Source of the DNA: Chitinophaga pinensis
GTDB lineage: Bacteria > Bacteroidota > Bacteroidia > UKL13-3
DNA: 64,000 bases
Assembly: GCA_945870425.1 (NCBI GenBank)
Contig: CAMBSD010000006.1
Location: forward strand, 69,735-133,734
Reading direction: 5' to 3'
Shown: one piece after another, positions 1-64,000 of the stretch
How the letters are laid out: each line of letters opens with the position of its first letter
Numbering within the stretch: the first letter of the stretch is position 1
Translations under genes and position numbers: made by a program
The notes under the pieces: generated by a model
Seen by the model: only the letters and a program-made list of their open reading frames with translations
Told to the model about the DNA's origin: nothing
Database searches by the model: none

Positions 1-798
1 TTTAGTAGCAACGCACAAGCCATAGAAGATGATTTTGAATTATTAACCAAAGGAAGAAAATCTGCTCCTATTCCTGCTGGCAACCAAGTATTAAACCCTG
101 AAAGAATTTTTATTGAGGAAGGTGCTAATGTATTGTTTTCAATTTTGAATGCATCAACAGGTAGTATTTACATTGGCAAAGATGCTGAAGTGATGGAAGG
201 CTCAAAGATTAGAGGTCCTTTTGCCTTGTGCGAACACGCGGGTTTGAAAATGGATGCTAAAATATATGGTGCTACTACTGTTGGTCCTTATTGCAAAGTG
301 GGGGGTGAGGTAAACAACTCAGTATTTTTTGCATTTAGCAACAAAGGTCACGATGGTTTTGTGGGTAATGCCGTGATAGGCGAATGGTGTAATTTGGGTG
401 CAGATACCAATAATAGCAACCTTAAAAACACTTATGAGGAAGTAAAACTTTGGAACTATACATCTGAAAGATTTGATAAAACAGGTTTAACTTTTTGCGG
501 ATTGATGATGGCAGATCATGCAAAGAGTGGAATCAACACCATGTTTAATACAGGAACGGTAGTAGGTGTGGGTTCAAATATTTTTGGTTCAGGATTTCCA
601 CGCAATTTTGTACCTGATTTCAGTTGGGGTGGGGCAAGTGGTTTTGAGACCTTTCAGTTAAAGAAGATGTTTCAAGTAGCTGATGCCATGTGTAAAAGAC
701 GAAATGTAGAATTTACAGAAACAGATAAAGAAATTATATTGCACGTGTTTGAACAAACCAAAAAGTTTAGGTTTTGGGAAAAGCCTGCCAATGCCTAA
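1..798 (+). CDS. 5'-truncated CDS; putative sugar-phosphate nucleotidyltransferase (GlmU-like) with a C-terminal left-handed beta-helix (hexapeptide-repeat) region
   Basis: The reading frame runs open from base 1 into ORF 133..798. Gly/Val/Asn-rich hexapeptide-like repeats (GEVNNSVFF, GNAVIGEWCNLGADTNN, NTGTVVGVGSNIFG) are typical of the LbH domains of NDP-sugar pyrophosphorylases. The N-terminus lies outside the window. Confidence 0.5.
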   Translation, partial: FSSNAQAIEDDFELLTKGRKSAPIPAGNQVLNPERIFIEEGANVLFSILNASTGSIYIGKDAEVMEGSKIRGPFALCEHAGLKMDAKIYGATTVGPYCKVGGEVNNSVFFAFSNKGHDGFVGNAVIGEWCNLGADTNNSNLKNTYEEVKLWNYTSERFDKTGLTFCGLMMADHAKSGINTMFNTGTVVGVGSNIFGSGFPRNFVPDFSWGGASGFETFQLKKMFQVADAMCKRRNVEFTETDKEIILHVFEQTKKFRFWEKPANA

Positions 799-827
799 AA
801 TAAAGACACTATAAAACAACATATACT

Positions 828-1592
828 ATGAGAAAGAAAATCATTGCAGGAAACTGGAAAATGAACAAAACCTTTGATGAAGGTATGGGCTTGGTTTCAG
901 AAATAAGCAATATGCTTAAAGATGAATACCATGGAAATGCAGAGGTAATTATTATTCCCCCTTTCGTTCACATCAATGCGATTAGCCGCATGGTTGTAAG
1001 CGATAGAAACCTAAGTGTTGGCGCACAAAACTGTAGCAACCATGTAAGTGGCGCATTTACAGGTGAAGTGAGTGCTGCTATGCTTAAAAGTTGCGGTGCT
1101 ACTTATGTAATCATTGGTCATAGTGAGCGCAGACAATATTTTGGCGAACTCAATGATTGGTTGGCAAAAAAAGTAGATGCTGTTTTAGCTGAAGGCTTAA
1201 TTCCAATCTATTGCTGTGGTGAAACCCTTGAAGAGCGTGAGTCGAATAAGCATTTTGATGTGTTAAAGTCACAAATAAGTGAAGCCTTATTTCATTTAAC
1301 ATCTGAGCAAATGAGCAAAGTGGTTGTGGCTTATGAGCCTGTTTGGGCTATTGGCACTGGTAAAACAGCTTCAACAGCTCAAGCTCAAGAAGTGCATGCT
1401 TTTATTAGAACTTTATTGAAAGATAAGTTTGGTGCTGAAGTTTCAGACAATATTACCATACAATATGGTGGAAGTGTGAAAGCAGATAATGCAAAAGAAC
1501 TTTTCTCTGCTCCAGATATTGATGGTGCGTTGGTGGGCGGTGCTGCTTTGCAAAGCCGATCTTTTGTAGATATTGTGAAGGAAATGGCATAG
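828..1592 (+). CDS. tpiA: triose-phosphate isomerase
   Basis: 254 aa. Begins IAGNWKMN, contains IIGHSERR, AYEPVWAIGTGKTA and the YGGSV loop, all hallmark TIM motifs. Confidence 0.92.
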   Translation: MRKKIIAGNWKMNKTFDEGMGLVSEISNMLKDEYHGNAEVIIIPPFVHINAISRMVVSDRNLSVGAQNCSNHVSGAFTGEVSAAMLKSCGATYVIIGHSERRQYFGELNDWLAKKVDAVLAEGLIPIYCCGETLEERESNKHFDVLKSQISEALFHLTSEQMSKVVVAYEPVWAIGTGKTASTAQAQEVHAFIRTLLKDKFGAEVSDNITIQYGGSVKADNAKELFSAPDIDGALVGGAALQSRSFVDIVKEMA

Positions 1593-1684
1593 AAAATGAG
1601 ATTTTATTTAAATGTAAATTGCTAAGATTCTTTCATCAAGAAAAAAAAAATATTTAAGTATAAAAAACAAGCTAAACATTTGCT

Positions 1685-1712
1685 ATTGTTGAAACAGAAA
1701 TCTTTAATTTTG
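1685..1712 (+). promoter_or_regulatory. Bacteroidetes-type sigmaA promoter candidate (-33 TTG at 1685-1687; -7 TAATTTTG at 1705-1712) for the acidic small protein gene
   Basis: Exact match to the TAnnTTTG -7 consensus, about 24 nt upstream of the ATG at 1737, with a TTG 17 nt further upstream. Confidence 0.4.
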
Positions 1713-1736
1713 TAACAGCGAAAAATATTCATTACA

Positions 1737-1985
1737 ATGACAATACGAAAAAATACTTCTAAAATTTCTACCCCTAAAGCAGGCAAGCCTTCGGTTGTAA
1801 AAAATACATCTAAGAAGAAATCTGAGGATGATTTAGATGATGATGACGATGAAGAACCTATTGATGATTTTGAAGATGAAGATGACGATGATTCATTAGA
1901 TATTGATGACATGGATGATGATAAAATCCCTTATGATAAATCATTCAAAGATTTTGATGATGACGATGATGATGACGATTTTTAG
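1737..1985 (+). CDS. small hypothetical protein with a basic N-terminus and an extremely acidic (Asp/Glu-rich) C-terminal tail
   Basis: 82-aa ORF preceded by a consensus-like promoter. The opposite-strand ORF 1622..1912 is a poly-Ser mirror of the GAT/GAC repeats and is taken to be the artefact. Confidence 0.35.
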   Translation: MTIRKNTSKISTPKAGKPSVVKNTSKKKSEDDLDDDDDEEPIDDFEDEDDDDSLDIDDMDDDKIPYDKSFKDFDDDDDDDDF

Positions 1986-1989
1986 TTAA

Positions 1990-2550
1990 TTAATTAGGCC
2001 ATATAAAGGCAGGGCTTTCAACCACATTACTTTGGTGCAAAGCCCTGTCATAAATAAAGATACGATACTTCAGGGTATCGTTATTTGTTATATAACCTGA
2101 CGAAAGCAAATTTGGATCAACTTCCACTTCAATATCTCCCCTGATTGCTTTATGCTTTCCATCTGGTGTTAAATTCTGAACCCTGAAGGCATCAAACAGT
2201 GTATCACTAGAAAATGCTTTATTGATATTGGTAAACACTCCATTGATGCTCTTTAATGGGTATACATAGCAATTGTAATAGTATTTGTTTAAGATGGTTC
2301 GGTTAGCATCTGTAAAGTTGTTGTAAGGTGCTAAAGTATCTTTGTCCTCCAAACCTAAATCGCCATCACCATCTTTAAAAGTAAAGCTAAGCTTAACCGT
2401 TGATATGCTTCCTGAGGTGTCGCTATAAAAAGTCAAAGATTTATAATCAATAGAAGGTGTAGATGGATATATTTCACTTTCTTTGCATGAAGAAAGACAA
2501 AAGACAAAAGCTAGGCTTAAAATAAAAAGATTTTTTTGCATTGTTTTCAT
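1990..2550 (-). CDS. hypothetical lipoprotein
   Basis: The start is placed at the internal Met that gives MKTMQKNLFILSLAFVFCLSSC, a signal peptide with a lipobox Cys. The longer ORF start would add an N-terminal extension without signal-peptide character. Confidence 0.55.
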   Translation of the reverse strand: MKTMQKNLFILSLAFVFCLSSCKESEIYPSTPSIDYKSLTFYSDTSGSISTVKLSFTFKDGDGDLGLEDKDTLAPYNNFTDANRTILNKYYYNCYVYPLKSINGVFTNINKAFSSDTLFDAFRVQNLTPDGKHKAIRGDIEVEVDPNLLSSGYITNNDTLKYRIFIYDRALHQSNVVESPAFIWPN

Positions 2551-3541
2551 GTTAGATACAGCCGAATTCATATCATCTATATTAAAGTCAAAACTAAACA
2601 ATTTTGATGAATTAGCTTTACGTGTTTTTCAATTTCAATACCAATTTAACCCCACTTATCAAAAATATTGCAAACTCTTACATGTTCATGACATGAATAG
2701 GGTAGATAGCATAGATAAAATTCCCTTTTTGCCCATAGCTTTTTTTAAAAACCATGAAATTAAAAGCGCTGCATTTGATGCAGATATAGTTTTTAGTAGC
2801 AGTAGCACAACGGGCAGAGGTCAAAGCTTTCATCATGTAAAAGAGGTAGAGGTTTATAGACAGAGTTTTATACAAGCCTTTGAACATTTTTATGGCAATA
2901 TTTCTGATTATAGCATCTTTGCTTTATTGCCTTCATACCTTGAAAGACAGGGCTCTTCGCTTGTCTATATGCTTGAATATTTGATAGGCTTAAGTAATGA
3001 TAATGAAAGCGGATTTTACCTTCATAACCATCAGGAATTATACAAAAAATTAATCAGTGCTAAGCAGGCCAATAAGAAAATTATTTTATTTGGTGCCACT
3101 TTTGGCTTGCTTGATTTTGCTGATCAATACGAACTAAACCTTGAAGATGCCATCATCATAGAAACAGGTGGAATGAAGGGTAGGAGAGAAGAGTTAACTA
3201 GATATGAAATTCATACTTACCTAAAAGCAAGATTGGGCGTTCATCAAATTCATTCAGAATATGGTATGACAGAATTGTTAAGTCAGGCTTATGCCCCAAG
3301 CGATGGGATATTTTATTGTCCGGCTTGGATGAAGGTATGTATTACGGATATGAACGACCCTTTTGAAAAAATTTCTGTAGGCAAAACAGGGGTCATAAAT
3401 GTGATTGATTTGGCAAATATCTATTCATGTTCTTTTATCCAAACCTCTGATTTGGGAAGGCTTTCCGAGGATGGTGGTTTTGAAATCTTGGGCCGTTTAG
3501 ACTACAGTGATTTAAGAGGCTGTAGCTTGTTGACGGTTTAA
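2549..3541 (+). CDS. LuxE-like acyl-protein synthetase / acyl-CoA ligase superfamily protein
   Basis: The start is placed at MLDTAEF. It contains an FSSSSTTGRGQSFHHV adenylate-forming-like motif and resembles the LuxE family. Its start codon at 2549 overlaps the divergent lipoprotein start at 2550. Confidence 0.5.
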   Translation: MLDTAEFISSILKSKLNNFDELALRVFQFQYQFNPTYQKYCKLLHVHDMNRVDSIDKIPFLPIAFFKNHEIKSAAFDADIVFSSSSTTGRGQSFHHVKEVEVYRQSFIQAFEHFYGNISDYSIFALLPSYLERQGSSLVYMLEYLIGLSNDNESGFYLHNHQELYKKLISAKQANKKIILFGATFGLLDFADQYELNLEDAIIIETGGMKGRREELTRYEIHTYLKARLGVHQIHSEYGMTELLSQAYAPSDGIFYCPAWMKVCITDMNDPFEKISVGKTGVINVIDLANIYSCSFIQTSDLGRLSEDGGFEILGRLDYSDLRGCSLLTV

Positions 3542-3596
3542 TGGAAATATAAATTTTGTAACTGAATTATTGTATGGTTTAAATTATAAAAACCAC

Positions 3597-3604
3597 TATT
3601 TTTG
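3597..3604 (+). promoter_or_regulatory. candidate -7 box (TATTTTTG) upstream of the antitoxin gene
   Basis: Matches TAnnTTTG and sits 12 nt upstream of the ATG at 3617. Confidence 0.25.
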
Positions 3605-3616
3605 AAAAAAGAACTT

Positions 3617-3772
3617 ATGAAAGCTCAATCTATAGTATTGGATAAAAAGAAATATTTTTTAATCGAGGAAAGCGAATACCTCGGTTTGAAAGAAGATATT
3701 GCCGATTTGAAAAAAGTCTTTGAAAGAAGATCGGAAAATGGAGTAGAGGCTAATGTTTTTTTGCAAATCTAA
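3617..3772 (+). CDS. putative type II antitoxin (small, RelB/Phd-like)
   Basis: 51-aa ORF not present in the ORF track (below 60 aa): MKAQSIVLDKKKYFLIEESEYLGLKEDIADLKKVFERRSENGVEANVFLQI. It lies 24 nt upstream of a RelE/ParE-like reading frame. Confidence 0.45.
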   Translation: MKAQSIVLDKKKYFLIEESEYLGLKEDIADLKKVFERRSENGVEANVFLQI

Positions 3773-3796
3773 AAACCAAGAAGAAAAAATAGAGCT

Positions 3797-4036
3797 ATGA
3801 AGCTTTATTAGGTTATTATTAAAGAGTCTGCTCAAAAACAGATTAAGAAAGTGTCTACTGTTTATTTATCGAAAATAAAAACAGCCATTTTAGACCTTCA
3901 ACACAATCCACGACCTATAAACAGCAAGAAATAAGTAGGAAGCAAATGTGTTTACCGAATTGTGTATGAAATTATTGATAAAGAGTTATTTGTATATGTA
4001 GTTGATGTTGACCATCGAAAAGATATTTATAAATAA
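3797..4036 (+). pseudogene. decayed RelE/ParE-family toxin gene (two in-frame stops and a 7-codon deletion)
   Basis: A single frame reads MKLY*VIIKESAQKQIKKVSTVYLSKIKTAILDLQHNPRPINSKK*VGSKCVYRIVYEIIDKELFVYVVDVDHRKDIYK. It matches the RelE/ParE consensus (NPRP..KKL.G....YRIRVGDYRIIY.I.D..L.V..IGHRKDIY). The RVGDYRI segment is missing. Confidence 0.6.
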
Positions 4037-4152
4037 TCTCAGTTTAATTTGCACGAATAAACTATCTAAATTATTTTAGCAATTCACACCCTCCATTTTC
4101 ATTATTTCATGCTGCAAAAAACTGCTATATTCGCAGCTCTATTAAAAAAATT

Positions 4153-6873
4153 ATGGATAAATTCTCGTACATTTCCAATGCCGATGTGGCGGCAATCGAT
4201 AATCTATATCAACAATATAAAGCGGATGCAGAATCTGTTGAATTTGGTTGGAAGAAGTTTTTTGAAGGTTTCGAAATGGGTGAACAAAAATTCAATAGTT
4301 CTTCCAAATCTGCTGTGCTTTCAGAAGATATACTGAAAGAGATAAATGTGTTGAATTTAATAAAAGGCTATCGTACTCGTGGGCATTTGTTTACAAGAAC
4401 CAATCCTGTGCGTGAGCGAAGAAAATATGCCCCAAGTCTGGATATTGAAAACTTTGGTTTGACCAAAAGCGATTTGGATAAAACTTTTAATGCGGGTGTT
4501 GAAATAGGCTTGGGAGTAGCCAAATTGAATGATATTATTGACCATTTAGAAAAAACCTATTGCGAAAGTATTGGTGCCGAATACGCATACATCCGTCAGC
4601 CCAACAAGTTAGAATGGTTACAAAAGAAAATGGAGGGTGGCAAAAACATACCAAATCGCGATATAGACGATAAACGACATATTCTTTCAAAACTGAACCA
4701 AGCCACTGTTTTCGAAAATTTTATCCATACCAAATTTGTAGGGCAAAAAAGATTTTCTTTAGAAGGGCTTGAAACCCTTATTCCTGCTTTAGATTCTGTT
4801 ATTCAGTTTGGTGCCGAGTTAGGAGTTGAGGAATTTGTTTTGGGTATGGCTCACCGTGGAAGGTTGAATGTGCTTGCCAATATCATGGGCAAATCATATG
4901 AGGCAATTTTTAAAGAGTTTGAAGGTAAAGGTGCTGAAGAAGAAGGTATTTTTGAAGGGGATGTAAAATACCATTTAGGTTTTAGCAGCGAGCTAGAAAC
5001 CCGAAATGGAAAGAAAATCAAATTGAATTTGGTTCCAAATCCTTCTCACTTAGAAACAGTAAATCCTGTGGTGAAGGGTTTAACACGTGCCAAATTAGAC
5101 AAGAAATACAACAGTGACATTGATAAAGTAGCGCCTATACTCATTCATGGAGATGCTTCAGTGGCAGGCCAAGGTGTTGTATATGAAGTATTGCAAATGG
5201 CGGGTTTGAAGGCCTATTCTGTTGGTGGTTGCATTCATATTGTTACCAATAACCAAATTGGATTTACTACCAATTATACGGATGCTCGTACTTCCACTTA
5301 TTGCACGGATGTCGCTAAAACCACATTATGTCCCGTTTTCCATGTGAACGCTGATGATGTAGAGGCGGTAGTTTATACAGTGAAATTAGCAATGGAATAT
5401 CGTCAAGAGTTCAATAGCGATGTGTTTATTGATTTATTAGGATATAGGAAGTATGGACACAACGAAGGTGACGAGCCTCGCTTTACGCAACCATTGCTAT
5501 ACAAAGCCATTGCATCGCATCTAAACCCTAGAGAAATATACAACCAAAAATTGTTAAGCGCAGGAAGCGTTGAAGCTGATTTGGCCAAGGAAATGGACAA
5601 AGAGTTTCGCAGTGTGTTGCAAGAAAAATTAGAAGAAGCCAAAGCAGCTGAAGTTTCAAAAGCAGTTAACTTTCTAAAAAGCCATTGGGAAGGTTTCCGT
5701 TCAGCTCGTAGAGAAGATTTTGATAAATCTCCTGATACATCTGTGGCTAAAGATTTATTTATAAAATTAGCTGATAAACTCAGTAGTATTCCTGAAGGCT
5801 TCCATGCGTTTAGTAAGATTAGCAAATTATTTGGCGACAGGAAAAACATGATTAAAACCGATAGCTTTGATTGGGCTATGGGAGAGTTGATGGCTTATGC
5901 CACCTTAGCTAATGAAGGTCACAATATACGCATGACAGGTCAAGATTGTGAGCGTGGTACTTTCTCTCATCGTCATGCCATTATTCGTCCTGAGGATAGC
6001 GAAGAGGCTTACAATATTTTTGAAAGCCTTAGAGAAGATAAAAAAGCCAAAGTGGAGTTTTATAATTCATTGCTGAGTGAATATGCTGTGCTTGGTTTTG
6101 AGTATGGTTATAGCATGTTATGTCCAAATGATTTAACCATTTGGGAAGCCCAATTTGGTGACTTTGGAAATGGTGCACAAATCATCATCGATCAATATTT
6201 GGCAAGTGCTGCAACCAAATGGAAAACTTATAGCGGCCTAACATTGATGTTGCCGCATGGCTATGAAGGACAAGGACCCGAGCACAGCTCTGCCCGACTT
6301 GAAAGATACTTACAATTATGTGCCAATTGGAATATGCAAGTGTGTAATGTTACCTCACCTGCTAACTATTTCCATGTATTGCGCAGACAATTGAAAAACG
6401 ATTACCGTTTGCCATTGGTACTTATGACACCTAAGAGTTTATTGCGCCACCCAATGTGTGTAAGCAAGCTTGAAGACTTTACTACAGGTGGATTTAAAGA
6501 AGTGATTGATGATACTTTTGTGGATACCAAAAAAGTAAAACGCGTATTGTTATGTACAGGTAAAATCTATTATGAACTATTAGAGCGCCAACAATCAACC
6601 GCTAGAAAAGATGTGGCTATTGTGCGTGTGGAGCAATTGTATCCAATGCCTGAAAAACATTTGGCTGCTATTTATGATAAATACAAAGGTGCTGAGTTCT
6701 GTTGGGTACAAGAAGAGCCTAAAAACATGGGTGCTTGGTTGTATTTGCTTCGTTGGGATAACAATATGCATTTGAAACGCATAAGCCGCGAAAGCAGCGC
6801 ATCGCCTGCTACAGGCTTTAGCAAGGTGCATGCTAAAGAACAATTGGCGCTTATTGATATGGCATTTAACTAA
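4153..6873 (+). CDS. sucA: 2-oxoglutarate dehydrogenase E1 component
   Basis: 906 aa with the typical N-terminal YQQY motif, a ThDP-binding region and the length and architecture of SucA. Confidence 0.9.
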   Translation: MDKFSYISNADVAAIDNLYQQYKADAESVEFGWKKFFEGFEMGEQKFNSSSKSAVLSEDILKEINVLNLIKGYRTRGHLFTRTNPVRERRKYAPSLDIENFGLTKSDLDKTFNAGVEIGLGVAKLNDIIDHLEKTYCESIGAEYAYIRQPNKLEWLQKKMEGGKNIPNRDIDDKRHILSKLNQATVFENFIHTKFVGQKRFSLEGLETLIPALDSVIQFGAELGVEEFVLGMAHRGRLNVLANIMGKSYEAIFKEFEGKGAEEEGIFEGDVKYHLGFSSELETRNGKKIKLNLVPNPSHLETVNPVVKGLTRAKLDKKYNSDIDKVAPILIHGDASVAGQGVVYEVLQMAGLKAYSVGGCIHIVTNNQIGFTTNYTDARTSTYCTDVAKTTLCPVFHVNADDVEAVVYTVKLAMEYRQEFNSDVFIDLLGYRKYGHNEGDEPRFTQPLLYKAIASHLNPREIYNQKLLSAGSVEADLAKEMDKEFRSVLQEKLEEAKAAEVSKAVNFLKSHWEGFRSARREDFDKSPDTSVAKDLFIKLADKLSSIPEGFHAFSKISKLFGDRKNMIKTDSFDWAMGELMAYATLANEGHNIRMTGQDCERGTFSHRHAIIRPEDSEEAYNIFESLREDKKAKVEFYNSLLSEYAVLGFEYGYSMLCPNDLTIWEAQFGDFGNGAQIIIDQYLASAATKWKTYSGLTLMLPHGYEGQGPEHSSARLERYLQLCANWNMQVCNVTSPANYFHVLRRQLKNDYRLPLVLMTPKSLLRHPMCVSKLEDFTTGGFKEVIDDTFVDTKKVKRVLLCTGKIYYELLERQQSTARKDVAIVRVEQLYPMPEKHLAAIYDKYKGAEFCWVQEEPKNMGAWLYLLRWDNNMHLKRISRESSASPATGFSKVHAKEQLALIDMAFN

Positions 6874-6880
6874 TTCAAGC

Positions 6881-7420
6881 ATGAAACATTTCATCCTCAT
6901 ATCCTTTGTTTTGCTTTTGTTTGCTTCGTGCAAAGAAGAGAACATGGAAAAGATTAAAGTTTTTGTAAAAGAAAACGACTTGCCTGTAGAGGATGGAAGC
7001 AATGTGGAGATAAACTATACCGACTCTGGCTATGTGAAGGCGCGTGTGTTTGCGCCTGTATTGCAGCGCTACGAAAACGAAATAAAATCACAAACCAAAA
7101 TGCCCAAAGGCATTACCGTTTACTTTTATGGCAAAGGCAAAAAAATAAACAGTTACCTAAAAGCCAAGTATGCCATACGCGACAGCCGCTTAAGGGTGAT
7201 GACTGTTAGAAACGATGTGATTGTAGTGAATGTGAATGGCGATACCTTGAAAACCGAAGAACTTATTTGGGATGAAGCCACCAACAAAATATCTACCCAA
7301 AAATTTGTGAGTGTGAAACAAACCGACCGTATTATTTACAGCGATGGTTTGGAAACCAATACCGATTTTTCTAACTATAAATTTTTTAACATCAAAGGGG
7401 TTTTAAGTCTGAAACAATAA
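6881..7420 (+). CDS. hypothetical lipoprotein (possibly LptC-like)
   Basis: The start is placed at MKHFILISFVLLLFASC, a lipobox signal. 179 aa. The LptC-like assignment is only a guess. Confidence 0.5.
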   Translation: MKHFILISFVLLLFASCKEENMEKIKVFVKENDLPVEDGSNVEINYTDSGYVKARVFAPVLQRYENEIKSQTKMPKGITVYFYGKGKKINSYLKAKYAIRDSRLRVMTVRNDVIVVNVNGDTLKTEELIWDEATNKISTQKFVSVKQTDRIIYSDGLETNTDFSNYKFFNIKGVLSLKQ

Positions 7421-7587
7421 TGGAAAAGTGGATTTTACGTAATTGGCTTATCTTGGCAATAGCATGTCTTTTGGTGGCTTTTTATATCTCAGTTTTCGAG
7501 AATTTTGTAGAAGGCAAAGCCTATTTGTTTTTCATCCTAGCCATTGTGTTTGCCTTTGTGTGGTTGAAGAAGAGGGGGTCTTTGTAA
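7420..7587 (+). CDS. small hydrophobic protein (55 aa, two predicted TM helices)
   Basis: ATG overlaps the upstream TAA (TAATG). The product is MEKWILRNWLILAIACLLVAFYISVFENFVEGKAYLFFILAIVFAFVWLKKRGSL. It is shorter than the ORF-track threshold. Confidence 0.3.
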   Translation: MEKWILRNWLILAIACLLVAFYISVFENFVEGKAYLFFILAIVFAFVWLKKRGSL

Positions 7588-7644
7588 GGAGTGTATAGGC
7601 ACAAGGGAAAAGGGAATAGTGAGCTTTTTAGCATAGAGTAGTTG

Positions 7645-7720
7645 TTGCCTATGGTTGGTGTTTAGCAAAGCGACACCGACCATATAATGAGCAGGTGGTG
7701 ATAACACCAACCGCAGGCAA
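7645..7720. repeat. 76-bp palindromic REP-like element, GGTTGGTGT family, copy A
   Basis: Arms TGCCTATGGTTGGTGTT / AACACCAACCGCAGGCA around a 40-nt loop. A near-identical copy lies at 8115-8190. The core is shared with the REPs flanking RAYT-2. Confidence 0.7.
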
Positions 7721-7780
7721 ATAGTCATAAACTATATGTTTGTACCTTAAATTAACTCAGAAAAAGATTAAAGAAACGGA

Positions 7781-8092
7781 ATGAAAAATAAATTAAAAGC
7801 GTTAAAAAACTTTAGAATAATAGCTATTTTAGAAGGAATATCATTTATAATACTGCTATTTATAGCTATGCCATTTAAGTATTTTTTAAACATACCCGAA
7901 TTAGTTAAATACATGGGTTGGTTACATGGTGTATTATTTGTGCTTTATGGAGTTTTGCTATTACAAGTTTTTATAGTTGTAAAATGGAGCTTTGCTAAAA
8001 CAGTGCTTGCTTTTTTAGTATCTTTTATTCCATTTGGAACTTTTTGGCTCGATAAAAAATTGAAAGAAGATTTGAAACAATTTGAAGGATAG
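7781..8092 (+). CDS. small membrane protein (DUF3817-like)
   Basis: 103 aa with three hydrophobic helices. Flanked on both sides by copies of the 76-bp element. Confidence 0.5.
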   Translation: MKNKLKALKNFRIIAILEGISFIILLFIAMPFKYFLNIPELVKYMGWLHGVLFVLYGVLLLQVFIVVKWSFAKTVLAFLVSFIPFGTFWLDKKLKEDLKQFEG

Positions 8093-8114
8093 AATAAATT
8101 GTTAGAAGTTAAGT

Positions 8115-8190
8115 TTGCCTATGGTTTGTTTTTAGCACATCGACACCGACCATATATTGAGCGGGTGGTGACAACACCAACCGCAGGCAA
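8115..8190. repeat. 76-bp palindromic REP-like element, GGTTGGTGT family, copy B
   Basis: About 90% identical to 7645-7720 in the same orientation. The left arm is degenerate (GGTTTGTT). Confidence 0.7.
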
Positions 8191-8431
8191 AATAAAAAGA
8201 TTTGAGTATATTAAATTTACCTAATTAGCGCATAAATTGATTACCCTTGTGTAAGACTAAATAACTATAAATAGAAAAATAGATCTTTTGTTTTTCATTT
8301 TAATTTCATTTCTTTGTACCGCATTAAGAAACTTATTTAAGTTGCCAACCGAGTTAAGATCCACGGTGGCAAAGCAATGCGGACTTTCTAAGTCAAAAAA
8401 TCTGGTGAAAAATAATACACTCAGTTTTTAA

Positions 8432-8893
8432 TTGCTTTTCTTATTGCAAAAAAAATTTTATAAAATATTTGTAATCATGATTAAGAAAACCAGCAAAATG
8501 CCAATTCACAAGAACGAGAAAATTGTCATGGACAAAACTTCTATTAAGCTATCTATTAAGGATACTAAGTCGAAAACAAATTTAATACCATTAGATGCAA
8601 TCAAAGTTTTTTGTAACTCGCAATCTATTGAAATTGAACCTTTACTTCAAGAGCACAAATCCCCAATTCTGATTGCTGTTAATCACTCATACCTGCAAAC
8701 TCAATTGGATTTGACAGGTGTATCAAATCAAGCTATTTTTAGTTTTGAATCAGATGGAAAATTTATTGGTGCTAGTTTATTAGGAAAAAATGGAGCATCA
8801 TCAGTTCAATTCCTAAACCTAGGACGATTGATTCTAATTGCCCCATTGAAATTGAATTTGACTGCTCATTCAATTACCCATATAAAGTATTAA
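8432..8893 (+). CDS. hypothetical protein (AT-rich accessory islet)
   Basis: 153-aa ORF with no recognisable motifs. The start is uncertain and several in-frame Met codons are present. Confidence 0.3.
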   Translation: MLFLLQKKFYKIFVIMIKKTSKMPIHKNEKIVMDKTSIKLSIKDTKSKTNLIPLDAIKVFCNSQSIEIEPLLQEHKSPILIAVNHSYLQTQLDLTGVSNQAIFSFESDGKFIGASLLGKNGASSVQFLNLGRLILIAPLKLNLTAHSITHIKY

Positions 8894-9030
8894 TTTTTTT
8901 CAACCTTAGTAGAAGTTAGACTTTCTAATAAGTTTGATTATTTTACTATTTTACTATGAAATATTTCTAATGTTTCATTATGATTATTGTATTTTTTAAT
9001 TCAATAAATATTAACTGTTAAAACTTATAA

Positions 9031-9456
9031 ATGGATAAAGTTAAATTATTAAAAGCATATTCAGAAACGGAGTATATAATTCCTGAGTTAGACATAACAA
9101 TAAGGATAGGAGAAAAAAATAAGCTTTTAGATATCATTCAACATAAATATTTCTCTAATAATTGGGCATTTGTTTCAGCTGAAAACCCAAGGTCTAGTTT
9201 ACTTTCTGACGAAGAGAATAGTCAAAGATCAGTTATGTTGGAAAATGCGATAATGCAATTAGACAGACCATATTTTATTGGTTATGGTAAGGGAAAAGGT
9301 GATTGGAAACCTGAAAAATCTTTTTTGGTTTTAAAAACTTCAAAGATGGAAGCAATTGATATTTTTGGAATTCCATTTGAACAAAATGCTATAGTAATTG
9401 GTCAAATAGGAAAAGCTTCGGAACTATTAGCGATAGACGAAATATTTCAAGGATAA
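9031..9456 (+). CDS. hypothetical protein, DUF3293-like
   Basis: WAFVSAENP ... KPEKSFLV ... FEQNAIV resembles the AF(I/V)TAxNP / EPSF / QNA pattern of DUF3293, recalled from memory. Confidence 0.45.
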   Translation: MDKVKLLKAYSETEYIIPELDITIRIGEKNKLLDIIQHKYFSNNWAFVSAENPRSSLLSDEENSQRSVMLENAIMQLDRPYFIGYGKGKGDWKPEKSFLVLKTSKMEAIDIFGIPFEQNAIVIGQIGKASELLAIDEIFQG

Positions 9457-9597
9457 TTGCAAAAAAAATAGTTGATTTTTCAGTTGGCATTTTCTGATGC
9501 CAAGCTAATATGCATTAGATAGATGTTTTTAGGTAATGCCAACATTTATAATAAGATGAATCCTTATATTTAATACTATACAACACCAACAAAATCT

Positions 9598-9648
9598 TAC
9601 TATCCGTAGTCTTGCGAGCTAGATATTTGCGGGGCGGACTACGGATTT
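9598..9648. repeat. REP hairpin, GTAG family (CTATCCGTAGTC...GACTACGGAT)
   Basis: Perfect 10-bp stem carrying the GTAG tetranucleotide typical of REPs recognised by RAYTs. Shares its left arm with the hairpins at 11175 and 13641. Confidence 0.65.
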
Positions 9649-9697
9649 AATATGAAAAAAGAGTTTGTAACTCGCGTTAAATATTTATTTTTGAGTA

Positions 9698-9793
9698 ATG
9701 TCAGATGCTGGATACCAAATAAGAGACCAATTTGCAGTCCATTTTATTACTTTTTCTGTGGTTGAATGGATAGACGATTTTACAAGAGCATAG
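9698..9793 (+). pseudogene. 5' fragment of a RAYT gene (first 31 codons, then TAG)
   Basis: MSDAGYQIRDQFAVHFITFSVVEWIDDFTRA* is nearly identical at the nucleotide level to the start of the intact gene at 10588. It is interrupted where a REP begins. Confidence 0.7.
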
Positions 9794-9799
9794 TATGCT

Positions 9800-9850
9800 C
9801 CGCACTCGCTAGCGTCACGCTAGTGAGCCTATTGGTAGGCCTAAGGCTGT
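9800..9850. repeat. palindromic REP (GCACTCGCTAGCG-TCAC-CGCTAGTGAGC), copy 1
   Basis: Imperfect palindrome. A second copy lies at 10444-10492. Confidence 0.6.
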
Positions 9851-9901
9851 TTTTATAAAGAGTTCAAATGTTTTTGCAAAACAATAATTTATATTTGTAG
9901 T

Positions 9902-10129
9902 ATGATACAGCGTACATATAACTTTGAAAACGAAAAGCAAGCTAAGCAGTTTGACCAATTGTATATAAAAATGAAGCAACATAAGTTAACTGTAGAAGAT
10001 GCAACGTTTGGTATTGGTAGGACGGCTACCAATAAGGAGTTGATTGATTTTTTTGATGAAGAAGATATAGGAGAAGATTTGTTTTTAGACCAAGCAATTG
10101 AAAGGATAAAATCAAATTTTAACCACTGA
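9902..10129 (+). CDS. putative antitoxin-like small protein
   Basis: 75 aa. Its stop overlaps the start of the next ORF (TGATG). Calling it an antitoxin is an inference from the pairing. Confidence 0.35.
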   Translation: MIQRTYNFENEKQAKQFDQLYIKMKQHKLTVEDATFGIGRTATNKELIDFFDEEDIGEDLFLDQAIERIKSNFNH

Positions 10130-10413
10130 TGGAAGTAATAATTAAACCGAAAGCCCAAAAAGCATTAAGTTTGATTGCCACGTTTGTAGAGGAGAGAAAT
10201 ACACCTCAGAGTGGTTTGCGTTATATTGAAAAATTTGCTTCTAAAATAAAAATATACGCTAAAGAAAATGTTCAATACTCGTTGTGTAATAATATTACAC
10301 TTTCCACCCTTGGATATTCATGCATAACAATAAGTAAATGGGTTGTGGTTTTTAAAATACAAAATCAAAAATTTGTTGTTTATCGTATTATTTGGGGTGC
10401 TTTGTTAAATTGA
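10129..10413 (+). CDS. putative RelE/ParE-like toxin
   Basis: 94 aa. The C-terminal KWVVVFKIQNQKFVVYRIIWGA resembles the beta-strand core of RelE/ParE. Its overlap with the upstream small ORF is typical of TA pairs. Confidence 0.35.
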   Translation: MEVIIKPKAQKALSLIATFVEERNTPQSGLRYIEKFASKIKIYAKENVQYSLCNNITLSTLGYSCITISKWVVVFKIQNQKFVVYRIIWGALLN

Positions 10414-10443
10414 TTTGTTAAAAGTTTATTTCAGCACTCGCTA

Positions 10444-10492
10444 GCGTCCCGCTAGTGAGCCTATTGATAAGCCTCTGGCTGTTTTTTACTTA
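10444..10492. repeat. palindromic REP (GCACTCGCTAGCG-TCCC-GCTAGTGAGC), copy 2
   Basis: Paralogue of 9800-9850. Confidence 0.6.
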
Positions 10493-10502
10493 CTATTCGT
10501 CT

Positions 10503-10548
10503 TGCGAGCCAGATACTAGCGGGGCTGACTACGGATTTAAAATGAAAG
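10503..10548. repeat. degenerate copy of the GTAG-family hairpin (..TTGCGAGCCAGATACTAGCGGGGCTGACTACGGAT)
   Basis: Right arm and loop are conserved with 9598-9648. The left arm has eroded. Confidence 0.5.
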
Positions 10549-10587
10549 AAGAGTTTGTAACTCGCGTTAAATATTTATTTTTGAGTA

Positions 10588-11145
10588 ATGTCAGATGCTG
10601 GATACCAAGTAAGAGACCAATTTGCAGTCCATTTTATTACTTTTTCTGTGGTTGAATGGATAGACGTTTTTACAAGAGCGCAGTATGCTGATATTGTAGT
10701 TGACAGTTTGAGAAATTGCCAGTTAAATAAGGCTTTAAACGTGCATGCTTGGTGTTTAATGAGTAATCATATTCATTTAATCGTTTCAACTAATGAACCA
10801 ATAACGCTTTCAGAAGTATTGAGGGATTTTAAAAAGTTTACCTCATCTAGTATTATTAAAGCTATTGAAACAAATACAAAAGAAAGCAGAAAAAATTGGA
10901 TGCTTTGGATATTTAAAAAAGCTGGAGAGAAAAATGAAAGAAATAAAGATTATCAATTTTGGCAACAAGAAAATCATCCAATAGAATGTTCAACTAATGA
11001 AATATTGCAATCAAAAATAAAATACTTGCATGAAAATCCTGTGAGAGCTGGGTTAGTAAGAAATGAAAGTGATTATGTGTATTCAAGTGGGATTGATTAT
11101 TACACAAATGAAAAAGGATTAATTGAAATTGATTTTATTTACTAA
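10588..11145 (+). CDS. REP-associated tyrosine transposase (RAYT; IS200-like HuH Y1 transposase)
   Basis: 185 aa with an HuH motif (SNHIHLIV) and the C-terminal Tyr motif region KYLHENPVRAGLV. It is flanked by GTAG-containing REP hairpins. Confidence 0.72.
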   Translation: MSDAGYQVRDQFAVHFITFSVVEWIDVFTRAQYADIVVDSLRNCQLNKALNVHAWCLMSNHIHLIVSTNEPITLSEVLRDFKKFTSSSIIKAIETNTKESRKNWMLWIFKKAGEKNERNKDYQFWQQENHPIECSTNEILQSKIKYLHENPVRAGLVRNESDYVYSSGIDYYTNEKGLIEIDFIY

Positions 11146-11174
11146 CCCGTGACGGAGACACTACTATTCATAAT

Positions 11175-11210
11175 ATATCCGTAGAGCGCTTCGCTAACTC
11201 TACGGATAGT
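11175..11210. repeat. REP hairpin, GTAG family (TATCCGTAGAG-CGCTTCGCTAA-CTCTACGGATA)
   Basis: 11-bp perfect stem with an 11-nt loop, lying between the convergent RAYT and TonB-receptor genes. It may also act as a bidirectional terminator. Confidence 0.65.
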
Positions 11211-11305
11211 TGTGGATATTTAAGAGTTGATTTGTTTCACGATGCAGTTTATGAGTTAGCGCTTAGAAAAAAAGTGTTAGTCTTTTATATTGGCAAGCCA
11301 ATAAA

Positions 11306-13489
11306 TTAAAATTTTACTCCAAAACTTAAATAAAAAGTCCTTCCATTTCCGGGTAATAAACCCGGTCCAGGGTAACCGTTCGATCTGCGAGTAGCATAGG
11401 CTTCGTCAGCTAAATTATTTACTCCAGATTTAATATTACAATTTTTTAAAAATACGTAAGCACAAGATAAGTCCATTACTTTATAGCCTTCTATTTTTCC
11501 TATTTGATAAGTGGTGTTTGGTAGCTCGGTGTTTAATGCATCTGTATATATCTCACTTGAGCTACTGTAAAGAAAAGTAGAAGTAAATGTTTTGTAAGTA
11601 TATGTTAAACCCATTCTATTTATATTTCTTGGTGCATTTTCAACCTGTTTTCCATTATAACTTTTTGTTGGATCTGTTTCTTTAGAGTTTACATATTTAG
11701 CATCAATAAATGAGTTTGAAGTAAACAAACTGATGCTTCCCCATTTTGGATTTTCGTTCCATATTTTAAATGGATTTATTTCAATAAATGATTCAATTCC
11801 TTGGCTTACCGACTGGCCTATATTGGTTTTAAAATTTGCTCCATTTTGTAAGATTGTTCCAACTCTATTGTCGTAGTTTAAATAAAACATGCCAACATCA
11901 AAATTTAAAAAGTTTTTAACCATTCCTCTGTATCCAAAATCGGCATTTAAACCTTTTGCATCTTTCAGATTTGGATCTATAATTTCATCTGCATTTGAAG
12001 GTGTAAATTCTGAAAAAGTAACTGGACGATAAGCTTGTGAAATATTAGCATAAATATTAGTCTTAGTACTTATTAAATATTCAGAGCCAATTCCTGCTAA
12101 CAAAATATTTCTATAACTAGTTTGTGGTACTATAGAACTAGTATTACTGTTAATTGTTCCTTCTATTTTATTGTAAATATTCTCAAAACGAACGCCCGGT
12201 ATCACTTTAAATTTATTGGTAATTTGAAAAATATTTTCAGCAAAAAATGCATAATTATTAGTGTTAAATTTTAAATCTGTTACATATTGGTTATTGGTCA
12301 ATGTAATATCAAAATCGGAACCCGAATTACCTGTGCCTTTTTGTTTTCTTTGGGTGTTACCTGCATATGCCCTAACTCCGCTTGCTAATGTATGACTTTG
12401 TTTAAATAATTTATACTTATACGATAACCTAGCTTCAGTGCCAATGTTTTGATAAAAATCTCTATCTACCCTTCGTAAATTATAAGCCAATGTTAGTGGA
12501 TTGATAATGTCTATAATATTTATAGCACTCAAATTTCCAACGCTGTTTCTTTCGCTCATACTTGTAAAAGTTTTTATAATCAAACTAACCTTAGGTGATA
12601 TATCATATTTAATAGTTAAAGCTGCTACATTCCATGGTGTTCCAATCCAGTTTCTTGCTCTGTTCGATAATGGTGAATTGGTTTTTAACTGAATATCGGT
12701 TAATCCACCAGGTTGTTGACTCGAATTTTCCATATTGGTATATTCAAGTGCTATATTTAATTTTTTGGTAAATTGATAGTTGGCCGAAACAAAAAAAGTC
12801 CTAGTATTATATCTGCTATTTTGCCTCCAACCATCAGCTTGTCTATCGTGTAAAAACACATAATAATTTAGTTTTTTTATAGTGCCACCTATTGCCGAAT
12901 AGAAATTGGCCAAACCATAACTTCCAAATGTCACTTGTTCTTCTACACTTAATTTTTTAGTAGCATGACCTTGTTTTATTTCGTAGTTTAACAAACCACC
13001 AAACTGAGTTCCATACTGCAGCGAAGAAGCTCCTCTCACAATTTCTATTTTTGATAAAGATTCTGTAGGTGGAGTATAATAAGATTCAGGGTATCCAAAT
13101 GCTTCTGAGCTAATATCATATCCATTTTGCCTAACATTAAATTCCCAAGACCTGTTTGCACTTAAACCCCTTGTTGAAATATTTGTTTGAATTCCTGACC
13201 CATCGTTTTCCCAAATGTTCAACCCAGGAACTTTACTGAAAATTTGTCGTGTATTGTTTATACTTAAATCTGCATTTATTTTATCTAATATAATTACTTC
13301 CGATTTCTTTCCTGCATAAATAACATTGTCTTTAATTTCAGGCATTCTTTCTATACCTCCAATATTTTTTTGCTCATGAATTATTAATTCATTTAGGAGA
13401 GTAGTTTTAGTAGTATCGCCATTTTGAGACTGTCCTTTTGTATTAATTGCAAATAGAATCGTGGCAATTAAAATGAACTTAACTTTCAT
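11306..13489 (-). CDS. TonB-dependent outer-membrane receptor
   Basis: 727 aa with a signal peptide, an N-terminal plug region, a beta-barrel body and a terminal aromatic residue (..SFGVKF). Confidence 0.8.
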   Translation of the reverse strand: MKVKFILIATILFAINTKGQSQNGDTTKTTLLNELIIHEQKNIGGIERMPEIKDNVIYAGKKSEVIILDKINADLSINNTRQIFSKVPGLNIWENDGSGIQTNISTRGLSANRSWEFNVRQNGYDISSEAFGYPESYYTPPTESLSKIEIVRGASSLQYGTQFGGLLNYEIKQGHATKKLSVEEQVTFGSYGLANFYSAIGGTIKKLNYYVFLHDRQADGWRQNSRYNTRTFFVSANYQFTKKLNIALEYTNMENSSQQPGGLTDIQLKTNSPLSNRARNWIGTPWNVAALTIKYDISPKVSLIIKTFTSMSERNSVGNLSAINIIDIINPLTLAYNLRRVDRDFYQNIGTEARLSYKYKLFKQSHTLASGVRAYAGNTQRKQKGTGNSGSDFDITLTNNQYVTDLKFNTNNYAFFAENIFQITNKFKVIPGVRFENIYNKIEGTINSNTSSIVPQTSYRNILLAGIGSEYLISTKTNIYANISQAYRPVTFSEFTPSNADEIIDPNLKDAKGLNADFGYRGMVKNFLNFDVGMFYLNYDNRVGTILQNGANFKTNIGQSVSQGIESFIEINPFKIWNENPKWGSISLFTSNSFIDAKYVNSKETDPTKSYNGKQVENAPRNINRMGLTYTYKTFTSTFLYSSSSEIYTDALNTELPNTTYQIGKIEGYKVMDLSCAYVFLKNCNIKSGVNNLADEAYATRRSNGYPGPGLLPGNGRTFYLSFGVKF

Positions 13490-13640
13490 TGTTTAAATAT
13501 TGATTTGAGTGCTGCAACAATATTATTTAGAATTATTCTAAACAATGATTAAAGTTACCGAATTGATTTACTTTTTTTCTTTTGTATGCTATCACTTGTT
13601 AATCAATATTTTATATCTTTTTAGTGTTTAAAACCTCTTA

Positions 13641-13675
13641 CTATCCGGAGAGCGCTTCGCTAACTCTACGGATAG
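13641..13675. repeat. REP hairpin, GTAG family, second copy (CTATCCGGAGAG-CGCTTCGCTAA-CTCTACGGATAG)
   Basis: Same loop and right arm as 11175-11210. The left arm has one mismatch (GGAG where the other copy has GTAG). Confidence 0.65.
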
Positions 13676-13756
13676 TTGTTGTGTTTGGGATGTAATGAAA
13701 AATAAGATTCCAGAAATGCACGAGCAAATTACTGCATTTTTGGATAAAGAGTAAAA

Positions 13757-15190
13757 CTATTGCCAGCCACCTCCCAAGGCTTTATAAACATTTACAGATG
13801 AATTATATTGTCGTTTTTTAGTTGCAATCAATTCTAATTTTGATTGTAGTGCAGTTCTTTGGGTCATTAATACTTCATAATAGTTGGCGCGTCCTGATTT
13901 AAACAAATCAGAAGCGATGTCAATTGAAGTATCAAGCATAGCAACTTCTTTAGATTTTAATACATAAATATTTTCTAAGTTATGTATGTTAGACAATTCA
14001 TTAGCAACTTCTATGTAAGCATTTAAGATTGTTTTTTGATATTGAAACAAAGCCTCTAATTGATATGCTTTAGCATTATTAAACTGCGCTTTTATGGCAC
14101 TTCTATTTATTAGAGGAGCTGTTAAATTACCCAAAACGCCATAGGCTATGGATTGTGGTGTAGAGAACAAAAATTCTGTATTGAACGATTGAAATCCAGC
14201 ATTACCAGTAATAACAAAAGATGGATAAAAAGCCGCTTTGGCTGCTTTAACATTCATTTTTGATGCCAATAAATCAAATTCAGATTTTTTAATATCTGGT
14301 CTGTTTTTGAGCAAGTGGCTGGGCAAACCAGCCTTAATTATCGGGGCAAATTGTGTATTAAAACTTAACTTATCACGAGTAATTGTTTGTGGGAATCTAC
14401 CAAGTAAAAAATTTAGTTTATTTTCATTTTCTTTAATTTTTTGTAGTAGTTCATAAGCTAAACTTTTTGCATTTAATACTTGTGCTTCAAATTGTTTAAT
14501 GGCTAATTCATTTGCAACTCCTGCTTGTTTTTGAACTTTATAAATCTCCAAAACATTTTCTTGAATTTTTATTGTAGAATCAATGATATTTAGCTCTACA
14601 TCTAATGCAACAAGATCATAATACGTGTTGGCAATTTCGGCTATAAAGTTTGTTTTCACTAAATTTACTCCTTCAACACTGCTCAAGTATCTGGTAAAGG
14701 CCGCTTTTTTTTTATTTCTTAATTTGCCCCAAATATCTATTTCCCAATTAGCTTGAAGACCCACCAAATAATCTGGTAAATGCATAGGAATAAGTTGCCC
14801 TGGTCTAATTTCTGTTACCCTATTTCCTGCATCATCCATTGTGTAGTATCCAAATTTTCTTTGTAAATATGAAAAATTTGCATTCACTGTTGGTAACAAC
14901 GCTCCTTTACTTAATCTTAAATCGTTTCTAGCTACCTCAATTTTTTGTAAAGTCATCAAAATATCAAAGTTGTTTGCCAAGGCTGTATCAATAAGTACTA
15001 CTAGGTTTTTATCTAAGAAAAAATCTTTCCATTTTATGTCAGCTGAATTTATGCTATCACTTTTTTGGGAATAAGAAGTAGGAATTTTTTTTTGATCGAT
15101 AGTAATTTTATTAGGCGAAGTTTTACATCCAAAGCATAAAATTAGTACAGATAAAATAGTTATAAATGTGTTTATCTTAAATAGTGTCAT
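13757..15190 (-). CDS. RND efflux outer-membrane factor (TolC/NodT family)
   Basis: 477 aa with a lipoprotein-type signal and the ALGGGW C-terminal motif. Its start overlaps the AcrB-like gene by 14 nt. Confidence 0.8.
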   Translation of the reverse strand: MTLFKINTFITILSVLILCFGCKTSPNKITIDQKKIPTSYSQKSDSINSADIKWKDFFLDKNLVVLIDTALANNFDILMTLQKIEVARNDLRLSKGALLPTVNANFSYLQRKFGYYTMDDAGNRVTEIRPGQLIPMHLPDYLVGLQANWEIDIWGKLRNKKKAAFTRYLSSVEGVNLVKTNFIAEIANTYYDLVALDVELNIIDSTIKIQENVLEIYKVQKQAGVANELAIKQFEAQVLNAKSLAYELLQKIKENENKLNFLLGRFPQTITRDKLSFNTQFAPIIKAGLPSHLLKNRPDIKKSEFDLLASKMNVKAAKAAFYPSFVITGNAGFQSFNTEFLFSTPQSIAYGVLGNLTAPLINRSAIKAQFNNAKAYQLEALFQYQKTILNAYIEVANELSNIHNLENIYVLKSKEVAMLDTSIDIASDLFKSGRANYYEVLMTQRTALQSKLELIATKKRQYNSSVNVYKALGGGWQ

Positions 15191-18100
15191 GTTGATTTAT
15201 TTCTTCAGTTAAGGGATTTTTTTCAATGGCTTTGGACTTCATAGATTTGTTTGAAATGCTTTCGAATATGAAATATAAACCTGGAATGATGAGAACACCA
15301 AACACGGTACCAAAAAGCATTCCACCTGCCGATGCTGCCCCAATGGTTTTATTGCCTATGGCTCCAGCCCCACTTGCGAAAAGCAATGGAAGTAAACCAG
15401 CAATGAAAGCGAAAGATGTCATTAATATGGGCCTTAGCCTGAGTGTTGCCCCTTCTATTGCTGCTTTATAAGGCGAAAGGCCTTCTCTGTTTTTTTGTAC
15501 TGCAAATTCTACAATTAGTACAGCATTTTTGCCCAATAGTCCAATCAGCATTACCATGGCAACTTGAGCATATATATTATTTTCTAATCCAAAAATGGAC
15601 AAGAGAAATAGGGCACCAAAAATACCAGGTGGCAAAGAAAGAATAATGGGTAATGGTAGAATAAAACTTTCATATTGTGCTGCTAAAATAAGGTACACAA
15701 ATAGGAGGCAAATTAAGAAAATGTAAATGGCTTCATTACCGGCATTAGCTTGTTCTTTTGATGATCCAGCCCAATCAAATCCATAGCCTTGTGGTAGCTT
15801 TTCTTTTGCCACTTCTTTAATTGCATCAATGGCTTGACCACTGCTGAAACCAGTTTGAGGTTCACCATTAACCATTGCCGATGGATACATATTATACCTT
15901 GTAACTTGCTCTGGTCCATAAACTTTCTGAATGCTTAGAATAGAAGAAATGGCCACCATATTTCCATCGCGATTTTTTACACTCAGTTTTAATAGGTCTT
16001 CGGGTTTGGCTCTGTATTCAGGTGCAGCTTGTACCATTACTTTATACATTTGTCCAAACTGTATAAAATTAGTGGCATAATCACTACCTAAAAATGTTTG
16101 CAAGGTGTTTAGAACATCTCTAATTACTACACCTTTTTGTGCTGCCTTTGTATTGTCTATATTGATTAAATATTGAGGAAAGCTAGCATCGAATGATGAA
16201 AAGGTATTTTTTATTTCAGCACGTTTATTTAGTTCAGCAGAAAAATTGTGTGCAATTTCTTCCATTCTTTTCAAATCGCCCTTTCCGGTTTTATCTAAAA
16301 TGCGCAATTCAAATCCGCTTGAATTGCCATAGCCTGGAACAGGTGGAGGGGTAAAGAATTCAATCTTAGCATCCTTGATATGTTTAGTTTTCTCTTTTAA
16401 AATCGCAATGATATTCTGGTCGGTTTTTTTATGGTCGCTCCAGTTTTTTAAACTCATTAGTTTCATTCCATAAGAGGCACCTGTACCATCAGTTACAAAA
16501 TTATATCCCACCAAACTAGAAACGGATGCAATTTCTTCAATTTGAGATGCAACAGTTTGAATTTCATTTAATACTTCTTCAGTACGTTCCAAAGTGGCTC
16601 CTGATGGCGTTGTTATACTCGCGTAAATAGTTCCCTGATCTTCATTAGGAATAAATCCTGAAGGTAAGAAACGAGCAATACCATATGTGAATAAACAAAA
16701 AACAACTAAGGCAACTGTGGTAAGCACTCGCCTGTTAACAATGTTTTTTAAAACGTTTTTATACTTAGAGGCCAACTTTTTATAATTATTATTGAAGGCA
16801 TTGATAAAAGAATTTAAGACATTTTTTTTCTTAGTTTTACCATGTGTATTTTTAAGCATCATCGCACACAATGCTGGAGTTAAAGTTAATGCACTAATCC
16901 CTGATAATACAATAGATATAGCCAATGTTACCGAGAACTGCCGATAAAAAATTCCTACCGGTCCGCTCATAAACGCTACAGGTATAAATACTGCCGACAT
17001 TACTAAGGTAATGGCTATAATCGCGCCACCAATTTCTTTCATTGCTAATTCAGTTGCCTCTTTTGCATCCAAATGATGCTCTTCCATTTTAGCATGCACA
17101 GCCTCTACAACTACAATGGCATTATCTACCACAATACCTATTGCAAGTACCAATGCAAAAAGTGTAATGAGATTGATGGAAAAACCGAATAGCTGCATAA
17201 AAAAGAAGGTGCCAATCAAAGATACCGGTACTGCAATAGCGGGAATTAAGGTTGAACGAAAATCCCCAAGAAAAATAAATACAATTAAAGCTACTAATAA
17301 GAAGGCTTCAAATAATGTTTTTAATACCTCATGAATAGAGGCATCTAAAAAGCTTGATACATCGTAACTTGTTGTATAAGTTACACCAGCAGGAAAACTT
17401 TTTTGCAATTCTTCCATCTTTGTTTTGATGTTTTTAATGACATCGCTTGCATTGCTTCCTGGCCTTTGCTTTAATACAATTGCTGCTGATGGATTGCCGT
17501 TTTCTTTTGAAAGCACATCATAATCCAAAGAGCCAAACTCAATTTCAGCAATTTCCTTTAAGTGTAATATTTGCCCTTCGGTATTTCTCTTTATCACAAC
17601 ATTTTCATATTGCTCTTTTGTATTGTACTTACCCGAATATTTGATAACATATTGTAACGATTGTTCTTTTTTGCCAGAACTTTCACCCACCTTACCAGGA
17701 GCAGCTTCTACATTTTGCTCTTTTAAACTTTGCACTACATCTTCTGAAGATATTTCATAGTTGTTCATTTTTATTGGGTTCAACCAAATCCGCATGGCAT
17801 ATTCTCGTTGTCCCATTATATCAGCAAAGCCTACACCCTCAATGCGTTTTAGTTCAGGTAATATATTGATATCAGTATAATTATATAAAAACTTTTCATC
17901 TAGGTTTTCATCTGTACTAAGAAGGTTTAAATACAGAAGCATGCTGTTTTGAACTTTCTCTACTATGACACCAGATTTGATAACCTCTTCTGGCAACTCA
18001 TCAAGCACTGAGGCAGCTCTATTTTGCACATTTACGGCAGCAATTTCAGGATCCGTTCCTGCCTTAAAAACAATATTGATTACACTTGTTCCGTCATTTC

Positions 18101-18347
18101 CAGATACGGATGACATGTATGCCATTCCAGGAACACCATTGATGGCTCTTTCTAATGGAGTAACTACCGCCTTAATACATGATTCAGCATTTGCTCCAGT
18201 ATATTTTGTTGTAACAGTCACCTCAGGTGGTGCAATGTCGGGGAATTGTGTCATTGGCAATTGCGTAATAGCCAATCCTCCTAATATTGTAATTAATAAG
18301 GAAATAACAATGGATAATACAGGTCTTTGAATGAATTGATTATACAT
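15177..18347 (-). CDS. RND multidrug efflux transporter, inner-membrane permease (AcrB/HAE1 family)
   Basis: 1056 aa, begins MYNQFIQRPVLSIVISLLI, has 12 TM segments and two large periplasmic loops. Confidence 0.85.
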   Translation of the reverse strand: MYNQFIQRPVLSIVISLLITILGGLAITQLPMTQFPDIAPPEVTVTTKYTGANAESCIKAVVTPLERAINGVPGMAYMSSVSGNDGTSVINIVFKAGTDPEIAAVNVQNRAASVLDELPEEVIKSGVIVEKVQNSMLLYLNLLSTDENLDEKFLYNYTDINILPELKRIEGVGFADIMGQREYAMRIWLNPIKMNNYEISSEDVVQSLKEQNVEAAPGKVGESSGKKEQSLQYVIKYSGKYNTKEQYENVVIKRNTEGQILHLKEIAEIEFGSLDYDVLSKENGNPSAAIVLKQRPGSNASDVIKNIKTKMEELQKSFPAGVTYTTSYDVSSFLDASIHEVLKTLFEAFLLVALIVFIFLGDFRSTLIPAIAVPVSLIGTFFFMQLFGFSINLITLFALVLAIGIVVDNAIVVVEAVHAKMEEHHLDAKEATELAMKEIGGAIIAITLVMSAVFIPVAFMSGPVGIFYRQFSVTLAISIVLSGISALTLTPALCAMMLKNTHGKTKKKNVLNSFINAFNNNYKKLASKYKNVLKNIVNRRVLTTVALVVFCLFTYGIARFLPSGFIPNEDQGTIYASITTPSGATLERTEEVLNEIQTVASQIEEIASVSSLVGYNFVTDGTGASYGMKLMSLKNWSDHKKTDQNIIAILKEKTKHIKDAKIEFFTPPPVPGYGNSSGFELRILDKTGKGDLKRMEEIAHNFSAELNKRAEIKNTFSSFDASFPQYLINIDNTKAAQKGVVIRDVLNTLQTFLGSDYATNFIQFGQMYKVMVQAAPEYRAKPEDLLKLSVKNRDGNMVAISSILSIQKVYGPEQVTRYNMYPSAMVNGEPQTGFSSGQAIDAIKEVAKEKLPQGYGFDWAGSSKEQANAGNEAIYIFLICLLFVYLILAAQYESFILPLPIILSLPPGIFGALFLLSIFGLENNIYAQVAMVMLIGLLGKNAVLIVEFAVQKNREGLSPYKAAIEGATLRLRPILMTSFAFIAGLLPLLFASGAGAIGNKTIGAASAGGMLFGTVFGVLIIPGLYFIFESISNKSMKSKAIEKNPLTEEINQHDTI

Positions 18348-18349
18348 GG

Positions 18350-19462
18350 CTATTGCAAATTAAATTTTGAGAAAATTTGTTCCATCGATATAAACTCGCC
18401 TATTATTTGATCCCCATCCTTCACCTTCTGAATGCCCTCAAATACAAATTTGTCTTTGGTGGTAAGACTATTTTCTATCACATAAAAATGTGGTAAACGT
18501 TGCTTTATTAAAATATTTTTAGCTTTTACCTTATTGTTTTCATCTACTACATACACATAATATTTATCCTGTATTTCAAAGGTTGACTTTTGAGGAATAA
18601 TCATAGCTTTATTAAGTTCATTAGTCAGTTGTACTATGCCGCTTGATCCGTGTCTGAGAAGGAGATTTGGGTTTGCAAACTTGGCTCTAAAGGCTATATT
18701 ACCGGTATTTTTATCAAACTCTCCATCGATGGTTTCAATCGTACCTTTGTATTGGTGAGGTTGATTGTTGGCCAACAATAAGTTGATTTTATTTTTTTCG
18801 ATAGAAGCTTTTTGCGATCTGATATTCAAATATTCTTTCTCTGAAACATTAAAATAGGCAAATACCTCCTTATTATTCGATAAAGTAGTTAGCAGTGACC
18901 CTTCATCAATCATACTGCCTTTTTTGAAAGGGATTCGATCAATAATGCCATCAAAAGGGGCTTTGATTTCTGCATAGGATAGATGAAGTTTGGCAACTTG
19001 TTCTTCAGCTTTTGCTTCTTCAATTTTTGCTTTCGCAACATCTAACAGGGCCTTGGCTTTATCTAATTCAGTTTTAGAAACAATATTTTTAGCGAAAAGT
19101 ATCTGAACATTTTGCACTTCTAATTCGTCAACTTTTAGTTCAGCAATACCTGATTTTATTTTAGATTGGGCTCTGAGTAATTCTAGTTGAAAAGCCTCTT
19201 TGTTGATGCTAAACAAAAGTTGACCAGCCTTTACAGATGTGCCTTCATCCACATAAATATTTTCAAGATGGCCCTTTACTTTTGCTCGTATCTCGACATT
19301 TTGCAAGGATTGAATTTCAGCAACATATTCACTTGTATAATTGGTATCAATCATAACTGGACTAGTGATAGGTAATTTTTCTACTTCGGTTTGATTTTTT
19401 TTATTTGATGTGCAAGCCTCAAAGGCTATTGCTAAGATTAATAGTAATACTATTCTGTTCAT
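18350..19462 (-). CDS. RND efflux periplasmic adaptor (membrane fusion protein)
   Basis: The start is placed at MNRIVLLLILAIAFEAC, a lipobox signal. Coiled-coil and beta-barrel regions are typical of HlyD/AcrA. The gene abuts the AcrB-like gene. Confidence 0.75.
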   Translation of the reverse strand: MNRIVLLLILAIAFEACTSNKKNQTEVEKLPITSPVMIDTNYTSEYVAEIQSLQNVEIRAKVKGHLENIYVDEGTSVKAGQLLFSINKEAFQLELLRAQSKIKSGIAELKVDELEVQNVQILFAKNIVSKTELDKAKALLDVAKAKIEEAKAEEQVAKLHLSYAEIKAPFDGIIDRIPFKKGSMIDEGSLLTTLSNNKEVFAYFNVSEKEYLNIRSQKASIEKNKINLLLANNQPHQYKGTIETIDGEFDKNTGNIAFRAKFANPNLLLRHGSSGIVQLTNELNKAMIIPQKSTFEIQDKYYVYVVDENNKVKAKNILIKQRLPHFYVIENSLTTKDKFVFEGIQKVKDGDQIIGEFISMEQIFSKFNLQ

Positions 19463-19568
19463 AGGTTTATTGAAATTGAAAAAATGAAAATAGGCTTGTC
19501 GTTGAAAACAAAGCAAATCCAATTCAATTTCTTGAATGGATTAAATTAGAAATACGAAATTGGTGGAA

Positions 19569-19967
19569 TTATGACTTGGGTGGTGGGGGCACAATATTGG
19601 GGTGAAATTGCGAACGATATTTATCATCATATTCGGTTGAGGCAACTATGTATAGCCCATTGCCATAAAAAATATCGTGTTCAACTTTTTTTTGATGGAA
19701 AAAAACAATTTCTTCTTCAAGGTCGCAACCATTGCCTTCCTCCGCACCATTTTCTTCATTTTCTGCAATTGGGCCATGTAAGTCAAGAATCTTTTCAATC
19801 ACCATCTTTGCAATATCTGCCATGTTATTATAGCTCAGATCTTCTTGAATATTATCGGATTGATTATCAGGTGTGTATAAACTACAATTAAAGATGTGCA
19901 AGGCTAATACAAACCAAAGTAGGCGGGAAATTATATGGTTTCTAATGGCTTGCATAATGCGGGACAA
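19569..19967 (-). CDS. hypothetical protein with an N-terminal hydrophobic anchor
   Basis: 132-aa ORF upstream of the efflux operon. The opposite-strand ORF 19571..19891 is the alternative reading, so the call is weak. Confidence 0.3.
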   Translation of the reverse strand: MSRIMQAIRNHIISRLLWFVLALHIFNCSLYTPDNQSDNIQEDLSYNNMADIAKMVIEKILDLHGPIAENEENGAEEGNGCDLEEEIVFFHQKKVEHDIFYGNGLYIVASTEYDDKYRSQFHPNIVPPPPKS

Positions 19968-20101
19968 AAATATACGAAAATTTTAGGTTTAATAATGATG
20001 CGGTAGGAGATTTGGTCATGAAAGTGTTATTTTTTCTAAATTATATTTGTGATAAGTTTTAGCTATCCCCGTTCTTTTGGGTTTGTTATAGCGCAATTTT
20101 T

Positions 20102-20118
20102 ATGTTAGCGCAGCGCAT
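20102..20118. repeat. left copy of a 17-bp inverted repeat (ATGTTAGCGCAGCGCAT) bracketing the RAYT-2 locus
   Basis: The exact reverse complement occurs at 21045-21061, about 940 bp away. Confidence 0.55.
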
Positions 20119-20210
20119 CCCGAACCAAAGATAAAAATGGATATTTATCCAATTTTATAATCTTAGTTTTGAAATATAATTGTGTTTTTACTTTGCTTAA
20201 TTCTGTCCTC

Positions 20211-20283
20211 GGTTGGTATCCTTACCAACCGAATTTTGACCTATTTTCATAAATTTGTCCAAGGTTGGTGTCCTCACCAATCC
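20211..20283. repeat. two tandem REP hairpins, GGTTGGTGT family (GGTTGGTATCCTTACCAACC and GGTTGGTGTCCTCACCAATCC)
   Basis: 8-bp stems with TCCT loops, lying 17 bp upstream of RAYT-2. Confidence 0.65.
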
Positions 20284-20299
20284 TTCCTACATTTGACTA

Positions 20300-20806
20300 A
20301 TGTACTTTTTTACTGCAACCATAAATAATTGGCAAAACTTGTTAAGCAATAACGATGTAAAAAAAATCATTACTGATTCTCTATCTTGGCTTTCTAAAGA
20401 AAACAAAGCTTATATACATGGTTTTGTAATCATGCTAAATCATATTCATTTGTTGTGGACTATTAATAATCAGAATCAAGTAAATGAAATAGAAAATACT
20501 TTGCTCAAGTATACCGGACATGAATTCAAAAAACACCTCGTATCAAAAAACAGTGAATTGTTGGAAAACTACATTTCAACCCAAAACGACAGGGCTTATC
20601 ATTTTTTGGAAAGAAGAGCAAGAACAATTGAAATTAAAAGTAAAGAAATTGCCATTCAAAAACTGAATTATATTCATAACAACCCTATTCAAGAAAAATG
20701 GAAGCTAGTATCTTTGCCAGAAGAATATCAATTTTCATCGGCTAAATATTATGTTTGTTTAGATTCAGAGTTTGACTTTGTTGTTCACTTTAATGATTTT
20801 ATTTGA
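20300..20806 (+). CDS. REP-associated tyrosine transposase 2 (RAYT; IS200-like HuH)
   Basis: 168 aa with an HuH motif (LNHIHLLW) and a YIHNNP Tyr motif region. It is a distinct paralogue of the protein at 10588 and is flanked by inverted REP copies. Confidence 0.68.
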   Translation: MYFFTATINNWQNLLSNNDVKKIITDSLSWLSKENKAYIHGFVIMLNHIHLLWTINNQNQVNEIENTLLKYTGHEFKKHLVSKNSELLENYISTQNDRAYHFLERRARTIEIKSKEIAIQKLNYIHNNPIQEKWKLVSLPEEYQFSSAKYYVCLDSEFDFVVHFNDFI

Positions 20807-20815
20807 AATAAGAAA

Positions 20816-20845
20816 GTGGATTAGTGTGGACACCAACCAAGGACA
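20816..20845. repeat. inverted REP copy (TGGATTAGTGTGGACACCAACCAAGG) downstream of RAYT-2
   Basis: Its reverse complement matches the upstream CCAAGGTTGGTGTCC. Confidence 0.6.
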
Positions 20846-21038
20846 TAAATATAATGTTTAGTTAAAAATTCAGTACTTTATTTTTTGGATATGAAGTTCC
20901 TGCAACTTTGTATGGATATTTATCCAAAAAGATAATCATATTTCTATAATAAAATGGTGTGTTTTTAGTTGTTTGATAGAATGAGCAAATTGCTTGAATA
21001 TTGAAATAATGGCGGATTTAAATCCATGCTATCTGAAA

Positions 21039-21066
21039 TTCGACATGCGCTGCGCTAACATGTCGA
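21039..21066. repeat. hairpin ATTCGACATG-CGCTGCGCTAA-CATGTCGAAT that contains the right copy of the 17-bp inverted repeat
   Basis: 9-bp perfect stem. Its 11-nt loop differs by one base from the loop of the GTAG-family hairpins at 11175 and 13641. Confidence 0.55.
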
Positions 21067-21067
21067 A

Positions 21068-21112
21068 TAGCTGAGTTTGACTTTATTGTTCACTTTAATG
21101 ATTTTATTTGAA
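21068..21112 (+). pseudogene. duplicated 3'-terminal fragment of RAYT-2 (encodes ..SEFDFIVHFNDFI*)
   Basis: About 90% nucleotide identity to 20768-20812. It is followed by another REP copy. Confidence 0.55.
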
Positions 21113-21120
21113 ACAAGAAA

Positions 21121-21150
21121 GTGGATTGGTGAGGACACCAACCACGGACA
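21121..21150. repeat. inverted full REP copy (GTGGATTGGTGAGGACACCAACCACGG)
   Basis: Its reverse complement matches the hairpin at 20259-20283. Confidence 0.6.
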
Positions 21151-21238
21151 TAAATTCTTATGAACAGCATCATCCCCAAACTTGAAATAATATAGTTTTC
21201 ATAAAATCAATTTCAGCCTTAGATTTGTTTCATAAATT

Positions 21239-22318
21239 ATGACGATGACATCCGAATTGATATTGAAGGCTTTATCTACGGTTCAAGAACCCGATTTGCA
21301 CAAAGACTTAGTAACTCTCAATATGATTAAAGATATTGAGATAGAAGGCAATCATGTGAAGTTTCAGGTGGTATTAACCACCCCAGCTTGCCCACTTAAA
21401 GAGAAAATAGAAAAAGATTGTATTGAGGCTATTCATACCTTGGTATCGGCTGATGCCATCGTTACAGTGGAGATGACGGCTAATGTAAACAGCAATCGCC
21501 AAGATAAATTGATATTGCCAGGTGTAAAAAACATGATAGCTGTGGCCAGTGGAAAAGGGGGTGTAGGTAAATCTACCTTGGCTAGTAATTTGGCTATGGC
21601 CTTGTCATTACAAGGTGCTAAAGTGGGTTTGTTGGATGCGGATATTTATGGCCCTTCTATTCCAACTATGTTTGGGATAAATGAAACACCCTTGATGAGG
21701 AATGTGGATGGCAAAGAATTGATGGTACCTATCGAAAAGCATGGCATTAAGTTATTGTCTATTGGCTTTTTAATTGAACCTGGTCAGGCCGTGGTATGGC
21801 GTGGACCTATGGTATCATCGGCATTGCGTCAGTTTGTTAATGATGTAGATTGGGGTGAATTGGATTATTTGATTTTAGACCTTCCTCCAGGAACAGGCGA
21901 TATACACCTAACCATGATTCAGATTGTGCCTATCACAGGTGTGGTAATGGTTACTACCCCACAAGAAGTGGCCTTGGCTGATGCCTATAAAGGTGCTTCC
22001 ATGTTTGGTTTAGGTGCACAAAAAATTCCAATCTTAGGTGTGGTTGAAAACATGTCATATTTTACCCCTGAAGAATTGCCAGATAATAAATATTACCTAT
22101 TTGGTAGAGACGGAGGCAAGCGCATGGCCGAAAGTTTGAATGTGCCTTTCTTGGGTGAAGTGCCAATCTATATGTCTATCCGTGAGGGTGGAGATAGCGG
22201 TGTGCCAGCGGTGATGCTTGAAAATTCAGTGGCACAAAAAACATATTTTGAATTAGCGCAAAGTGTGGCCAGACAAGTAGCCATGCTGAATGCAGCAAAA
22301 AATGTAGCCGAAGCTTAA
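21239..22318 (+). CDS. apbC: Mrp/ApbC (NBP35) family Fe-S cluster carrier ATPase
   Basis: 359 aa with a Walker A motif (GKGGVGKST), a CPLK N-terminal domain and the length typical of the family. Confidence 0.85.
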   Translation: MTMTSELILKALSTVQEPDLHKDLVTLNMIKDIEIEGNHVKFQVVLTTPACPLKEKIEKDCIEAIHTLVSADAIVTVEMTANVNSNRQDKLILPGVKNMIAVASGKGGVGKSTLASNLAMALSLQGAKVGLLDADIYGPSIPTMFGINETPLMRNVDGKELMVPIEKHGIKLLSIGFLIEPGQAVVWRGPMVSSALRQFVNDVDWGELDYLILDLPPGTGDIHLTMIQIVPITGVVMVTTPQEVALADAYKGASMFGLGAQKIPILGVVENMSYFTPEELPDNKYYLFGRDGGKRMAESLNVPFLGEVPIYMSIREGGDSGVPAVMLENSVAQKTYFELAQSVARQVAMLNAAKNVAEA

Positions 22319-22332
22319 ATATTTTTATATAT

Positions 22333-22581
22333 TTGATAGTGAAAATGAATACCGAACTAAACGAAAAAATCGAAATAGCACTAAATGGCATGAGACCCTT
22401 TCTGCAAGCAGATGGGGGAGATGTGGAGTTGGTTGAAGTAACCGCTGACATGGAAGTAAGATTGCGTTTAAAAGGCAGTTGCAGCAGTTGCGATATCAGT
22501 CATATTACCTTGAAAGCGGGTATTGAAAATGGTATCAAAAATGCTGTTCCGCAAGTGCGCAATGTGGTAGCTGTGGATTAG
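22333..22581 (+). CDS. NifU-like Fe-S cluster assembly domain protein
   Basis: 82 aa with a CSSC motif. It lies adjacent to mrp. Confidence 0.65.
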   Translation: MIVKMNTELNEKIEIALNGMRPFLQADGGDVELVEVTADMEVRLRLKGSCSSCDISHITLKAGIENGIKNAVPQVRNVVAVD

Positions 22582-22607
22582 GAACCTATAATTATATATT
22601 TATCTGC

Positions 22608-25600
22608 ATGAAAGATAACATACTTTTCATACTGTTTTTCTTTTTTGGCTATAGTGCCCAACCTCAAATTCTTAAGATAACTCCTACCAATCCAACTTCG
22701 GATGATTCAGTAACCATTGTCTTTGATGCAAGAGAAGGTAACAAGGGCATCATTAATTTCAATGGCCAAGTGTATATTCATTGTGGTTTGATTACTACTC
22801 AAAGTGGCAATGGCAGCGATTGGAAAAATGTAGCAACTAAATGGGCCAAGGATGATACCCTTGCTCTTATGAACAGAATAGATAGTAATAGGTATTGGAT
22901 TGGTTTTAATATTCGCAAGTTCTTTAATGTTTTACCTACACAACAAGTACTCAGGCTTGCCATGCTCTTTCGCAATGTGGATGGAAGCAAAGTAGGTCGC
23001 TCTTCTTCTAACAATGATATTTTTTATGATATCAATATTCTTACGCCAGGCAATTATGTATCGCATAGCATCGGCCCTGATGGCCTATCCATAAAAGCAA
23101 GTAATGGTGATTTGCAAATACAAAAATATGTTTCTGATATTATTAAAGTGTCTTTTATTCCAACTGGAATTGCATCTAGAGATAGTAATATCTTATTAGA
23201 TAATAATAGCACATCTGCCTTTGCATCAGTAGATGACTATTTAAGCTATTTACTTCTTAAAACAACTTCTGGAACTACCCTTAAAATACAAAAATATCCT
23301 TTACGCATAAGTTATTTAGATAAAGGATTAACGACTAAATTTACCGAACGAACAGGCATCTATTACCAATATGGAAAATGGGGTGTTTCGTTTGATGTGA
23401 GTGGCACTGAAGCCTTTTATGGCACAGGCTCTCGAGCTATTGATTTAAATCTAAGAGGCAAATCATTTAGTACATATAACCAAGCCAATTATGGCTATAG
23501 TTTTGGCACACAAACACTCAATATCAATGTGCCTTTTGTACTTTCGAGTAATTTGTATGGCTTGTTTTTTAATAATTTTAGTGCAGGTAATTTTAACATA
23601 GCCAATACAGATAGCACATTGCTTCAATACGCATGTGATACCTTGCCATTAAGTTATTTCATCTTTGGAGGAAATTCAATGGGAAGCATCATTAACAAAT
23701 ATACCAATCTCACCGGAAGGCAGCCTTTGCCGCCACGTTGGGCATTGGGTTATATCCAATCCAAATATGGTTACCAAAATGAAACGGAAGCTAGAAGCAT
23801 TGTATCTCAATTGCAGACTGCCAATTTTCCTTTGGACGGACTTGTTTTAGATTTGTATTGGTTTGGCTCTGCTTCAAAAATGGGCAACTTAGATTGGGAT
23901 AGAAGCAAGTGGACGAATCCTGTTAAAATGATGAGTGATTTCAGGCAATCAGGCGTTAAAACCATTTTGATTACTGAACCTTATTTTACCACACAAAGTT
24001 CAAACTATGCTGCAGCAAATTCTCTTAATCATTTTGCCAAAAACAAAAGCAACCAATCTTATGTGATGAATGATTTTTGGGCAGGCTCTGCCTCATTGCT
24101 CAACATATACAAATCCGATGCCCAAGATTGGATGTGGCAATTTTACAAGTCACGTATGGACGAAGGAGTAGATGGTTGGTGGAGCGATTTGGGTGAGCCA
24201 GAAAAACATCCTGATGACATGATGCATACCAATGGAAAAGCCCGTTTGGTGCATAACCTATATAGTTTTTATTGGGCAGATTTACTCAAAAGAAAATTTG
24301 ATAGTATTTATCCCAATAAGCGTTTGTTTAACCTCATTCGTTCTGGGTTTGCAGGTAGTCAAAGGTTTGGTGCTATTCCTTGGAGTGGCGATATACAAAG
24401 AAGTTGGGATGGTTTAAAAGCACAAGTGCCTTTGATGTTAAATAGTAGCATGAGTGGTTTGGCCTATATGCACAGCGATGCTGGAGGCTTTACTGGAGGT
24501 GGACAGAATGAAGAATTGTATGTGCGTTGGTTACAATTTGCTGTTTTTACTCCCATCATGCGAGCCCATGGAGAAGGTGTTCCTTCCGAGCCAGTTTTTT
24601 ATTCAAGCAATGCACAAGCCATCATCCGAAATTTTGTCAATCTTCGATATTCGCTTTTACCTTATAACTATTCTTTGGCTTATAGCAATAATATGGAGGG
24701 TAAACCACTAGCAAGGTCAATGAGTTATTTTGAACCTCAAAACGCGCTAACTTATAACCTTTCAGACCAATATTATTGGGGTGATAATATCCTTGTTGCT
24801 CCGGTATTGCAGTCGGGTCTTAACAGCAGGAGTGTATATTTGCCTGCTGGTGAGTGGTACGATTATTTCAACAAAACATGGGTTGATGGAGGGCAAACTA
24901 TCAACAGAAATGTAAGTTTAAATGATATTCCATTATACATGAGAGGAGGGTCTATCATTCCCATGCAAAACCCAAGAATGAGTACTGATTTTATGAGCAC
25001 TGATACCTTGAATTTTGTATATTATTATTCTGAGAAGTTGTCATCGTTTGAAGGTTTGGTCAATGGAAAAACAAGGGTATATGAGGATAATGGATATGAT
25101 ACCAAGCCACAGATGGGACTCATTGATGTGTATAGTGCTGGAAATGCTTCAGTGGCTAAAAAAATAGATATCCAAATCACAACAGACTCTGCTGATTTAT
25201 ACTTTACAAAGCCACTTAAGTTTATAGAATTTAAAGTCCAACGAGTAAATAAGAACTACCGAAATGTGGTATTAATAAAACCGAATGGAAGCCTATTATG
25301 CCATTTGAAAAGAGTGTTTAGCATGAATGATTATCTTTCAACTGATTCTTCTTTTTATTATGATGGCAATGCCAACTTACTATTGCATTTTAATTGGTAT
25401 CCTAAAATAGCACTTACTATTTCTATTAATGATGATTCAACTTCAAGCACCAGTAACTTGAATAAAGTTCCTGATTTTGCTATTGAAAAAGTGTATCCAA
25501 ATCCAGCCAAAGAAAAATTGAATATTGATTTGCAAATAATTGAAAATGCAAATTATAAGATGGAATTGTTTAACATGAAAGGGTTGATGGTTTGCGATGC

Positions 25601-25730
25601 TGAATACTTGTTATCAAAGGGATTTCAATCACATGAATTTATTTTGCCAAATGGATTGAATAAAGGAATTTATCTTTTCAAAATCACTTCTGATAATACT
25701 GTTTTTGTAAAGAAAGTGATAATCGAATAA
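22608..25730 (+). CDS. glycoside hydrolase family 31 (alpha-glucosidase/alpha-xylosidase-like) with a T9SS type A C-terminal sorting domain
   Basis: Has a nucleophile-region motif (DGWWSDLGEPE) and an acid/base region (HSDAGGFTGG..RWLQFAVFTPIMRAHGE) typical of GH31. The C-terminus (YPNPAKEKLNIDL...IYLFKITSDNTVFVKKVIIE) matches the Por secretion tail. Confidence 0.75.
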   Translation: MKDNILFILFFFFGYSAQPQILKITPTNPTSDDSVTIVFDAREGNKGIINFNGQVYIHCGLITTQSGNGSDWKNVATKWAKDDTLALMNRIDSNRYWIGFNIRKFFNVLPTQQVLRLAMLFRNVDGSKVGRSSSNNDIFYDINILTPGNYVSHSIGPDGLSIKASNGDLQIQKYVSDIIKVSFIPTGIASRDSNILLDNNSTSAFASVDDYLSYLLLKTTSGTTLKIQKYPLRISYLDKGLTTKFTERTGIYYQYGKWGVSFDVSGTEAFYGTGSRAIDLNLRGKSFSTYNQANYGYSFGTQTLNINVPFVLSSNLYGLFFNNFSAGNFNIANTDSTLLQYACDTLPLSYFIFGGNSMGSIINKYTNLTGRQPLPPRWALGYIQSKYGYQNETEARSIVSQLQTANFPLDGLVLDLYWFGSASKMGNLDWDRSKWTNPVKMMSDFRQSGVKTILITEPYFTTQSSNYAAANSLNHFAKNKSNQSYVMNDFWAGSASLLNIYKSDAQDWMWQFYKSRMDEGVDGWWSDLGEPEKHPDDMMHTNGKARLVHNLYSFYWADLLKRKFDSIYPNKRLFNLIRSGFAGSQRFGAIPWSGDIQRSWDGLKAQVPLMLNSSMSGLAYMHSDAGGFTGGGQNEELYVRWLQFAVFTPIMRAHGEGVPSEPVFYSSNAQAIIRNFVNLRYSLLPYNYSLAYSNNMEGKPLARSMSYFEPQNALTYNLSDQYYWGDNILVAPVLQSGLNSRSVYLPAGEWYDYFNKTWVDGGQTINRNVSLNDIPLYMRGGSIIPMQNPRMSTDFMSTDTLNFVYYYSEKLSSFEGLVNGKTRVYEDNGYDTKPQMGLIDVYSAGNASVAKKIDIQITTDSADLYFTKPLKFIEFKVQRVNKNYRNVVLIKPNGSLLCHLKRVFSMNDYLSTDSSFYYDGNANLLLHFNWYPKIALTISINDDSTSSTSNLNKVPDFAIEKVYPNPAKEKLNIDLQIIENANYKMELFNMKGLMVCDAEYLLSKGFQSHEFILPNGLNKGIYLFKITSDNTVFVKKVIIE

Positions 25731-25732
25731 AC

Positions 25733-27229
25733 TTAAGGCTCAATATTCTCTATGCTTATTTCTTCATCTCCTTTTTGGTAAGGTACGTAGGTCATGATGA
25801 GTTGAAACATTTCATCGGTAGTTTTCATGCTACCATTTCTTTCCATAATAACTTGTGGCGGACTGAAAGGGTTGTTAGGGTTATTGGAAGTATTGTCATA
25901 TAACCCTTCTACATATATAGTGCTTCCTCTAGGAATATGTAACATGGTTTTAGGTTGGTAAAAATATTGCCATCTAAAGTCCCAATTATTAATTCTTACT
26001 AATCTGATGGTATCACCACTAGGTTTAATGGCATAAGCCCAAAATTTCTTGCCTATTAAGTGCATATGTGGCACAATCGTGAGCACAGAAATGTCTTCTG
26101 GTATGTCGGCTTTGATATGAAAAGATTTTACTGTTTCAGGTTGAACTACCAATTTGGGTTCAACGGGTGCTATACCCAATGTACCCATTTGAAATTCTTG
26201 CACAGGTCGTTTAGGTGGGGTAGGAGAGAAATATATCTTGAAATAAGAAGAATCAATATCATCTTTTGGACTAGGTCCAAAGTGCATATCATTTAGGTAT
26301 AGTGCGCCTTTCTTGCTCAGTTTGTAACCTCCAATTTCTTTAGGATAAAAGCTAAATTGAGAGCCTGGTAAATAGTTACATACACTTGGAGACATAGCTG
26401 GGTAAGTACCATCATCATGCAAAATACCCAGTTCTTTATGAATGGTTTGGCTATTGCTTTGGTCTTGGTTTACCCAATTTTTTCCTTCAATTACATTTCT
26501 TTTTTTACGATCTTCAAACTGAATTAAATGCACATTCACATGGTGTACCAATCGTTTGTTTCCAGCTACATATTCAATGGCCCTAACAAAAGTATCTTTT
26601 GGTAATTCGTAAGGAAGTTTACATACCAAAAACATGTCCATATTGTTACCAGTCACCTTTATCTTTTCAGGAAAGCGAATGATTATATCTGCCTTACCCA
26701 ATCGCAATTCCCTCTTTAAAATTTCTGGCCTCTCTAGTTTTGAAGTATCGCCTGCTATTGCGCCCTGTTCCACCCATGTTTTAATGGTTTCTATTTGCTC
26801 ATTGCTTAACACCATTTCATTCGCAAAATGGGTGTAGGATGCATCAGCAGGCCATGGTGGCATAATTCTATTTTCAGTGATATAAGCAATGAGTTTGGCT
26901 TTGCTTTTTACATCCTGGTAAGTAAGCAAGTTGAACGGTCCAGCTTCCCCATCTATATGACATTTGCTACAATTTTTATGAATGATTGGGGCAATATCAT
27001 CTGCATAATTGATGGGCTTCTTTTTATCTGAGCAAGAGTAAAATGTTTGACATAATATAAGTACACAACCGATTAGTTGAAAAGCATTTTTATTGTATTT
27101 GTATACATCGTCAGCGTTATTACGAGCGCAGCGAAGTAATCTTAATGGAGAGATTACTTCACATTCTGTTCGCAATGACGTAAAGCCATTTTTTATAGCT
27201 TTATAAAAATACTTTACTCTATATAACAT
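25733..27229 (-). CDS. haem-c (CxxCH) domain fused to a copper type-II monooxygenase-like (PHM/DBH-like) domain
   Basis: A CSKCH..PPWPA cytochrome-c-like motif is followed by HHVNVH and HMH...M clusters that resemble CuH/CuM sites. The N-terminus is uncertain because the first ~40 codons overlap a long hairpin. Confidence 0.45.
   Translation of the reverse strand: MLYRVKYFYKAIKNGFTSLRTECEVISPLRLLRCARNNADDVYKYNKNAFQLIGCVLILCQTFYSCSDKKKPINYADDIAPIIHKNCSKCHIDGEAGPFNLLTYQDVKSKAKLIAYITENRIMPPWPADASYTHFANEMVLSNEQIETIKTWVEQGAIAGDTSKLERPEILKRELRLGKADIIIRFPEKIKVTGNNMDMFLVCKLPYELPKDTFVRAIEYVAGNKRLVHHVNVHLIQFEDRKKRNVIEGKNWVNQDQSNSQTIHKELGILHDDGTYPAMSPSVCNYLPGSQFSFYPKEIGGYKLSKKGALYLNDMHFGPSPKDDIDSSYFKIYFSPTPPKRPVQEFQMGTLGIAPVEPKLVVQPETVKSFHIKADIPEDISVLTIVPHMHLIGKKFWAYAIKPSGDTIRLVRINNWDFRWQYFYQPKTMLHIPRGSTIYVEGLYDNTSNNPNNPFSPPQVIMERNGSMKTTDEMFQLIMTYVPYQKGDEEISIENIEP
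27109..27180. repeat. long imperfect hairpin (core GAAGTAATC-TTAATGGAGA-GATTACTTC; outer arms CGTCA..TGACG)
   Basis: Perfect 9-bp core stem directly downstream of the thioredoxin-like gene stop. It may act as a terminator or structured element and argues against the annotated 5' end of the 25733..27229 ORF. Confidence 0.45.
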
Positions 27230-27765
27230 CCTACAGCTTTGGTTTTAGTAGTTTTAATCTTTTGCCTTTTGTTTATAGCATTTAGAGCATCCAGCAAATT
27301 ATGTTCAGTAATAACTTTTCTTTTGCGACTTAACTCATAAGCCCAATTGTCAATTCTACCGCTGTATAATGTCTCTTTTGACTTACCTAGCACAAATACT
27401 TCGGGAGTTATGGTAGCACCTAATTGCTTGGCAAAAGCAGCTTTTGCATCCATGTATATAGGGATATTTAGCTTGTATTCTTTGATAAAACTTCTGACTT
27501 GTGTTTTGCTGAAATAAGTTCCCGAAACAATACCTAAAAATCTAAAACCTTTGCTTTCAAATTGGCTTTTAAGTTGGTTTATATTTAAAGAATAGCTCTG
27601 GCATAAGGGGCATTCTGGTGATAAAAAATAGATGATGGTAGCTTTATAATTTGAATAATGGTCTATGGAAATTTTCTTTGATTCTAATGTTTCAATCTGT
27701 ATTTTCTCGATTGATCCTAAATGATGAATCCACAAGAATGAAAGTATAAGAAGGAGGGACTTCAT
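27214..27765 (-). CDS. thioredoxin-fold protein (TlpA/AhpC-TSA family, CPLC active site)
   Basis: 183 aa with a signal peptide. The CxxC motif sits in a thioredoxin-like context (IIYFLSPECPLCQ). Confidence 0.6.
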   Translation of the reverse strand: MKSLLLILSFLWIHHLGSIEKIQIETLESKKISIDHYSNYKATIIYFLSPECPLCQSYSLNINQLKSQFESKGFRFLGIVSGTYFSKTQVRSFIKEYKLNIPIYMDAKAAFAKQLGATITPEVFVLGKSKETLYSGRIDNWAYELSRKRKVITEHNLLDALNAINKRQKIKTTKTKAVGCYIE

Positions 27766-27780
27766 TCAATCAACAATGAC

Positions 27781-28599
27781 CTATTTTAAATAGTATCTGA
27801 TTCCTAAATTAAACCCAATACTACTAAATGGTAAGCTTTCTTTTGTTAATTTTCTTGGAACGGAAGTGTTTGATGATGAATTATTATCATATGTATAATT
27901 ATCTGAATATTCTGTCTGCTTATCGCGAATAGTCATATTTGGCAGCATGTCAACTCCATTTGTTTTGCTCTCGGTAACCTCTCCTTTATTTGGAGCATAT
28001 GCCATACTAATAATACTAATTTCACCATATAATGAGATTTTTTCATTTATTTTATAATTTGCTCCAAACCCACTAAAATATCCAAAAGCAAACCCTCCAT
28101 CATATTTTGTTGAAGTAAAATTCGTACTACCACTAGTGACATTATTATCTACTGTTCGCGTAAAAGAGCCAGATCCTACAATTACTCCTAACTTAGCGTA
28201 AGGATGAATTTTTCCAAGTTCCGCAGACATTATTACCGATGGCATAATTCTAAACATTGATGATGAAAAATTAGTGGTTGATTTACTTGATGTGGAATTA
28301 TTTGTAAGGGTAGTAGTGCCACCAAATAAATATGAAACTCCTAGCTCTGTGCCAAAATGTTTATCAAACATATATCCGCAAGCTGCATCTAAATTTGCAC
28401 CCTTTCCTAAGGATATATCTACCCTATCGTATGTTGTAGAACTACTTCCATTTGACATTGAGTTTTCGCTGGAAAATGGAGCTGAATTGAAATTATACCC
28501 TGCATTTAAATTTACATATATTTTTTGGGCAAATGATGCTTGTGTTATCATGCTAAATACTATGAGAAATAGTTTAGTATTGATGTTTTTTGAATTCAT
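27781..28599 (-). CDS. outer-membrane beta-barrel (porin-like) protein
   Basis: 272 aa with a signal peptide, alternating amphipathic beta-strands rich in Gly/Ser/Thr/Tyr, and a C-terminal ..GIRYYLK. Confidence 0.5.
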   Translation of the reverse strand: MNSKNINTKLFLIVFSMITQASFAQKIYVNLNAGYNFNSAPFSSENSMSNGSSSTTYDRVDISLGKGANLDAACGYMFDKHFGTELGVSYLFGGTTTLTNNSTSSKSTTNFSSSMFRIMPSVIMSAELGKIHPYAKLGVIVGSGSFTRTVDNNVTSGSTNFTSTKYDGGFAFGYFSGFGANYKINEKISLYGEISIISMAYAPNKGEVTESKTNGVDMLPNMTIRDKQTEYSDNYTYDNNSSSNTSVPRKLTKESLPFSSIGFNLGIRYYLK

Positions 28600-28665
28600 T
28601 TTTGTTTAGTATTTTAACAAGTACTTTATAAGTTTTTTAATAATATAAAAGGTAATTTATTTATC

Positions 28666-29742
28666 CTACAAAAACGGAACTTTTACCACTTTGGCTTTGA
28701 TGGCTTTGTCACGGATTTCAATAAAGATTTCTGTATCAACTTTTGAGAAAGCTGCACTTACATAACCCATACCAATGCCCTTATTTAAGCTTGGTGATTG
28801 GGTTCCTGAAGTTACCTCACCAATGGTATTTCCATCAACATCTTTTATCATATAATGTTGACGAGGGATACCTCTATCTATCATTTCAAAGCCTACTAAT
28901 TTTTTAGTAGCGCCATTCTCTTTAATGGCTTTGTGATACTCATGGTTGATGAATGGCTTGGTAAATTTTGTAATCCATCCTAAACCAGCTTCAATAGGAG
29001 ATGTGGTATCGTTGATATCATTTCCATATAAACAGAAACCTTTTTCTAAACGTAATGTATCTCTGGCACCCAGGCCAGTAGGCATGATGTCAAATTCTTT
29101 ACCTGCTTCAAAAATCGCATCCCACATTTTACGAGCATCTTTGTTCCAAACATAAATCTCAAATCCACCTGCGCCTGTATAACCTGTATTTGATATGATT
29201 ACATCTTCGCATCCTGCCATGCTACCACCACAGAAGGTGTAGTATTCCATAGCACTCAGGTTTACTTCTGTTAATTTTTGTAACACCTTAATAGCATTTG
29301 GTCCTTGAACAGCCAATAAACTCATGTCATCACTCATGTTTTTCATCTCCACACCAAAGGTGTTGTGTTGGCTAATCCAATTCCAATCTTTATCAATGTT
29401 TGAAGCATTTACTACCAAATAGTATTCGTTTTCGTTCCAACGATACACCAACAAATCATCTACGATTCCACCTTCGTTGTTTGGTAGGCAACTGTATTGC
29501 ACTTTTCCATCTGTAAGTTTACTAGCATCATTAGATGTTACTAATTGAATTAACTCTAATGCCTTTTCACCTTTTAGCATGAACTCACCCATGTGGCTTA
29601 CATCAAAAACACCTACACTGTTGCGCACCGCATTGTGTTCTTGAATTAAATTATTGTAAAGCACGGGCATATTGTACCCTGCAAATTCAATCATTTTCGC
29701 GCCAAGCGAAACGTGTAAGTCGTTAAGTGCTACGTATTTCAT
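28666..29742 (-). CDS. gcvT: glycine cleavage system T protein (aminomethyltransferase)
   Basis: 358 aa with the conserved GcvT architecture and motifs, including [19 protein letters not shown] near the N-terminus. Confidence 0.9.
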
Positions 29743-29976
29743 CTCTATTGTAAGTGTTTATTTGAAACAAATAAAACAATAAATTGAGAGAGTACCATAT
29801 TATTTACAGAAATCAGTAAATTGGATAATGTAAAATAGGCTTAAAAATGTTTGTTAAAATAGTAAGTCGAAATGATTGCTATGCAAGATAAGTATTTAAT
29901 AGTGATGCAGTGTAATTCTGAGGAACGAAGAATCCTTTACCAAATTTGAAAATGGTAAGTCAATATCTACAATCAA

Positions 29977-32757
29977 CTATATCTTCCTATCAAACCACTC
30001 TCTTCTGCGCGGAGGTAATTTAAGGTCCTGCAGCATGCTAGCTTTGGCTCTAATTTCGAAGATGAAATATTGAAAACCACCAGGAGCAATTGGCATCCAA
30101 TTAAATGTAAACATCCAACAATGCAAATCACGCTTTAAGTCAATTGAAAGTGAGGATATTTTATTATTAACAAAATCGTATCCGCTTGAATATCCAAAAT
30201 TCCAATTTTTGGTAGGTGTTACCGAACCGCTTATACCTAATGTTTGTACATAAGCATTTCTAGGGTAGTATGAATAGGGTGCATTTGCATCATAATTCAA
30301 AGTGTAGCTGAAGGACATGTTCCATGGGATATTAAAAACACTATATCCCATTTTTTCCATTTCTTTATTTCTTTCGGTTTTATGTTTTTCGAGCTTCTTA
30401 AAAGTTTCAGGACTCAATGAAAAGCTAGCTCCCATGTTGGCATTGGTTATTCTACCTAAAATACCAAACTCATTTATATAAAGTCTATTTACTCTTACTA
30501 CATTGATGGTGTTATTAACAACCTTGTTTACCACCACATTTACATATGGGTCAATGGTTGAGTTGAAGCGCAGTTGTACATTTTTGAATATGGTTGTAAA
30601 CGCGTTAAAGTTTAAAGTGCTAAAACGCATTGAGTCTGCAAAAATATTGTAAGATCCATTGATGCTAATTGACTCGAATAGTTTTATTTTTTCTTCTTTC
30701 ATCGCAGTGTCTTTGCCTGTGCGTACTTTCATTTCTATATTGTTATCAAAGCCAAAAGTTATATTGCCTTGTTTACCTATGCTTGGTGCATTGGCTCCTG
30801 TTCCTTCAAAGATTGAATATTTATACTCTTTGCCCGTTGAGTCTTTGTATGTTTTGTACATTTCCCACATGGCATCACTAAAGTCAGGAGTGAAACTGAA
30901 CCCGAAATTAGGATTGATAACATGCCTAATTGCAGCAATTTTACCTTTACTGAAATTCAATTGTCCATACCATCTCGTAGCCAAACTAGCGCTGGTTCCA
31001 AAACTATATGCCCTTCCAAATTCTTTTACCTTTCTTGTTACTATTTGGTTTTTAAGTTCGCCTGTATCTTCTATGTCTTTTCTGATGGTTTGAAAGGTCC
31101 AACTTTCTCTATAGTTTACAGACGTTGAAAGTGTGTAATATTTGAATAATTTAAATGAGGTTTGCAAAGGAATGGCATGATTGATACTATATCTATATGT
31201 GGTATCTAAATAATTTATCCATTGACTTTCTGTTCTATTCCTAAGTAATAAAGAATCTTTGGTATTTATTGTACCGCTGATACTTCCCGTATAATTGGTA
31301 CTAATATTCTCATACCACTTATCAGCAGTGGGTTTCCATTTTGGTTTAAATGGTTGAAAACTACTTACCGTAAAATTAACATCCGGTAAAGTGATAGACA
31401 AATCTCTAGTCTGGGTATTTTGTGAAATACGCGTATTCGTAGAAAGGTTGTATTTTCCTTTTGCAAATGATTTGTTATAAGAAATGCTAGAAGTGATGGT
31501 ATTGGCAAAACCTAGGTTGTTCCTGTTAAAACTATTTTGTGCGTAATAATTTGCACTAACCAAATTTACATTGGCTGAAAAGTTAACATTGGGTCTTGAC
31601 TTGGGATCCATTCTATGGCTCCACACAAAGTTGAATTGAGTGTTTTCATTGTATGTGGGGTCTTCCACATTTCCATTTTTGTTTTTGAAATATTCGAAAC
31701 TCAAATTGCCGCTATATCTGTATCTATTCGCGTATCTTGTGCTTAGTCTGCCAGCAAAACTAAGGTTGGTCCATAAATCGCCTGTTACGCTTAAATCGAA
31801 TTTGTCAGAAAGACCAAAGTAATAGCCACCCCTATTCAAAAAATATCCCCTACCAGGAGAAAAACCATAGGCAGGAATTATCACACCAGACTGCTGTCCT
31901 CTTTTTAAAGGAAATATGCCGAATGGAAGGATAGGAGGTGTTCTAATTCCTTCAAAGACTAATCTTGCAGGGCCCGTAATAACTTTTTTACCTGGGACTA
32001 CTTTTAATTTTGAAGCTTCTATATAAAAGTGAGGATCATCGATTTGGTAGCAAGTGGTGTAATATGCATCTCGTATGTAAAAATTATTTTCTTGGTCACG
32101 TTTCACTTTTTGACCCCTTATATACCCCTCGCCTTCTTTGGTTTTAAATTCTTTTAAATAGCCTTTATTTGTGCTGTAGTTAAAAGTAATTTCTTGGGCA
32201 TTGTATTCAGTTCCTCCTTGCTTAAATTGGGGTGTTCCTACCAATTCACCTGTTGAATCTTCTTTACCATAACTTTTAAAGGTATTCTTATTTAAATTTA
32301 TTTCTAAAATCTCAGATTTGTTGATTAAATCTCCATAATTGACTTGTGCATTCCCAAAAAGGTACACGGTTTTGTTTGTTTCAGTATATACAATTGAGTC
32401 GTCAGCAGAATATTTCACTTTGGTTTTGATAGCTGATTTAGTTCGAGGTAAATAATTGCTATCTTTTTGATTATCATAAATGGAATCTTGATTATTTAAA
32501 CTGCGGTTAATTCCGTTTAAATTGCTTTTAGTTGAAATTAAACTATCTGATAATCTATTATTTACGTTTTTTGTTGAATCATAACTAGTATTAGTTATTG
32601 CTGTTTTAGCTTTAGTTCCATTAACTTGCTGCGAAATAGACATATATGGCATTGCTAAAATCAGTAAAAAACCGTATATGAATTTATTTGGCAAGGACCT
32701 TGCAAATTCTTTTTGACGATTTGAATATTTTGAAATAAATGTTACCAATGGGCACAA
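29977..32757 (-). CDS. lptD: LptD/OstA-like outer-membrane LPS-assembly protein
   Basis: 926 aa. Has an OstA-like N-domain (SADDSIVYTETNKTVYLFGNAQVNYGD) and a large C-terminal beta-barrel containing RGGYYFGLSDKFDLSVTGDLWTN. Its start overlaps the divergent amidase start. Confidence 0.55.
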   Translation of the reverse strand: MCPLVTFISKYSNRQKEFARSLPNKFIYGFLLILAMPYMSISQQVNGTKAKTAITNTSYDSTKNVNNRLSDSLISTKSNLNGINRSLNNQDSIYDNQKDSNYLPRTKSAIKTKVKYSADDSIVYTETNKTVYLFGNAQVNYGDLINKSEILEINLNKNTFKSYGKEDSTGELVGTPQFKQGGTEYNAQEITFNYSTNKGYLKEFKTKEGEGYIRGQKVKRDQENNFYIRDAYYTTCYQIDDPHFYIEASKLKVVPGKKVITGPARLVFEGIRTPPILPFGIFPLKRGQQSGVIIPAYGFSPGRGYFLNRGGYYFGLSDKFDLSVTGDLWTNLSFAGRLSTRYANRYRYSGNLSFEYFKNKNGNVEDPTYNENTQFNFVWSHRMDPKSRPNVNFSANVNLVSANYYAQNSFNRNNLGFANTITSSISYNKSFAKGKYNLSTNTRISQNTQTRDLSITLPDVNFTVSSFQPFKPKWKPTADKWYENISTNYTGSISGTINTKDSLLLRNRTESQWINYLDTTYRYSINHAIPLQTSFKLFKYYTLSTSVNYRESWTFQTIRKDIEDTGELKNQIVTRKVKEFGRAYSFGTSASLATRWYGQLNFSKGKIAAIRHVINPNFGFSFTPDFSDAMWEMYKTYKDSTGKEYKYSIFEGTGANAPSIGKQGNITFGFDNNIEMKVRTGKDTAMKEEKIKLFESISINGSYNIFADSMRFSTLNFNAFTTIFKNVQLRFNSTIDPYVNVVVNKVVNNTINVVRVNRLYINEFGILGRITNANMGASFSLSPETFKKLEKHKTERNKEMEKMGYSVFNIPWNMSFSYTLNYDANAPYSYYPRNAYVQTLGISGSVTPTKNWNFGYSSGYDFVNNKISSLSIDLKRDLHCWMFTFNWMPIAPGGFQYFIFEIRAKASMLQDLKLPPRRREWFDRKI

Positions 32758-33569
32758 AACTAACTAAAGTATTAAACTTCACGAAACTTGAAAATTTCGT
32801 GCCGTTTATTATTGTGTTGGTAATTTTATGTGCAGCCAAACCTGCTTTACACAACAAACAAGTGAGAGTCATCGTAATAGATGCTGGACATGGTGGTAAA
32901 GACCCTGGCTGCAATTATAATGGAGTAAAAGAAAAAAATGTTACCCTGCAAATAGCATTGGCAACAGGAAAAAAAATTCAAGAGCTTCTGCCTGATGTGA
33001 AAATCATATACACACGCAACTCGGATAAATTTATCGAACTTCATCAAAGGGCTGAAATAGCTAATAAGGCAGAAGCAGATTTATTTATATCTATACATTG
33101 CAATGCCAATAAAAATGTGAATGTGTCTGGTACAGAAACTTTTGCTATGGGATTGCACAAAGCCAATGATAACCTTGATGTATCCATGCGTGAGAATGGA
33201 GCAATCTTATTAGAAAGCAATTACCAAGAAAATTACGAAGGTTTTGATCCTAATTCACCTGAAACGCATATCATATTATCTCTTTATCAAAACGCCTATT
33301 TGGAAAAGAGTTTAAAATTAGCTTCTAAAATTGAGCAAAATCTTGGCAAACAGATTGAAAGATTTAGTAGAGGGGTAAAACAAGCAGGCTTTCTGGTGCT
33401 ATGGCAAACCAAAATGCCAAGTATTCTAATTGAAACTGGATTTTTAAGTAATAAGTCTGACAGAGAAATGCTTATTAGTGAAAATGGTGTGGATAAAATT
33501 TCTACAGGCATAGCCCGTTCGGTAGTTGAATACAAGCAGTTGGGTGAAAGTTCGTTGGTCAAAAATTAA
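32739..33569 (+). CDS. N-acetylmuramoyl-L-alanine amidase (AmiC/Amidase_3 family)
   Basis: 276 aa with a signal anchor and a VIDAGHGGKDPG zinc-site motif. Confidence 0.8.
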   Translation: MLPMGTKLTKVLNFTKLENFVPFIIVLVILCAAKPALHNKQVRVIVIDAGHGGKDPGCNYNGVKEKNVTLQIALATGKKIQELLPDVKIIYTRNSDKFIELHQRAEIANKAEADLFISIHCNANKNVNVSGTETFAMGLHKANDNLDVSMRENGAILLESNYQENYEGFDPNSPETHIILSLYQNAYLEKSLKLASKIEQNLGKQIERFSRGVKQAGFLVLWQTKMPSILIETGFLSNKSDREMLISENGVDKISTGIARSVVEYKQLGESSLVKN

Positions 33570-33634
33570 ATCCTATATATTTCTTTCTCTTTGCTTTGGC
33601 TAAATTTTATATTTTTGCCTAAATTATTTTTGTC

Positions 33635-34621
33635 TTGAAAACTAAAGAATTCAAAGTTGGCTTATTTGTAGCCGCTGCCATCACTGTTTTATATTTTGGG
33701 TACAATTTCTTAAAAGGAAAAAAATTTTTTTCCTCGTACAATAGGTACTATGTTGTTTATAATAGCGTTGATGGTGTAGTAAACTCCACACCTGTTTATA
33801 TCAATGGTTTTAAAGTAGGTCAGGTTGAGAAAATTGGTTTAGCCGATGAGGCTAATACAGACAAAATTTTGGTTACATTGTTTGTTAATGAAAAAATAAA
33901 GATAGGTAAAGGAAGCACCTCACTGATTAGTAGCCAAGATTTATTAGGCGGAAAGGCCATAAAGATACTTTTGAATGATACCAATGCCTACCTATCTGAC
34001 GAAGATACTCTAATTGGTGACAAAGAAATGGATTTAACCACCTCTATTAGTAATATGGTGGCACCCATAAAAGATAAGAGCGAGCAGGTGCTGATGACCC
34101 TCGACAAAGTTTTAGGGTCTTTAAGACAAGTTTTTGATAATAAAGGAACACAGAATTTATCTAACACACTTATTGATTTAAGTGCTACACTTCATAACCT
34201 AAGAAATACTACTGAAACCATCAATACATTTGCGTCAACTGAGAGTATTCATTTGCAAAAAGCAAGTAGAAATGTAGAAACCATAACTTCTAGCATTGCT
34301 AAAAACAGCGATAACCTTAATAAAATGATTAAGAATTTGAGCATAATATCAGATTCACTTTCTAAATCAAATATGAAGAGTACTATTAATAACTTAGAAA
34401 AGGTAAGTGCTGAAATGGCTTTGCTGCTACAAAAGATTAATAAAGGTGAAGGAACCATGGGCAAATTAGCCAATGATAAAGAATTGTATGATAACCTAAA
34501 TAAATCAACTGCTGAATTGCAATTACTTTTGGCCGATCTTCATAAGAATCCATCCCGTTATGTGCATTTTTCTGTTTTTGGAGGTGGATCTAAACCAAAA
34601 GAGAATACGAAAACAAAATAA
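33635..34621 (+). CDS. MlaD/Mce-family periplasmic lipid-transport substrate-binding protein
   Basis: 328 aa with an N-terminal TM anchor followed by an MCE domain (VYINGFKVGQVEKI). The extended helical C-terminus is typical of Bacteroidetes MlaD-like proteins. Confidence 0.6.
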   Translation: MKTKEFKVGLFVAAAITVLYFGYNFLKGKKFFSSYNRYYVVYNSVDGVVNSTPVYINGFKVGQVEKIGLADEANTDKILVTLFVNEKIKIGKGSTSLISSQDLLGGKAIKILLNDTNAYLSDEDTLIGDKEMDLTTSISNMVAPIKDKSEQVLMTLDKVLGSLRQVFDNKGTQNLSNTLIDLSATLHNLRNTTETINTFASTESIHLQKASRNVETITSSIAKNSDNLNKMIKNLSIISDSLSKSNMKSTINNLEKVSAEMALLLQKINKGEGTMGKLANDKELYDNLNKSTAELQLLLADLHKNPSRYVHFSVFGGGSKPKENTKTK

Positions 34622-34881
34622 TTTAAGTTTGTTAATGTTTCTGAATTTTGATTAGCACTTTAATTCACCAATCATTTTAAAGCGATATTAGATAATTATC
34701 AAGTTCCTTTCCTAACTAATTTCGTATTTTATTTAAGAGTATCAAATTGTTTTATTTAGATAGATTCTAAATAAAATTTATTTCAGAATTGATATTCCCT
34801 TTTGCTTTTTGTTTTTATATTCGCGAGCCTTTATTAGGCTAGATTTGACTAAAGTCAGGTTTTAAAATGGCAATGCTGTTA

Positions 34882-34889
34882 TAGCTTTG
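34882..34889 (+). promoter_or_regulatory. candidate -7 box (TAGCTTTG) for the alternative complex III operon
   Basis: Matches TAnnTTTG and lies 31 nt upstream of the actA ATG. A second match (TATTTTTG) sits at 34909-34916. Confidence 0.3.
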
Positions 34890-34919
34890 TAAGCGTTTCG
34901 TAAAAAAATATTTTTGTAA

Positions 34920-36182
34920 ATGAAGTTCCATAAATTACTATCGTTTTTAACTGCACTCCTATTATCGACAAATCTTTTATTTGCCGATGCAGCGGAAGGA
35001 GAAAAATTATTTAATGCTAATTGTACTGCTTGTCACGCTATTAATGACAAAGTGGTTGGTCCTGCTTTAAAAGATGTAGACAAGCGACATACAGAAGCTT
35101 GGCTTATTAAGTGGATTAAAAATTCGCAAGCTATGGTTAAATCTGGTGATGCTGAGGCATTAAAGATTTACAATGAGTATAATCAATCAGTAATGACTGC
35201 TTTTCCTCAATTTAGTGATGCACAAGTAAAATCAATACTAGCGTATGTAAAAACAGGTGGTCCTGCTAAGCCAGTAGAAACTGCAACGGCAAATGTTTCT
35301 GCTCAACCTGCAGGTGATAGTTTCTATAATGATACTACCTTCTATGGTTTGTTAATCATCTCAGTTATCTTATTGGTAATTGTTTGGGTATTGGTAAGCA
35401 TCAGAAAAGTAGTTGACCAACTATTTATACAAAAACTTCCTGATGCAGCTGCTGACATAATTCAGCATGTTAGTTGGAAAGACAATCGCAAATCTTTCCG
35501 TTATAAATTATTTAAAAAGCATCCCGTTGTTGGTACTTTGTTTGTAATGGGTATGTTTACCATTGTTTTTGGTCTAATCGGATTTGATTATGGCAACAAA
35601 AAAGTAGGTGTTCAAAAAGGATATGCTCCAACTCAACCTATTGCTTACTCCCATGAATTGCATGCAGGTAAATATAAAATCAACTGCCAATATTGCCACT
35701 CTGGTGCAGATAAGGGCAAGCAAGCATCTATTCCTTCGGCAAGCACATGTATGAACTGTCACGCGCATGTTCAAGCCAAAGAAAAATACAATGGCTCAGT
35801 GTCTCCTGAGATCCAAAAAATATACACAGCTGTAGGTTGGGATCCCGAAAAGCGTGCTTATATACCTGATTATAAAAAACAGCCTATCAAATGGATTCGT
35901 ATACACAACCTACCTGACCATGCATATTTCAATCATGCACAACATGTTAAGATTGGTAAAGTGGAGTGTCAAGCTTGTCATGGTCCTATTGAAACAATGA
36001 AAGTGGTTAGCCAACAACGTAGTTTGCAAATGGGATGGTGTATCAATTGCCACCGTGAAGCAAAAGTGGATGTTGCTAATAACAAGTACTACGAAGAATT
36101 GCACAAAAATTTGAAAGCTGAAGGCAAAAGCATTACAGTTGCTCAAAATGGTGGTTTAGAATGTGCTAAATGCCACTACTAA
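34920..36182 (+). CDS. actA: alternative complex III subunit ActA (multihaem cytochrome c)
   Basis: 420 aa with six CxxCH motifs, a signal peptide and a central TM anchor. First gene of an actABCDEF-like cluster. Confidence 0.75.
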   Translation: MKFHKLLSFLTALLLSTNLLFADAAEGEKLFNANCTACHAINDKVVGPALKDVDKRHTEAWLIKWIKNSQAMVKSGDAEALKIYNEYNQSVMTAFPQFSDAQVKSILAYVKTGGPAKPVETATANVSAQPAGDSFYNDTTFYGLLIISVILLVIVWVLVSIRKVVDQLFIQKLPDAAADIIQHVSWKDNRKSFRYKLFKKHPVVGTLFVMGMFTIVFGLIGFDYGNKKVGVQKGYAPTQPIAYSHELHAGKYKINCQYCHSGADKGKQASIPSASTCMNCHAHVQAKEKYNGSVSPEIQKIYTAVGWDPEKRAYIPDYKKQPIKWIRIHNLPDHAYFNHAQHVKIGKVECQACHGPIETMKVVSQQRSLQMGWCINCHREAKVDVANNKYYEELHKNLKAEGKSITVAQNGGLECAKCHY

Positions 36183-36231
36183 TTTAATTTCAGAAAAATA
36201 AATCTAGAATCTAATTACGAAAAGATTATAA

Positions 36232-39200
36232 ATGGAAAACAATAATAAATACTGGAAAGGCCTTGAAGAGCTAAATAATGATGCCGCATTTGCTGCTCGT
36301 AAAAAAAACGAATTTGCCGAAGGTATTCCATTAGAAGAAGTATTAAGCGAAAGTGATGGAGATTTATCTTCAACTAGACGTGATTTTTTAAAGTATTTTG
36401 GATTTAGTATTTCAGCAGTTGCCTTGGCTGCTTGTAATACAACTCCTGTTAAAAATGCTATACCTTATATTGTTAAACCTGAAAATATTACTCCGGGTAT
36501 TCCTAATTGGTATGCTACAACTTGTGGTGCTTGTGCCAGTGGATGTAGCATCTTGGTTAAAACCCGCGAAGGTCGTCCTGTAAAGATTGAAGGAAGTGAT
36601 AATGCAAATGCATTTAACAAAGGTGGTGTTTGTGCTACTGGCCATGCTAGTTTATTAGGATTGTATGATAACGAAAGACTTCGTATGCCTAAATCAGGTA
36701 ACGCTGATGCTACATGGGATGCAGTAGATAAAGATATCAAAGGCGCTCTAGCTTCTGCAAAAAATATCCGTTTAATTACATCAACAATCAATAGCCCAAC
36801 TACTAAAAAAGCTATTGCTGAATTTACTGCAAAATATCCGTCAACTAAAACCATTACGTATGAAGCAGTTTCATACAATGGATTGATTGAAGCCAACAAA
36901 CAAGCTTTTGGCAAAGCAGTTGTGCCTTCATACAAATTTGACAAAGCTAAAGTTATTGTAAGTTTTGGCGCTGATTTCTTAGGTACTTGGATTTCTCCTG
37001 TTGAATTTACAAAACAATGGGTGGCTAATCGCAAGGCTGAAAATAAAACCATGAGCCGTCATATTCAGTTTGAGTCAAACCTTTCATTGACGGGTTCAAA
37101 TGCTGATATGCGTTTCCCAATCCGCCCTTCTGCTGAAGGTGTTGTTTTGATTAGCTTATATAACAAAATTGCTGCTTTGGCTGGTGCGCCAACCTTAGCA
37201 ACTGCTGGTAATATCGAATTGGCTTTGAATGCTATCGAGCTAACAGCTAAAGAATTATACAATGCAAAAGGAAACTCAATTGTAGTTTCTGGCTCAAATA
37301 ATATCGACAATCAATTATTGGTAGCTGCTATCAATAGCATGTTAGGTAATATCGGTTCAACCATTGATATCGACAACCCATCAAATCAAGTTGGTGGTGA
37401 CGATGCTGCATTCGAAGCATTTGTTAGTGATATGAACAGTGGTAAAGTTGATGCAGTTATTTTTTATAATTCAAACCCTGCATACAGCTACTACAATGCT
37501 GAAAAATTCAAAACTGGACTGAAAAAAGTAGCATTGAGTATTTCTACCAATGCTTCTACTGACGAAACAGGTGAATTATGTAAATACCAAACTCCAGATA
37601 ACCATTATTTGGAATCATGGGGTGATGCAGAGCCTAAAGCAGGCTACTTCGCATTAACTCAGCCAACAATTAGCAATGTGTTTACAACCCGTCAAGCACA
37701 AACAAGTTTATTGACTTGGACTGGAAACACAACTGATTACTATACGTATTTGAAACAAAATTGGGTTGGTTCGGTAGTTGCCTCAGAGTCTGAATTTAAC
37801 CAAGTTTTGCATGATGGTTTTGTGAGAAAAGCAACTGCTGAAGCAAAATCATATAGTAATGCAGCCTCATTAGCTGGAGTGGTTAATCCTGCTTACACGA
37901 GCTATAACAGCGCTAAAGGTAAAACGGAATTAAAATTATATCAAAAAGTAGCTATTGGAGATGGAACACATGCAAACAATCCTTGGTTGCAAGAAATGCC
38001 TGATCCAATTTCAAAAGTTTGTTGGGACAATTACTTGGCCATTGGCAAAGTAACTGCTGATAAATATAAATTAAAAGATGGAGATGTGGCCAATGTAAAA
38101 GTTGGTAATGTAACTATTGAGAAATTGCCTGTATTGGTTCAACCTGGACAAGCGAATGATACTGTTTCTTTGGCTGTAGGTTATGGTCATAGCAAAGGTA
38201 AAGTAGCTGCTTCTGGTAAAAATGTATATTCATTTGCTAATTACAGCAATGGTTCATTCGGCTATATGAGTGCAGATGTAACTATTGAAAAAGCAAGCGG
38301 AGATTATGAATTAGCTCAAACTCAAACGCATCATACTATTGAAGGTCGTAACTTGATTCGCGAAGCTAATTTGGCTGAATACATCAAAGATCCTAAAGCT
38401 GGTAATCACTTCCATACTCACATAGTAAGTTTGTGGGAAGAGCATGATTACAAAGGTCACAAATGGGGTATGGCAATCGATATGAATGCTTGTACTGGTT
38501 GTGGTGCTTGTGTGGTTAGCTGTAATGCAGAAAACAATGTACCTGTAGTGGGTCGCAAAGAGATTATCCGTGGTCGTGAGATGCATTGGATTCGTATCGA
38601 TAGATACTATAGCTTTAAAGACAGCAAAGGTGAAGTTACTACCAAAGAAAAAGAATTAGCAAAAAAAGGTGATGATGTTAACTACGAAAATGTTCGTGTA
38701 ACATACCAACCAATGATGTGTCAGCATTGCGGTCATGCGCCATGCGAAACAGTTTGTCCAGTATTGGCAACCGTTCATAGCTCTGAAGGATTGAACCAAA
38801 TGGCTTATAACCGTTGCGTTGGAACTCGCTATTGTGCAAACAACTGTCCATACAAAGTCCGTAGATTCAACTGGTTTAAATACCGTGCGAATGACGATTT
38901 TGATTTCAACATGAACAATGATTTAGGTCGTATGGTAATCAATCCAGATGTGACTGTTCGTTCACGTGGGGTTATGGAAAAATGTTCATTCTGTGTTCAG
39001 CGTATTCAAGCTGGTAAATTGAAAGCTAAGATTGAAAATCGCATCATTAAAGATGGTGATATCAAAACAGCTTGTCAACAATCATGTCCTGCTGATGCTC
39101 TGGTATTTGGCGATATGAATGATAAGAACAGTGAAATTTCTAAATTATTTAAAAACGAAAGAAGTTATGTGTTATTGGAAGAGTACAACGTGCAACCTTC

Positions 39201-39327
39201 TGTAGCATACTTAACGAAAGTTCGTAATGTGGATGATGCTATTGCAGGCAATCATGCTGCTGCTCATAGTAAAGAAGAAAAACACGAAGAGAAAAAAGAA
39301 GAAACTGCAGTTGAACACCATTCATAG
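36232..39327 (+). CDS. actB: alternative complex III subunit ActB (molybdopterin-oxidoreductase-like plus 4Fe-4S ferredoxin domains)
   Basis: 1031 aa with a twin-arginine signal (STRRDFLKYFG). Cys clusters (CTGCGACVVSC, CQHCGHAPCETVCP, CVGTRYCANNCP) are typical of the PsrB-like Fe-S domain. Confidence 0.8.
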   Translation: MENNNKYWKGLEELNNDAAFAARKKNEFAEGIPLEEVLSESDGDLSSTRRDFLKYFGFSISAVALAACNTTPVKNAIPYIVKPENITPGIPNWYATTCGACASGCSILVKTREGRPVKIEGSDNANAFNKGGVCATGHASLLGLYDNERLRMPKSGNADATWDAVDKDIKGALASAKNIRLITSTINSPTTKKAIAEFTAKYPSTKTITYEAVSYNGLIEANKQAFGKAVVPSYKFDKAKVIVSFGADFLGTWISPVEFTKQWVANRKAENKTMSRHIQFESNLSLTGSNADMRFPIRPSAEGVVLISLYNKIAALAGAPTLATAGNIELALNAIELTAKELYNAKGNSIVVSGSNNIDNQLLVAAINSMLGNIGSTIDIDNPSNQVGGDDAAFEAFVSDMNSGKVDAVIFYNSNPAYSYYNAEKFKTGLKKVALSISTNASTDETGELCKYQTPDNHYLESWGDAEPKAGYFALTQPTISNVFTTRQAQTSLLTWTGNTTDYYTYLKQNWVGSVVASESEFNQVLHDGFVRKATAEAKSYSNAASLAGVVNPAYTSYNSAKGKTELKLYQKVAIGDGTHANNPWLQEMPDPISKVCWDNYLAIGKVTADKYKLKDGDVANVKVGNVTIEKLPVLVQPGQANDTVSLAVGYGHSKGKVAASGKNVYSFANYSNGSFGYMSADVTIEKASGDYELAQTQTHHTIEGRNLIREANLAEYIKDPKAGNHFHTHIVSLWEEHDYKGHKWGMAIDMNACTGCGACVVSCNAENNVPVVGRKEIIRGREMHWIRIDRYYSFKDSKGEVTTKEKELAKKGDDVNYENVRVTYQPMMCQHCGHAPCETVCPVLATVHSSEGLNQMAYNRCVGTRYCANNCPYKVRRFNWFKYRANDDFDFNMNNDLGRMVINPDVTVRSRGVMEKCSFCVQRIQAGKLKAKIENRIIKDGDIKTACQQSCPADALVFGDMNDKNSEISKLFKNERSYVLLEEYNVQPSVAYLTKVRNVDDAIAGNHAAAHSKEEKHEEKKEETAVEHHS

Positions 39328-39391
39328 AGAATAGTATAAAAGGCAATAAGTAATAATTTTAAATAGTAAGAAGAAATAATAGAGAATAATT

Positions 39392-40837
39392 ATGTCATAC
39401 GAATCACCCATTAGGGATTTATTAGTTACCGGTGGCAAATCCTACAAAGATATCACTACTGATATCACCAGACCTTTAGAAAATAAGCCTTCTAAAGCTT
39501 GGTGGATAGGCTTTGGAATTTCCTCACTTGTATTAGCTGTATGGATATTCGCCACTACCTATACCATGTTAGTTGGTTTGGGAGCTTGGGGATTAAACAA
39601 GACAGTAGGTTGGGCATTTGATATTACCAACTTCGTATTTTGGGTAGGTATTGGTCACGCTGGTACTTTGATTTCAGCAGTACTTTTATTATTCCGTCAA
39701 AAATGGCGTATGAGTATTAATCGATCTGCAGAGGCGATGACCATTTTTGCTGTAATTTGTGCGGCATCATTCATCGTATCACATATGGGTCGACCATGGG
39801 TTGCTTATTGGCCGATTCCACTGCCAAATGCTTTTGGTTCTTTATGGGTTAATTTTAACTCACCATTGGTTTGGGACGTATTCGCGATTTCAACATATTT
39901 CTCAGTTTCATTGGTATTCTGGTATGTAGGTTTGATTCCTGATATTGCTACTGTAAGAGATAGAGCTATTACTAAAGGGCGTAAGTTTTGGTATGGATTT
40001 TTTGCCATGGGTTGGACAGGTTCAACTCGTACATGGCATAGATATGAAATGATCAGTTTAATTTTAGCTGGTATTTCTACCCCACTCGTTCTATCGGTGC
40101 ACTCAATTGTATCTATGGACTTTGCTACCTCATTGGTACCAGGTTGGCATACAACTATCTTCCCTCCATATTTCGTTGCGGGTGCTATCTTCTCTGGATT
40201 TGGTATGGTGTTAACCCTTTTGGTTATTGGTCGTGAGGTTTTAAATCAAAAAGATTATATCACAATTGAACATTTAGATGCGATGTGCCGTGTAGTAATG
40301 GTAACGGGTACTATGGTTGGTATTGCATACATTACTGAGTTCTTCGTAGCTGCTTACTCTGGAGTTGAATATGAGCAATATGCTTTTATTAATAGAGCAA
40401 CTGGACCATACTGGTGGGCATATTGGACCATGATGAGTTGTAACTTAATTGCACCTCAAGTATTTTGGTTCAGATGGGCACGTACTACCCCTTGGTTTAT
40501 CTTTATCTTATCAATCATTGTAAATATTGGTATGTGGTTCGAGCGTTTTGTAATTATCGTTACATCTTTGCACCGTGATTTCTTACCTTCATCTTGGTCT
40601 ATGTATACACCAACCATTGTTGAGGTAAGTATCTTAATCGGTTCATTTGGATTATTTTTCTTCTTTTACTTCTTATTCTGCCGTTTTTTACCAACTATTA
40701 ATATGGCTGAATTGAAGAGTATTGTATTAACTCCACATGCTTTAGAACTTCAAAAGAAATATACGGATATGTTAGAAAAAGGCCCTGTTAAACAAGGTGA
40801 AAAAGTAGAGAAAGGAGAATTGACACATGGACACTAA
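39392..40837 (+). CDS. actC: alternative complex III subunit ActC (NrfD/PsrC-like quinol-interacting membrane subunit)
   Basis: 481 aa polytopic membrane protein. Overlaps actD by 11 nt. Confidence 0.78.
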
Positions 40838-41360
40838 TAGTAAAAAATTGATTTTAGGGATTTATGATGATCCTGACCATACTTTAGAAGCCACAAGCAA
40901 ATTGATGCATACCGGATTTAAAGTATTTGATGTTTACTCTCCATTTGCCATACACGGTTTGGATAGAGTAATGGGTGTGAAGAGAAGTAAATTATCTTTA
41001 GCTGCATTTATGTTTGCTATGACTGGTATCTGTTGTGCTTTAACCTTAATGATTTATGCTGGTTATTTCGATTGGCAAATTAACATTGGTGGTAAGCCAT
41101 TTTTACATATACCAACTTATATCCCTATCACTTTTGAGTTAGGTATTTTATTTACAGCATTTGGAATGGTGAGTTGTTTTTTTGTTGTAAACAGAATGTT
41201 TTGGGGCAAGAATGCTGATATCATGGATATACGTGTTACTGACGACAGATTCGTTGTCGCTGTAGAAGTAATCGAAGGCAAAACAAATATGGACGAGTTG
41301 AACAAGATATTAATTGCCAATGGTGCAATTGAAGTTCGTGAAAGGATGAAAGAAGAGTAA
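40827..41360 (+). CDS. actD: alternative complex III subunit ActD
   Basis: 177 aa with two TM segments. The assignment rests on its position in the operon. Confidence 0.6.
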
Positions 41361-41402
41361 GATTGATATAAATGTGTTGCTTGTTAAGCCACACAAATTA
41401 AT

Positions 41403-42032
41403 TTGAAAGATAATATGAAAATGAAATTTATATATAGCTTATTGGTTTTATCAGGCATGGCTGTCTTGGCTTCTTGTTCAGCAGGTGGCGATAATCCTGG
41501 CTCTGAGTATGCACCAAATATGTATCACTCATTTGCTTATGAGCCATTGTCTCAGGAAGCAGATAAACCAAATACGATAAATGCAAATGGTTTGAACATG
41601 CGCGAGCCCGTTAAAGGAACAATTGCTCGTGGACAATTAGATTACGCAAAATACGAATTGCCTAAAACAGCTGAAGGTTACGAAGCATCTACTGCTTGGA
41701 AAAACCCAATGGCTGCTACTGCATACAATCTAGCTGAAGGAAAAAGATTGTATAATATCAATTGTACGCCTTGTCATGGAACTGAAGGAAAAGCTGATGG
41801 AACCATAGTGGTTGATGGAAAATACCCACCACCACCAAGCTATGATAGCGATCGTATCCGCACTACACCTGAAGGTAAAATGTTTTACTCAATTAGATAT
41901 GGTAAAAATTTAATGGGTGGATATGGTACCGTTTTAACACCTAATCAAATCTGGCAGGTAATACATTATGTAAATACATTAAAAGGTTCAGCAGTGCCAG
42001 TAGTAGCTTCTGCAGATTCAACAGCAAAATAA
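41403..42032 (+). CDS. actE: alternative complex III subunit ActE (monohaem cytochrome c lipoprotein)
   Basis: 209 aa with a lipobox (LASCSAG) and a single CTPCHG haem site. Confidence 0.7.
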   Translation: MKDNMKMKFIYSLLVLSGMAVLASCSAGGDNPGSEYAPNMYHSFAYEPLSQEADKPNTINANGLNMREPVKGTIARGQLDYAKYELPKTAEGYEASTAWKNPMAATAYNLAEGKRLYNINCTPCHGTEGKADGTIVVDGKYPPPPSYDSDRIRTTPEGKMFYSIRYGKNLMGGYGTVLTPNQIWQVIHYVNTLKGSAVPVVASADSTAK

Positions 42033-42061
42033 TATAGTTTAAGTACAGCAAATTATTCACA

Positions 42062-43369
42062 ATGGAACACTCAGAAATTACAATAAGAGAAGAAAAATAT
42101 GTCATTACAAGTGCCAATAAAAAATGGGCATTTGGATTGATGATAGTAGGTGCATTGCTTGCCTTGATTGGATTTTTAACTTATCATCCTCATGTTGAGG
42201 GATTAGGAGAACACGATTTACATCATTTGGTTACCAAAAGATTGTTGGGTAACATTTTAATCGATGGTTATTTCTTTTTCTTAATTGCTACGTGTGCTAT
42301 CATTTTTGTTACTATATCCCAATTAGCAAATGCAGGTTGGTATGTGGCCATCAGAAGAATTCCTGAAGCCATGAGCCGTTTTATGCCTTTTGGCGCATTG
42401 GTTATTATTTTGGTATCGGTTTTTGGTATTGGTTACCTTTACCATTGGGCGCATGAAGGCATTATGGATCCTAATGCTCCTAATTTTGATAAAGTTTTAG
42501 CTGGAAAAAGTTGGTACCTAAATAAACCATTTTTCTTTGTTAGACTCATTGGTTTTACTACTATTTGGATTCTATTCGCAAGAACAATTCGTAAAAATTC
42601 TATTAACGAAGATTCTGTGGGCGGTCTATTAAACTTCAATAAAAATGTTAAAACATCTGCTGCTTACTTAGTAATATTTGGATTCTCATTCGCTATGTTC
42701 ACTTGGGACATGATGATGAGTATTGATCCACATTGGTATTCTACCATTTTCTGGATTTACAACTTTGCTACAGGATGGGTAAGTGCAATCAGTATTATTT
42801 ATTTATTTACTTGGTACTTGCGTGGCAAAGGTTATTTAAACGTAGCCAATGACGACCACAACCATGATTTAGGTAAGTTCATGTTTGCCTTCTCAGTGTT
42901 CTGGACATACATGTGGGTAGCTCAGTTCTTACTGATTTGGTATGCCAACATTCCTGAAGAGGTTGAATACTACAAAAACCGTATGTTCGGAACTTATGTA
43001 GGTAACTTCTATGTAAACATCTTCTTAAACTTTATTGTGCCTTTCTTCGTGTTCATGCGCAGAGGTGCAAAACGTAATCCAATATCAGGTGTTATAGTTG
43101 CTTCTTTGATTTTGTTAGGTCACTGGAATGATGTGTATTTAATGGTTATGCCAGGCGTGATGAATTTAGCTGTTAAGCCTAATGCTGAATACCCATTAGG
43201 TATTATGGAGATTCCTAGCCAAGGTGTAGGCTTAATGGAAATTGGTTTCCTTGCCTTGTTTGCAGGTGGATTCTTATTTGTAGTTTTCAAAGCATTGGCA
43301 GCTGCTAATTTGTATCCTACTCGTCACCCATATATATACGAAAGTGCTATGCACGATACAGGTGTATAA
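42062..43369 (+). CDS. actF: alternative complex III subunit ActF (NrfD-like membrane subunit)
   Basis: 435 aa polytopic membrane protein and last gene of the cluster. Confidence 0.7.
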   Translation: MEHSEITIREEKYVITSANKKWAFGLMIVGALLALIGFLTYHPHVEGLGEHDLHHLVTKRLLGNILIDGYFFFLIATCAIIFVTISQLANAGWYVAIRRIPEAMSRFMPFGALVIILVSVFGIGYLYHWAHEGIMDPNAPNFDKVLAGKSWYLNKPFFFVRLIGFTTIWILFARTIRKNSINEDSVGGLLNFNKNVKTSAAYLVIFGFSFAMFTWDMMMSIDPHWYSTIFWIYNFATGWVSAISIIYLFTWYLRGKGYLNVANDDHNHDLGKFMFAFSVFWTYMWVAQFLLIWYANIPEEVEYYKNRMFGTYVGNFYVNIFLNFIVPFFVFMRRGAKRNPISGVIVASLILLGHWNDVYLMVMPGVMNLAVKPNAEYPLGIMEIPSQGVGLMEIGFLALFAGGFLFVVFKALAAANLYPTRHPYIYESAMHDTGV

Positions 43370-43393
43370 TTGACATCTAATTAATTTTAAAAA

Positions 43394-43424
43394 GCCTTAA
43401 GAGTCATTTCTTAGGGCTTTTTTG
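43394..43424 (+). terminator. rho-independent terminator after the act operon
   Basis: GCCTTAAGA-gtcat-TCTTAGGGC forms a 9-bp stem (one G.U pair) followed by TTTTTT. Confidence 0.6.
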
Positions 43425-43610
43425 TTAGAATTTTTATGAAACTGTATTAATTCGTGTTTTATATCTTAATTCCGTAAAAATTTTCCTCAAACCCAATTTC
43501 TTTTTTTAGCTTGCAAATTTTTCCTCCCTATTGTTGTATTTTGCCATTCGAAAATACCAAGGGCTATCACATATTTTAATGCAAAATATAATGTAAACAG
43601 TGCAAGCAGA

Positions 43611-46292
43611 TTGTTATTTGTTTTGGTAGCGTTGTGTCTTTCAAACCTAGCTTTTGCAACCCACTATAGGGCGGGAGAAATTACCTACAAGCAGATTGGT
43701 CAAAATACCTATAGGATATCTATATTTACATACACAGATCAAACCCAAGCTGCGAATCAATTTACGGAAAGTATTAAAGTGGATTTTGGTGACAACCAAG
43801 CGGCAGTGGTGCAAAGGTCGAAGGTAGAAATTATGAATAATGCTTTGTTGCCAAATGACCCAGGCTATCCGGGATTTCCCGTACAAAGAAATACCTATAT
43901 AGTAGATCATACTTACAAAGGCAACACTACTTTTACGATAAGCATCATTGATCAAAACAGGGTAGGAGGCATTGCCAATCACCCCGGAATAGAAACAGAT
44001 AGGTTCCCATTTTATGTTGAAACGGTTTTAACCTTAAATAGTGGTTTAGGTTTTAATCAGTCACCCATATTGTCTGTTCCACCCATAGACCAAGGTTGTG
44101 TAGGTCGAATATTTACGCATAACCCAGGTGCATATGACCCAGATGGAGATAGTTTGAGGTATGAAATTCGAGCTGCACAAGTTCAGCGTAATTTCCCCAT
44201 GCCCAAATATGTTACACCTTTTTCATCTAATTTTTTTAGTATTGATGAAGCTACAGGACAGTTGACTTGGGATGCACCCACCATAACGGGCATTTACAAT
44301 ATTGTAATTCGTATTTATGAATATAGGAGAAGGGTTTTGTTTGGATATGTGGATAGAGACATGCAAATTTATATTACAAATTGCAATAACAATCCTCCTA
44401 AAGTTCCGCAATTGGCGGCCACTTGTATTGATGCCAAAGAGTTGCTTCAACAAAACATCACGGTAACGGATATTGATGCTACTCAAAAGCTCACTGTATC
44501 CTATTTTGGAGGTCCCTTTTTGCAACCCAATAGTCCTGCAAGTGTATTGCCAAATATACCAAGTGGTAGTTCCCCTCTCACGTTTCAGTTCCAGTGGAGA
44601 CCCGCTTGTTCTTCTATTCGCTATCGCCCATTTGATGCCATTTTTAAGGCTGCAGATAATGGCTCACCAACCCCATTGGTGGATATGAAAAATTGGAGTA
44701 TCAAGGTGATTGGTCCAGCACCTACGAATGTAAAAACCAAGCTGGATAGCAATGGAATACTTCTTACCTGGAATCGTGACACTTGTGTGAGGGCTTCTGC
44801 TTATAAGATTTTTAGAAGGGTGGATTCTTCATATTGGAACCCTAATAAATGTGAAACAGGAGTTTCAGCTTCAGCGGGTTTTGTATTGATTGATTCATTG
44901 CCAGGGCTTAATTCGATTCAATATTTTGATAACCAAAAAGGAAAGGGATTATCACCACTTATTAGATATTGTTATAGGATTACAGCAACCTATAATCCTG
45001 CCAACGATCAAGGTGGTTTTGTTTTTAATGAAGTGGCTGAAAGTTATGCAAGCATTGAAGTTTGCAATATGATAGAAAGAACCAAGCCTATAATCACCAA
45101 TGTGAGTGTGCTGAATACACAGACTACAAACGGAAGTATTTATTTGCGTTGGTTAAAGCCCATATCAATGGATAGTATCTTATATCCACCGCCTTATCAA
45201 TATAGAATTAAACGTAGTGTAAACGGAATCGATTCATTTAATAATTTGAGCCAAGTTTTTACTTATAACTCTTTTAAAGATTTGTCTGATACAAGTATTA
45301 TTGACAGCAATATCAATACAATCGCAGACCAGTTCTATTATAAGGTGGAGATATACTATTCAAAAAATGGAGGCTTTAAATTTGTGGAGGAGAGTATTTA
45401 TGCAGCATCAATTAAAGCAATTGTTTACAATACTGACAGACGTATAAAGATAAGCTGGACAGTGGATGTGCCATGGGTAAATCAACAATACACCCTTTAT
45501 AGAAAGCTTCCTCTATCATCTACTTTTGATTCATTAATTACTACAGAAAAATTAAGTTATACTGATTTGAATTTGATAAATGGTCAAGAGTATTGTTATT
45601 ATGTGAAGAGCACGGGTAGTTATAACCAAATTTATCTTCCTCAAATACTGATTAACAATTCTCAAATTATTTGCGGTGTTCCTATAGATACAGTTCCTCC
45701 ATGTCCGCCACCCATAGCTTTGGTTTCACCATGTGATAATCCAAGTATTTCATCCGTTGTTATTAATTGGCAATTTCCAATTGATTGCGGAAGCGATATT
45801 AAGAACTTCAAATTATACTATGCCGAAACAAACAAATCTACTTTGGTTTTAATTGCAGATAATATTGATAAAAATGTTAGAACCTATACAGATACAAGTG
45901 AACGTGTGAGGTTATCAATTGCTGGTTGCTATGTGTTAACAGCACTTGACACCAATGGGAACGAGAGCACAAAATTGAACAAACTTTGTATAGACAATTG
46001 TCCATCTTACACCCTTCCTAATGTTTTTAGCCCTGGTTCAGACAATGTTAATGATTTGTTTAGGCCTTTCCCTTATCGCTTTGTTGATAAGGTTGATATG
46101 GTTATTTATAACAGATGGGGGCAAGAGGTTTTCATCACAACAAACCCTGATGTAAATTGGAACGGCAAAGACCAAAATTCAGGAAAAGATGTGAGTGGTG
46201 GGGTTTATTTTTATATTTGTGATGTGTTTGAAAGGTACTTAGATGGTACAAGAAAACGCAGTATTCACGGTTCAATAACAATTTTAAGATAA
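43611..46292 (+). CDS. large secreted protein with a T9SS type B (gliding-motility-associated, CHU_C-like) C-terminal sorting domain
   Basis: TTG start followed by a signal peptide (LFVLVALCLSNLAFA). The C-terminus (PNVFSPGSDNVNDLF...VIYNRWGQEVF...NWNGKD...GGVYFYIC) matches the type B CTD consensus. Confidence 0.6.
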   Translation: MLFVLVALCLSNLAFATHYRAGEITYKQIGQNTYRISIFTYTDQTQAANQFTESIKVDFGDNQAAVVQRSKVEIMNNALLPNDPGYPGFPVQRNTYIVDHTYKGNTTFTISIIDQNRVGGIANHPGIETDRFPFYVETVLTLNSGLGFNQSPILSVPPIDQGCVGRIFTHNPGAYDPDGDSLRYEIRAAQVQRNFPMPKYVTPFSSNFFSIDEATGQLTWDAPTITGIYNIVIRIYEYRRRVLFGYVDRDMQIYITNCNNNPPKVPQLAATCIDAKELLQQNITVTDIDATQKLTVSYFGGPFLQPNSPASVLPNIPSGSSPLTFQFQWRPACSSIRYRPFDAIFKAADNGSPTPLVDMKNWSIKVIGPAPTNVKTKLDSNGILLTWNRDTCVRASAYKIFRRVDSSYWNPNKCETGVSASAGFVLIDSLPGLNSIQYFDNQKGKGLSPLIRYCYRITATYNPANDQGGFVFNEVAESYASIEVCNMIERTKPIITNVSVLNTQTTNGSIYLRWLKPISMDSILYPPPYQYRIKRSVNGIDSFNNLSQVFTYNSFKDLSDTSIIDSNINTIADQFYYKVEIYYSKNGGFKFVEESIYAASIKAIVYNTDRRIKISWTVDVPWVNQQYTLYRKLPLSSTFDSLITTEKLSYTDLNLINGQEYCYYVKSTGSYNQIYLPQILINNSQIICGVPIDTVPPCPPPIALVSPCDNPSISSVVINWQFPIDCGSDIKNFKLYYAETNKSTLVLIADNIDKNVRTYTDTSERVRLSIAGCYVLTALDTNGNESTKLNKLCIDNCPSYTLPNVFSPGSDNVNDLFRPFPYRFVDKVDMVIYNRWGQEVFITTNPDVNWNGKDQNSGKDVSGGVYFYICDVFERYLDGTRKRSIHGSITILR

Positions 46293-46297
46293 ATACA

Positions 46298-46885
46298 TTG
46301 TTTACAGGAATTATAGAAACGCAGGCAAGACTTGTTGCCAAAGAAAACGAAGGAACTAATACCCATTTTTGGTTTTCATCAAGTATTACCCATGAACTAA
46401 AGGTTGACCAAAGCGTGGCTCATAATGGGGTATGTTTAACTGTAGTAGAACTGAATGCAGATAAGTATAGAGTAACTGCCATTGAAGAAACTTTAGGTCG
46501 AACAAACTTAGTTGAATTAGAACTTGGCGATAAGGTAAACCTAGAGCGTTGCATGCCTTCACATGGCAGATTTGATGGGCATATTGTGCAAGGTCATGTG
46601 GATGATACAGCAATTTGTAATTTGGTGGAGGATGCCAATGGTAGTTGGCGATTTAGGTTTAAGTTGAATGATTCAAAACAGCAAAAATTATTAGTGCAAA
46701 AAGGTTCTGTTTGTATCAATGGGGTTAGTCTCACTGTTGTTGATTGCAAAGAGGATTGGTTTAGTGTGGCTATTATTCCTTATACCTTTGAGCATACAAA
46801 TTTTAATACATTCAAAGTGGCAACCAAGGTCAATATAGAATTTGATATTGTAGGGAAGTATATACTGAAACACCTTGATAAATAA
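46298..46885 (+). CDS. ribE: riboflavin synthase alpha subunit
   Basis: 195 aa, begins MFTGIIE, with the duplicated lumazine-binding half-domains (GVCLTV and GVSLTV repeats). Confidence 0.85.
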   Translation: MFTGIIETQARLVAKENEGTNTHFWFSSSITHELKVDQSVAHNGVCLTVVELNADKYRVTAIEETLGRTNLVELELGDKVNLERCMPSHGRFDGHIVQGHVDDTAICNLVEDANGSWRFRFKLNDSKQQKLLVQKGSVCINGVSLTVVDCKEDWFSVAIIPYTFEHTNFNTFKVATKVNIEFDIVGKYILKHLDK

Positions 46886-46897
46886 GATGTTTAAGAA

Positions 46898-47512
46898 CTA
46901 TTGAAAGATTGGCAGAATTAGAATAACTGCCACAATGATGAATATAATACCTACCAAATGATTCAATTTGGTAATCAAACTATCTGAAAGAATTCTTTTT
47001 AATTTATTGGCTGAATAACAAATTATAAATTGGTTTAGCATGATGGCTGCAATTACACTCAAAAAGTATAGTGCAACATCGTTGTTGCTAAATTTTAGTG
47101 AAGACTCAACATACGCTACAATGCCCAGCCAGGTAACAATAATTAATGGATTTACCTTGTTCAGCATAAATCCTTTGAGCACATAAAAAATAGGTTTGGT
47201 TTGGTTGGTATCGATGTTACTCTCTGCTTTTTGATGTTTTAAGTAAGTGGTTACACCCATAATCACTAAGGCAATACTGCCAACTATGCGAATTTCATTT
47301 TCAAGTTTTTGCAATTCATGTGACACAAAACTGGTGGCAAAAAGGCAAATGAAAATATAGAAAATATCGCTAAGTAAAGTGCCTAATGCTACTAGTAAAC
47401 CCTGCTTTACTCCTCTGTTTATACTGGTTTGAATCAGCGCAAAAAAACCTGCACCAAAAGACATGGTGAGTATGGTTCCTGTAAATACTCCTTTTGAAAT
47501 AGTTTCTATCAA
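46898..47512 (-). CDS. LysE/RhtB-family amino-acid exporter
   Basis: 204 aa with six TM segments and an N-terminal GxxxG-rich helix typical of the LysE family. Confidence 0.6.
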   Translation of the reverse strand: MIETISKGVFTGTILTMSFGAGFFALIQTSINRGVKQGLLVALGTLLSDIFYIFICLFATSFVSHELQKLENEIRIVGSIALVIMGVTTYLKHQKAESNIDTNQTKPIFYVLKGFMLNKVNPLIIVTWLGIVAYVESSLKFSNNDVALYFLSVIAAIMLNQFIICYSANKLKRILSDSLITKLNHLVGIIFIIVAVILILPIFQ

Positions 47513-47536
47513 AGTTCTTATTAAAATGAATTATAC

Positions 47537-50380
47537 TTAATGTGCTTCGAGCCAATTTGCACCTACACCCACTTCTGCTCTAACGGGAACATCAAGGTGC
47601 ATGGCACTTTCCATTTCTTCAATAATTAGTTTTTTCAAAAGATCTACCTCACTTTTGTGAGTATCGAACAATAGTTCATCGTGCACCTGCAAAATCATTT
47701 TCGAATGTCGTATTTCTGAGGAAGAATTTTGCATTCTTTTATGGATTTTTATCATCGCCATTTTAATCATATCAGCAGCACTACCTTGTATAGGTGCATT
47801 GATGGCATTTCGCTCAGCAAAACCTCTTACTGTGAAGTTTGCAGAATTGATATCACGCAAATACCTTCTTCTTCCTTGCAAAGTTTGAACAAAACCAAAC
47901 TCTTTAGCAAAGTTGATGCTATCGCTCATATAATTTTTTATACGAGGATACTGTTTGAAGTATTCGTCAATTATATGAGCAGCCTCTTTTCTCGGTATGC
48001 CAAGGTTTTCGGCCAATCCAAATGCAGATTGACCATATATAATTCCAAAGTTAACGGCTTTTGCATTTCGTCTTTGCGTTGATGTAACTTCCTCTAAAGA
48101 CACCCCATATACTTTAGCAGCTGTGGCAGCATGAATATCCAAATCATTTTTGAAGGCTTCTATCATGGCTTCTTCTTTGGCTATCGAAGCGACAATGCGC
48201 AATTCAATCTGCGAATAATCCGCACTCATCAATACATAATCATCATTGCGGGGAATAAAGGCTTTACGAATTTCTTTGCCTTTATCAGTGCGAATAGGAA
48301 TGTTTTGTAAGTTTGGATTGGTTGAAGACAAGCGTCCTGTGGCAGCTACAGCTTGGTTAAAAGAAGTATGAACCCGTCCTGTTTTAGGATTGATAAGCAA
48401 TGGCAATGAATCTACATAGGTTGATTTTAGCTTGCTAAACTGACGCACATCCAAAATCAGCTGTATGATTTCATGTTCACTTAATTTTTGCAAAACATCT
48501 TCGCCTGTTTGGTACTGACCTGTTTTGGTTTTTTTTGCTTTGGGGTCAAGTTTTAAATGGTCAAACAAAACTTCACCCAATTGTTTTGGACTGGCTATGT
48601 TAAAAGGTACTCCTGCCAATTCAATGATACGTTTTTCTAAGGCCTGCAAATCTGTTTCTAATGACTTGCTATATTCATCTAAAAAGGCTTTATTGATGTG
48701 AACACCTTCGCGCTCCATATCTGAAAGCACATCTATCAGTGGAAGTTCAATGTCATCAAGTAGTTTTGATGCATTGCGTTCGATAAGTTGTGGTTTTAAT
48801 TTTTGAGCGAGTTGATAGGTAATATCAGCATCTTCGGCTGCATATTCCTTTATTTTTTCGATTTCAACATCACGCATGTTTAATTGGTTTTTTCCTTTTT
48901 TACCTATCAAAGTGCTGATGGAAACAGGCTCATAATTCAAATAGATTTCACTTAAGTAATCCATGCCATGACGCATGTCTGGTTCGATTAAATAATGAGC
49001 TAGCATGGTATCAAACAAAGGACCTTTGAGTTTGATATCATATTGTTTTAAAATGCCTATATCGTACTTAATATTTTGCCCGATTTTGCATATGCTTGTA
49101 CTTTCGAATATGGGTTTAAAAAAATCTAAAATTCTCTTAGCTTCATTTTGCTCAGAAGGAAAAGGAATATAATAGGCTTCATGGTTTTTAATCGAAAATG
49201 ATAAGCCAACAATTTCGGCATTTAAGGTTTCTAAATCGGTTGTTTCGGTATCAAAGCAGATTTCTTTTTGAGCAAGCAATTGTGTTAATAATTCCTTGTA
49301 TTTTTCATCTGAATCTATCAAATGATAGGTATGAGCAATGTTTTCGATATTGTTTTTTATGCTTGCTTCTAAATTTTCAGTTCTTTCAGTGTTGCTTGAA
49401 TTTGTTTTTTCTGCAATGGGTGCAGGGTTAAACAAATCAAAGGCGGGTGCTGGTTGTTGTGTGTTTGAAAGCGCTTTGGCTGTTCCTCCAGCATTCTGAT
49501 TGTTTTGATTGCCAAACAATCGCGTTGCCATAGTTTTAAATTCTAACTTGGCAAACAATTCTTCGCAAGCCTCTTTGTTTGGAGGGTCTAATACAAGTGA
49601 TTTCTCGTCAAATTCAATAGGCACATTGATGTCAATAGTAGCCAATCGCTTGGATAGGAATGCCTTTTCTTTGTTGTTTTCTACATTTTCTTTTTGCTTG
49701 CCTTTTAGTTCATGGGTATGTTCATACAAACCTTCCATGCTACCGTATTTTTGAACTAAAAGTTTTGCAGTTTTCTCGCCAATGCCTGGTATACCCGGTA
49801 TATTATCCACCGCATCACCCCACATACCTAATATGTCAATAACCTGGTCAACCCTTTCTATCTCCCATTTTTTCAATACTTCAGGCACACCCATAATTTC
49901 GAAATCATTGCCAAGACGAGCAGGTTTGTATATAAAAATATTATCACTCACCAATTGCCCGAAATCTTTATCTGGGGTCATCATATACACCTTAAATCCT
50001 TCCATTTCAGCTTTTTTAGCAAGTGTTCCAATGATATCATCCGCTTCATATCCTGGTTTTATTAAAGTTGGAATATTAAAAGCTTCGGTAAGCTGCATGA
50101 TATAAGGCAATGCTGATGATATGCCCTCTGGCATTTCTTCTCTATGTGCTTTGTAGGCCTCAAATTCAATGTGTCTAGCTGTTGGCTCAGCAGTGTCAAA
50201 ACTTACGCCTATGTGAGTAGGCTTTTCTTTTTTTAAAATGTCTAAAACTGTGTTGGCATACCCGAAAATGGCAGAAGAGTTAAATCCATAACTGGTAATA
50301 CGAGGATTATTGCTAAATGCAAAATAAGCTCGATAGACTAAAGCCATACCATCTAGGAGAAAGAGTTTTTTTTCAGACAT
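47537..50380 (-). CDS. polA: DNA polymerase I
   Basis: 947 aa with a 5'-3' exonuclease N-domain (LLDGMALVYRAYFA) and polymerase motifs A/B/C (DYSQIELR, RRNAKAVNFGIIYG, QVHDEL). Confidence 0.92.
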   Translation of the reverse strand: MSEKKLFLLDGMALVYRAYFAFSNNPRITSYGFNSSAIFGYANTVLDILKKEKPTHIGVSFDTAEPTARHIEFEAYKAHREEMPEGISSALPYIMQLTEAFNIPTLIKPGYEADDIIGTLAKKAEMEGFKVYMMTPDKDFGQLVSDNIFIYKPARLGNDFEIMGVPEVLKKWEIERVDQVIDILGMWGDAVDNIPGIPGIGEKTAKLLVQKYGSMEGLYEHTHELKGKQKENVENNKEKAFLSKRLATIDINVPIEFDEKSLVLDPPNKEACEELFAKLEFKTMATRLFGNQNNQNAGGTAKALSNTQQPAPAFDLFNPAPIAEKTNSSNTERTENLEASIKNNIENIAHTYHLIDSDEKYKELLTQLLAQKEICFDTETTDLETLNAEIVGLSFSIKNHEAYYIPFPSEQNEAKRILDFFKPIFESTSICKIGQNIKYDIGILKQYDIKLKGPLFDTMLAHYLIEPDMRHGMDYLSEIYLNYEPVSISTLIGKKGKNQLNMRDVEIEKIKEYAAEDADITYQLAQKLKPQLIERNASKLLDDIELPLIDVLSDMEREGVHINKAFLDEYSKSLETDLQALEKRIIELAGVPFNIASPKQLGEVLFDHLKLDPKAKKTKTGQYQTGEDVLQKLSEHEIIQLILDVRQFSKLKSTYVDSLPLLINPKTGRVHTSFNQAVAATGRLSSTNPNLQNIPIRTDKGKEIRKAFIPRNDDYVLMSADYSQIELRIVASIAKEEAMIEAFKNDLDIHAATAAKVYGVSLEEVTSTQRRNAKAVNFGIIYGQSAFGLAENLGIPRKEAAHIIDEYFKQYPRIKNYMSDSINFAKEFGFVQTLQGRRRYLRDINSANFTVRGFAERNAINAPIQGSAADMIKMAMIKIHKRMQNSSSEIRHSKMILQVHDELLFDTHKSEVDLLKKLIIEEMESAMHLDVPVRAEVGVGANWLEAH

Positions 50381-50541
50381 GCTGGCAATATAAAAAAAAT
50401 TAGATTAGTGCTTAGGCTAATGTTATTGGAAAAGCGCTAAGACATGAATATTTGTAAATTTAATTTATTGGGGTGCGGTATTGAAAAGTATTTTTTATAT
50501 TCGGACACTTGATTATTAAATAATTAAAAATGATATAGAAT

Positions 50542-53500
50542 ATGGAAAGAGAAAATTACAGAATCTGTACTAATTCAATTTTAAAAGTTTTTTTTAGTTT
50601 GTTGATTCTTGCTAAAATTGGTTTGAACTCATCCAATGCGCAAAATATATATGGATTAGAGCCCATTCAAGTGGTAGGCCAAATGAATGGTTATTCAACA
50701 GCGGCTGGCTCAAATTCTAGCTACAGAAAGGTTTCAGTGACATCGGGAAATCCTACAGATGGAAGAGGACAATGGTTTAAAACCTATAATGTGGAATCAT
50801 CAGGTGGAGATTTTACACCAAGAAATATGACAGGTGGAGGAGGTTCAGGATTTTTATTTATTTCCGGCCCGAGTAGTAATCGATTTGCCAATAAGTGGGT
50901 TTTTTCTGGTGTTGGTCAAGGTGCCGTGAATGTTGTAAATACATGTAACGCCTATAACAGTGGTAATGACATGGGTTTGAATATGAATGCTGCAGGGTAT
51001 TATAGTTTTGTTTTTAATGATGTTGGATATACTGTTAGTAATGCAAAATATTATGTAGCATACACCAACTCTGCACCCATAAATGTTGCACGTACAGCCC
51101 AAAGGTTAAATTTTGACAGAAGCGCTCAAATTGATATCAACACAAGTGCTAGTCCATCTTTAAATGAAAATATCTATGTAAGATACACTACCTCGGCAGA
51201 TTTTTCAAGTGCAAATAGTAGCAATGTTGTTCAAGCTACAGCTAGTGGGAGTTCATGGAGTGCAAGTATTCCTGCCCAAGCAGCAGGCAGTACTGTAAAA
51301 TATTTGGTGTTTAGCTCAACAGTTTCATTAAACACTTTGAATTCAATGTCAGAACTTGATAAATCACTTTCAACTTTAAAGTATGATGATAATTCAGGTT
51401 CAAATTACAGCTACACATTAACAAATGCATTTGTTTCAGTGGCTAGTGGAAATTTTAGTGACACTGCCACATGGGGAGCAAGTCAATTATTTTCTGGTGC
51501 ATCTTATACGATATCTAATTCACATGTAGTTGCTTTGAATCAAGATATGACTGTTTCTAACCTAACAATTAATTCAGGTGGGACTTTCAGTAATAGTAGT
51601 TTTACTTTAAACGTTATGGCTAATGGAAGCCTTAATAACAATGGAGCCTATACCGTTACTTCGGGTAGATTAAATTTTGCAGGTGCCGGATCCCTTGGTG
51701 GTTCGCAAGCATGCACCTTGAATGACTTAACCATAAATTCGGGTACCGTAACCTTAAGTCAGGTGCCTACAATTAATGGAACATTGCTTATTAATGGGGG
51801 TAATGTGAGTGCTGCTCCAATATATGGTAGCGCATCTACATTGGCATACAATATTACATATAATCGATTCAACGAGTGGAATGCCAATGGCATCGAAAGT
51901 ATTGGAATCACTGCTGGTTATCCAAATAATGTTGAGATAAGAAGTGGTACCTTTGAGATTGCAAATTCGAGCACGCTTGCTAGGGCGCTAAACGGAAGTT
52001 TAACTATTAATCTGGGCGCTACATTTAATATTAGTTCAGCTAATATGACCCTGACTATAGGAGCTGATTTAATAAATAATGGAACTTTTACTGCTAGTAA
52101 TGGAACAGTAGTATTCCCTAGCAATTGTGCTATCAGTGGTAATGCGTCAGTGTTTAATAACATTAGTCTAAATGGTAATACAACTTTAAATAATGTCACA
52201 GTTAATGGAATTTTAAATTTTAATACAGGTGCTTCCATTGTTTCAGGTACACTTAACTATGGGTCATCCTCTACCCTGAAATACAATCTATGCCCTTCTT
52301 TGACTGGCTCGGAATGGCCAACTAATGCGGGGCCATTTAATATAACCCTTAATAGTAATGCAGGGTCACTTACCTTGAATGGCAGCAGAACCATCAATGG
52401 AAGCTTGAATATAGGCAGTGCAAGCACACTTGATGTGAGTAGCTCACATTATACTCTTTCCATAGGTAATAATGGTTCTATCGTAAATAGTGGTACTTTT
52501 AATGCTCAATCAGGATTAGTTGTCTTTGCAGGTGCAGCCAATGTGACAGGAACCATTTCATTTAATGATGTAAGCATCGCTGGGGGTGTGAATTTTGGTG
52601 CTAGCTCTACGGTAAATAATAGATTAACTATTTTGCCTAATGGTTATGTGAATACAAACCCTTGCTCATACGCAGCTGGTTCAACCTTGGTTTATAACAA
52701 TGGTTCAACCTATGTGGCAGGATCAGAATGGTTGTCAGGGATTACAACTGGAGCAGGAGTTCCCTTTCATGTTCAAGTAGGAAATGGAAATGCCAATTCA
52801 GCTTTGTCCTTAGGCAATGCAGCATACACATTAAGAGGTAATTTGACTATTGATACAAGTGCTGGTGCAGGATTATTTATGGGTAACACCTCATCTGTAT
52901 TAAACATATCTGGTGATTTTATCAATAATGGAAACAATGCGGCCAATCTAAATCCTGGTGCAGGAAGAATAAATTTTAATGGTGTTTCTACTCAAAATAT
53001 TGGTGGTAGTAATTCTAATTCGTTAGCGTTTAGCTTCAATTCAATTACATTAAACAATGCAAATGGATTGGTGTTAAACAAGGCTATTAGTATAGGTAGC
53101 AGTGGTATGTTAACTCTGACAAATGGCATCCTTACTACAGACATTACAAACATAATAATCATTAACAATACTTCTATATCATCTATAAGTGGCGCAAGCA
53201 GTATAGCTTATATTAATGGCCCAATTTCAAGAGCCTTGCCTTCAAATTATACTACTTCGAGCTCATTTTTATTTCCAATTGGAAAGGGTTCAAATTATAT
53301 GCCTTTAACTTTGGTAAATCCTAAAACAGGAACTGGCTCAATTATTTTAACAGCAAGCGTTGAAAATACAAACAGTAATGGTTCTGTAGGTTCAATGTTA
53401 TCTGCCATTAGCAATACTGAATATTGGCGCCTAACAGCAAGTGGTAATTTTATTAATAGCTCTATTTCATTAACCAGGAGTGCTAGCAATGGAATATACA

Positions 53501-56500
53501 ATGCTATTGCCAAAAGTAACAGCTTGAATGGTATATACAATTCAATAGGAGGAACAGTTTCATCAAACTCAATCTTGAATTCAGATACCACAAGCGGCAA
53601 TGATCTATATTTTGTTTTAGGTAGTTTATCTGTAACTACTATTAATGCAGATGGAGGTGTTGTTGCTAATCCAGGTGCTGGTAGTTCGGGATATTTTGGT
53701 AGTACCATTACCATCTCAGGAACCCAATTGGCAGGCATCACAGAGTTAAGAATCGGTGGAGCAAATGGAAGGATTATCCCTATTGTGAGTCAAACAGATA
53801 CAAGCATCACTATTTTTGCACAGGATACAAGCGGAGCGATTTATGTATCTAATGGCATAAGCAGTGTAACAAGCAATGAAACTTATTTGCACCTTGGTTA
53901 TATTTCAAATTCTAATGGTGATTGGAATACATCAAGTACCTGGTTGGGTAATACCATTCCTCCACTCACTTCATCAGTTTATGTTAAGGACTCCGTTGAT
54001 TTATCAAATACTTTGGTGCAAAGTAATTTAAACATACTGTCTTTGGGTAAGCTTAATATAAATAATGGAGATACCTTAAACATAAATAATTTGTCAAATG
54101 CAGGTATGGTATATGTTAATGGGGTGCTTTCAATCAATGACTATTCAACTAATTCATTGAATGGAATAATTACTTGTTCAAATGATGGTGCTATTAATCA
54201 ATATGATACTTTATCAAATCTTGGAACTATAGACATGCAGGGTTTGCTTAAGATTCTTTCATCAGGAAGGATTTTAAATAATGGTCCAATCTATGCTAAT
54301 ACGTCCAATTTATTTTATTCAACAGGTTCAAGTTATATTAGAGGTAAAGAGTGGAGTGCCATATCTGGCAACGGTTATCCAAATCATATTACCATAAACA
54401 ATGGTTCGACACTAAATATTGGAACACTTAGTTCTGCGATTGCATTGGCAGGAAACTTAAATTTAGGAGACGGTAATGGTGCTGGTAATTTGAATATGCA
54501 ATCCGCCAATCAACATATTCAGATTAATGGTAATTTAAATATTGGCTCTAATAGAGATACAAGCACTTTAACGCTGTCGAACAGCATCGGTGGTGATATA
54601 AAAGTAGCTGGTAATTGGATAAGAAGTGCAAATGGAAAATTTGTGAATAATACCCGAGCTGTTTTCTTTATTGGTTCAGGTTTATCTGAAATAAATGGGA
54701 GTGGTGGAGCCATATTTGATTATTTCATTAGTCAAAAAACTTCTTCAGCTTCCATTAGGTTGATGTCGAATGTTACTGTTTTGGCAAGTGCTTCTGGCAA
54801 TGCTATTAGTTTATCATCAGGAACAGAAGTTGATTTGAACGGGTTTAGTTTGAATCTGACCAATTCTACTTCATCAAATATTTTGGTTGATGGAGGTAAT
54901 GCATCATTTACTGGAATTGTTGGTTCATTGATAAACTTTACAAATGGCGTTAAAACAATTACTTCAAGTAATACAGGTAGGCTGACATTTGGCAGCAATG
55001 TAAAATTGATTGCCAGTAATGGAGGGATAAACTTTGGCGTGGATTTAACTATTGTCAATGGATCTTTGCTAATTAATTCAGGTGGGTATGTGTTAAATAA
55101 TTCATGTATTTATGGCAATGGTTCAACATTGGTTTATAATACAACAGGAACATATACAGCAGGAACAGAATGGGTTTCTAACCTTTCAAGTGGAACGGGT
55201 GTTCCATATAATGTCACAGTGAGTTATAATACAAATCTTAGTTTTGGTAGCACCAATCAATATAGACAGCTTAGTAATGATATCACAATTGCTAATGGTG
55301 CTACCTTAATACTTTCAAACTTGGCAGGGGGTGATTTAAGAATAAAAGGAAATTGGAAAAACGACAATATTACTGTTGGACAAGGATTGATACATAACAA
55401 TCGTGCAATCATTTTAAATGGCGTTGCCAACCAAAGCATGACCAACGAATCAGATGTGATTACAATTGGTTATTTGTTATTAGATAAACCTAGTGGAACG
55501 GCCATTTTGAATGATAGTTTAACATTAAACGGTACTTCTGGAGCTACAGCGCAAGTGTTACAATTAAATAATGTAGGATCTTTGGACTTAAATGGTAATG
55601 TCCTAACCATTGCGGGTAATCAAGTAAGGTCAATTCTTTGCAATGCTTCAAGGTTAATTACTGGTTCAAGCGGCAGTCAATTGAATTTTCCTTCAGGAAC
55701 AGGCGTAGCATTAATAGAAGGTGCTGGCACATTAACACTAGATTCAAATATCATTGTGTCGATATACAAAGGCGTGAATTTTGGTTTAAATAAGACTACC
55801 ATTAAGGGCACCTTAAGTATATATCCTGGTTCGTTTTGCAGCACCAATTCACCACTATATGGTGCTAATGCTAATTTGATTTACAACACTGGAAATTATT
55901 CAACAAGTAATGAATGGACCTTGACGAGTGTACCACATATTATTTACCTGAATTTAACCAATTCTTCAAATGCATTAAGTCTTTCAGGAAATAAAATAAT
56001 ATCGGGTATTCTAAACATAAATAGTGGAAATGTTCTTACAAATAATGATACATTGTTTATGAGTGCTGGATCCACATTGAATAGAATTGGTGGCTATATA
56101 ATAGGTAATTTGGCAAAATATTTTGATGTATCATCTATCAATACTAATACATTTGAAATTGGAACTTCATTAGGGTACACGCCCATTACCATTAGCTTCC
56201 CAAGCATTAATACTCCTGGTTTTGTAACTTGTAGGTCAAATGATAGCGATTACGCTTTTATTGCTAGTTCGGGTTTGAAACCAACCAAAAGTGTGAATCG
56301 AAATTGGCTGATTGCAAGTAAAGATGTTTCACCTATAAATTATAATGTCCTTGCAAATTATTTAAGTACAGATAACGACAATGGTGTTTCATTTAATTTT
56401 TATAAGGCTTCAATTTATAGTGGCTCTGCATGGTCATCAAAACTGAATCCCACATTTAGCCCAAACAGTACCACGAGTAGTTTCAGTGGAATTAGTTCAT

Positions 56501-57123
56501 TTGGTAATTTGCAAATTGGAGAAGATAGTACCTCGAGTTCATCACTGACAAGTATTTCAATAAAGGCATATTTGCAAGGGCTTTATATCGGAACAAGTAC
56601 CATGAATTCAGCTCCATTTAATGCTGATGGGGTAACTCCAAATTCTATTTCAGACACCATTCAAATTGAGCTGCATGAAGCAAACGCGCCTTATTCATTA
56701 GTAAATTCGACAATTGACACCATTAATACTTCGGGTTTAGCAAATGTGAATTTCCCTAATATAGTAATTGGAAACTCGTATTATGTTGTTTTGAAACATC
56801 GTAATTCTGTGGCTACATGGAGTTCGGTTCCGGTTTTGTTTTCGGCCACTGGAACCTCATTTGATTTTAGTACTTCGGATGCCCAAGCTTATGGAAATAA
56901 TCTCACAGATGATGGTAATGGCGTATATTTGATTTATGCAGGTGATATTAACCAAGATGGTTCAGTTGATTTTAATGATTATCCTGATTTGGATATCGGT
57001 AGTTCAAATGGAGATTTAGGTTATTTACCGTGTGATTTAAATGGTGATGCCTCTATAGATTTTAACGATTATCCTTTGATTGATTTGAATAGTAGTAACG
57101 GAATTATCGCACTTACTCCTTAA
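50542..57123 (+). CDS. giant secreted repeat protein (2193 aa) with a beta-helix/adhesin-like Asn/Gly/Ser/Thr-rich repeat body and a C-terminal dockerin-like shared module
   Basis: Signal peptide present. Several copies of a module of roughly 110 aa recur, of the form GSTLxYN...AG.EW......G.P.N..V.......L.....Y.L.G.L.I. The last ~190 aa are about 60% identical to the C-terminus of the next protein and include DINQDGSVDFNDY and DLNGDASIDFNDY. Confidence 0.6.
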   Translation: MERENYRICTNSILKVFFSLLILAKIGLNSSNAQNIYGLEPIQVVGQMNGYSTAAGSNSSYRKVSVTSGNPTDGRGQWFKTYNVESSGGDFTPRNMTGGGGSGFLFISGPSSNRFANKWVFSGVGQGAVNVVNTCNAYNSGNDMGLNMNAAGYYSFVFNDVGYTVSNAKYYVAYTNSAPINVARTAQRLNFDRSAQIDINTSASPSLNENIYVRYTTSADFSSANSSNVVQATASGSSWSASIPAQAAGSTVKYLVFSSTVSLNTLNSMSELDKSLSTLKYDDNSGSNYSYTLTNAFVSVASGNFSDTATWGASQLFSGASYTISNSHVVALNQDMTVSNLTINSGGTFSNSSFTLNVMANGSLNNNGAYTVTSGRLNFAGAGSLGGSQACTLNDLTINSGTVTLSQVPTINGTLLINGGNVSAAPIYGSASTLAYNITYNRFNEWNANGIESIGITAGYPNNVEIRSGTFEIANSSTLARALNGSLTINLGATFNISSANMTLTIGADLINNGTFTASNGTVVFPSNCAISGNASVFNNISLNGNTTLNNVTVNGILNFNTGASIVSGTLNYGSSSTLKYNLCPSLTGSEWPTNAGPFNITLNSNAGSLTLNGSRTINGSLNIGSASTLDVSSSHYTLSIGNNGSIVNSGTFNAQSGLVVFAGAANVTGTISFNDVSIAGGVNFGASSTVNNRLTILPNGYVNTNPCSYAAGSTLVYNNGSTYVAGSEWLSGITTGAGVPFHVQVGNGNANSALSLGNAAYTLRGNLTIDTSAGAGLFMGNTSSVLNISGDFINNGNNAANLNPGAGRINFNGVSTQNIGGSNSNSLAFSFNSITLNNANGLVLNKAISIGSSGMLTLTNGILTTDITNIIIINNTSISSISGASSIAYINGPISRALPSNYTTSSSFLFPIGKGSNYMPLTLVNPKTGTGSIILTASVENTNSNGSVGSMLSAISNTEYWRLTASGNFINSSISLTRSASNGIYNAIAKSNSLNGIYNSIGGTVSSNSILNSDTTSGNDLYFVLGSLSVTTINADGGVVANPGAGSSGYFGSTITISGTQLAGITELRIGGANGRIIPIVSQTDTSITIFAQDTSGAIYVSNGISSVTSNETYLHLGYISNSNGDWNTSSTWLGNTIPPLTSSVYVKDSVDLSNTLVQSNLNILSLGKLNINNGDTLNINNLSNAGMVYVNGVLSINDYSTNSLNGIITCSNDGAINQYDTLSNLGTIDMQGLLKILSSGRILNNGPIYANTSNLFYSTGSSYIRGKEWSAISGNGYPNHITINNGSTLNIGTLSSAIALAGNLNLGDGNGAGNLNMQSANQHIQINGNLNIGSNRDTSTLTLSNSIGGDIKVAGNWIRSANGKFVNNTRAVFFIGSGLSEINGSGGAIFDYFISQKTSSASIRLMSNVTVLASASGNAISLSSGTEVDLNGFSLNLTNSTSSNILVDGGNASFTGIVGSLINFTNGVKTITSSNTGRLTFGSNVKLIASNGGINFGVDLTIVNGSLLINSGGYVLNNSCIYGNGSTLVYNTTGTYTAGTEWVSNLSSGTGVPYNVTVSYNTNLSFGSTNQYRQLSNDITIANGATLILSNLAGGDLRIKGNWKNDNITVGQGLIHNNRAIILNGVANQSMTNESDVITIGYLLLDKPSGTAILNDSLTLNGTSGATAQVLQLNNVGSLDLNGNVLTIAGNQVRSILCNASRLITGSSGSQLNFPSGTGVALIEGAGTLTLDSNIIVSIYKGVNFGLNKTTIKGTLSIYPGSFCSTNSPLYGANANLIYNTGNYSTSNEWTLTSVPHIIYLNLTNSSNALSLSGNKIISGILNINSGNVLTNNDTLFMSAGSTLNRIGGYIIGNLAKYFDVSSINTNTFEIGTSLGYTPITISFPSINTPGFVTCRSNDSDYAFIASSGLKPTKSVNRNWLIASKDVSPINYNVLANYLSTDNDNGVSFNFYKASIYSGSAWSSKLNPTFSPNSTTSSFSGISSFGNLQIGEDSTSSSSLTSISIKAYLQGLYIGTSTMNSAPFNADGVTPNSISDTIQIELHEANAPYSLVNSTIDTINTSGLANVNFPNIVIGNSYYVVLKHRNSVATWSSVPVLFSATGTSFDFSTSDAQAYGNNLTDDGNGVYLIYAGDINQDGSVDFNDYPDLDIGSSNGDLGYLPCDLNGDASIDFNDYPLIDLNSSNGIIALTP

Positions 57124-57124
57124 A

Positions 57125-60100
57125 TTGTTCAAAATGAAAAGAACACTTCTTTTAGCGATTAAATTTTTTAGTGTTTGTTATCTATCTGCTCAGGTTTTGT
57201 CCGTGTCGGATAGTATCTTATATGCTAGATATTATAAACCTTTTTTGAACGACAATAAATTTTTTATTTCATCTTTTGATGGATTAGGAGATAATCATTT
57301 TCCAGAATTTAAAAGGGATTGTTCAAACTTAAATGGTGCTATAACCATTGGTGCAAATGCTGTTTGGTTTGGAGGAACTCTTGGTCTTAATCTATCAGGT
57401 AGTGGTATCAATAAATTAGGTATTTGGGACTCTGGAGCCATAAGAGGTACTCATAAAGAATTTAAAAATAGAGTGACTCAAATGGATGGATCTTCAACAC
57501 TAAGTTCACACTCTAATGGCGTTGCAGGAATAATGATGGCTTCTGGAGTACTACCTAATGCAAAAGGGATGTCTAATCAAGCAAATTTAAAAGCTTGGGA
57601 TTTTAATAATGATAGAGCAGAGATGTTAGCAGCTGCGAGTGGATTGTTGATTTCAAACCATTCTTATGCAAATTTAGCTGGTTGGTATAATACAGGTGGT
57701 ATCCAATATTGGCTTGGTGATACAACACTTAACCAAGATAATGATTGGAAGTATGGATTTTATGATAGCAGAACAGCTACTTGGGATAGTATATCATATC
57801 GTTTTCCTTATTACTTAATTGTGAAGGCAATTGGCAACGATAGGGGTATTAGTGTTCCGCAAGGTACACCTCATTATTTTTGGGATGGCTTTAATTGGAT
57901 TTATAGTAGTCGTATCAGAAACAATGTTGGTCCATATGATTGTATTGTTACATATGGTACTTCAAAAAATATTCTTTCAGTTGGAGCAGTTGATGTTTTG
58001 CCAAATGGATATGTTGCTCCACCCTTAATAATGCACTCAGGAAGCAGTTGGGGCCCAACAGATGATGGTAGAATTAAGCCAGATCTGGTTGCTGGAACGC
58101 CTACTTCAGTTACTCCAAGTAGTACCCATGATTCGGCATACCAATTTTTGGGGGGTACTTCCATCGCATCTGGTGCATCCTCTGGTTCATTGTTATTGCT
58201 TCAAGAACATTATTTTAACCTAAAAAATAGATATATGAGATCATCTACTTTGAAAGGTTTGGCTATTCACACCGCAAATAGATGTAAAACTAATTTTGGA
58301 CCTAACTATGAGAGTGGTTGGGGGTTACTAAATATCAGTAAGTCTGTTCAAGTTATAAGTGATTCTAACAACAATATAGTCAACGAGTATTCATTGAATA
58401 ACAATGATACATTTAATATGATGGTATATGTTAATGGGGTTGATACGGCTAAAGCAACCATCTGTTGGACCGACCCCCCTTCAGTGGTTACAGCGCCTGC
58501 TTATAATGATACGACTCCCAAATTGATAAATGATTTAGACTTAAGATTACTTTCATTGTCAAACGGACATGAGTATAAACCTTATATTTTGAATCCATAT
58601 AATCCAAGTGCAGCCGCCACTAATGGAGATAACTATAGAGATAATGTTGAACAAATTTATGGTATGGGATTGCCTCAAGGATTTTATAATTTAAGAGTTA
58701 CCCACAAGCGAAATTTGCAAAATAACCAAGCTCAAGAATTCTCCTTACTTAGTTCAAATTTTGCAACAACTTCTAGTATTATTACTGTTAGTAATTCTCC
58801 TACATCAAATAATAATATTTATAAAGGAACTAACAATGCTGTTTTATATAAAATAGATGTTTCTGTGCTTACTTCAGCTACTGCTCTTAATGAATTGCAT
58901 TTTACGAGCTCAGGTTCTTATACAGCAAGTGATATTAGTAATTTTAAAATTTGGTATCACAATGATTCTAATTTTAATTCAGGTACTCCTCAACTTTTAT
59001 CAACCCTTACAAATAATTTAGGTGGAGGTTTTCATAATATTACTGGCCTTAACAAAATTCTTAATTTAGGTTCTAGTTATATTTTTATAACAAGCGATAT
59101 TCCATGTGCTTCTTCAGCTAACTCCATAGCGATTAATGCGATTTCGACAAGTGATATAAAATTTGTTTGGGGTAGTGTTTCTGGAACTGGTTTCACCTCA
59201 AGTAGTATCAATATTGTATCTTCTGATATTGGTGCAATAGCAACTCCATCAACCAGTATTTGCATGGGTGATGCCGTTACATTGATTGGCATAGGTGCAT
59301 CAAGCTATAGCTGGGACAATGGCATTGTGGATGCAGAAGCATTTGTTCCAACTTCAACAACATCTTATAAAGTTATTGGCACTGATGATTATGGCTGCGA
59401 CTATGATACAATCATTACGATTGTTGTCAATAGTTTGCCTAATGTGGGAATCTTAGTCAATCCTTCAATTCATGTTTGCCTTGGTTCCAATGTTACTTTG
59501 TCAGGCACAGGAGCCAGCTCTTATCAATGGGGTGGAGGAATTACTAATGCAACATCATTTATACCTTCAAAATCTCCGTCAAATTATTTTGTTATTGGAC
59601 TTGATTCTATAACTGGCTGCCAGAATGTTGATAGTGTTACGATATATATTAATTCACCCATTAAAGTAGGTGCATCAAATTTCGCTATGTGTGCAGGAGA
59701 TAGTGTTGTACTATCTGCTTCGGGTGGCGTGAGTTATTTGTGGAGTCCTTCGTTTTCATTAAGTGCTTCGGTAGGTTCAAGTGTAACTGCTACCCCACAA
59801 AACACAACTACTTATATATTAACCGGGACGGATACAAGCGGTTGTGTCACCACTGATTCAATTTCCATTTTTGTATTTAATTCTGCTCCTGGAAATCCAT
59901 CTAGTTTTTTATCATCAAATATTTCGAATGAATCATTTGACTTAGATTGGACCCCAACGGCAAACACAGTGAATTATAGTATTGATGTTTCAACAGATCC
60001 CAATTTCAATAATATTTTAACTTCGTACAATGGATATAGTTTAACATCAACCCATACCTCAATTTCAGGTTTGACGGCAGGTACAACGTATTATGCACGT

Positions 60101-61024
60101 ATTAAGTCGGTTAACTCGTGCTTTAATTCTCTCTATGTGGTTGACACGATTCTTCTAAAACCAAATCCACCTTTGTCTTTAAATCATACTTCCGTAAACT
60201 TGAATGATTTCACTGCTAATTGGTCAACTTCGAATGGAGCCTCTTCCTATTTCTTAGATGTTTCCTTAAACAGAAATTTTACATCACTTGTGGCGGGCTA
60301 TAACTCACTTCTAGTAACTGGAACGAGTAAATTTGTAAATGGTTTAGCTATGTTCACAAAATACTATTATAGGGTCAAAGCTGTTAATCTTTCTGGCATT
60401 TCAAGCTATTCCCTTGTTGATTCACTTAATACATTGTCCTTGGATGTTCATTTATATCTAACTGCCTATTTGGAAGGATTGTATCTAGGTGCAAATACCA
60501 TGGTTGCATCTCCGTTCAGTGCTGATGGGGTTTCACCAACCAATATTGCTGATACTATTACGGTTGAATTGCATGAAGATTTTCCTCCATTTTCCATGGC
60601 CTACTCAACACAAGCCCTATTGGAAACTAATGGTTTTTCTGATGTTTTGTTCACTGGAACAGGCGCGAATGGAAATAATTATTATATAGTGGTGAAGCAC
60701 AGAAATTCTATTGTTACGTGGAGTGCAATGCCAGTTTCAATGAGTAATGCAGGTGTTTCTTACGACTTTAGTTCTTCACCAACCCAAGCTGCGGGAGATA
60801 ATATGAAAGATGATGGCACTGGGGTTCTTCTCTTTTATTCAGGAGATATAAATCAAGATGGCTCAGTTGATTTTAACGACTACCCAGACATAGATATTGG
60901 AAGCTCGAATGGCGATTTAGGTTATTTAGCTACCGATTTGAATGGAGATTCATCGGTAGATTTTAATGATTATCCTTTAATCGACTATAACAGCAGTTTA
61001 GGTATTATTGAAATGACTCCTTAG
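57125..61024 (+). CDS. S8 subtilisin-like serine peptidase (1299 aa) with SprB-like repeats, FN3-like domains and the same dockerin-like C-terminal module
   Basis: Catalytic triad contexts are present: LGIWDSGAI (Asp), HSNGVAGIM (His) and GGTSIASGASSG (Ser). Three tandem repeats of ~70 aa (SSYSWDNG...GCDYDTIITIVV) resemble SprB repeats, and two FN3-like modules follow. The C-terminal 190 aa are paralogous to 56540..57120. Confidence 0.7.
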   Translation: MFKMKRTLLLAIKFFSVCYLSAQVLSVSDSILYARYYKPFLNDNKFFISSFDGLGDNHFPEFKRDCSNLNGAITIGANAVWFGGTLGLNLSGSGINKLGIWDSGAIRGTHKEFKNRVTQMDGSSTLSSHSNGVAGIMMASGVLPNAKGMSNQANLKAWDFNNDRAEMLAAASGLLISNHSYANLAGWYNTGGIQYWLGDTTLNQDNDWKYGFYDSRTATWDSISYRFPYYLIVKAIGNDRGISVPQGTPHYFWDGFNWIYSSRIRNNVGPYDCIVTYGTSKNILSVGAVDVLPNGYVAPPLIMHSGSSWGPTDDGRIKPDLVAGTPTSVTPSSTHDSAYQFLGGTSIASGASSGSLLLLQEHYFNLKNRYMRSSTLKGLAIHTANRCKTNFGPNYESGWGLLNISKSVQVISDSNNNIVNEYSLNNNDTFNMMVYVNGVDTAKATICWTDPPSVVTAPAYNDTTPKLINDLDLRLLSLSNGHEYKPYILNPYNPSAAATNGDNYRDNVEQIYGMGLPQGFYNLRVTHKRNLQNNQAQEFSLLSSNFATTSSIITVSNSPTSNNNIYKGTNNAVLYKIDVSVLTSATALNELHFTSSGSYTASDISNFKIWYHNDSNFNSGTPQLLSTLTNNLGGGFHNITGLNKILNLGSSYIFITSDIPCASSANSIAINAISTSDIKFVWGSVSGTGFTSSSINIVSSDIGAIATPSTSICMGDAVTLIGIGASSYSWDNGIVDAEAFVPTSTTSYKVIGTDDYGCDYDTIITIVVNSLPNVGILVNPSIHVCLGSNVTLSGTGASSYQWGGGITNATSFIPSKSPSNYFVIGLDSITGCQNVDSVTIYINSPIKVGASNFAMCAGDSVVLSASGGVSYLWSPSFSLSASVGSSVTATPQNTTTYILTGTDTSGCVTTDSISIFVFNSAPGNPSSFLSSNISNESFDLDWTPTANTVNYSIDVSTDPNFNNILTSYNGYSLTSTHTSISGLTAGTTYYARIKSVNSCFNSLYVVDTILLKPNPPLSLNHTSVNLNDFTANWSTSNGASSYFLDVSLNRNFTSLVAGYNSLLVTGTSKFVNGLAMFTKYYYRVKAVNLSGISSYSLVDSLNTLSLDVHLYLTAYLEGLYLGANTMVASPFSADGVSPTNIADTITVELHEDFPPFSMAYSTQALLETNGFSDVLFTGTGANGNNYYIVVKHRNSIVTWSAMPVSMSNAGVSYDFSSSPTQAAGDNMKDDGTGVLLFYSGDINQDGSVDFNDYPDIDIGSSNGDLGYLATDLNGDSSVDFNDYPLIDYNSSLGIIEMTP

Positions 61025-61032
61025 CATCTATA

Positions 61033-61470
61033 TTATCTCAATTTTTTGAAAAAGTTTTTCATCAACATTGTAGCCTCGATAGCCATGATGCCATTCACTA
61101 TTTCTGTTTTTGGATGAAGCAAATTTCCTGATTTGCTAAAACCTCTTTTTTCATCTGATGCACCATAAACCAATGTGCCTAATTGTGACCAAAATATAGC
61201 ACCTGCACACATTATGCATGGTTCCAATGTAACATACATAGTGCATTCGTTCAAGTACTTTGCACCAAGGTAATTGGCTGCTGCTGTAATGGCTTGCATC
61301 TCAGCATGAGCAGTTACATCATTTAATCTTTCAGTAAGGTTGTATCCTTTTCCAATTATTTTGTTATCTGAAACAATGATGCAACCTACAGGTACTTCAT
61401 TTTCTTCGCAGGCTTTTTCGGCTTCTTTTAAAGCCATGTTCATAAAATATTCGTGTGAAAATAGTTCCAT
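61033..61470 (-). CDS. tadA: tRNA-specific adenosine deaminase
   Basis: 145 aa with the CDA zinc motifs HAEMQAI and PCIMCAG. Confidence 0.8.
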   Translation of the reverse strand: MELFSHEYFMNMALKEAEKACEENEVPVGCIIVSDNKIIGKGYNLTERLNDVTAHAEMQAITAAANYLGAKYLNECTMYVTLEPCIMCAGAIFWSQLGTLVYGASDEKRGFSKSGNLLHPKTEIVNGIMAIEATMLMKNFFKKLR

Positions 61471-61492
61471 TCAGATACTTGATTATAAAAGT

Positions 61493-63916
61493 CTATTTTC
61501 CTAATTCAATCATATTAACCAATAAACGATAGGCACCTGGCACACCTGCTGGCAACTCCCGGAAGAAAACCAAACCTGAATAAATGAAATTTCCTTTGCC
61601 ATGTTTGGCAATTATCAAACTTCCTTTATTAGCTTTCTCATCAGGGTCGGCCATGCTAAGCGGCATTTCGTACTTTGCATCCACATCTCCTGAGGTATAA
61701 ATACAACGCTCTTGAATCCAACCTTCAAAATCCGCAGAGGTGATTTTATTTGGTGTATTGAGAACAGGATGGTTAGGCAATTCAAAATTTACAATAGCAT
61801 TTTCATCTGTAACCCTGTCACGGGTAATTTTGAATGTGTATGGACCAATATCGCCTTTAAACGGACCTACAAAACTATTGGTATTGTATTGAACAATCAG
61901 GTTGCCTCCAATGCTTACATAGTCCATTAGTTTTTGTTTGTAGGTACTTAGTTTTTCATTGGTATTATAAGCACGCACGCCTGTTATGATAGCCTCAAAT
62001 TGAGATAAATTTTCTTTTGTTAGCATATCATCCGTAATGGTAATTACTTCATAACCCAATTGATTTAAACAGCTTTGTACTTCATCACCAGCACCAGGAA
62101 TATAACCTATGCGTTTTAGCTTTTTGTTTATATCCAATCTAACAAGTTTTGCTTCCGCTTCAGGAAACAATGTTTGAATAGGAATATGGTCGTATTTGAT
62201 TTCTTTGATGCCTTGGCTGTATTCAACGCCATCTATTTCTGCAATGAATTTTATGATAGACTTCTCGACTCCGCTCGAAGTGACAGTGCTTGGATTGATA
62301 TTAAAAGTTACTATTTGTTCCTCGCCTTTTTTAGCTAAACTAATATTTGCAAATGTAGGCTGCATCGACCAACCCAAAGGTAAATTAGCTTTTACTTTGG
62401 TTTGAATACTATCTCTACCGGCTTTAACGATTACTTTTATTTCTTTAGATTTGTTATCAGCAAACACAATACTTTTTTGCTCTAGGTTTAGCATTATAGG
62501 TGGAGTAATAACCAAGGGTCTGTATAGCTCACCCTTTTCTGGGTCAACCCATTTGTATTGAATAGGGCTAAGAAAGCCAAACACACTTTGTTGATGTGTG
62601 AAAGTAATTTCCGATAATGACAAGGGCGCTGTCAGATCATTAGTTAGCATACTTTCTTTATTAGTATAAAGCATATTATTCACTATAGGTCTAACTAACC
62701 AATAGGGTTGTGAAATAGAATTGTGGTAATAGCTAATTGTATCATTTTTAAATTTATTAATTTTCAACTGATTTGAAATATCCAAACCATTGCGATTCAG
62801 GGTTTGATAGACAAATTTTATTTCTTCGTTTATACAAAATTTTGGTTTTTCAGTTAGCACATCTCTATAAATTCCAGCACAATTCAATACAATATTTTTC
62901 AATATTTTTTGATGTGTTAATATTGAGTTTTCAAGCATTTTTTTGTTTAAGTCTAATAAACTTTCTATTGATTTATTGGGACTTTCAACCTTATAATCTT
63001 TGATAATCTTATCAATCATTTTTCCAATCTTCTCGCCACCTTTCACGCGTTTCCAACTAAAATCCATTCCCTCAAAAATATCTTTTAAGCCAGTTGTATC
63101 GCCTTTCAAAGGTTTAAAGTATTCAAAGTATTCGCCTCTTTGTTTGGCACTGCCGAAGCCTTGGCTTTTGTGCATGCTGCGGCTTTCGGCAGCAATCTCG
63201 CCATAGCTTTTACCTAATAGCGGATTGTATCCACCTACATCTAATTTTGTCAAATTACTTAAGTCGGCATTAGGGTTCCAAAAACGTGCACCACTGTTAT
63301 AATACATCCTACGTGTTTGCCATACATTCACATTTTTTAATTGCTCAGGAAAACGAGTAGGGTCGGCAGCTGCATCAAAGGCTTCCTCAGCCAGAACTGC
63401 TGATGCCGTGTGATGCCCATGCCCTCCGCTTCCATCAGTTGCAAAACGTGTAATGATGATATCGGGTCTGAAATTTCGAATCACCCACACCATATCAGAA
63501 AGCAAAGAATCTTTGTTCCATTTGCTAAAAGTTTCTTTGGGCGATTTGCTATACCCAAAATCATAAGCACGTGTAAAAAACTGCTCGCCACCATCAATTC
63601 TGCGGGCCGCTAATAGTTCTTGTGTACGAATTATTCCTAATTCCACACCTTGCTCTGGGCCAATTAGGTTTTGTCCGCCATCTCCACGCGTAAGGCTCAA
63701 ATAGCCTGTTCTCAAGCATTTTTCATTTACCAAGTAGGCTATCAATCGAGTGTTTTCGTCATCAGGATGAGCGGCTATGTATAAGACCGAGCCAACGGTA
63801 TTCAGTTTTTTTATCTGTAATAAAATTTCAGAAGAGGTATAGCTTTTAGGAGCTTGGGCATTACTTGAAAGGTTTGTTATTAAGGCAAAAAGCAATAAAT
63901 AAACGAGTTTCTTCAT
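61493..63916 (-). CDS. multidomain PIG-L/LmbE-family deacetylase protein
   Basis: 807 aa with a signal peptide and an N-terminal LmbE motif (YIAAHPDDEN). The rest of the sequence is a large C-terminal extension of unknown function. Confidence 0.55.
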   Translation of the reverse strand: MKKLVYLLLFALITNLSSNAQAPKSYTSSEILLQIKKLNTVGSVLYIAAHPDDENTRLIAYLVNEKCLRTGYLSLTRGDGGQNLIGPEQGVELGIIRTQELLAARRIDGGEQFFTRAYDFGYSKSPKETFSKWNKDSLLSDMVWVIRNFRPDIIITRFATDGSGGHGHHTASAVLAEEAFDAAADPTRFPEQLKNVNVWQTRRMYYNSGARFWNPNADLSNLTKLDVGGYNPLLGKSYGEIAAESRSMHKSQGFGSAKQRGEYFEYFKPLKGDTTGLKDIFEGMDFSWKRVKGGEKIGKMIDKIIKDYKVESPNKSIESLLDLNKKMLENSILTHQKILKNIVLNCAGIYRDVLTEKPKFCINEEIKFVYQTLNRNGLDISNQLKINKFKNDTISYYHNSISQPYWLVRPIVNNMLYTNKESMLTNDLTAPLSLSEITFTHQQSVFGFLSPIQYKWVDPEKGELYRPLVITPPIMLNLEQKSIVFADNKSKEIKVIVKAGRDSIQTKVKANLPLGWSMQPTFANISLAKKGEEQIVTFNINPSTVTSSGVEKSIIKFIAEIDGVEYSQGIKEIKYDHIPIQTLFPEAEAKLVRLDINKKLKRIGYIPGAGDEVQSCLNQLGYEVITITDDMLTKENLSQFEAIITGVRAYNTNEKLSTYKQKLMDYVSIGGNLIVQYNTNSFVGPFKGDIGPYTFKITRDRVTDENAIVNFELPNHPVLNTPNKITSADFEGWIQERCIYTSGDVDAKYEMPLSMADPDEKANKGSLIIAKHGKGNFIYSGLVFFRELPAGVPGAYRLLVNMIELGK

Positions 63917-64000
63917 GCTGTAAAAATATCTGTTTTTGCTTTAATGCCAAAGCTTTGCTTTTGCTTCATTTTCTAGGCCATCTTATTTTTTAATAATACT

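What the first reader, a model, noticed from the sequence alone, without database searches (positions are those of the whole stretch)
9598..13675. REP/RAYT locus 1: GTAG-bearing REP hairpins, an intact RAYT gene and a duplicated 5' RAYT fragment interrupted by a second REP
Three hairpins carry the GTAG tetranucleotide that RAYTs use as a cleavage and recognition site. They are 9598-9648, 11175-11210 and 13641-13675, and all share the arm CTATCCGTAG. They surround a HuH/Tyr transposase-like gene (10588-11145). About 0.9 kb upstream, a near-identical copy of the first 93 nt of that gene, together with its upstream hairpin, ends exactly where a different palindromic REP (GCACTCGCTAGCG..) begins. 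The same REP plus hairpin then recur immediately upstream of the intact gene. So a REP, or a REP-bounded segment, appears to have inserted into or recombined with a RAYT copy, leaving a direct repeat that brackets a toxin-antitoxin-like pair. The two GTAG hairpins with identical loops (CGCTTCGCTAA) sit at both ends of the TonB-receptor gene, where they could also act as terminators. REP/RAYT systems are well described in Proteobacteria but much less so in Bacteroidetes.
Basis: partly seen in the sequence, partly recalled or inferred. Interest (0 to 1): 0.6.

Follow-up and report, generated by a model that had tools for sequence, protein, structure and literature searches.

The report
Bacteroidota REP hairpins around a RAYT gene
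This is a genuine but already described kind of locus: a domesticated single-strand-DNA transposase gene (RAYT) of the Bacteroidetes-specific subclass, flanked by its own hairpin repeats, with decayed extra copies whose hairpins mark the points where related strains have gained, lost or rearranged neighbouring genes.

Summary
ORF 10588-11145 is a RAYT/TnpAREP: it passes the NCBIfam REP_Tyr_transpos cut-off, has the HUH and Tyr motifs, and its best fold match is E. coli TnpAREP (4ER8). It is 70% identical to Pedobacter saltans ADY50670.1, which Quentin et al. 2018 placed in subclass 2.6 (Bertels group 5) and for which they listed a REP with the same CCGTAGAG/CTCTACGG stem.

The hairpins belong to a roughly 76-nt two-hairpin module. 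The gene sits between two inverted copies of it. Other Bacteroidota carry RAYT-less, extragenic copies, mostly as head-to-head doublets. In 74 kb of the source contig, modules occur only at the two RAYT loci.

- the left end of a truncated copy,
- the right end of the intact copy,
- a hairpin-2-only remnant.

GTAG lies inside the stem and is absent from the sister module family, so a role as the cleavage tag is not supported.

The second palindrome (Y) is a separate REP-like hairpin, multi-copy in relatives, and an IS110-family element has inserted at its foot in three assemblies. Sister assemblies show rearrangements exactly at these hairpins, including loss of the TonB-receptor gene. How the 5' fragment came to be duplicated is unresolved.

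Verdict: a new member of a known kind, of moderate interest.

The parts
9596..9686 (-). Left-end (LE) two-hairpin module of a decayed RAYT copy. It contains hairpin A1 (9602-9646, intact) and the small hairpin GAGTT-aca-AACTC.
   Evidence: Covariance model R1 gives 42.4 bits, E = 6e-8. DNA fold -12 kcal/mol.
9698..9799 (+). 5' RAYT pseudogene fragment: 34 codons with an in-frame TAG at codon 32.
   Evidence: tblastn matches aa 1-34 at 91%. Nucleotide identity to the intact gene is 96%. The repeat boundary is shown.
9799..9854 (+). Y1, a second REP-like unit. It has the hairpin CTCGCTAGCG-TCA-CGCTAGTGAG, then a short hairpin and a T-run.
   Evidence: Direct repeat of 10431-10486. Fold shown. 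Copies occur in L050 (two) and L017. A 19-nt core differs from the Aequorivita subclass 2.6 REP by one compensatory pair. An IS110-family element sits between 9806 and 9807 in L057, L058 and L061.
9902..10129 (+). Candidate antitoxin ORF (75 aa). Its stop overlaps the toxin start (ATGA).
   Evidence: ORF list. No Pfam or NCBIfam hit. The exact protein is found in 59 blocks of public contigs.
10129..10413 (+). ParE/RelE-family toxin ORF (94 aa).
   Evidence: Pfam ParE_toxin 24.8 bits, cut-off 23. RelE_StbE is weak.
10431..10486 (+). Y2, the second copy of the REP-like unit, 3 nt upstream of the LE module of the intact RAYT.
   Evidence: z = -3.6. The same Y-then-LE order is seen in L050 and L017.
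10489..10576 (-). LE module of the intact RAYT. The left arm of hairpin 2 has lost 3 nt, so that hairpin no longer folds. The small hairpin is intact.
   Evidence: R1 gives 27.3 bits. Fold -4.6 kcal/mol, z = +1.2.
10588..11145 (+). Intact RAYT/TnpAREP gene (185 aa) of subclass 2.6 / group 5. HUH is N60-H61-I62-H63; the catalytic Tyr is Y146 in YLHENP.
   Evidence: NCBIfam NF047646 101 bits (cut-off 80); IS200 model 24.8 bits (cut-off 55). Pfam Y1_Tnp 33.6 bits. Invariant residues. Fold match to 4ER8 with TM 0.59/0.65. dN/dS 0.15-0.33.
11136..11213 (+). Right-end (RE) module overlapping the stop codon. The small hairpin carries one mismatch (GTGAC/GACAC). It includes hairpin B1.
   Evidence: R1 gives 81.6 bits, E = 7e-18. 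The 23-nt core is identical in 35 stretches of GTDB genomes.
11306..13489 (-). TonB-dependent receptor gene, bracketed by the direct repeats B1 and B2. It is not part of the element, but it is absent in strain L055 with the junction inside the hairpin.
   Evidence: Pfam Plug and TonB_dep_Rec_b-barrel. L055 is colinear with window ..11213 and then 13645...
13605..13679 (+). B2, a hairpin-2-only module remnant. Its outer left flank is LE-type (CTTACTATCCG) and the rest is RE-type. It is probably the scar of a third RAYT copy.
   Evidence: R1 gives 48.1 bits with hairpin 1 unpaired. A related assembly (L002 3633-4361) has a full LE-RAYT-RE beginning 34 nt nearer the conserved TonB-receptor upstream sequence.
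13682..13759 (+). Last 78 nt of a HepT toxin gene: the remnant of a second toxin-antitoxin pair, next to the module scar.
   Evidence: 98.7% identical to L050 3664-3741, which is the end of a full MNT/HepT pair lying upstream of Y-LE-RAYT.

Best explanation
The locus is a REPtron of the Bacteroidetes-specific RAYT subclass (TnpAREP subclass 2.6 = RAYT group 5), together with the debris of further copies.

Anatomy. The gene 10588-11145 encodes a HUH/Tyr single-strand-DNA endonuclease. It sits between two inverted copies of a roughly 76-nt two-hairpin module. Each module has a small 5-bp hairpin next to the gene, an AT-rich spacer, and a 10-12-bp outer hairpin with a conserved apical GCGCTNCGCTAAC. 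The element ends at ACTATCCGTAG ... CTACGGATAGT.

Inferred mechanism. By analogy with E. coli TnpAREP and IS200/IS605 TnpA, the protein binds these hairpins when they are extruded in single-stranded DNA, and cuts and rejoins at or near their feet. This would spread RAYT-less module pairs and make every module a preferred breakpoint.

Reading of the window:
- Copy b (10489-11213) keeps an intact gene under purifying selection, but both of its end modules are damaged.
- Copy a (9596-9799) is a left end plus 34 codons, fused to the foot of a second REP-like hairpin (Y1).
- Copy c has collapsed to a single hairpin (B2).
- The ParE-type toxin-antitoxin pair, bounded by Y1 and Y2, lies between a and b. 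The TonB-receptor gene lies between b and c.

What is shown: the gene's identity, the module structure and covariation, its dispersal in other genomes, and strain-to-strain rearrangements at the hairpins.

What is inferred: enzymatic cleavage at these hairpins, and the order of events that produced the duplicated 5' fragment.
For: Protein:
- NF047646 REP_Tyr_transpos 101 bits, above the cut-off of 80; the IS200 model is below its cut-off.
- HUH and Y-x-x-x-N-P are invariant among homologues.
- The AF2 model's best PDB match is 4ER8 TnpAREP, followed by ISDra2, IS200 and IS608 transposases.
- 3629 homologues, about 70% identical across Sphingobacteriales genera, many named REP-associated tyrosine transposase.

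Classification:
- Homologue P0043 is the P. saltans gene whose REP CTGTCCGTAGAGTTAAGTGAAACGTCTCTACGG is listed under subclass 2.6 (ADY50670.1) by Quentin et al. 2018.
- That sequence is found exactly beside P0043.

Module:
- The 23-nt core is identical in 35 GTDB stretches from several orders, including 10 copies in Cytophaga aurantiaca.
- Only 4 of those 35 stretches have a RAYT within 8 kb.
- The two-hairpin layout is visible.
- The covariance model finds 104 copies in 48 loci. Wherever both flanks of an intact RAYT were read, the layout is module(-), RAYT, module(+). About 15 doublets lack a RAYT.
- 15 of 17 base pairs show compensatory changes, 0 of 500 shuffles reach the observed values, and slid controls score far lower.
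- 64 of 65 copies are extragenic, against a 75% coding-frame background.

Decay and rearrangement:
- L002 has a full second element beginning 34 nt from where the window has B2, plus an LE-RE doublet.
- L055 lacks the TonB-receptor gene, with the junction inside hairpin B.
- L041 joins window position 11212 to 9812.
- An IS110-family element sits at the foot of Y1.
- Between strains, the element differs by about 4% while its flanks differ by 0.4-0.7%, and the differences stop at the module ends.
Against: - In the 64-kb window plus 10 kb more of the source contig, modules occur only at the two RAYT loci. High-copy dispersal in the source genome itself is therefore not shown.
- Copy numbers in other genomes are low (1-10 exact cores), far below classical REPs.
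- A related assembly has two intact RAYT paralogues 3 kb apart. This does not fit the one-copy, domesticated picture.
- No cleavage site can be read from the sequence.
- The order of events behind X1-Y1-TA-Y2-X2 is not resolved. L041 fits a separate upstream copy, a tandem duplication, or a circle of 9812-11212 equally well.
Confidence: 0.78

Rival explanations
1. The unit LE-RAYT-RE is a still-active IS200/IS605-like insertion sequence rather than a domesticated RAYT. On this reading the LE-RE doublets are its MITEs, and the fragments here are ordinary IS debris.
For: - Terminal hairpins sit in inverted orientation at both ends, and doublets have exactly LE+RE structure.
- One intact copy and remnants of two more lie within 4 kb. 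There are two intact copies in L002 and presence/absence differences between strains.
- P. saltans has an internally deleted copy next to the intact one.
- L050 carries arrays of end fragments.
Against: - The IS200 NCBIfam model scores 24.8 bits against a cut-off of 55. The Tyr motif is Y-x-x-x-N-P (class 2), not the Y-x-x-x-Q of IS200.
- Paralogues differ by 9-10% (dS about 0.3), so no recent identical copies exist.
- Copy b is at the same site in at least 10 assemblies.
- Its LE hairpin is broken while the gene stays under purifying selection.
Confidence: 0.25
2. One reading: a REP (Y), or a Y-bounded cassette carrying the toxin-antitoxin pair, inserted into or was joined to a RAYT copy by hairpin-directed cleavage, creating the duplicated 5' fragment.
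For: - X1 ends at the 5' foot of the Y1 hairpin.
- L053 shows an independent second case: LE plus 36 nt of RAYT joined to another stem-TCC-stem hairpin.
- REP insertions inside tnpAREP genes are documented for subclass 2.4.
- Y lies just upstream of LE modules in three lineages.
Against: - The RAYT frame does not continue after Y1.
- A roughly 200-nt direct repeat is not what a simple insertion leaves.
- L041 shows a RAYT 3' end plus RE abutting Y1, which suggests tandem units with later deletion.
- The subclass 2.4 insertions keep the reading frame; this junction does not.
Confidence: 0.3
3. The hairpins are ordinary transcription terminators or regulatory palindromes of the neighbouring genes, unrelated to the transposase-like ORF.
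For: They are intergenic and sit at gene ends. Y has a short second hairpin followed by a T-run and follows three different genes.
Against: - No terminator-like site is called at any of them.
- The A and B modules have no T-run.
- Wherever both flanks of an intact RAYT homologue were read, the same module lies on each side in inverted orientation, across orders.
- The stems covary while the apical loop stays fixed.
Confidence: 0.05

Closest known systems
TnpAREP subclass 2.6 REPtrons (Quentin et al. 2018, PMC6006769) = RAYT group 5 (Bertels et al. 2017, PMC5581495)
   Same: - Mostly Bacteroidetes, about 180 aa, with NH[LIV]H, WQ and YIH[QN]NP-type motifs (here NHIH, WQ, YLHENP).
[quoted passage not shown]
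- The P. saltans member ADY50670.1 is 70% identical, and its listed REP has the same CCGTAGAG/CTCTACGG stem.
   Different: The papers give only single hairpins found by eye. Seen here and not found in what was read of those papers:
- the two-hairpin module,
- its invariant apical loop shared by two stem families,
- the LE-RE doublets,
- the strain-level rearrangements.

The Tyr motif has E where the consensus has Q or N.
E. coli REP/BIME with TnpAREP (subclass 2.2; PDB 4ER8)
   Same: - HUH/Tyr monomer fold, and the best structural match.
- The gene lies between inverted REPs.
- The hairpins have an irregularity (bulge) needed for recognition in E. coli (abstract).
   Different: - Sequence identity is about 17%.
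- E. coli REPs have a 5' GTAG foot and hundreds of copies.
- Here GTAG is inside the stem, the module has a second small hairpin, and copy number is low.
REPIN-RAYT systems of Pseudomonas (group 3 / subclass 2.5)
   Same: The dispersed form is a doublet of two inverted REP units, and the RAYT is flanked by the same units.
   Different: - Here the doublet is exactly the RAYT element minus its gene, with distinct LE and RE units in the window's clade.
- Copy numbers are tens, not hundreds to thousands.
- The core is identical across orders rather than species-specific.
IS200/IS605 family (IS608, ISDra2)
   Same: - Subterminal hairpins at both ends.
- No target duplication visible at doublet flanks.
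- HUH/Tyr transposase fold.
   Different: - Below the IS200 model cut-off.
- Class 2 Tyr motif.
- No identical multicopy set.
- Orthologous position conserved between strains.
Subclass 2.4 'double-foot' REPs and REP insertions in tnpAREP genes (Quentin et al. 2018)
   Same: - Runella and Solitalea REPs read GTAGAG....CTCTAC, the same outer stem letters as hairpin B.
- That paper notes such hairpins can arise by central deletion of an inverted dimer, which is how B2 looks.
   Different: - The window protein groups with subclass 2.6, not 2.4.
- The subclass 2.4 in-gene REP insertions preserve the reading frame, unlike the X1|Y1 junction.

Membership tests
RAYT / TnpAREP (REP-associated tyrosine transposase) | HUH motif and catalytic Tyr in a Y-x-x-x-N-P context | tested here: met
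   N60-H61-I62-H63 and Y146-L-H-E-N-P are invariant in alignments A5 and A6. They align with HMH and YIYINP of 4ER8.
RAYT / TnpAREP (REP-associated tyrosine transposase) | Scores above the curated family threshold and above IS200 models | tested here: met
   NF047646 scores 101.1 bits (cut-off 80). NF033573 IS200 scores 24.8 bits (cut-off 55).
RAYT / TnpAREP (REP-associated tyrosine transposase) | TnpAREP/IS200-type HUH fold | tested here: met
   AF2 model pLDDT 75.5. Top Foldseek PDB hit is 4ER8_A, E = 2.9e-6, TM 0.59/0.65.
RAYT / TnpAREP (REP-associated tyrosine transposase) | Gene flanked by inverted copies of a palindromic repeat | tested here: met
   The layout module(-), RAYT, module(+) is seen in the window, L002 (twice), L003, L010, L038, L040, L050 and L053-L061.
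RAYT / TnpAREP (REP-associated tyrosine transposase) | The same repeat is dispersed, extragenic and multicopy in the host genome | tested here: inconclusive
   Met in other genomes: 10 exact cores in C. aurantiaca, 2-4 in several MAGs, and 64 of 65 copies extragenic. In the 74 kb of the source contig that could be read, all six copies lie at the two RAYT loci. The 3.25-Mb relative could not be scanned.
RAYT / TnpAREP (REP-associated tyrosine transposase) | Single-copy, vertically inherited gene (domesticated behaviour) | tested here: inconclusive
   The position is orthologous in at least 10 assemblies and dN/dS is 0.15-0.33. But L002 has two intact paralogues, and fragments abound.
RAYT / TnpAREP (REP-associated tyrosine transposase) | Cleaves and rejoins its cognate single-stranded REP | not testable with these tools
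   Needs purified protein and oligonucleotides.
Subclass 2.6 / RAYT group 5 | Close homology to classified members, and the same REP type | tested here: met
   70% identity to P0043. P0043's flanks contain the exact REP listed for ADY50670.1 under subclass 2.6.
Canonical GTAG-tagged REP | Conserved GT[AG]G tetranucleotide at the 5' foot, outside the stem | tested here: not met
   GTAG lies inside the stem (CCGTAGAG/CTCTACGG). C-type modules fit the same model with the stem TTCGACATG and no GTAG. Quentin et al. report that subclass 2.6 REPs lack the consensus.
IS200/IS605 insertion sequence | TnpA of IS200 type (Y-x-x-x-Q) in near-identical multiple copies | tested here: not met
   Below the IS200 cut-off. 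The motif is Y-x-x-x-N-P. Paralogues are only 90-91% identical.
Type II toxin-antitoxin (ParDE-like) | ParE/RelE-fold toxin with an adjacent small overlapping partner ORF | tested here: met
   ParE_toxin 24.8 bits, above the cut-off of 23. The 75-aa upstream ORF overlaps by ATGA. The antitoxin family is not identified.

The most novel reading that the evidence does not exclude
Subclass 2.6 REPtrons may be an intermediate between IS200/IS605 elements and fully domesticated REP/RAYT systems. On this reading the RAYT still mobilises its own LE...RE unit and the gene-less LE-RE doublets. Its hairpins, together with the companion stem-TCC-stem REPs, would act as breakpoints that exchange neighbouring cassettes (toxin-antitoxin pairs, a TonB-receptor gene, an efflux operon) between strains. 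The order-spanning identity of the 23-nt hairpin core would then reflect either strict protein recognition or a host function of the module.
Probability: 0.25. Interest if true: 0.6.

Novelty: new member of a known kind. Interest (0 to 1): 0.35.

Why it matters
REP/RAYT biology rests almost entirely on Proteobacteria. The Bacteroidetes subclass has been described only as having 'atypical secondary structures'.

This locus and its relatives add three things:
- a concrete, testable substrate: a two-hairpin module with a fixed apical loop and covarying stems;
- a low-copy system in which master copy, decayed copies and gene-less doublets can all be seen together;
- natural strain variants in which gene loss, IS insertion and duplication map to the hairpins.

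That makes it a convenient system for asking how RAYTs choose and cut their targets. It does not change the current picture.

Tried and rejected
- Rfam scan of 8500-22000 at E <= 1 found no family. The modules are not a described RNA.
- The terminator/promoter scan found nothing at the hairpins.
- The metagenome scan for the hairpin-B core was meant to count copies in the 3.25-Mb relative. It returned only 9 stretches and did not include that contig, so it gives no genome-wide count.
- A look-up of the first window ORF, to extend the contig leftwards, found nothing on record. The 10 kb beyond the right end holds no module.
- Simple tandem duplication was considered for X1...X2 (890-nt spacing) and for Y1...Y2 (632-nt spacing). 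It was rejected because the second unit does not repeat what follows the first.
- A target-site duplication at doublet ends was looked for and not seen. The exception is a roughly 30-nt flanking repeat in L004, which was not pursued.
- Association of the C-type modules with the second RAYT-like gene was considered. It is doubtful, because that gene has its own different flanking hairpins, and L002 keeps the C module without the gene.

Full report
**1. The observation**

- Hairpin A1 pairs 9602-9611 (ATCCGTAGTC) with 9637-9646.
- Hairpin B1 pairs 11177-11186 with 11198-11207.
- Hairpin B2 spans 13643-13673 and has the same loop, CGCTTCGCTAA. Its left arm reads CCGGAG.

ATCCGTAG occurs six times in the 64 kb, all at this locus, against 0.46 expected.

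A direct repeat, 9596-9799 versus 10489-10689 (95% identity), covers the upstream hairpin and the first 102 nt of ORF 10588-11145. The upstream fragment has an in-frame stop at codon 32.

The repeat stops where a 56-nt palindromic unit Y begins. Y is at 9799-9854 and recurs at 10431-10486.

Between the two Y copies lie a 75-aa ORF and an overlapping ParE-family ORF (Pfam 24.8 bits, cut-off 23).

One correction: the hairpin directly upstream of the intact gene has lost 3 nt from its left arm and no longer folds.

**2. The gene**

The 185-aa product is a RAYT/TnpAREP.
- It matches Pfam Y1_Tnp.
- It passes NCBIfam REP_Tyr_transpos (101 bits, cut-off 80) but fails the IS200 model (24.8 bits, cut-off 55).
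- N60-H61-I62-H63 and Y146-LHENP are invariant among homologues and align with the catalytic motifs of E. coli TnpAREP.
- An AlphaFold model (pLDDT 75.5) has 4ER8 (TnpAREP bound to a REP hairpin) as its best PDB match, followed by ISDra2, IS200 and IS608 transposases.
- There are 3629 homologues, about 70% identical across Sphingobacteriales genera, many annotated as REP-associated tyrosine transposase.

One homologue, P0043 of Pseudopedobacter saltans, carries in its flanks the exact REP that Quentin et al. 2018 list for ADY50670.1 under subclass 2.6. That REP has the stem CCGTAGAG/CTCTACGG of hairpin B.

Subclass 2.6 equals Bertels' RAYT group 5. It is described as mostly Bacteroidetes, about 179 aa, flanked by atypical structures without the GT[AG]G consensus, with copies elsewhere in the genome. 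The kind of system is therefore already described.

**3. The hairpins are parts of a larger module**

A scan of one genome per GTDB species with the 23-nt core of hairpin B found 35 stretches. They include Cytophaga aurantiaca (10 copies), Daejeonella, Pedobacter, Rubrolithibacter, Adhaeribacter, Ferruginibacter and Cyclobacteriaceae. Only four of the stretches have a RAYT within the 8 kb fetched.

Aligning the contexts showed a conserved unit of about 76 nt:
- a 5-bp hairpin (GTGTC..GACAC, covarying to GAGTC..GACTC and others),
- an AT-rich spacer,
- the long hairpin with apical GCGCTNCGCTAAC, followed by ATAG or ACAG.

In the window this unit overlaps the RAYT stop codon. Read on the other strand, the region upstream of the gene has the same layout.

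A covariance model built from 42 copies finds six copies in the window, and nothing else below E = 0.01:
- 11136-11213 (+)
- 13605-13679 (+)
- 9596-9686 (-)
- 10489-10576 (-)
- 21001-21074 (+), of a sister family
- 20096-20163 (-), of the same sister family

In the sister family both stems differ (GGATT/AATCC and TTCGACATG/CATGTCGAA) but the apical loop is the same. That sister stem matches the REP that Quentin et al. list for a second P. saltans subclass 2.6 gene.

Over 48 other loci the model finds 104 copies.
- Wherever both flanks of an intact RAYT were read, the RAYT lies between a minus-strand and a plus-strand module.
- About 15 head-to-head doublets have no gene between them.
- 15 of 17 base pairs show compensatory changes, no shuffle out of 500 reaches the observed values, and slid controls collapse. 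This alignment was fitted to the model, which favours the structure.
- 64 of 65 copies away from RAYT genes avoid long open frames, which cover 75% of the background.

The modules are therefore repetitive, extragenic and palindromic.

Copy numbers are low. In 74 kb of the source contig there are no copies away from the two RAYT loci.

**4. GTAG**

GTAG lies inside the stem, not at a 5' foot. The sister family lacks it while fitting the same model. Published subclass 2.6 REPs lack the consensus. The conserved features are the apical loop, the 3-4-nt bulge, the small hairpin and the outer ACT...AGT.

**5. What the three hairpins are**

Related assemblies give the context.

- L002 is a related MAG (TonB-receptor gene 99.3% identical). 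It has the same TA-Y2-LE-RAYT-RE-TonB order. Upstream of the TonB-receptor gene it carries a second complete LE-RAYT-RE. That element begins 34 nt nearer the conserved TonB-receptor upstream sequence than the window's B2. L002 also has an LE-RE doublet further on.
- B2 has an LE-type outer flank (CTTACTATCCG) fused to the RE hairpin. This is what a deletion between the ATCCGTAG arms of LE and RE would leave.
- A1 is the LE of a copy reduced to 34 codons.
- B1 is the RE of the intact copy.

The intact copy has a damaged LE hairpin and a mismatch in its RE small hairpin. Its gene is nevertheless under purifying selection, with dN/dS 0.15-0.33.

Between strains the element differs by about 4% while its flanks differ by 0.4-0.7%. 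The differences stop at the module ends. This suggests exchange with paralogous copies, which are themselves 9-10% apart.

**6. The second palindrome Y**

Y is CTCGCTAGCG-TCN-CGCTAGTGAG, followed by a short hairpin and a T-run.
- It occurs twice in L050, after two different genes, and once in L017 beside an LE-RE doublet.
- Its 19-nt core differs from the Aequorivita subclass 2.6 REP (CGCGAGCGTCCCGCTCGTG) only by one compensatory pair.
- In three assemblies an IS110-family element is inserted between 9806 and 9807, at the foot of the Y1 stem.
- In three lineages Y lies just upstream of an LE module.

Y is best read as a second REP class of the same REPtron neighbourhood.

**7. The duplicated 5' fragment**

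The layout X1-Y1-TA-Y2-X2 is present in at least eight independent assemblies.

One short contig from a sister sample (L041) instead joins a RAYT 3' end plus RE module (window 11212) to the loop of Y1 (window 9812). This fits three readings:
- a once-complete upstream RAYT that was later truncated to X1,
- a tandem duplication of 9812-11212,
- a circle of 9812-11212.

L053 and L060 carry three more LE fragments upstream. One of them has 36 nt of RAYT joined to another stem-TCC-stem hairpin. L050 has four tandem RE modules, three of them each preceded by the last 15-26 codons of the gene.

Fragments with one good end and a variable other end, abutting hairpins, recur. I favour decay of tandem copies with breakpoints at hairpins.

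**8. Rearrangements at the hairpins**

- L055 lacks the TonB-receptor gene. The sequence runs from the RE spacer of the RAYT into a hairpin carrying the B2-specific G, and on into the B2 flank. This is a B1 x B2 deletion of the 2466-nt unit.
- Between the window and L002, the region from B2 to the second RAYT-like gene is replaced. In the window it holds an RND efflux operon. In L002 it holds a different 3-kb segment. Both edges lie at module ends.
- Right after B2 lies the last 78 nt of a HepT toxin gene. Its full MNT/HepT pair sits upstream of Y-LE-RAYT in L050.

**9. Verdict**

- The REP/RAYT interpretation is right in kind.
- The GTAG and terminator ideas are not supported.
- The insertion story is unresolved.

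The system belongs to a described subclass, so it is a new member of a known kind. The module architecture, the doublets and the strain variants are useful detail rather than a new principle.

Noticed in passing
window 20300-20806, with flanks 20255-20290 and 20822-20848: A second, distant RAYT-like gene (168 aa; 24-26% identical to the first). Pfam Y1_Tnp scores 24.6 bits. NCBIfam REP_Tyr scores 64 bits, below the cut-off of 80. It is flanked by its own inverted hairpins (GGTTGGTG-TCC-TCACCAATCC type).
   Followed up: partly
window 20767-20850 versus 21075-21160: The last ~40 nt of the second RAYT-like gene plus its downstream hairpin are duplicated. The copies bracket 20851-21074, a segment that L002 has without that gene. 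This mirrors the end-fragment duplication at locus 1.
   Followed up: partly
window 21001-21074 (+) and 20096-20163 (-): Sister-family modules. They have the same covariance model and apical loop GCGCTGCGCTAAC, but both stems are different (GGATT/AATCC; TTCGACATG/CATGTCGAA). The stem matches the REP listed for a second P. saltans subclass 2.6 RAYT. The cognate gene in this genome was not identified.
   Followed up: partly
L057 1611-2909 (also L058, L061); insertion point window 9806|9807: A 1.3-kb IS110-family element (DEDD_Tnp_IS110 + Transposase_20) is inserted exactly at the 5' foot of the Y1 hairpin stem in three assemblies. No target duplication is evident.
   Followed up: partly
L055 4235-4311, versus window 11214-13644: A strain variant lacks the whole TonB-dependent receptor gene. 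The junction lies inside the shared hairpin B.
   Followed up: yes
window 13682-13759; L050 3109-3736: The window holds a remnant (78 nt) of a HepT toxin gene next to the hairpin scar. A relative has the intact MNT/HepT pair upstream of Y-LE-RAYT. Three different toxin-antitoxin pairs lie beside RAYT elements in this group of genomes.
   Followed up: partly
window 13.6-20.85 kb, versus L002 3.6-6.77 kb: This is a strain-variable segment. The window has an RND efflux operon (OEP, ACR_tran, MFP) plus the second RAYT-like gene. L002 has a RAYT copy, a Por_Secre_tail protein, an LE-RE doublet and a ParE pair. Synteny resumes at the 359-aa ParA/Mrp-like gene (window 21239).
   Followed up: partly
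L050 4567-5058: Four tandem right-end modules. The last three are each preceded by the last 15-26 codons of the RAYT gene.
   Followed up: partly
L017 6500-6700 (minus strand): An array of ~20-nt tandem repeats (tttactttatgct...) lies directly beside a Y copy and an LE-RE doublet.
   Followed up: no
L004 2590-2830: A module doublet in Cytophaga aurantiaca is flanked on both sides by a ~30-nt direct repeat (ttattaaaaYtcaggtacaatatcRcc).
   Followed up: no
L008 (CALPQG020000010.1): A contig binned as a Bifidobacterium breve MAG carries a perfect Bacteroidota-type module. It is probably mis-binned.
   Followed up: no
L003 4233-4644 (Pseudopedobacter saltans): A decayed RAYT copy with an internal deletion (aa 1-46 joined to 123-184) and its own right-end module lies just upstream of the intact Pedsa_0083. 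The tandem pattern of one intact and one decayed copy therefore recurs in another genus.
   Followed up: partly

Follow-up and report, generated by a model that had tools for sequence, protein, structure and literature searches.

The window, by which we mean the whole 64,000-nt stretch of DNA analysed, carries two adjacent forward-strand genes whose products end in the same kind of C-terminal module (Table 1). Both open reading frames were found as the initial annotation had described them, at 50542..57123 (+, 2193 aa) and 57125..61024 (+). The latter had been given as 1299 aa; an alternative ATG at 57134, the start used in public gene calls, gives 1296 aa and is more likely. This ATG lies 10 nt after the TAA stop codon of the giant protein gene, and the two genes are therefore probably co-transcribed.

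Table 1. Features of the gene pair and of two T9SS-type proteins in the same window
Feature	Position	Strand	Remarks
GH31 enzyme	22608..25730		type A CTD, Por_Secre_tail
893-aa protein	43611..46292		type B CTD, CHU_C
Giant protein gene	50542..57123	+	ORF, 2193 aa; secreted beta-helix repeat protein, adhesin-like; ends in module
Right-handed parallel beta-helix, aa 1226-1733 of giant	54217..55740	+	modelled segment
XDoc-like module of giant, aa 2001-2193	56542..57120	+	~130-aa beta-sandwich, then ~60-aa dockerin-like part
First EF-hand-type Ca loop (predicted), giant	56944..56979	+	DINQDGSVDFND
Second Ca loop (predicted), giant	57034..57069	+	DLNGDASIDFND
Protease gene	57134..61024	+	1296-aa S8 (KP-43-like) serine protease; module at end
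Subtilase catalytic region and KP-43-type C-terminal barrel	57425..58700	+	phmmer, 1wmd_A
Cys-containing Ig-like repeats, Ig_7 / 'CHU_C-associated' type	59192..59899	+	sub-threshold
Two fibronectin type III domains, protease	59882..60454	+	PF00041, E 4.5e-11, 2 stretches
XDoc-like module of protease, aa 1104-1296	60443..61021	+	C-terminal
First Ca loop (predicted), protease	60845..60880	+	DINQDGSVDFND
Second Ca loop (predicted), protease	60935..60970	+	DLNGDSSVDFND

The giant protein begins with a hydrophobic, signal-peptide-like segment (ILKVFFSLLILA...SNA/QN). It had no match to Pfam or NCBIfam, and its public copies are labelled 'hypothetical protein'. In the structure model, a segment of the protein adopts a parallel beta-helix fold, which fits the beta-helix adhesin/passenger class. 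The N terminus of the protease is also signal-peptide-like (MKRTLLLAIKFFSVCYLSAQ). Its assignment as an S8 protease was borne out by a phmmer match to the KP-43 subtilase 1wmd_A at E 5.8e-20, and the catalytic triad occurs in subtilisin order as D99 (WDSG), H126 (SHSNG), and S343 (GGTSIA). Pfam gave no PF00082 match for the window protease itself; its homologues, 41-65% identical, are PF00082 proteins, and all 120 of the closest ones carry this domain. The SprB-type repeats formerly ascribed to the protease were not recovered: no SprB-repeat match occurred, and only Ig_7 appeared, at 20.7 bits with a cut-off of 27.3.

The C-terminal tails of the two proteins are homologous, as had been proposed: in BLASTP, 215 aa aligned with 58% identity (E 3e-84). 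When the 192-aa modules were aligned globally, they showed 60.4% amino acid identity, in line with the earlier estimate of about 60%, but 64.9% nucleotide identity rather than about 70%; third codon positions were 46.9% identical. These values agree with the statement that the pair is not a recent duplication, and the two modules represent an old divergence under purifying selection. A six-frame hmmsearch of the window detected these two copies and no others. The giant's module, matched by the family hmmsearch at 3.9e-90, shares 98% identity with the P0007 tail and 77% with the tail of the orthologue P0110.

The tandem D-x-N-x-D-G-x-V-D-F-N-D loops that had been pointed out were both present in both window proteins. 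Among 38 aligned modules, D135/N137/D139/D143/D146 and D165/N167/D169/D173/D176 either do not vary or are conserved to at least 90%, and these Ca-ligand positions are the canonical 1, 3, 5, 9, and 12 of each loop. When the PDB was searched with the module family profile, dockerins ranked first, 2vn5_B at E 5e-5 and then more than 15 other dockerin chains. The alignment with 2vn5_B, the Cel5A dockerin of C. cellulolyticum, covered both loops with one 1-residue gap, in agreement with the claimed dockerin spacing. With Pfam Dockerin_1 (PF00404) the module shares duplicated 12-residue EF-hand-like loops, D/N at the same five positions, and the spacing. The window copies scored below its gathering threshold of 22.9 bits (12.0 and 10.9 bits), whereas many family members exceeded it (11 of the 61 full-length ones); relatives above the threshold were P0104 (39.9 bits), P0148 (33.2), P0225 (26.3), and the Flavobacterium protein of L039 (29.1). 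Unlike Dockerin_1, the dockerin part here is never alone and is always joined to a conserved sandwich carrying the YY-V-KHRN-ETWS motif. In Pfam, the window modules had no TSP_3 or FG-GAP match at E<=1, and EF-hand_8 matched them merely at E 0.14-0.27. The retained Ca-ligand positions, the dockerin spacing, the leading rank of PDB dockerins, and the relatives above the Dockerin_1 threshold justify the description 'dockerin-like', and the last ~55-60 aa of the module are, judged by sequence, a divergent dockerin. In real dockerins, the helices after the Ca loops contact cohesin. Here, each loop is followed by Y-P-x-(L/I)-D in stretches that contain Pro and Gly, and AF2 predicted only very short post-loop helices (residues 153-156 and 182-186, pLDDT 60-80). 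Non-cellulosomal dockerin-like modules have reportedly been treated by Peer et al. in 2009.

In the AlphaFold model, the 190 aa taken together resemble the X-module+dockerin dyad (XDoc) of type II dockerins, with a predicted Ig-like sandwich lying immediately N-terminal to the dockerin part and packed against it as one rigid unit. This architecture is shared with the XDoc dyads of C. thermocellum CipA (2b59, 3kcp, 4fl4, 5g5d) and A. cellulolyticus ScaA (4wi0), which serve to anchor cellulosomal scaffoldins. The profile matches that extended into the X module, to 2b59_B (E 0.0096) and 3kcp_A (E 0.032), were only marginal. Because XDoc chains are almost the sole PDB entries uniting a sandwich with a dockerin and were part of AlphaFold training, the match is read as shared architecture, with common descent unproven. 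The module further differs from cellulosomal XDoc in its identity of just 12-16%, in its short, Pro-containing post-loop helices, in its hosts (Bacteroidota and Ignavibacteria rather than Firmicutes), and in being borne by hundreds of different cargoes rather than by a scaffoldin. As modelled, the two proteins thus share a C-terminal module of ~185 aa with two obligate parts, an Ig-like sandwich of ~130 aa and a divergent dockerin of ~55 aa.

The module family, for which neither Pfam nor NCBIfam has a model, comprised 14,235 clusters when the limit was E<=1e-3 and 3,169 when it was E<=1e-30, with several module proteins per genome in Bacteroidota and Ignavibacteria. Cohesin-dockerin-like assemblies had been called rare in Bacteroidetes; because the family is so large, dockerin-like tails cannot be considered rare in this lineage. 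Nor is the module private to one specific complex, as had been thought, given at least 3,000 clusters and given that, for each window copy, about 20 of the 207 modules compared from other proteins are nearer relatives than the second window copy is. The family signature reads YY-V-KHRN-ETWS ... GD-NQDG--D--D ... D-NGDG-VD--D ... P-end, and the dockerin half is better conserved than the sandwich half, a pattern to be expected were a single partner bound by all paralogues. Complete modules were found only in genomes and MAGs of Bacteroidota and Ignavibacteria, a restriction that may partly be caused by subfamily-specific search patterns. The module starts 182-187 aa from the protein C terminus, a constant length, and in 281 of 303 cases (93%) no more than 3 aa lie between its end and that of the protein; Lys-rich tails of 10-60 aa follow some of the Ignavibacteria copies, and a few copies lie internally. 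The cargo is of the kind usual at the surface or outside the cell; adhesin-like and Ig/fn3/lectin-like proteins dominate it, with no coherent enzyme set, and it includes 'choice-of-anchor' and Ig_7 'CHU_C-associated' domains.

A conserved surface-type motif, KHRNS-ETWS, and a tie to lectin-like Lcl_C domains, both by fusion and by neighbourhood, would suit a Ca-stabilised domain that binds a ligand (glycan, LPS, or substrate) or is purely structural, its terminal position being incidental. We regard this as very improbable, since the 93% terminal placement and constant length, together with the exclusion and replacement of type A C-terminal domains (CTDs) described below, argue for an address tag.

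No cohesin (PF00963) was detected in window ORFs of at least 200 aa, and the families occurring in at least 2 of the 100 ORFs nearest the module genes (59 loci) included neither a cohesin nor another conserved partner. The cohesin partner envisaged earlier was thus not found in the window or beside the 59 related loci, and the same scope yielded no type II cohesin such as would partner cellulosomal XDoc. This result weighs against a classical cohesin-dockerin assembly independent of T9SS, in which the module would join a cellulosome-like complex on a cohesin-bearing scaffoldin or anchor. Such an assembly would account for the similarity to dockerin and XDoc, and cellulosome-like dockerin/cohesin sets have been proposed for Cloacimonadota, where 'Ca. 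Stygibacter', of Gram-negative type, is proposed to combine dockerin-bearing enzymes with a CTD-bearing scaffoldin (PMC8542988). That bacterium resembles ours in having C-terminal dockerins on signal-peptide peptidases and hydrolases alongside T9SS-type CTDs (PMC8542988). However, a cohesin-repeat scaffoldin was identified there (PMC8542988) and none here (window and 59 loci), and the dockerin here is part of a fixed XDoc-like dyad. The absence of a coherent enzyme set among the cargo and the apparently degenerate state of the helices that would carry cohesin-recognition residues also speak against such an assembly, which would moreover leave the export route unexplained; we consider it improbable.

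Both the window and the related loci encode T9SS cargo. The GH31 enzyme and the 893-aa protein (Table 1) do carry a type A and a type B CTD, respectively, and the module is, as first stated, neither type by Pfam, NCBIfam, and hhalign. For type A (PF18962/TIGR04183), it gave no Pfam or NCBIfam match at E<=1, the window GH31 enzyme matching as positive control, and hhalign against nine type A CTDs, drawn from the window and the related loci, returned a probability of 0.3%. For type B (PF13585/TIGR04131), no Pfam or NCBIfam match occurred, and hhalign against the window's CHU_C domain returned 0.08%. No NCBIfam family was matched at E<=1 by the window modules or by 61 family members; NCBIfam presumably includes a type C CTD model, type C (ChiA-like) being covered here without a positive control. 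Genes for type B CTD proteins are usually adjoined by a PorP/SprF-like gene, and no PorP/SprF family was among those common to the module-gene neighbours (59 loci).

Both window passengers nevertheless fit T9SS cargo in their signal-peptide-like N termini, their terminal module, and the company of type A and type B CTD proteins in the window. A type A CTD was carried by none of 308 module proteins. Among the protease domain's 120 closest homologues, PF18962 was present in 99, the module stood at the end in 3, and no protein had both; for the beta-helix of the giant, approximately 7 of 15 homologues have a terminal type A CTD. As homologues of both passengers thus mostly end in type A CTDs, the module occupies the place of a T9SS CTD on homologous passengers.

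This shared position strengthens the earlier suggestion of a third class of sorting signal, which we restate as a possible additional class of C-terminal signal for T9SS secretion, distinct from types A, B, and C, that the translocon or a dedicated shuttle would recognise and that would thereby bring the protein across the outer membrane. The dockerin-like half would then be just a structural element stabilised by Ca, with no cohesin-like receptor to bind it. T9SS already accepts the unrelated CTD families A, B, and C (PMC10202324). The counts of exclusion and replacement just given favour such a signal, as do the strictly C-terminal placement in signal-peptide proteins, the confinement of complete modules to Bacteroidota and Ignavibacteria with Por_Secre_tail in neighbouring genes, and the Ig_7 and 'choice-of-anchor' domains of the cargo. 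The lack of a conserved adjacent partner gene also recalls type A CTDs, which are served by a common PorV. Module and T9SS CTDs are alike in their extreme C-terminal place, their Sec-dependent multidomain surface or secreted cargo, their phyla, and their cargo classes, and homologous passengers carry either the module or a type A CTD interchangeably. However, the module has no detectable sequence similarity to T9SS CTDs in the Pfam, hhalign, and NCBIfam comparisons above, and its T9SS dependence and cleavage are hypothetical. At ~185 aa with predicted Ca-binding loops, it contrasts with CTDs of ~75-100 aa, being about twice the size of type A, and a dockerin, not an Ig-like sandwich, forms its extreme C terminus. 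The Lys-rich tails and internal copies indicate that the module can do without a free C terminus, a mere signal would hardly explain why both Ca loops are so strongly conserved, and the phyletic restriction may partly be a matter of search patterns. Such a secretion signal seems to us rather unlikely, although it overlaps with the explanation that we prefer, as one module could do both jobs.

The reading that we prefer, with a probability of roughly 0.45, is that the module is an XDoc-like, family-wide address tag that docks surface and extracellular proteins of Bacteroidota and Ignavibacteria. A signal peptide, as suggested by the N termini, would bring the protein to the periplasm, and arrival at the cell surface would presumably follow via the T9SS, through which other cargo of the organism clearly passes. 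There, the dockerin half, loaded with Ca2+ and steadied by the sandwich, would hold the protein non-covalently on a shared receptor, for which, by analogy with XDoc-cohesin anchoring, the gene may lie elsewhere in the genome. Under this reading, beta-helix adhesin and protease would be shown at the same surface sites as many other cargoes and not as a private pair. In favour of it are the homology of the two tails, the conserved Ca-ligand positions, the dockerin matches of the profile and of the relatives, the constant length and terminal placement, the better conserved dockerin half, the surface-type cargo, the T9SS cargo of the window and related loci, and the type A CTDs of homologous passengers. 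Against it count the negative search for a cohesin or other conserved partner (window and 59 loci), the low Dockerin_1 scores of the window copies, and the Pro and Gly in the post-loop stretches. A docking tag alone does not account for the outer-membrane crossing of a 2193-aa protein. Tentatively, the XDoc-like dyad might be a fourth, so far unrecognised T9SS class, serving both sorting and anchoring in thousands of Bacteroidota and Ignavibacteria proteins instead of type A, B, or C CTDs, with dockerin-style, Ca2+-dependent non-covalent docking in place of covalent A-LPS attachment.

If the module were merely a non-cellulosomal dockerin of unknown partner, the result would be a useful annotation but unsurprising, and the 185-aa family, with its sharp signature, merits its own domain model. 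The prediction of T9SS cargo rests on type A, B, and C CTD models. If the module serves as a tag for sorting or anchoring, these models overlook a family of no fewer than 3,000 clusters, its cargo including large adhesin-like proteins, proteases, lectin-like proteins, and nucleases of abundant freshwater and soil Bacteroidota and Ignavibacteria. Should this be true, the XDoc solution, a sandwich-stabilised dockerin for surface anchoring, would extend beyond Firmicute cellulosomes and would offer a testable handle on surface placement in T9SS phyla without A-LPS ligation.

The two genes are adjacent on the same strand, and the C-termini of the giant repeat protein and the S8 protease (~192 aa) aligned end to end. 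BLASTP matched the two modules with 58% identity across 215 aa (E = 3e-84), and global alignment gave 60.4% amino acid, 64.9% nucleotide and 46.9% third-codon-position identity. The initial annotation had described the last ~190 aa of both proteins as homologous at ~60% amino acid identity, which the global alignment reproduced, and at ~70% nucleotide identity, so the DNA is slightly more diverged than estimated. It had also discounted a recent duplication of the module, which was ruled out by the third-codon identity of 47%. Judged by sequence comparison, the homology of the two tails is established, and it is both real and old. A six-frame profile search detected no third module copy in the window. 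The ATG at 57134, located 10 nt past the TAA of the giant gene, is most likely the protease start, giving a protein of 1296 aa; the public gene calls begin there. The N-termini of both proteins are Sec signal peptide-like. Sigma-70 promoter and terminator scans performed no better than on shuffled sequence.

The N-terminal half of the protease resembled the KP-43 subtilase 1wmd (E = 6e-20) and retained the catalytic residues Asp99, His126 and Ser343, confirming its assignment as an S8 protease. No Pfam or NCBIfam match to Peptidase_S8 was obtained at E ≤ 1 for this region (57134-58813), and PF00082 was present in all homologues of the protease (41-65% identity); in this N/S/T-rich lineage the family model gives a false negative. 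The SprB-type repeats attributed to the protease were not recovered, as an SprB-repeat match was absent; 3′ of the catalytic region we found Cys-containing Ig-like repeats with weak Ig_7 likeness (20.7 bits versus a cut-off of 27.3), followed by two clear fn3 domains. The giant protein had no match in Pfam, NCBIfam or, by phmmer, the PDB sequences; TRF and self-BLAST did not separate its internal repeats, which were apparent only as multiple HSPs to homologues. All public entries for the window proteins and their relatives read "hypothetical protein".

The window is otherwise ordinary chromosomal Bacteroidota DNA of 35% GC, also carrying genes for PolA, 2-oxoglutarate dehydrogenase, an AcrAB-type pump and LptD, along with a cytochrome/Fe-S/NrfD gene cluster whose layout we take to resemble an alternative complex III operon. 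The CTD types that had been assigned to the GH31 enzyme and the 893-aa protein were both recovered. The PorP/SprF family often accompanies type B CTD genes; the 435-aa ORF, which immediately precedes the gene of the type B CTD protein, had no match to it. The ORF cut-off in our analysis was 150 aa.

Coordinates of features in the window
Feature	Position	Strand	Remarks
221-aa ORF	133-798	+	No Pfam match under the cut-offs applied
GH31 enzyme	22608..25730		Type A CTD (Por_Secre_tail)
498-aa ORF	25733-27229	-	No Pfam match under the cut-offs applied
Cytochrome/Fe-S/NrfD cluster	34920-43369		Multihaem cytochrome c, molybdopterin/4Fe-4S protein, NrfD-like membrane protein, further cytochrome c
435-aa ORF	42062-43369	+	No Pfam match under the cut-offs applied
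893-aa protein	43611..46292		Type B CTD (CHU_C)
Giant gene	50542..57123	Same as protease ORF	2193 aa; ORF call
Protease ORF	57125..61024	Same as giant gene	ORF call
dCMP/cytidine deaminase-family gene	61033-61470	-	145 aa; public gene calls only; between protease and PIG-L genes

Neither Pfam nor NCBIfam assigned the module to a T9SS CTD, and hhalign returned a probability of 0.3% against type A CTDs taken from both the window and the related loci; against the window's own type B CTD it was 0.08%. These comparisons ruled out a divergent CTD of type A or B and agreed with the earlier view that the module is neither. A search with the protease module retrieved 103 relatives, in all of which the module lay at the very protein end, with its start at a constant distance of 182-187 aa from the C-terminus, and finished with ...G-(I/V)-(I/L)-x-x-(T/R/H)-P. 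Across 38 aligned modules, the Asp/Asn residues of both 12-residue loops (positions 1, 3, 5, 9 and 12) were invariant or at least 90% conserved. When the 38-module profile was compared with all PDB sequences, dockerins ranked first, led by the C. cellulolyticum Cel5A dockerin (E = 5e-5, both loops aligned with a single one-residue gap) and followed by more than 15 further dockerin chains. The initial description of the module as dockerin-like was thus supported by its loops, by the PDB ranking and by the many relatives that passed the threshold of Pfam Dockerin_1; the window copies scored only 11-12 bits on that model. Modelled with AlphaFold (pLDDT 86.6, pTM 0.82), the protease module showed a confident ~130-residue sandwich packed on a less confident dockerin-like part of pLDDT 60-80, and Foldseek independently placed seven XDoc chains on top, although XDoc entries are nearly the only sandwich-plus-dockerin chains in the PDB. 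True dockerins form cohesin-binding helices, whereas the equivalent module segments are short and contain Pro. Because of the loop conservation, the PDB dockerin ranking, the AlphaFold/Foldseek result and the near-zero CTD probabilities, the module is an XDoc-like dyad whose dockerin is divergent, and not a CTD in disguise. The sandwich half was covered by no Pfam or NCBIfam model. Two proteins (P0103 and L048:733-4428) stop right after the sandwich (...YYIV-KHRxS-ETWS...FDF..), lacking the dockerin half, and may be truncations or a sandwich-only variant.

When 1.84 billion cluster representatives were searched exhaustively with the profile, module matches numbered 14,235 at E ≤ 1e-3 and, at the stricter E ≤ 1e-30, 3,169. 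The best 150 were proteins of 139-3,600 aa with a nearly always terminal module, and 281 of 303 domain matches in the local set had the module ending 0-3 residues from the C-terminus. Scanning one genome per species identified 59 loci, one of them from an isolate (Flavobacterium sp. 3HN19-14); as the scan patterns were subfamily-specific, the distribution may be underestimated. Complete-module loci all belonged to Bacteroidota (Bacteroidia, Chitinophagaceae, Flavobacteriales, Saprospiraceae, Cytophagia) or Ignavibacteria. A module-bearing fragment deposited under a cyanobacterial MAG name (P0054, Dolichospermum sp.) is probably a binning contaminant, because all other named matches were Bacteroidota. 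In Ignavibacteria and a few others (L029:3478-6708, L045:1-4422, L049:1-6585, P0190, P0196), a further 10-60 residues, hydrophilic and rich in Lys, extend beyond the usual terminal Pro, and therefore a free C-terminal Pro is not obligatory. Several genomes carried many module copies, and module genes stood in tandem at L032 (four in a row), L058 (three), L008, L024, L030, L031, L034 and L041. Such arrays recur in other genomes, and the two-gene arrangement of the window is a common pattern. The giant and the protease had been proposed to form a private co-sorted pair; about 20 of 207 database modules were nearer to either of the window copies than these are to one another, so a private pair is not supported, and within this large family the two are not special.

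The relation to T9SS is the most informative result of the analysis. None of 308 module-bearing proteins contained a type A CTD, which was found in 21 neighbouring ORFs of the same loci. For the catalytic region of the protease, the 120 closest homologues (41-65% identity) included 99 that list PF18962 and 96 that were positive with a small CTD HMM; three ended in the module in place of a CTD, and none had both. About half of the 15 homologues of the giant's beta-helix ended in a type A CTD, including P0274 (38% identity over 589 aa), and none in the module. The module thus replaces T9SS CTDs on homologous passengers. Furthermore, 61 full-length members carried Ig_7 "CHU_C-associated", fn3, cadherin-like, PKD, GEVED, Laminin_G_3 and endonuclease I domains, which is typical T9SS-cargo material. 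They also included NCBI "choice-of-anchor" domains, named from their co-occurrence with alternative C-terminal sorting signals. T9SS CTDs of types A, B and C, mutually unrelated in sequence, are recognised (PMC10202324), and the nearest published case to the module is a dockerin/cohesin system proposed in Cloacimonadota (PMC8542988). Full-text literature searches found no paper tying a dockerin-like module to T9SS cargo, and no description of the module was found in the literature on dockerin and T9SS, Flavobacterium or Bacteroidetes. The reading that we favour, with a probability of roughly 45%, is that the module would dock exported proteins on a common surface receptor in a Ca2+-dependent, XDoc-style manner, export presumably running through T9SS. 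The replacement of CTDs could also mean that the module itself is a new class of T9SS signal acting without a cohesin-like partner; this main rival, which partly overlaps the docking reading, is somewhat less likely than it.

The cohesin-like partner considered in the initial annotation did not emerge: no window ORF of at least 200 aa had a Pfam cohesin match, and neither Cohesin nor PorP/SprF occurred among the shared neighbour families within the top 25 of 151, a range in which a single cohesin could be missed. BLAST clustering of 398 ORFs from the 59 loci revealed no conserved non-module neighbour; no such family occurred in more than four loci, those in four being Por_Secre_tail proteins, and Por_Secre_tail was also the commonest Pfam family among the 100 neighbour ORFs closest to module genes (10/100). 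A T9SS-independent cellulosome-like system is an unlikely explanation. For the docking reading, any receptor, if it exists, is encoded elsewhere and shared, as is PorV for type A CTDs and unlike the adjacent PorP/SprF of type B. Small stand-alone members of ~250-266 aa (L060:8941-10789, L061:9081-10783, L038:746-6471, L043:4309-6579) are built from a signal peptide, a ~50-aa N-terminal piece that ends ..LTQGFQQP, and the module. In each case the gene immediately upstream, in the same orientation, encodes a secreted protein that combines a conserved "APQG(I/F)PYQAVAR" N-terminal domain with a variable C-terminus (Lcl_C, Kelch or Peptidase_S74 chaperone), and module-Lcl_C fusions occurred in P0197 and P0085.

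The module may be functionally linked to lectin-like or fibre-like proteins; that it is a non-targeting ligand-binding domain is improbable, set beside its replacement of CTDs. The feature is real and of the dockerin/XDoc kind, and it is established that the tails belong to a large family of C-terminal sandwich-plus-dockerin dyads with intact Ca-loop signatures and no Pfam or NCBIfam model. If the module is a sorting or anchoring tag, this family flags a large blind spot in the annotation of T9SS cargo.
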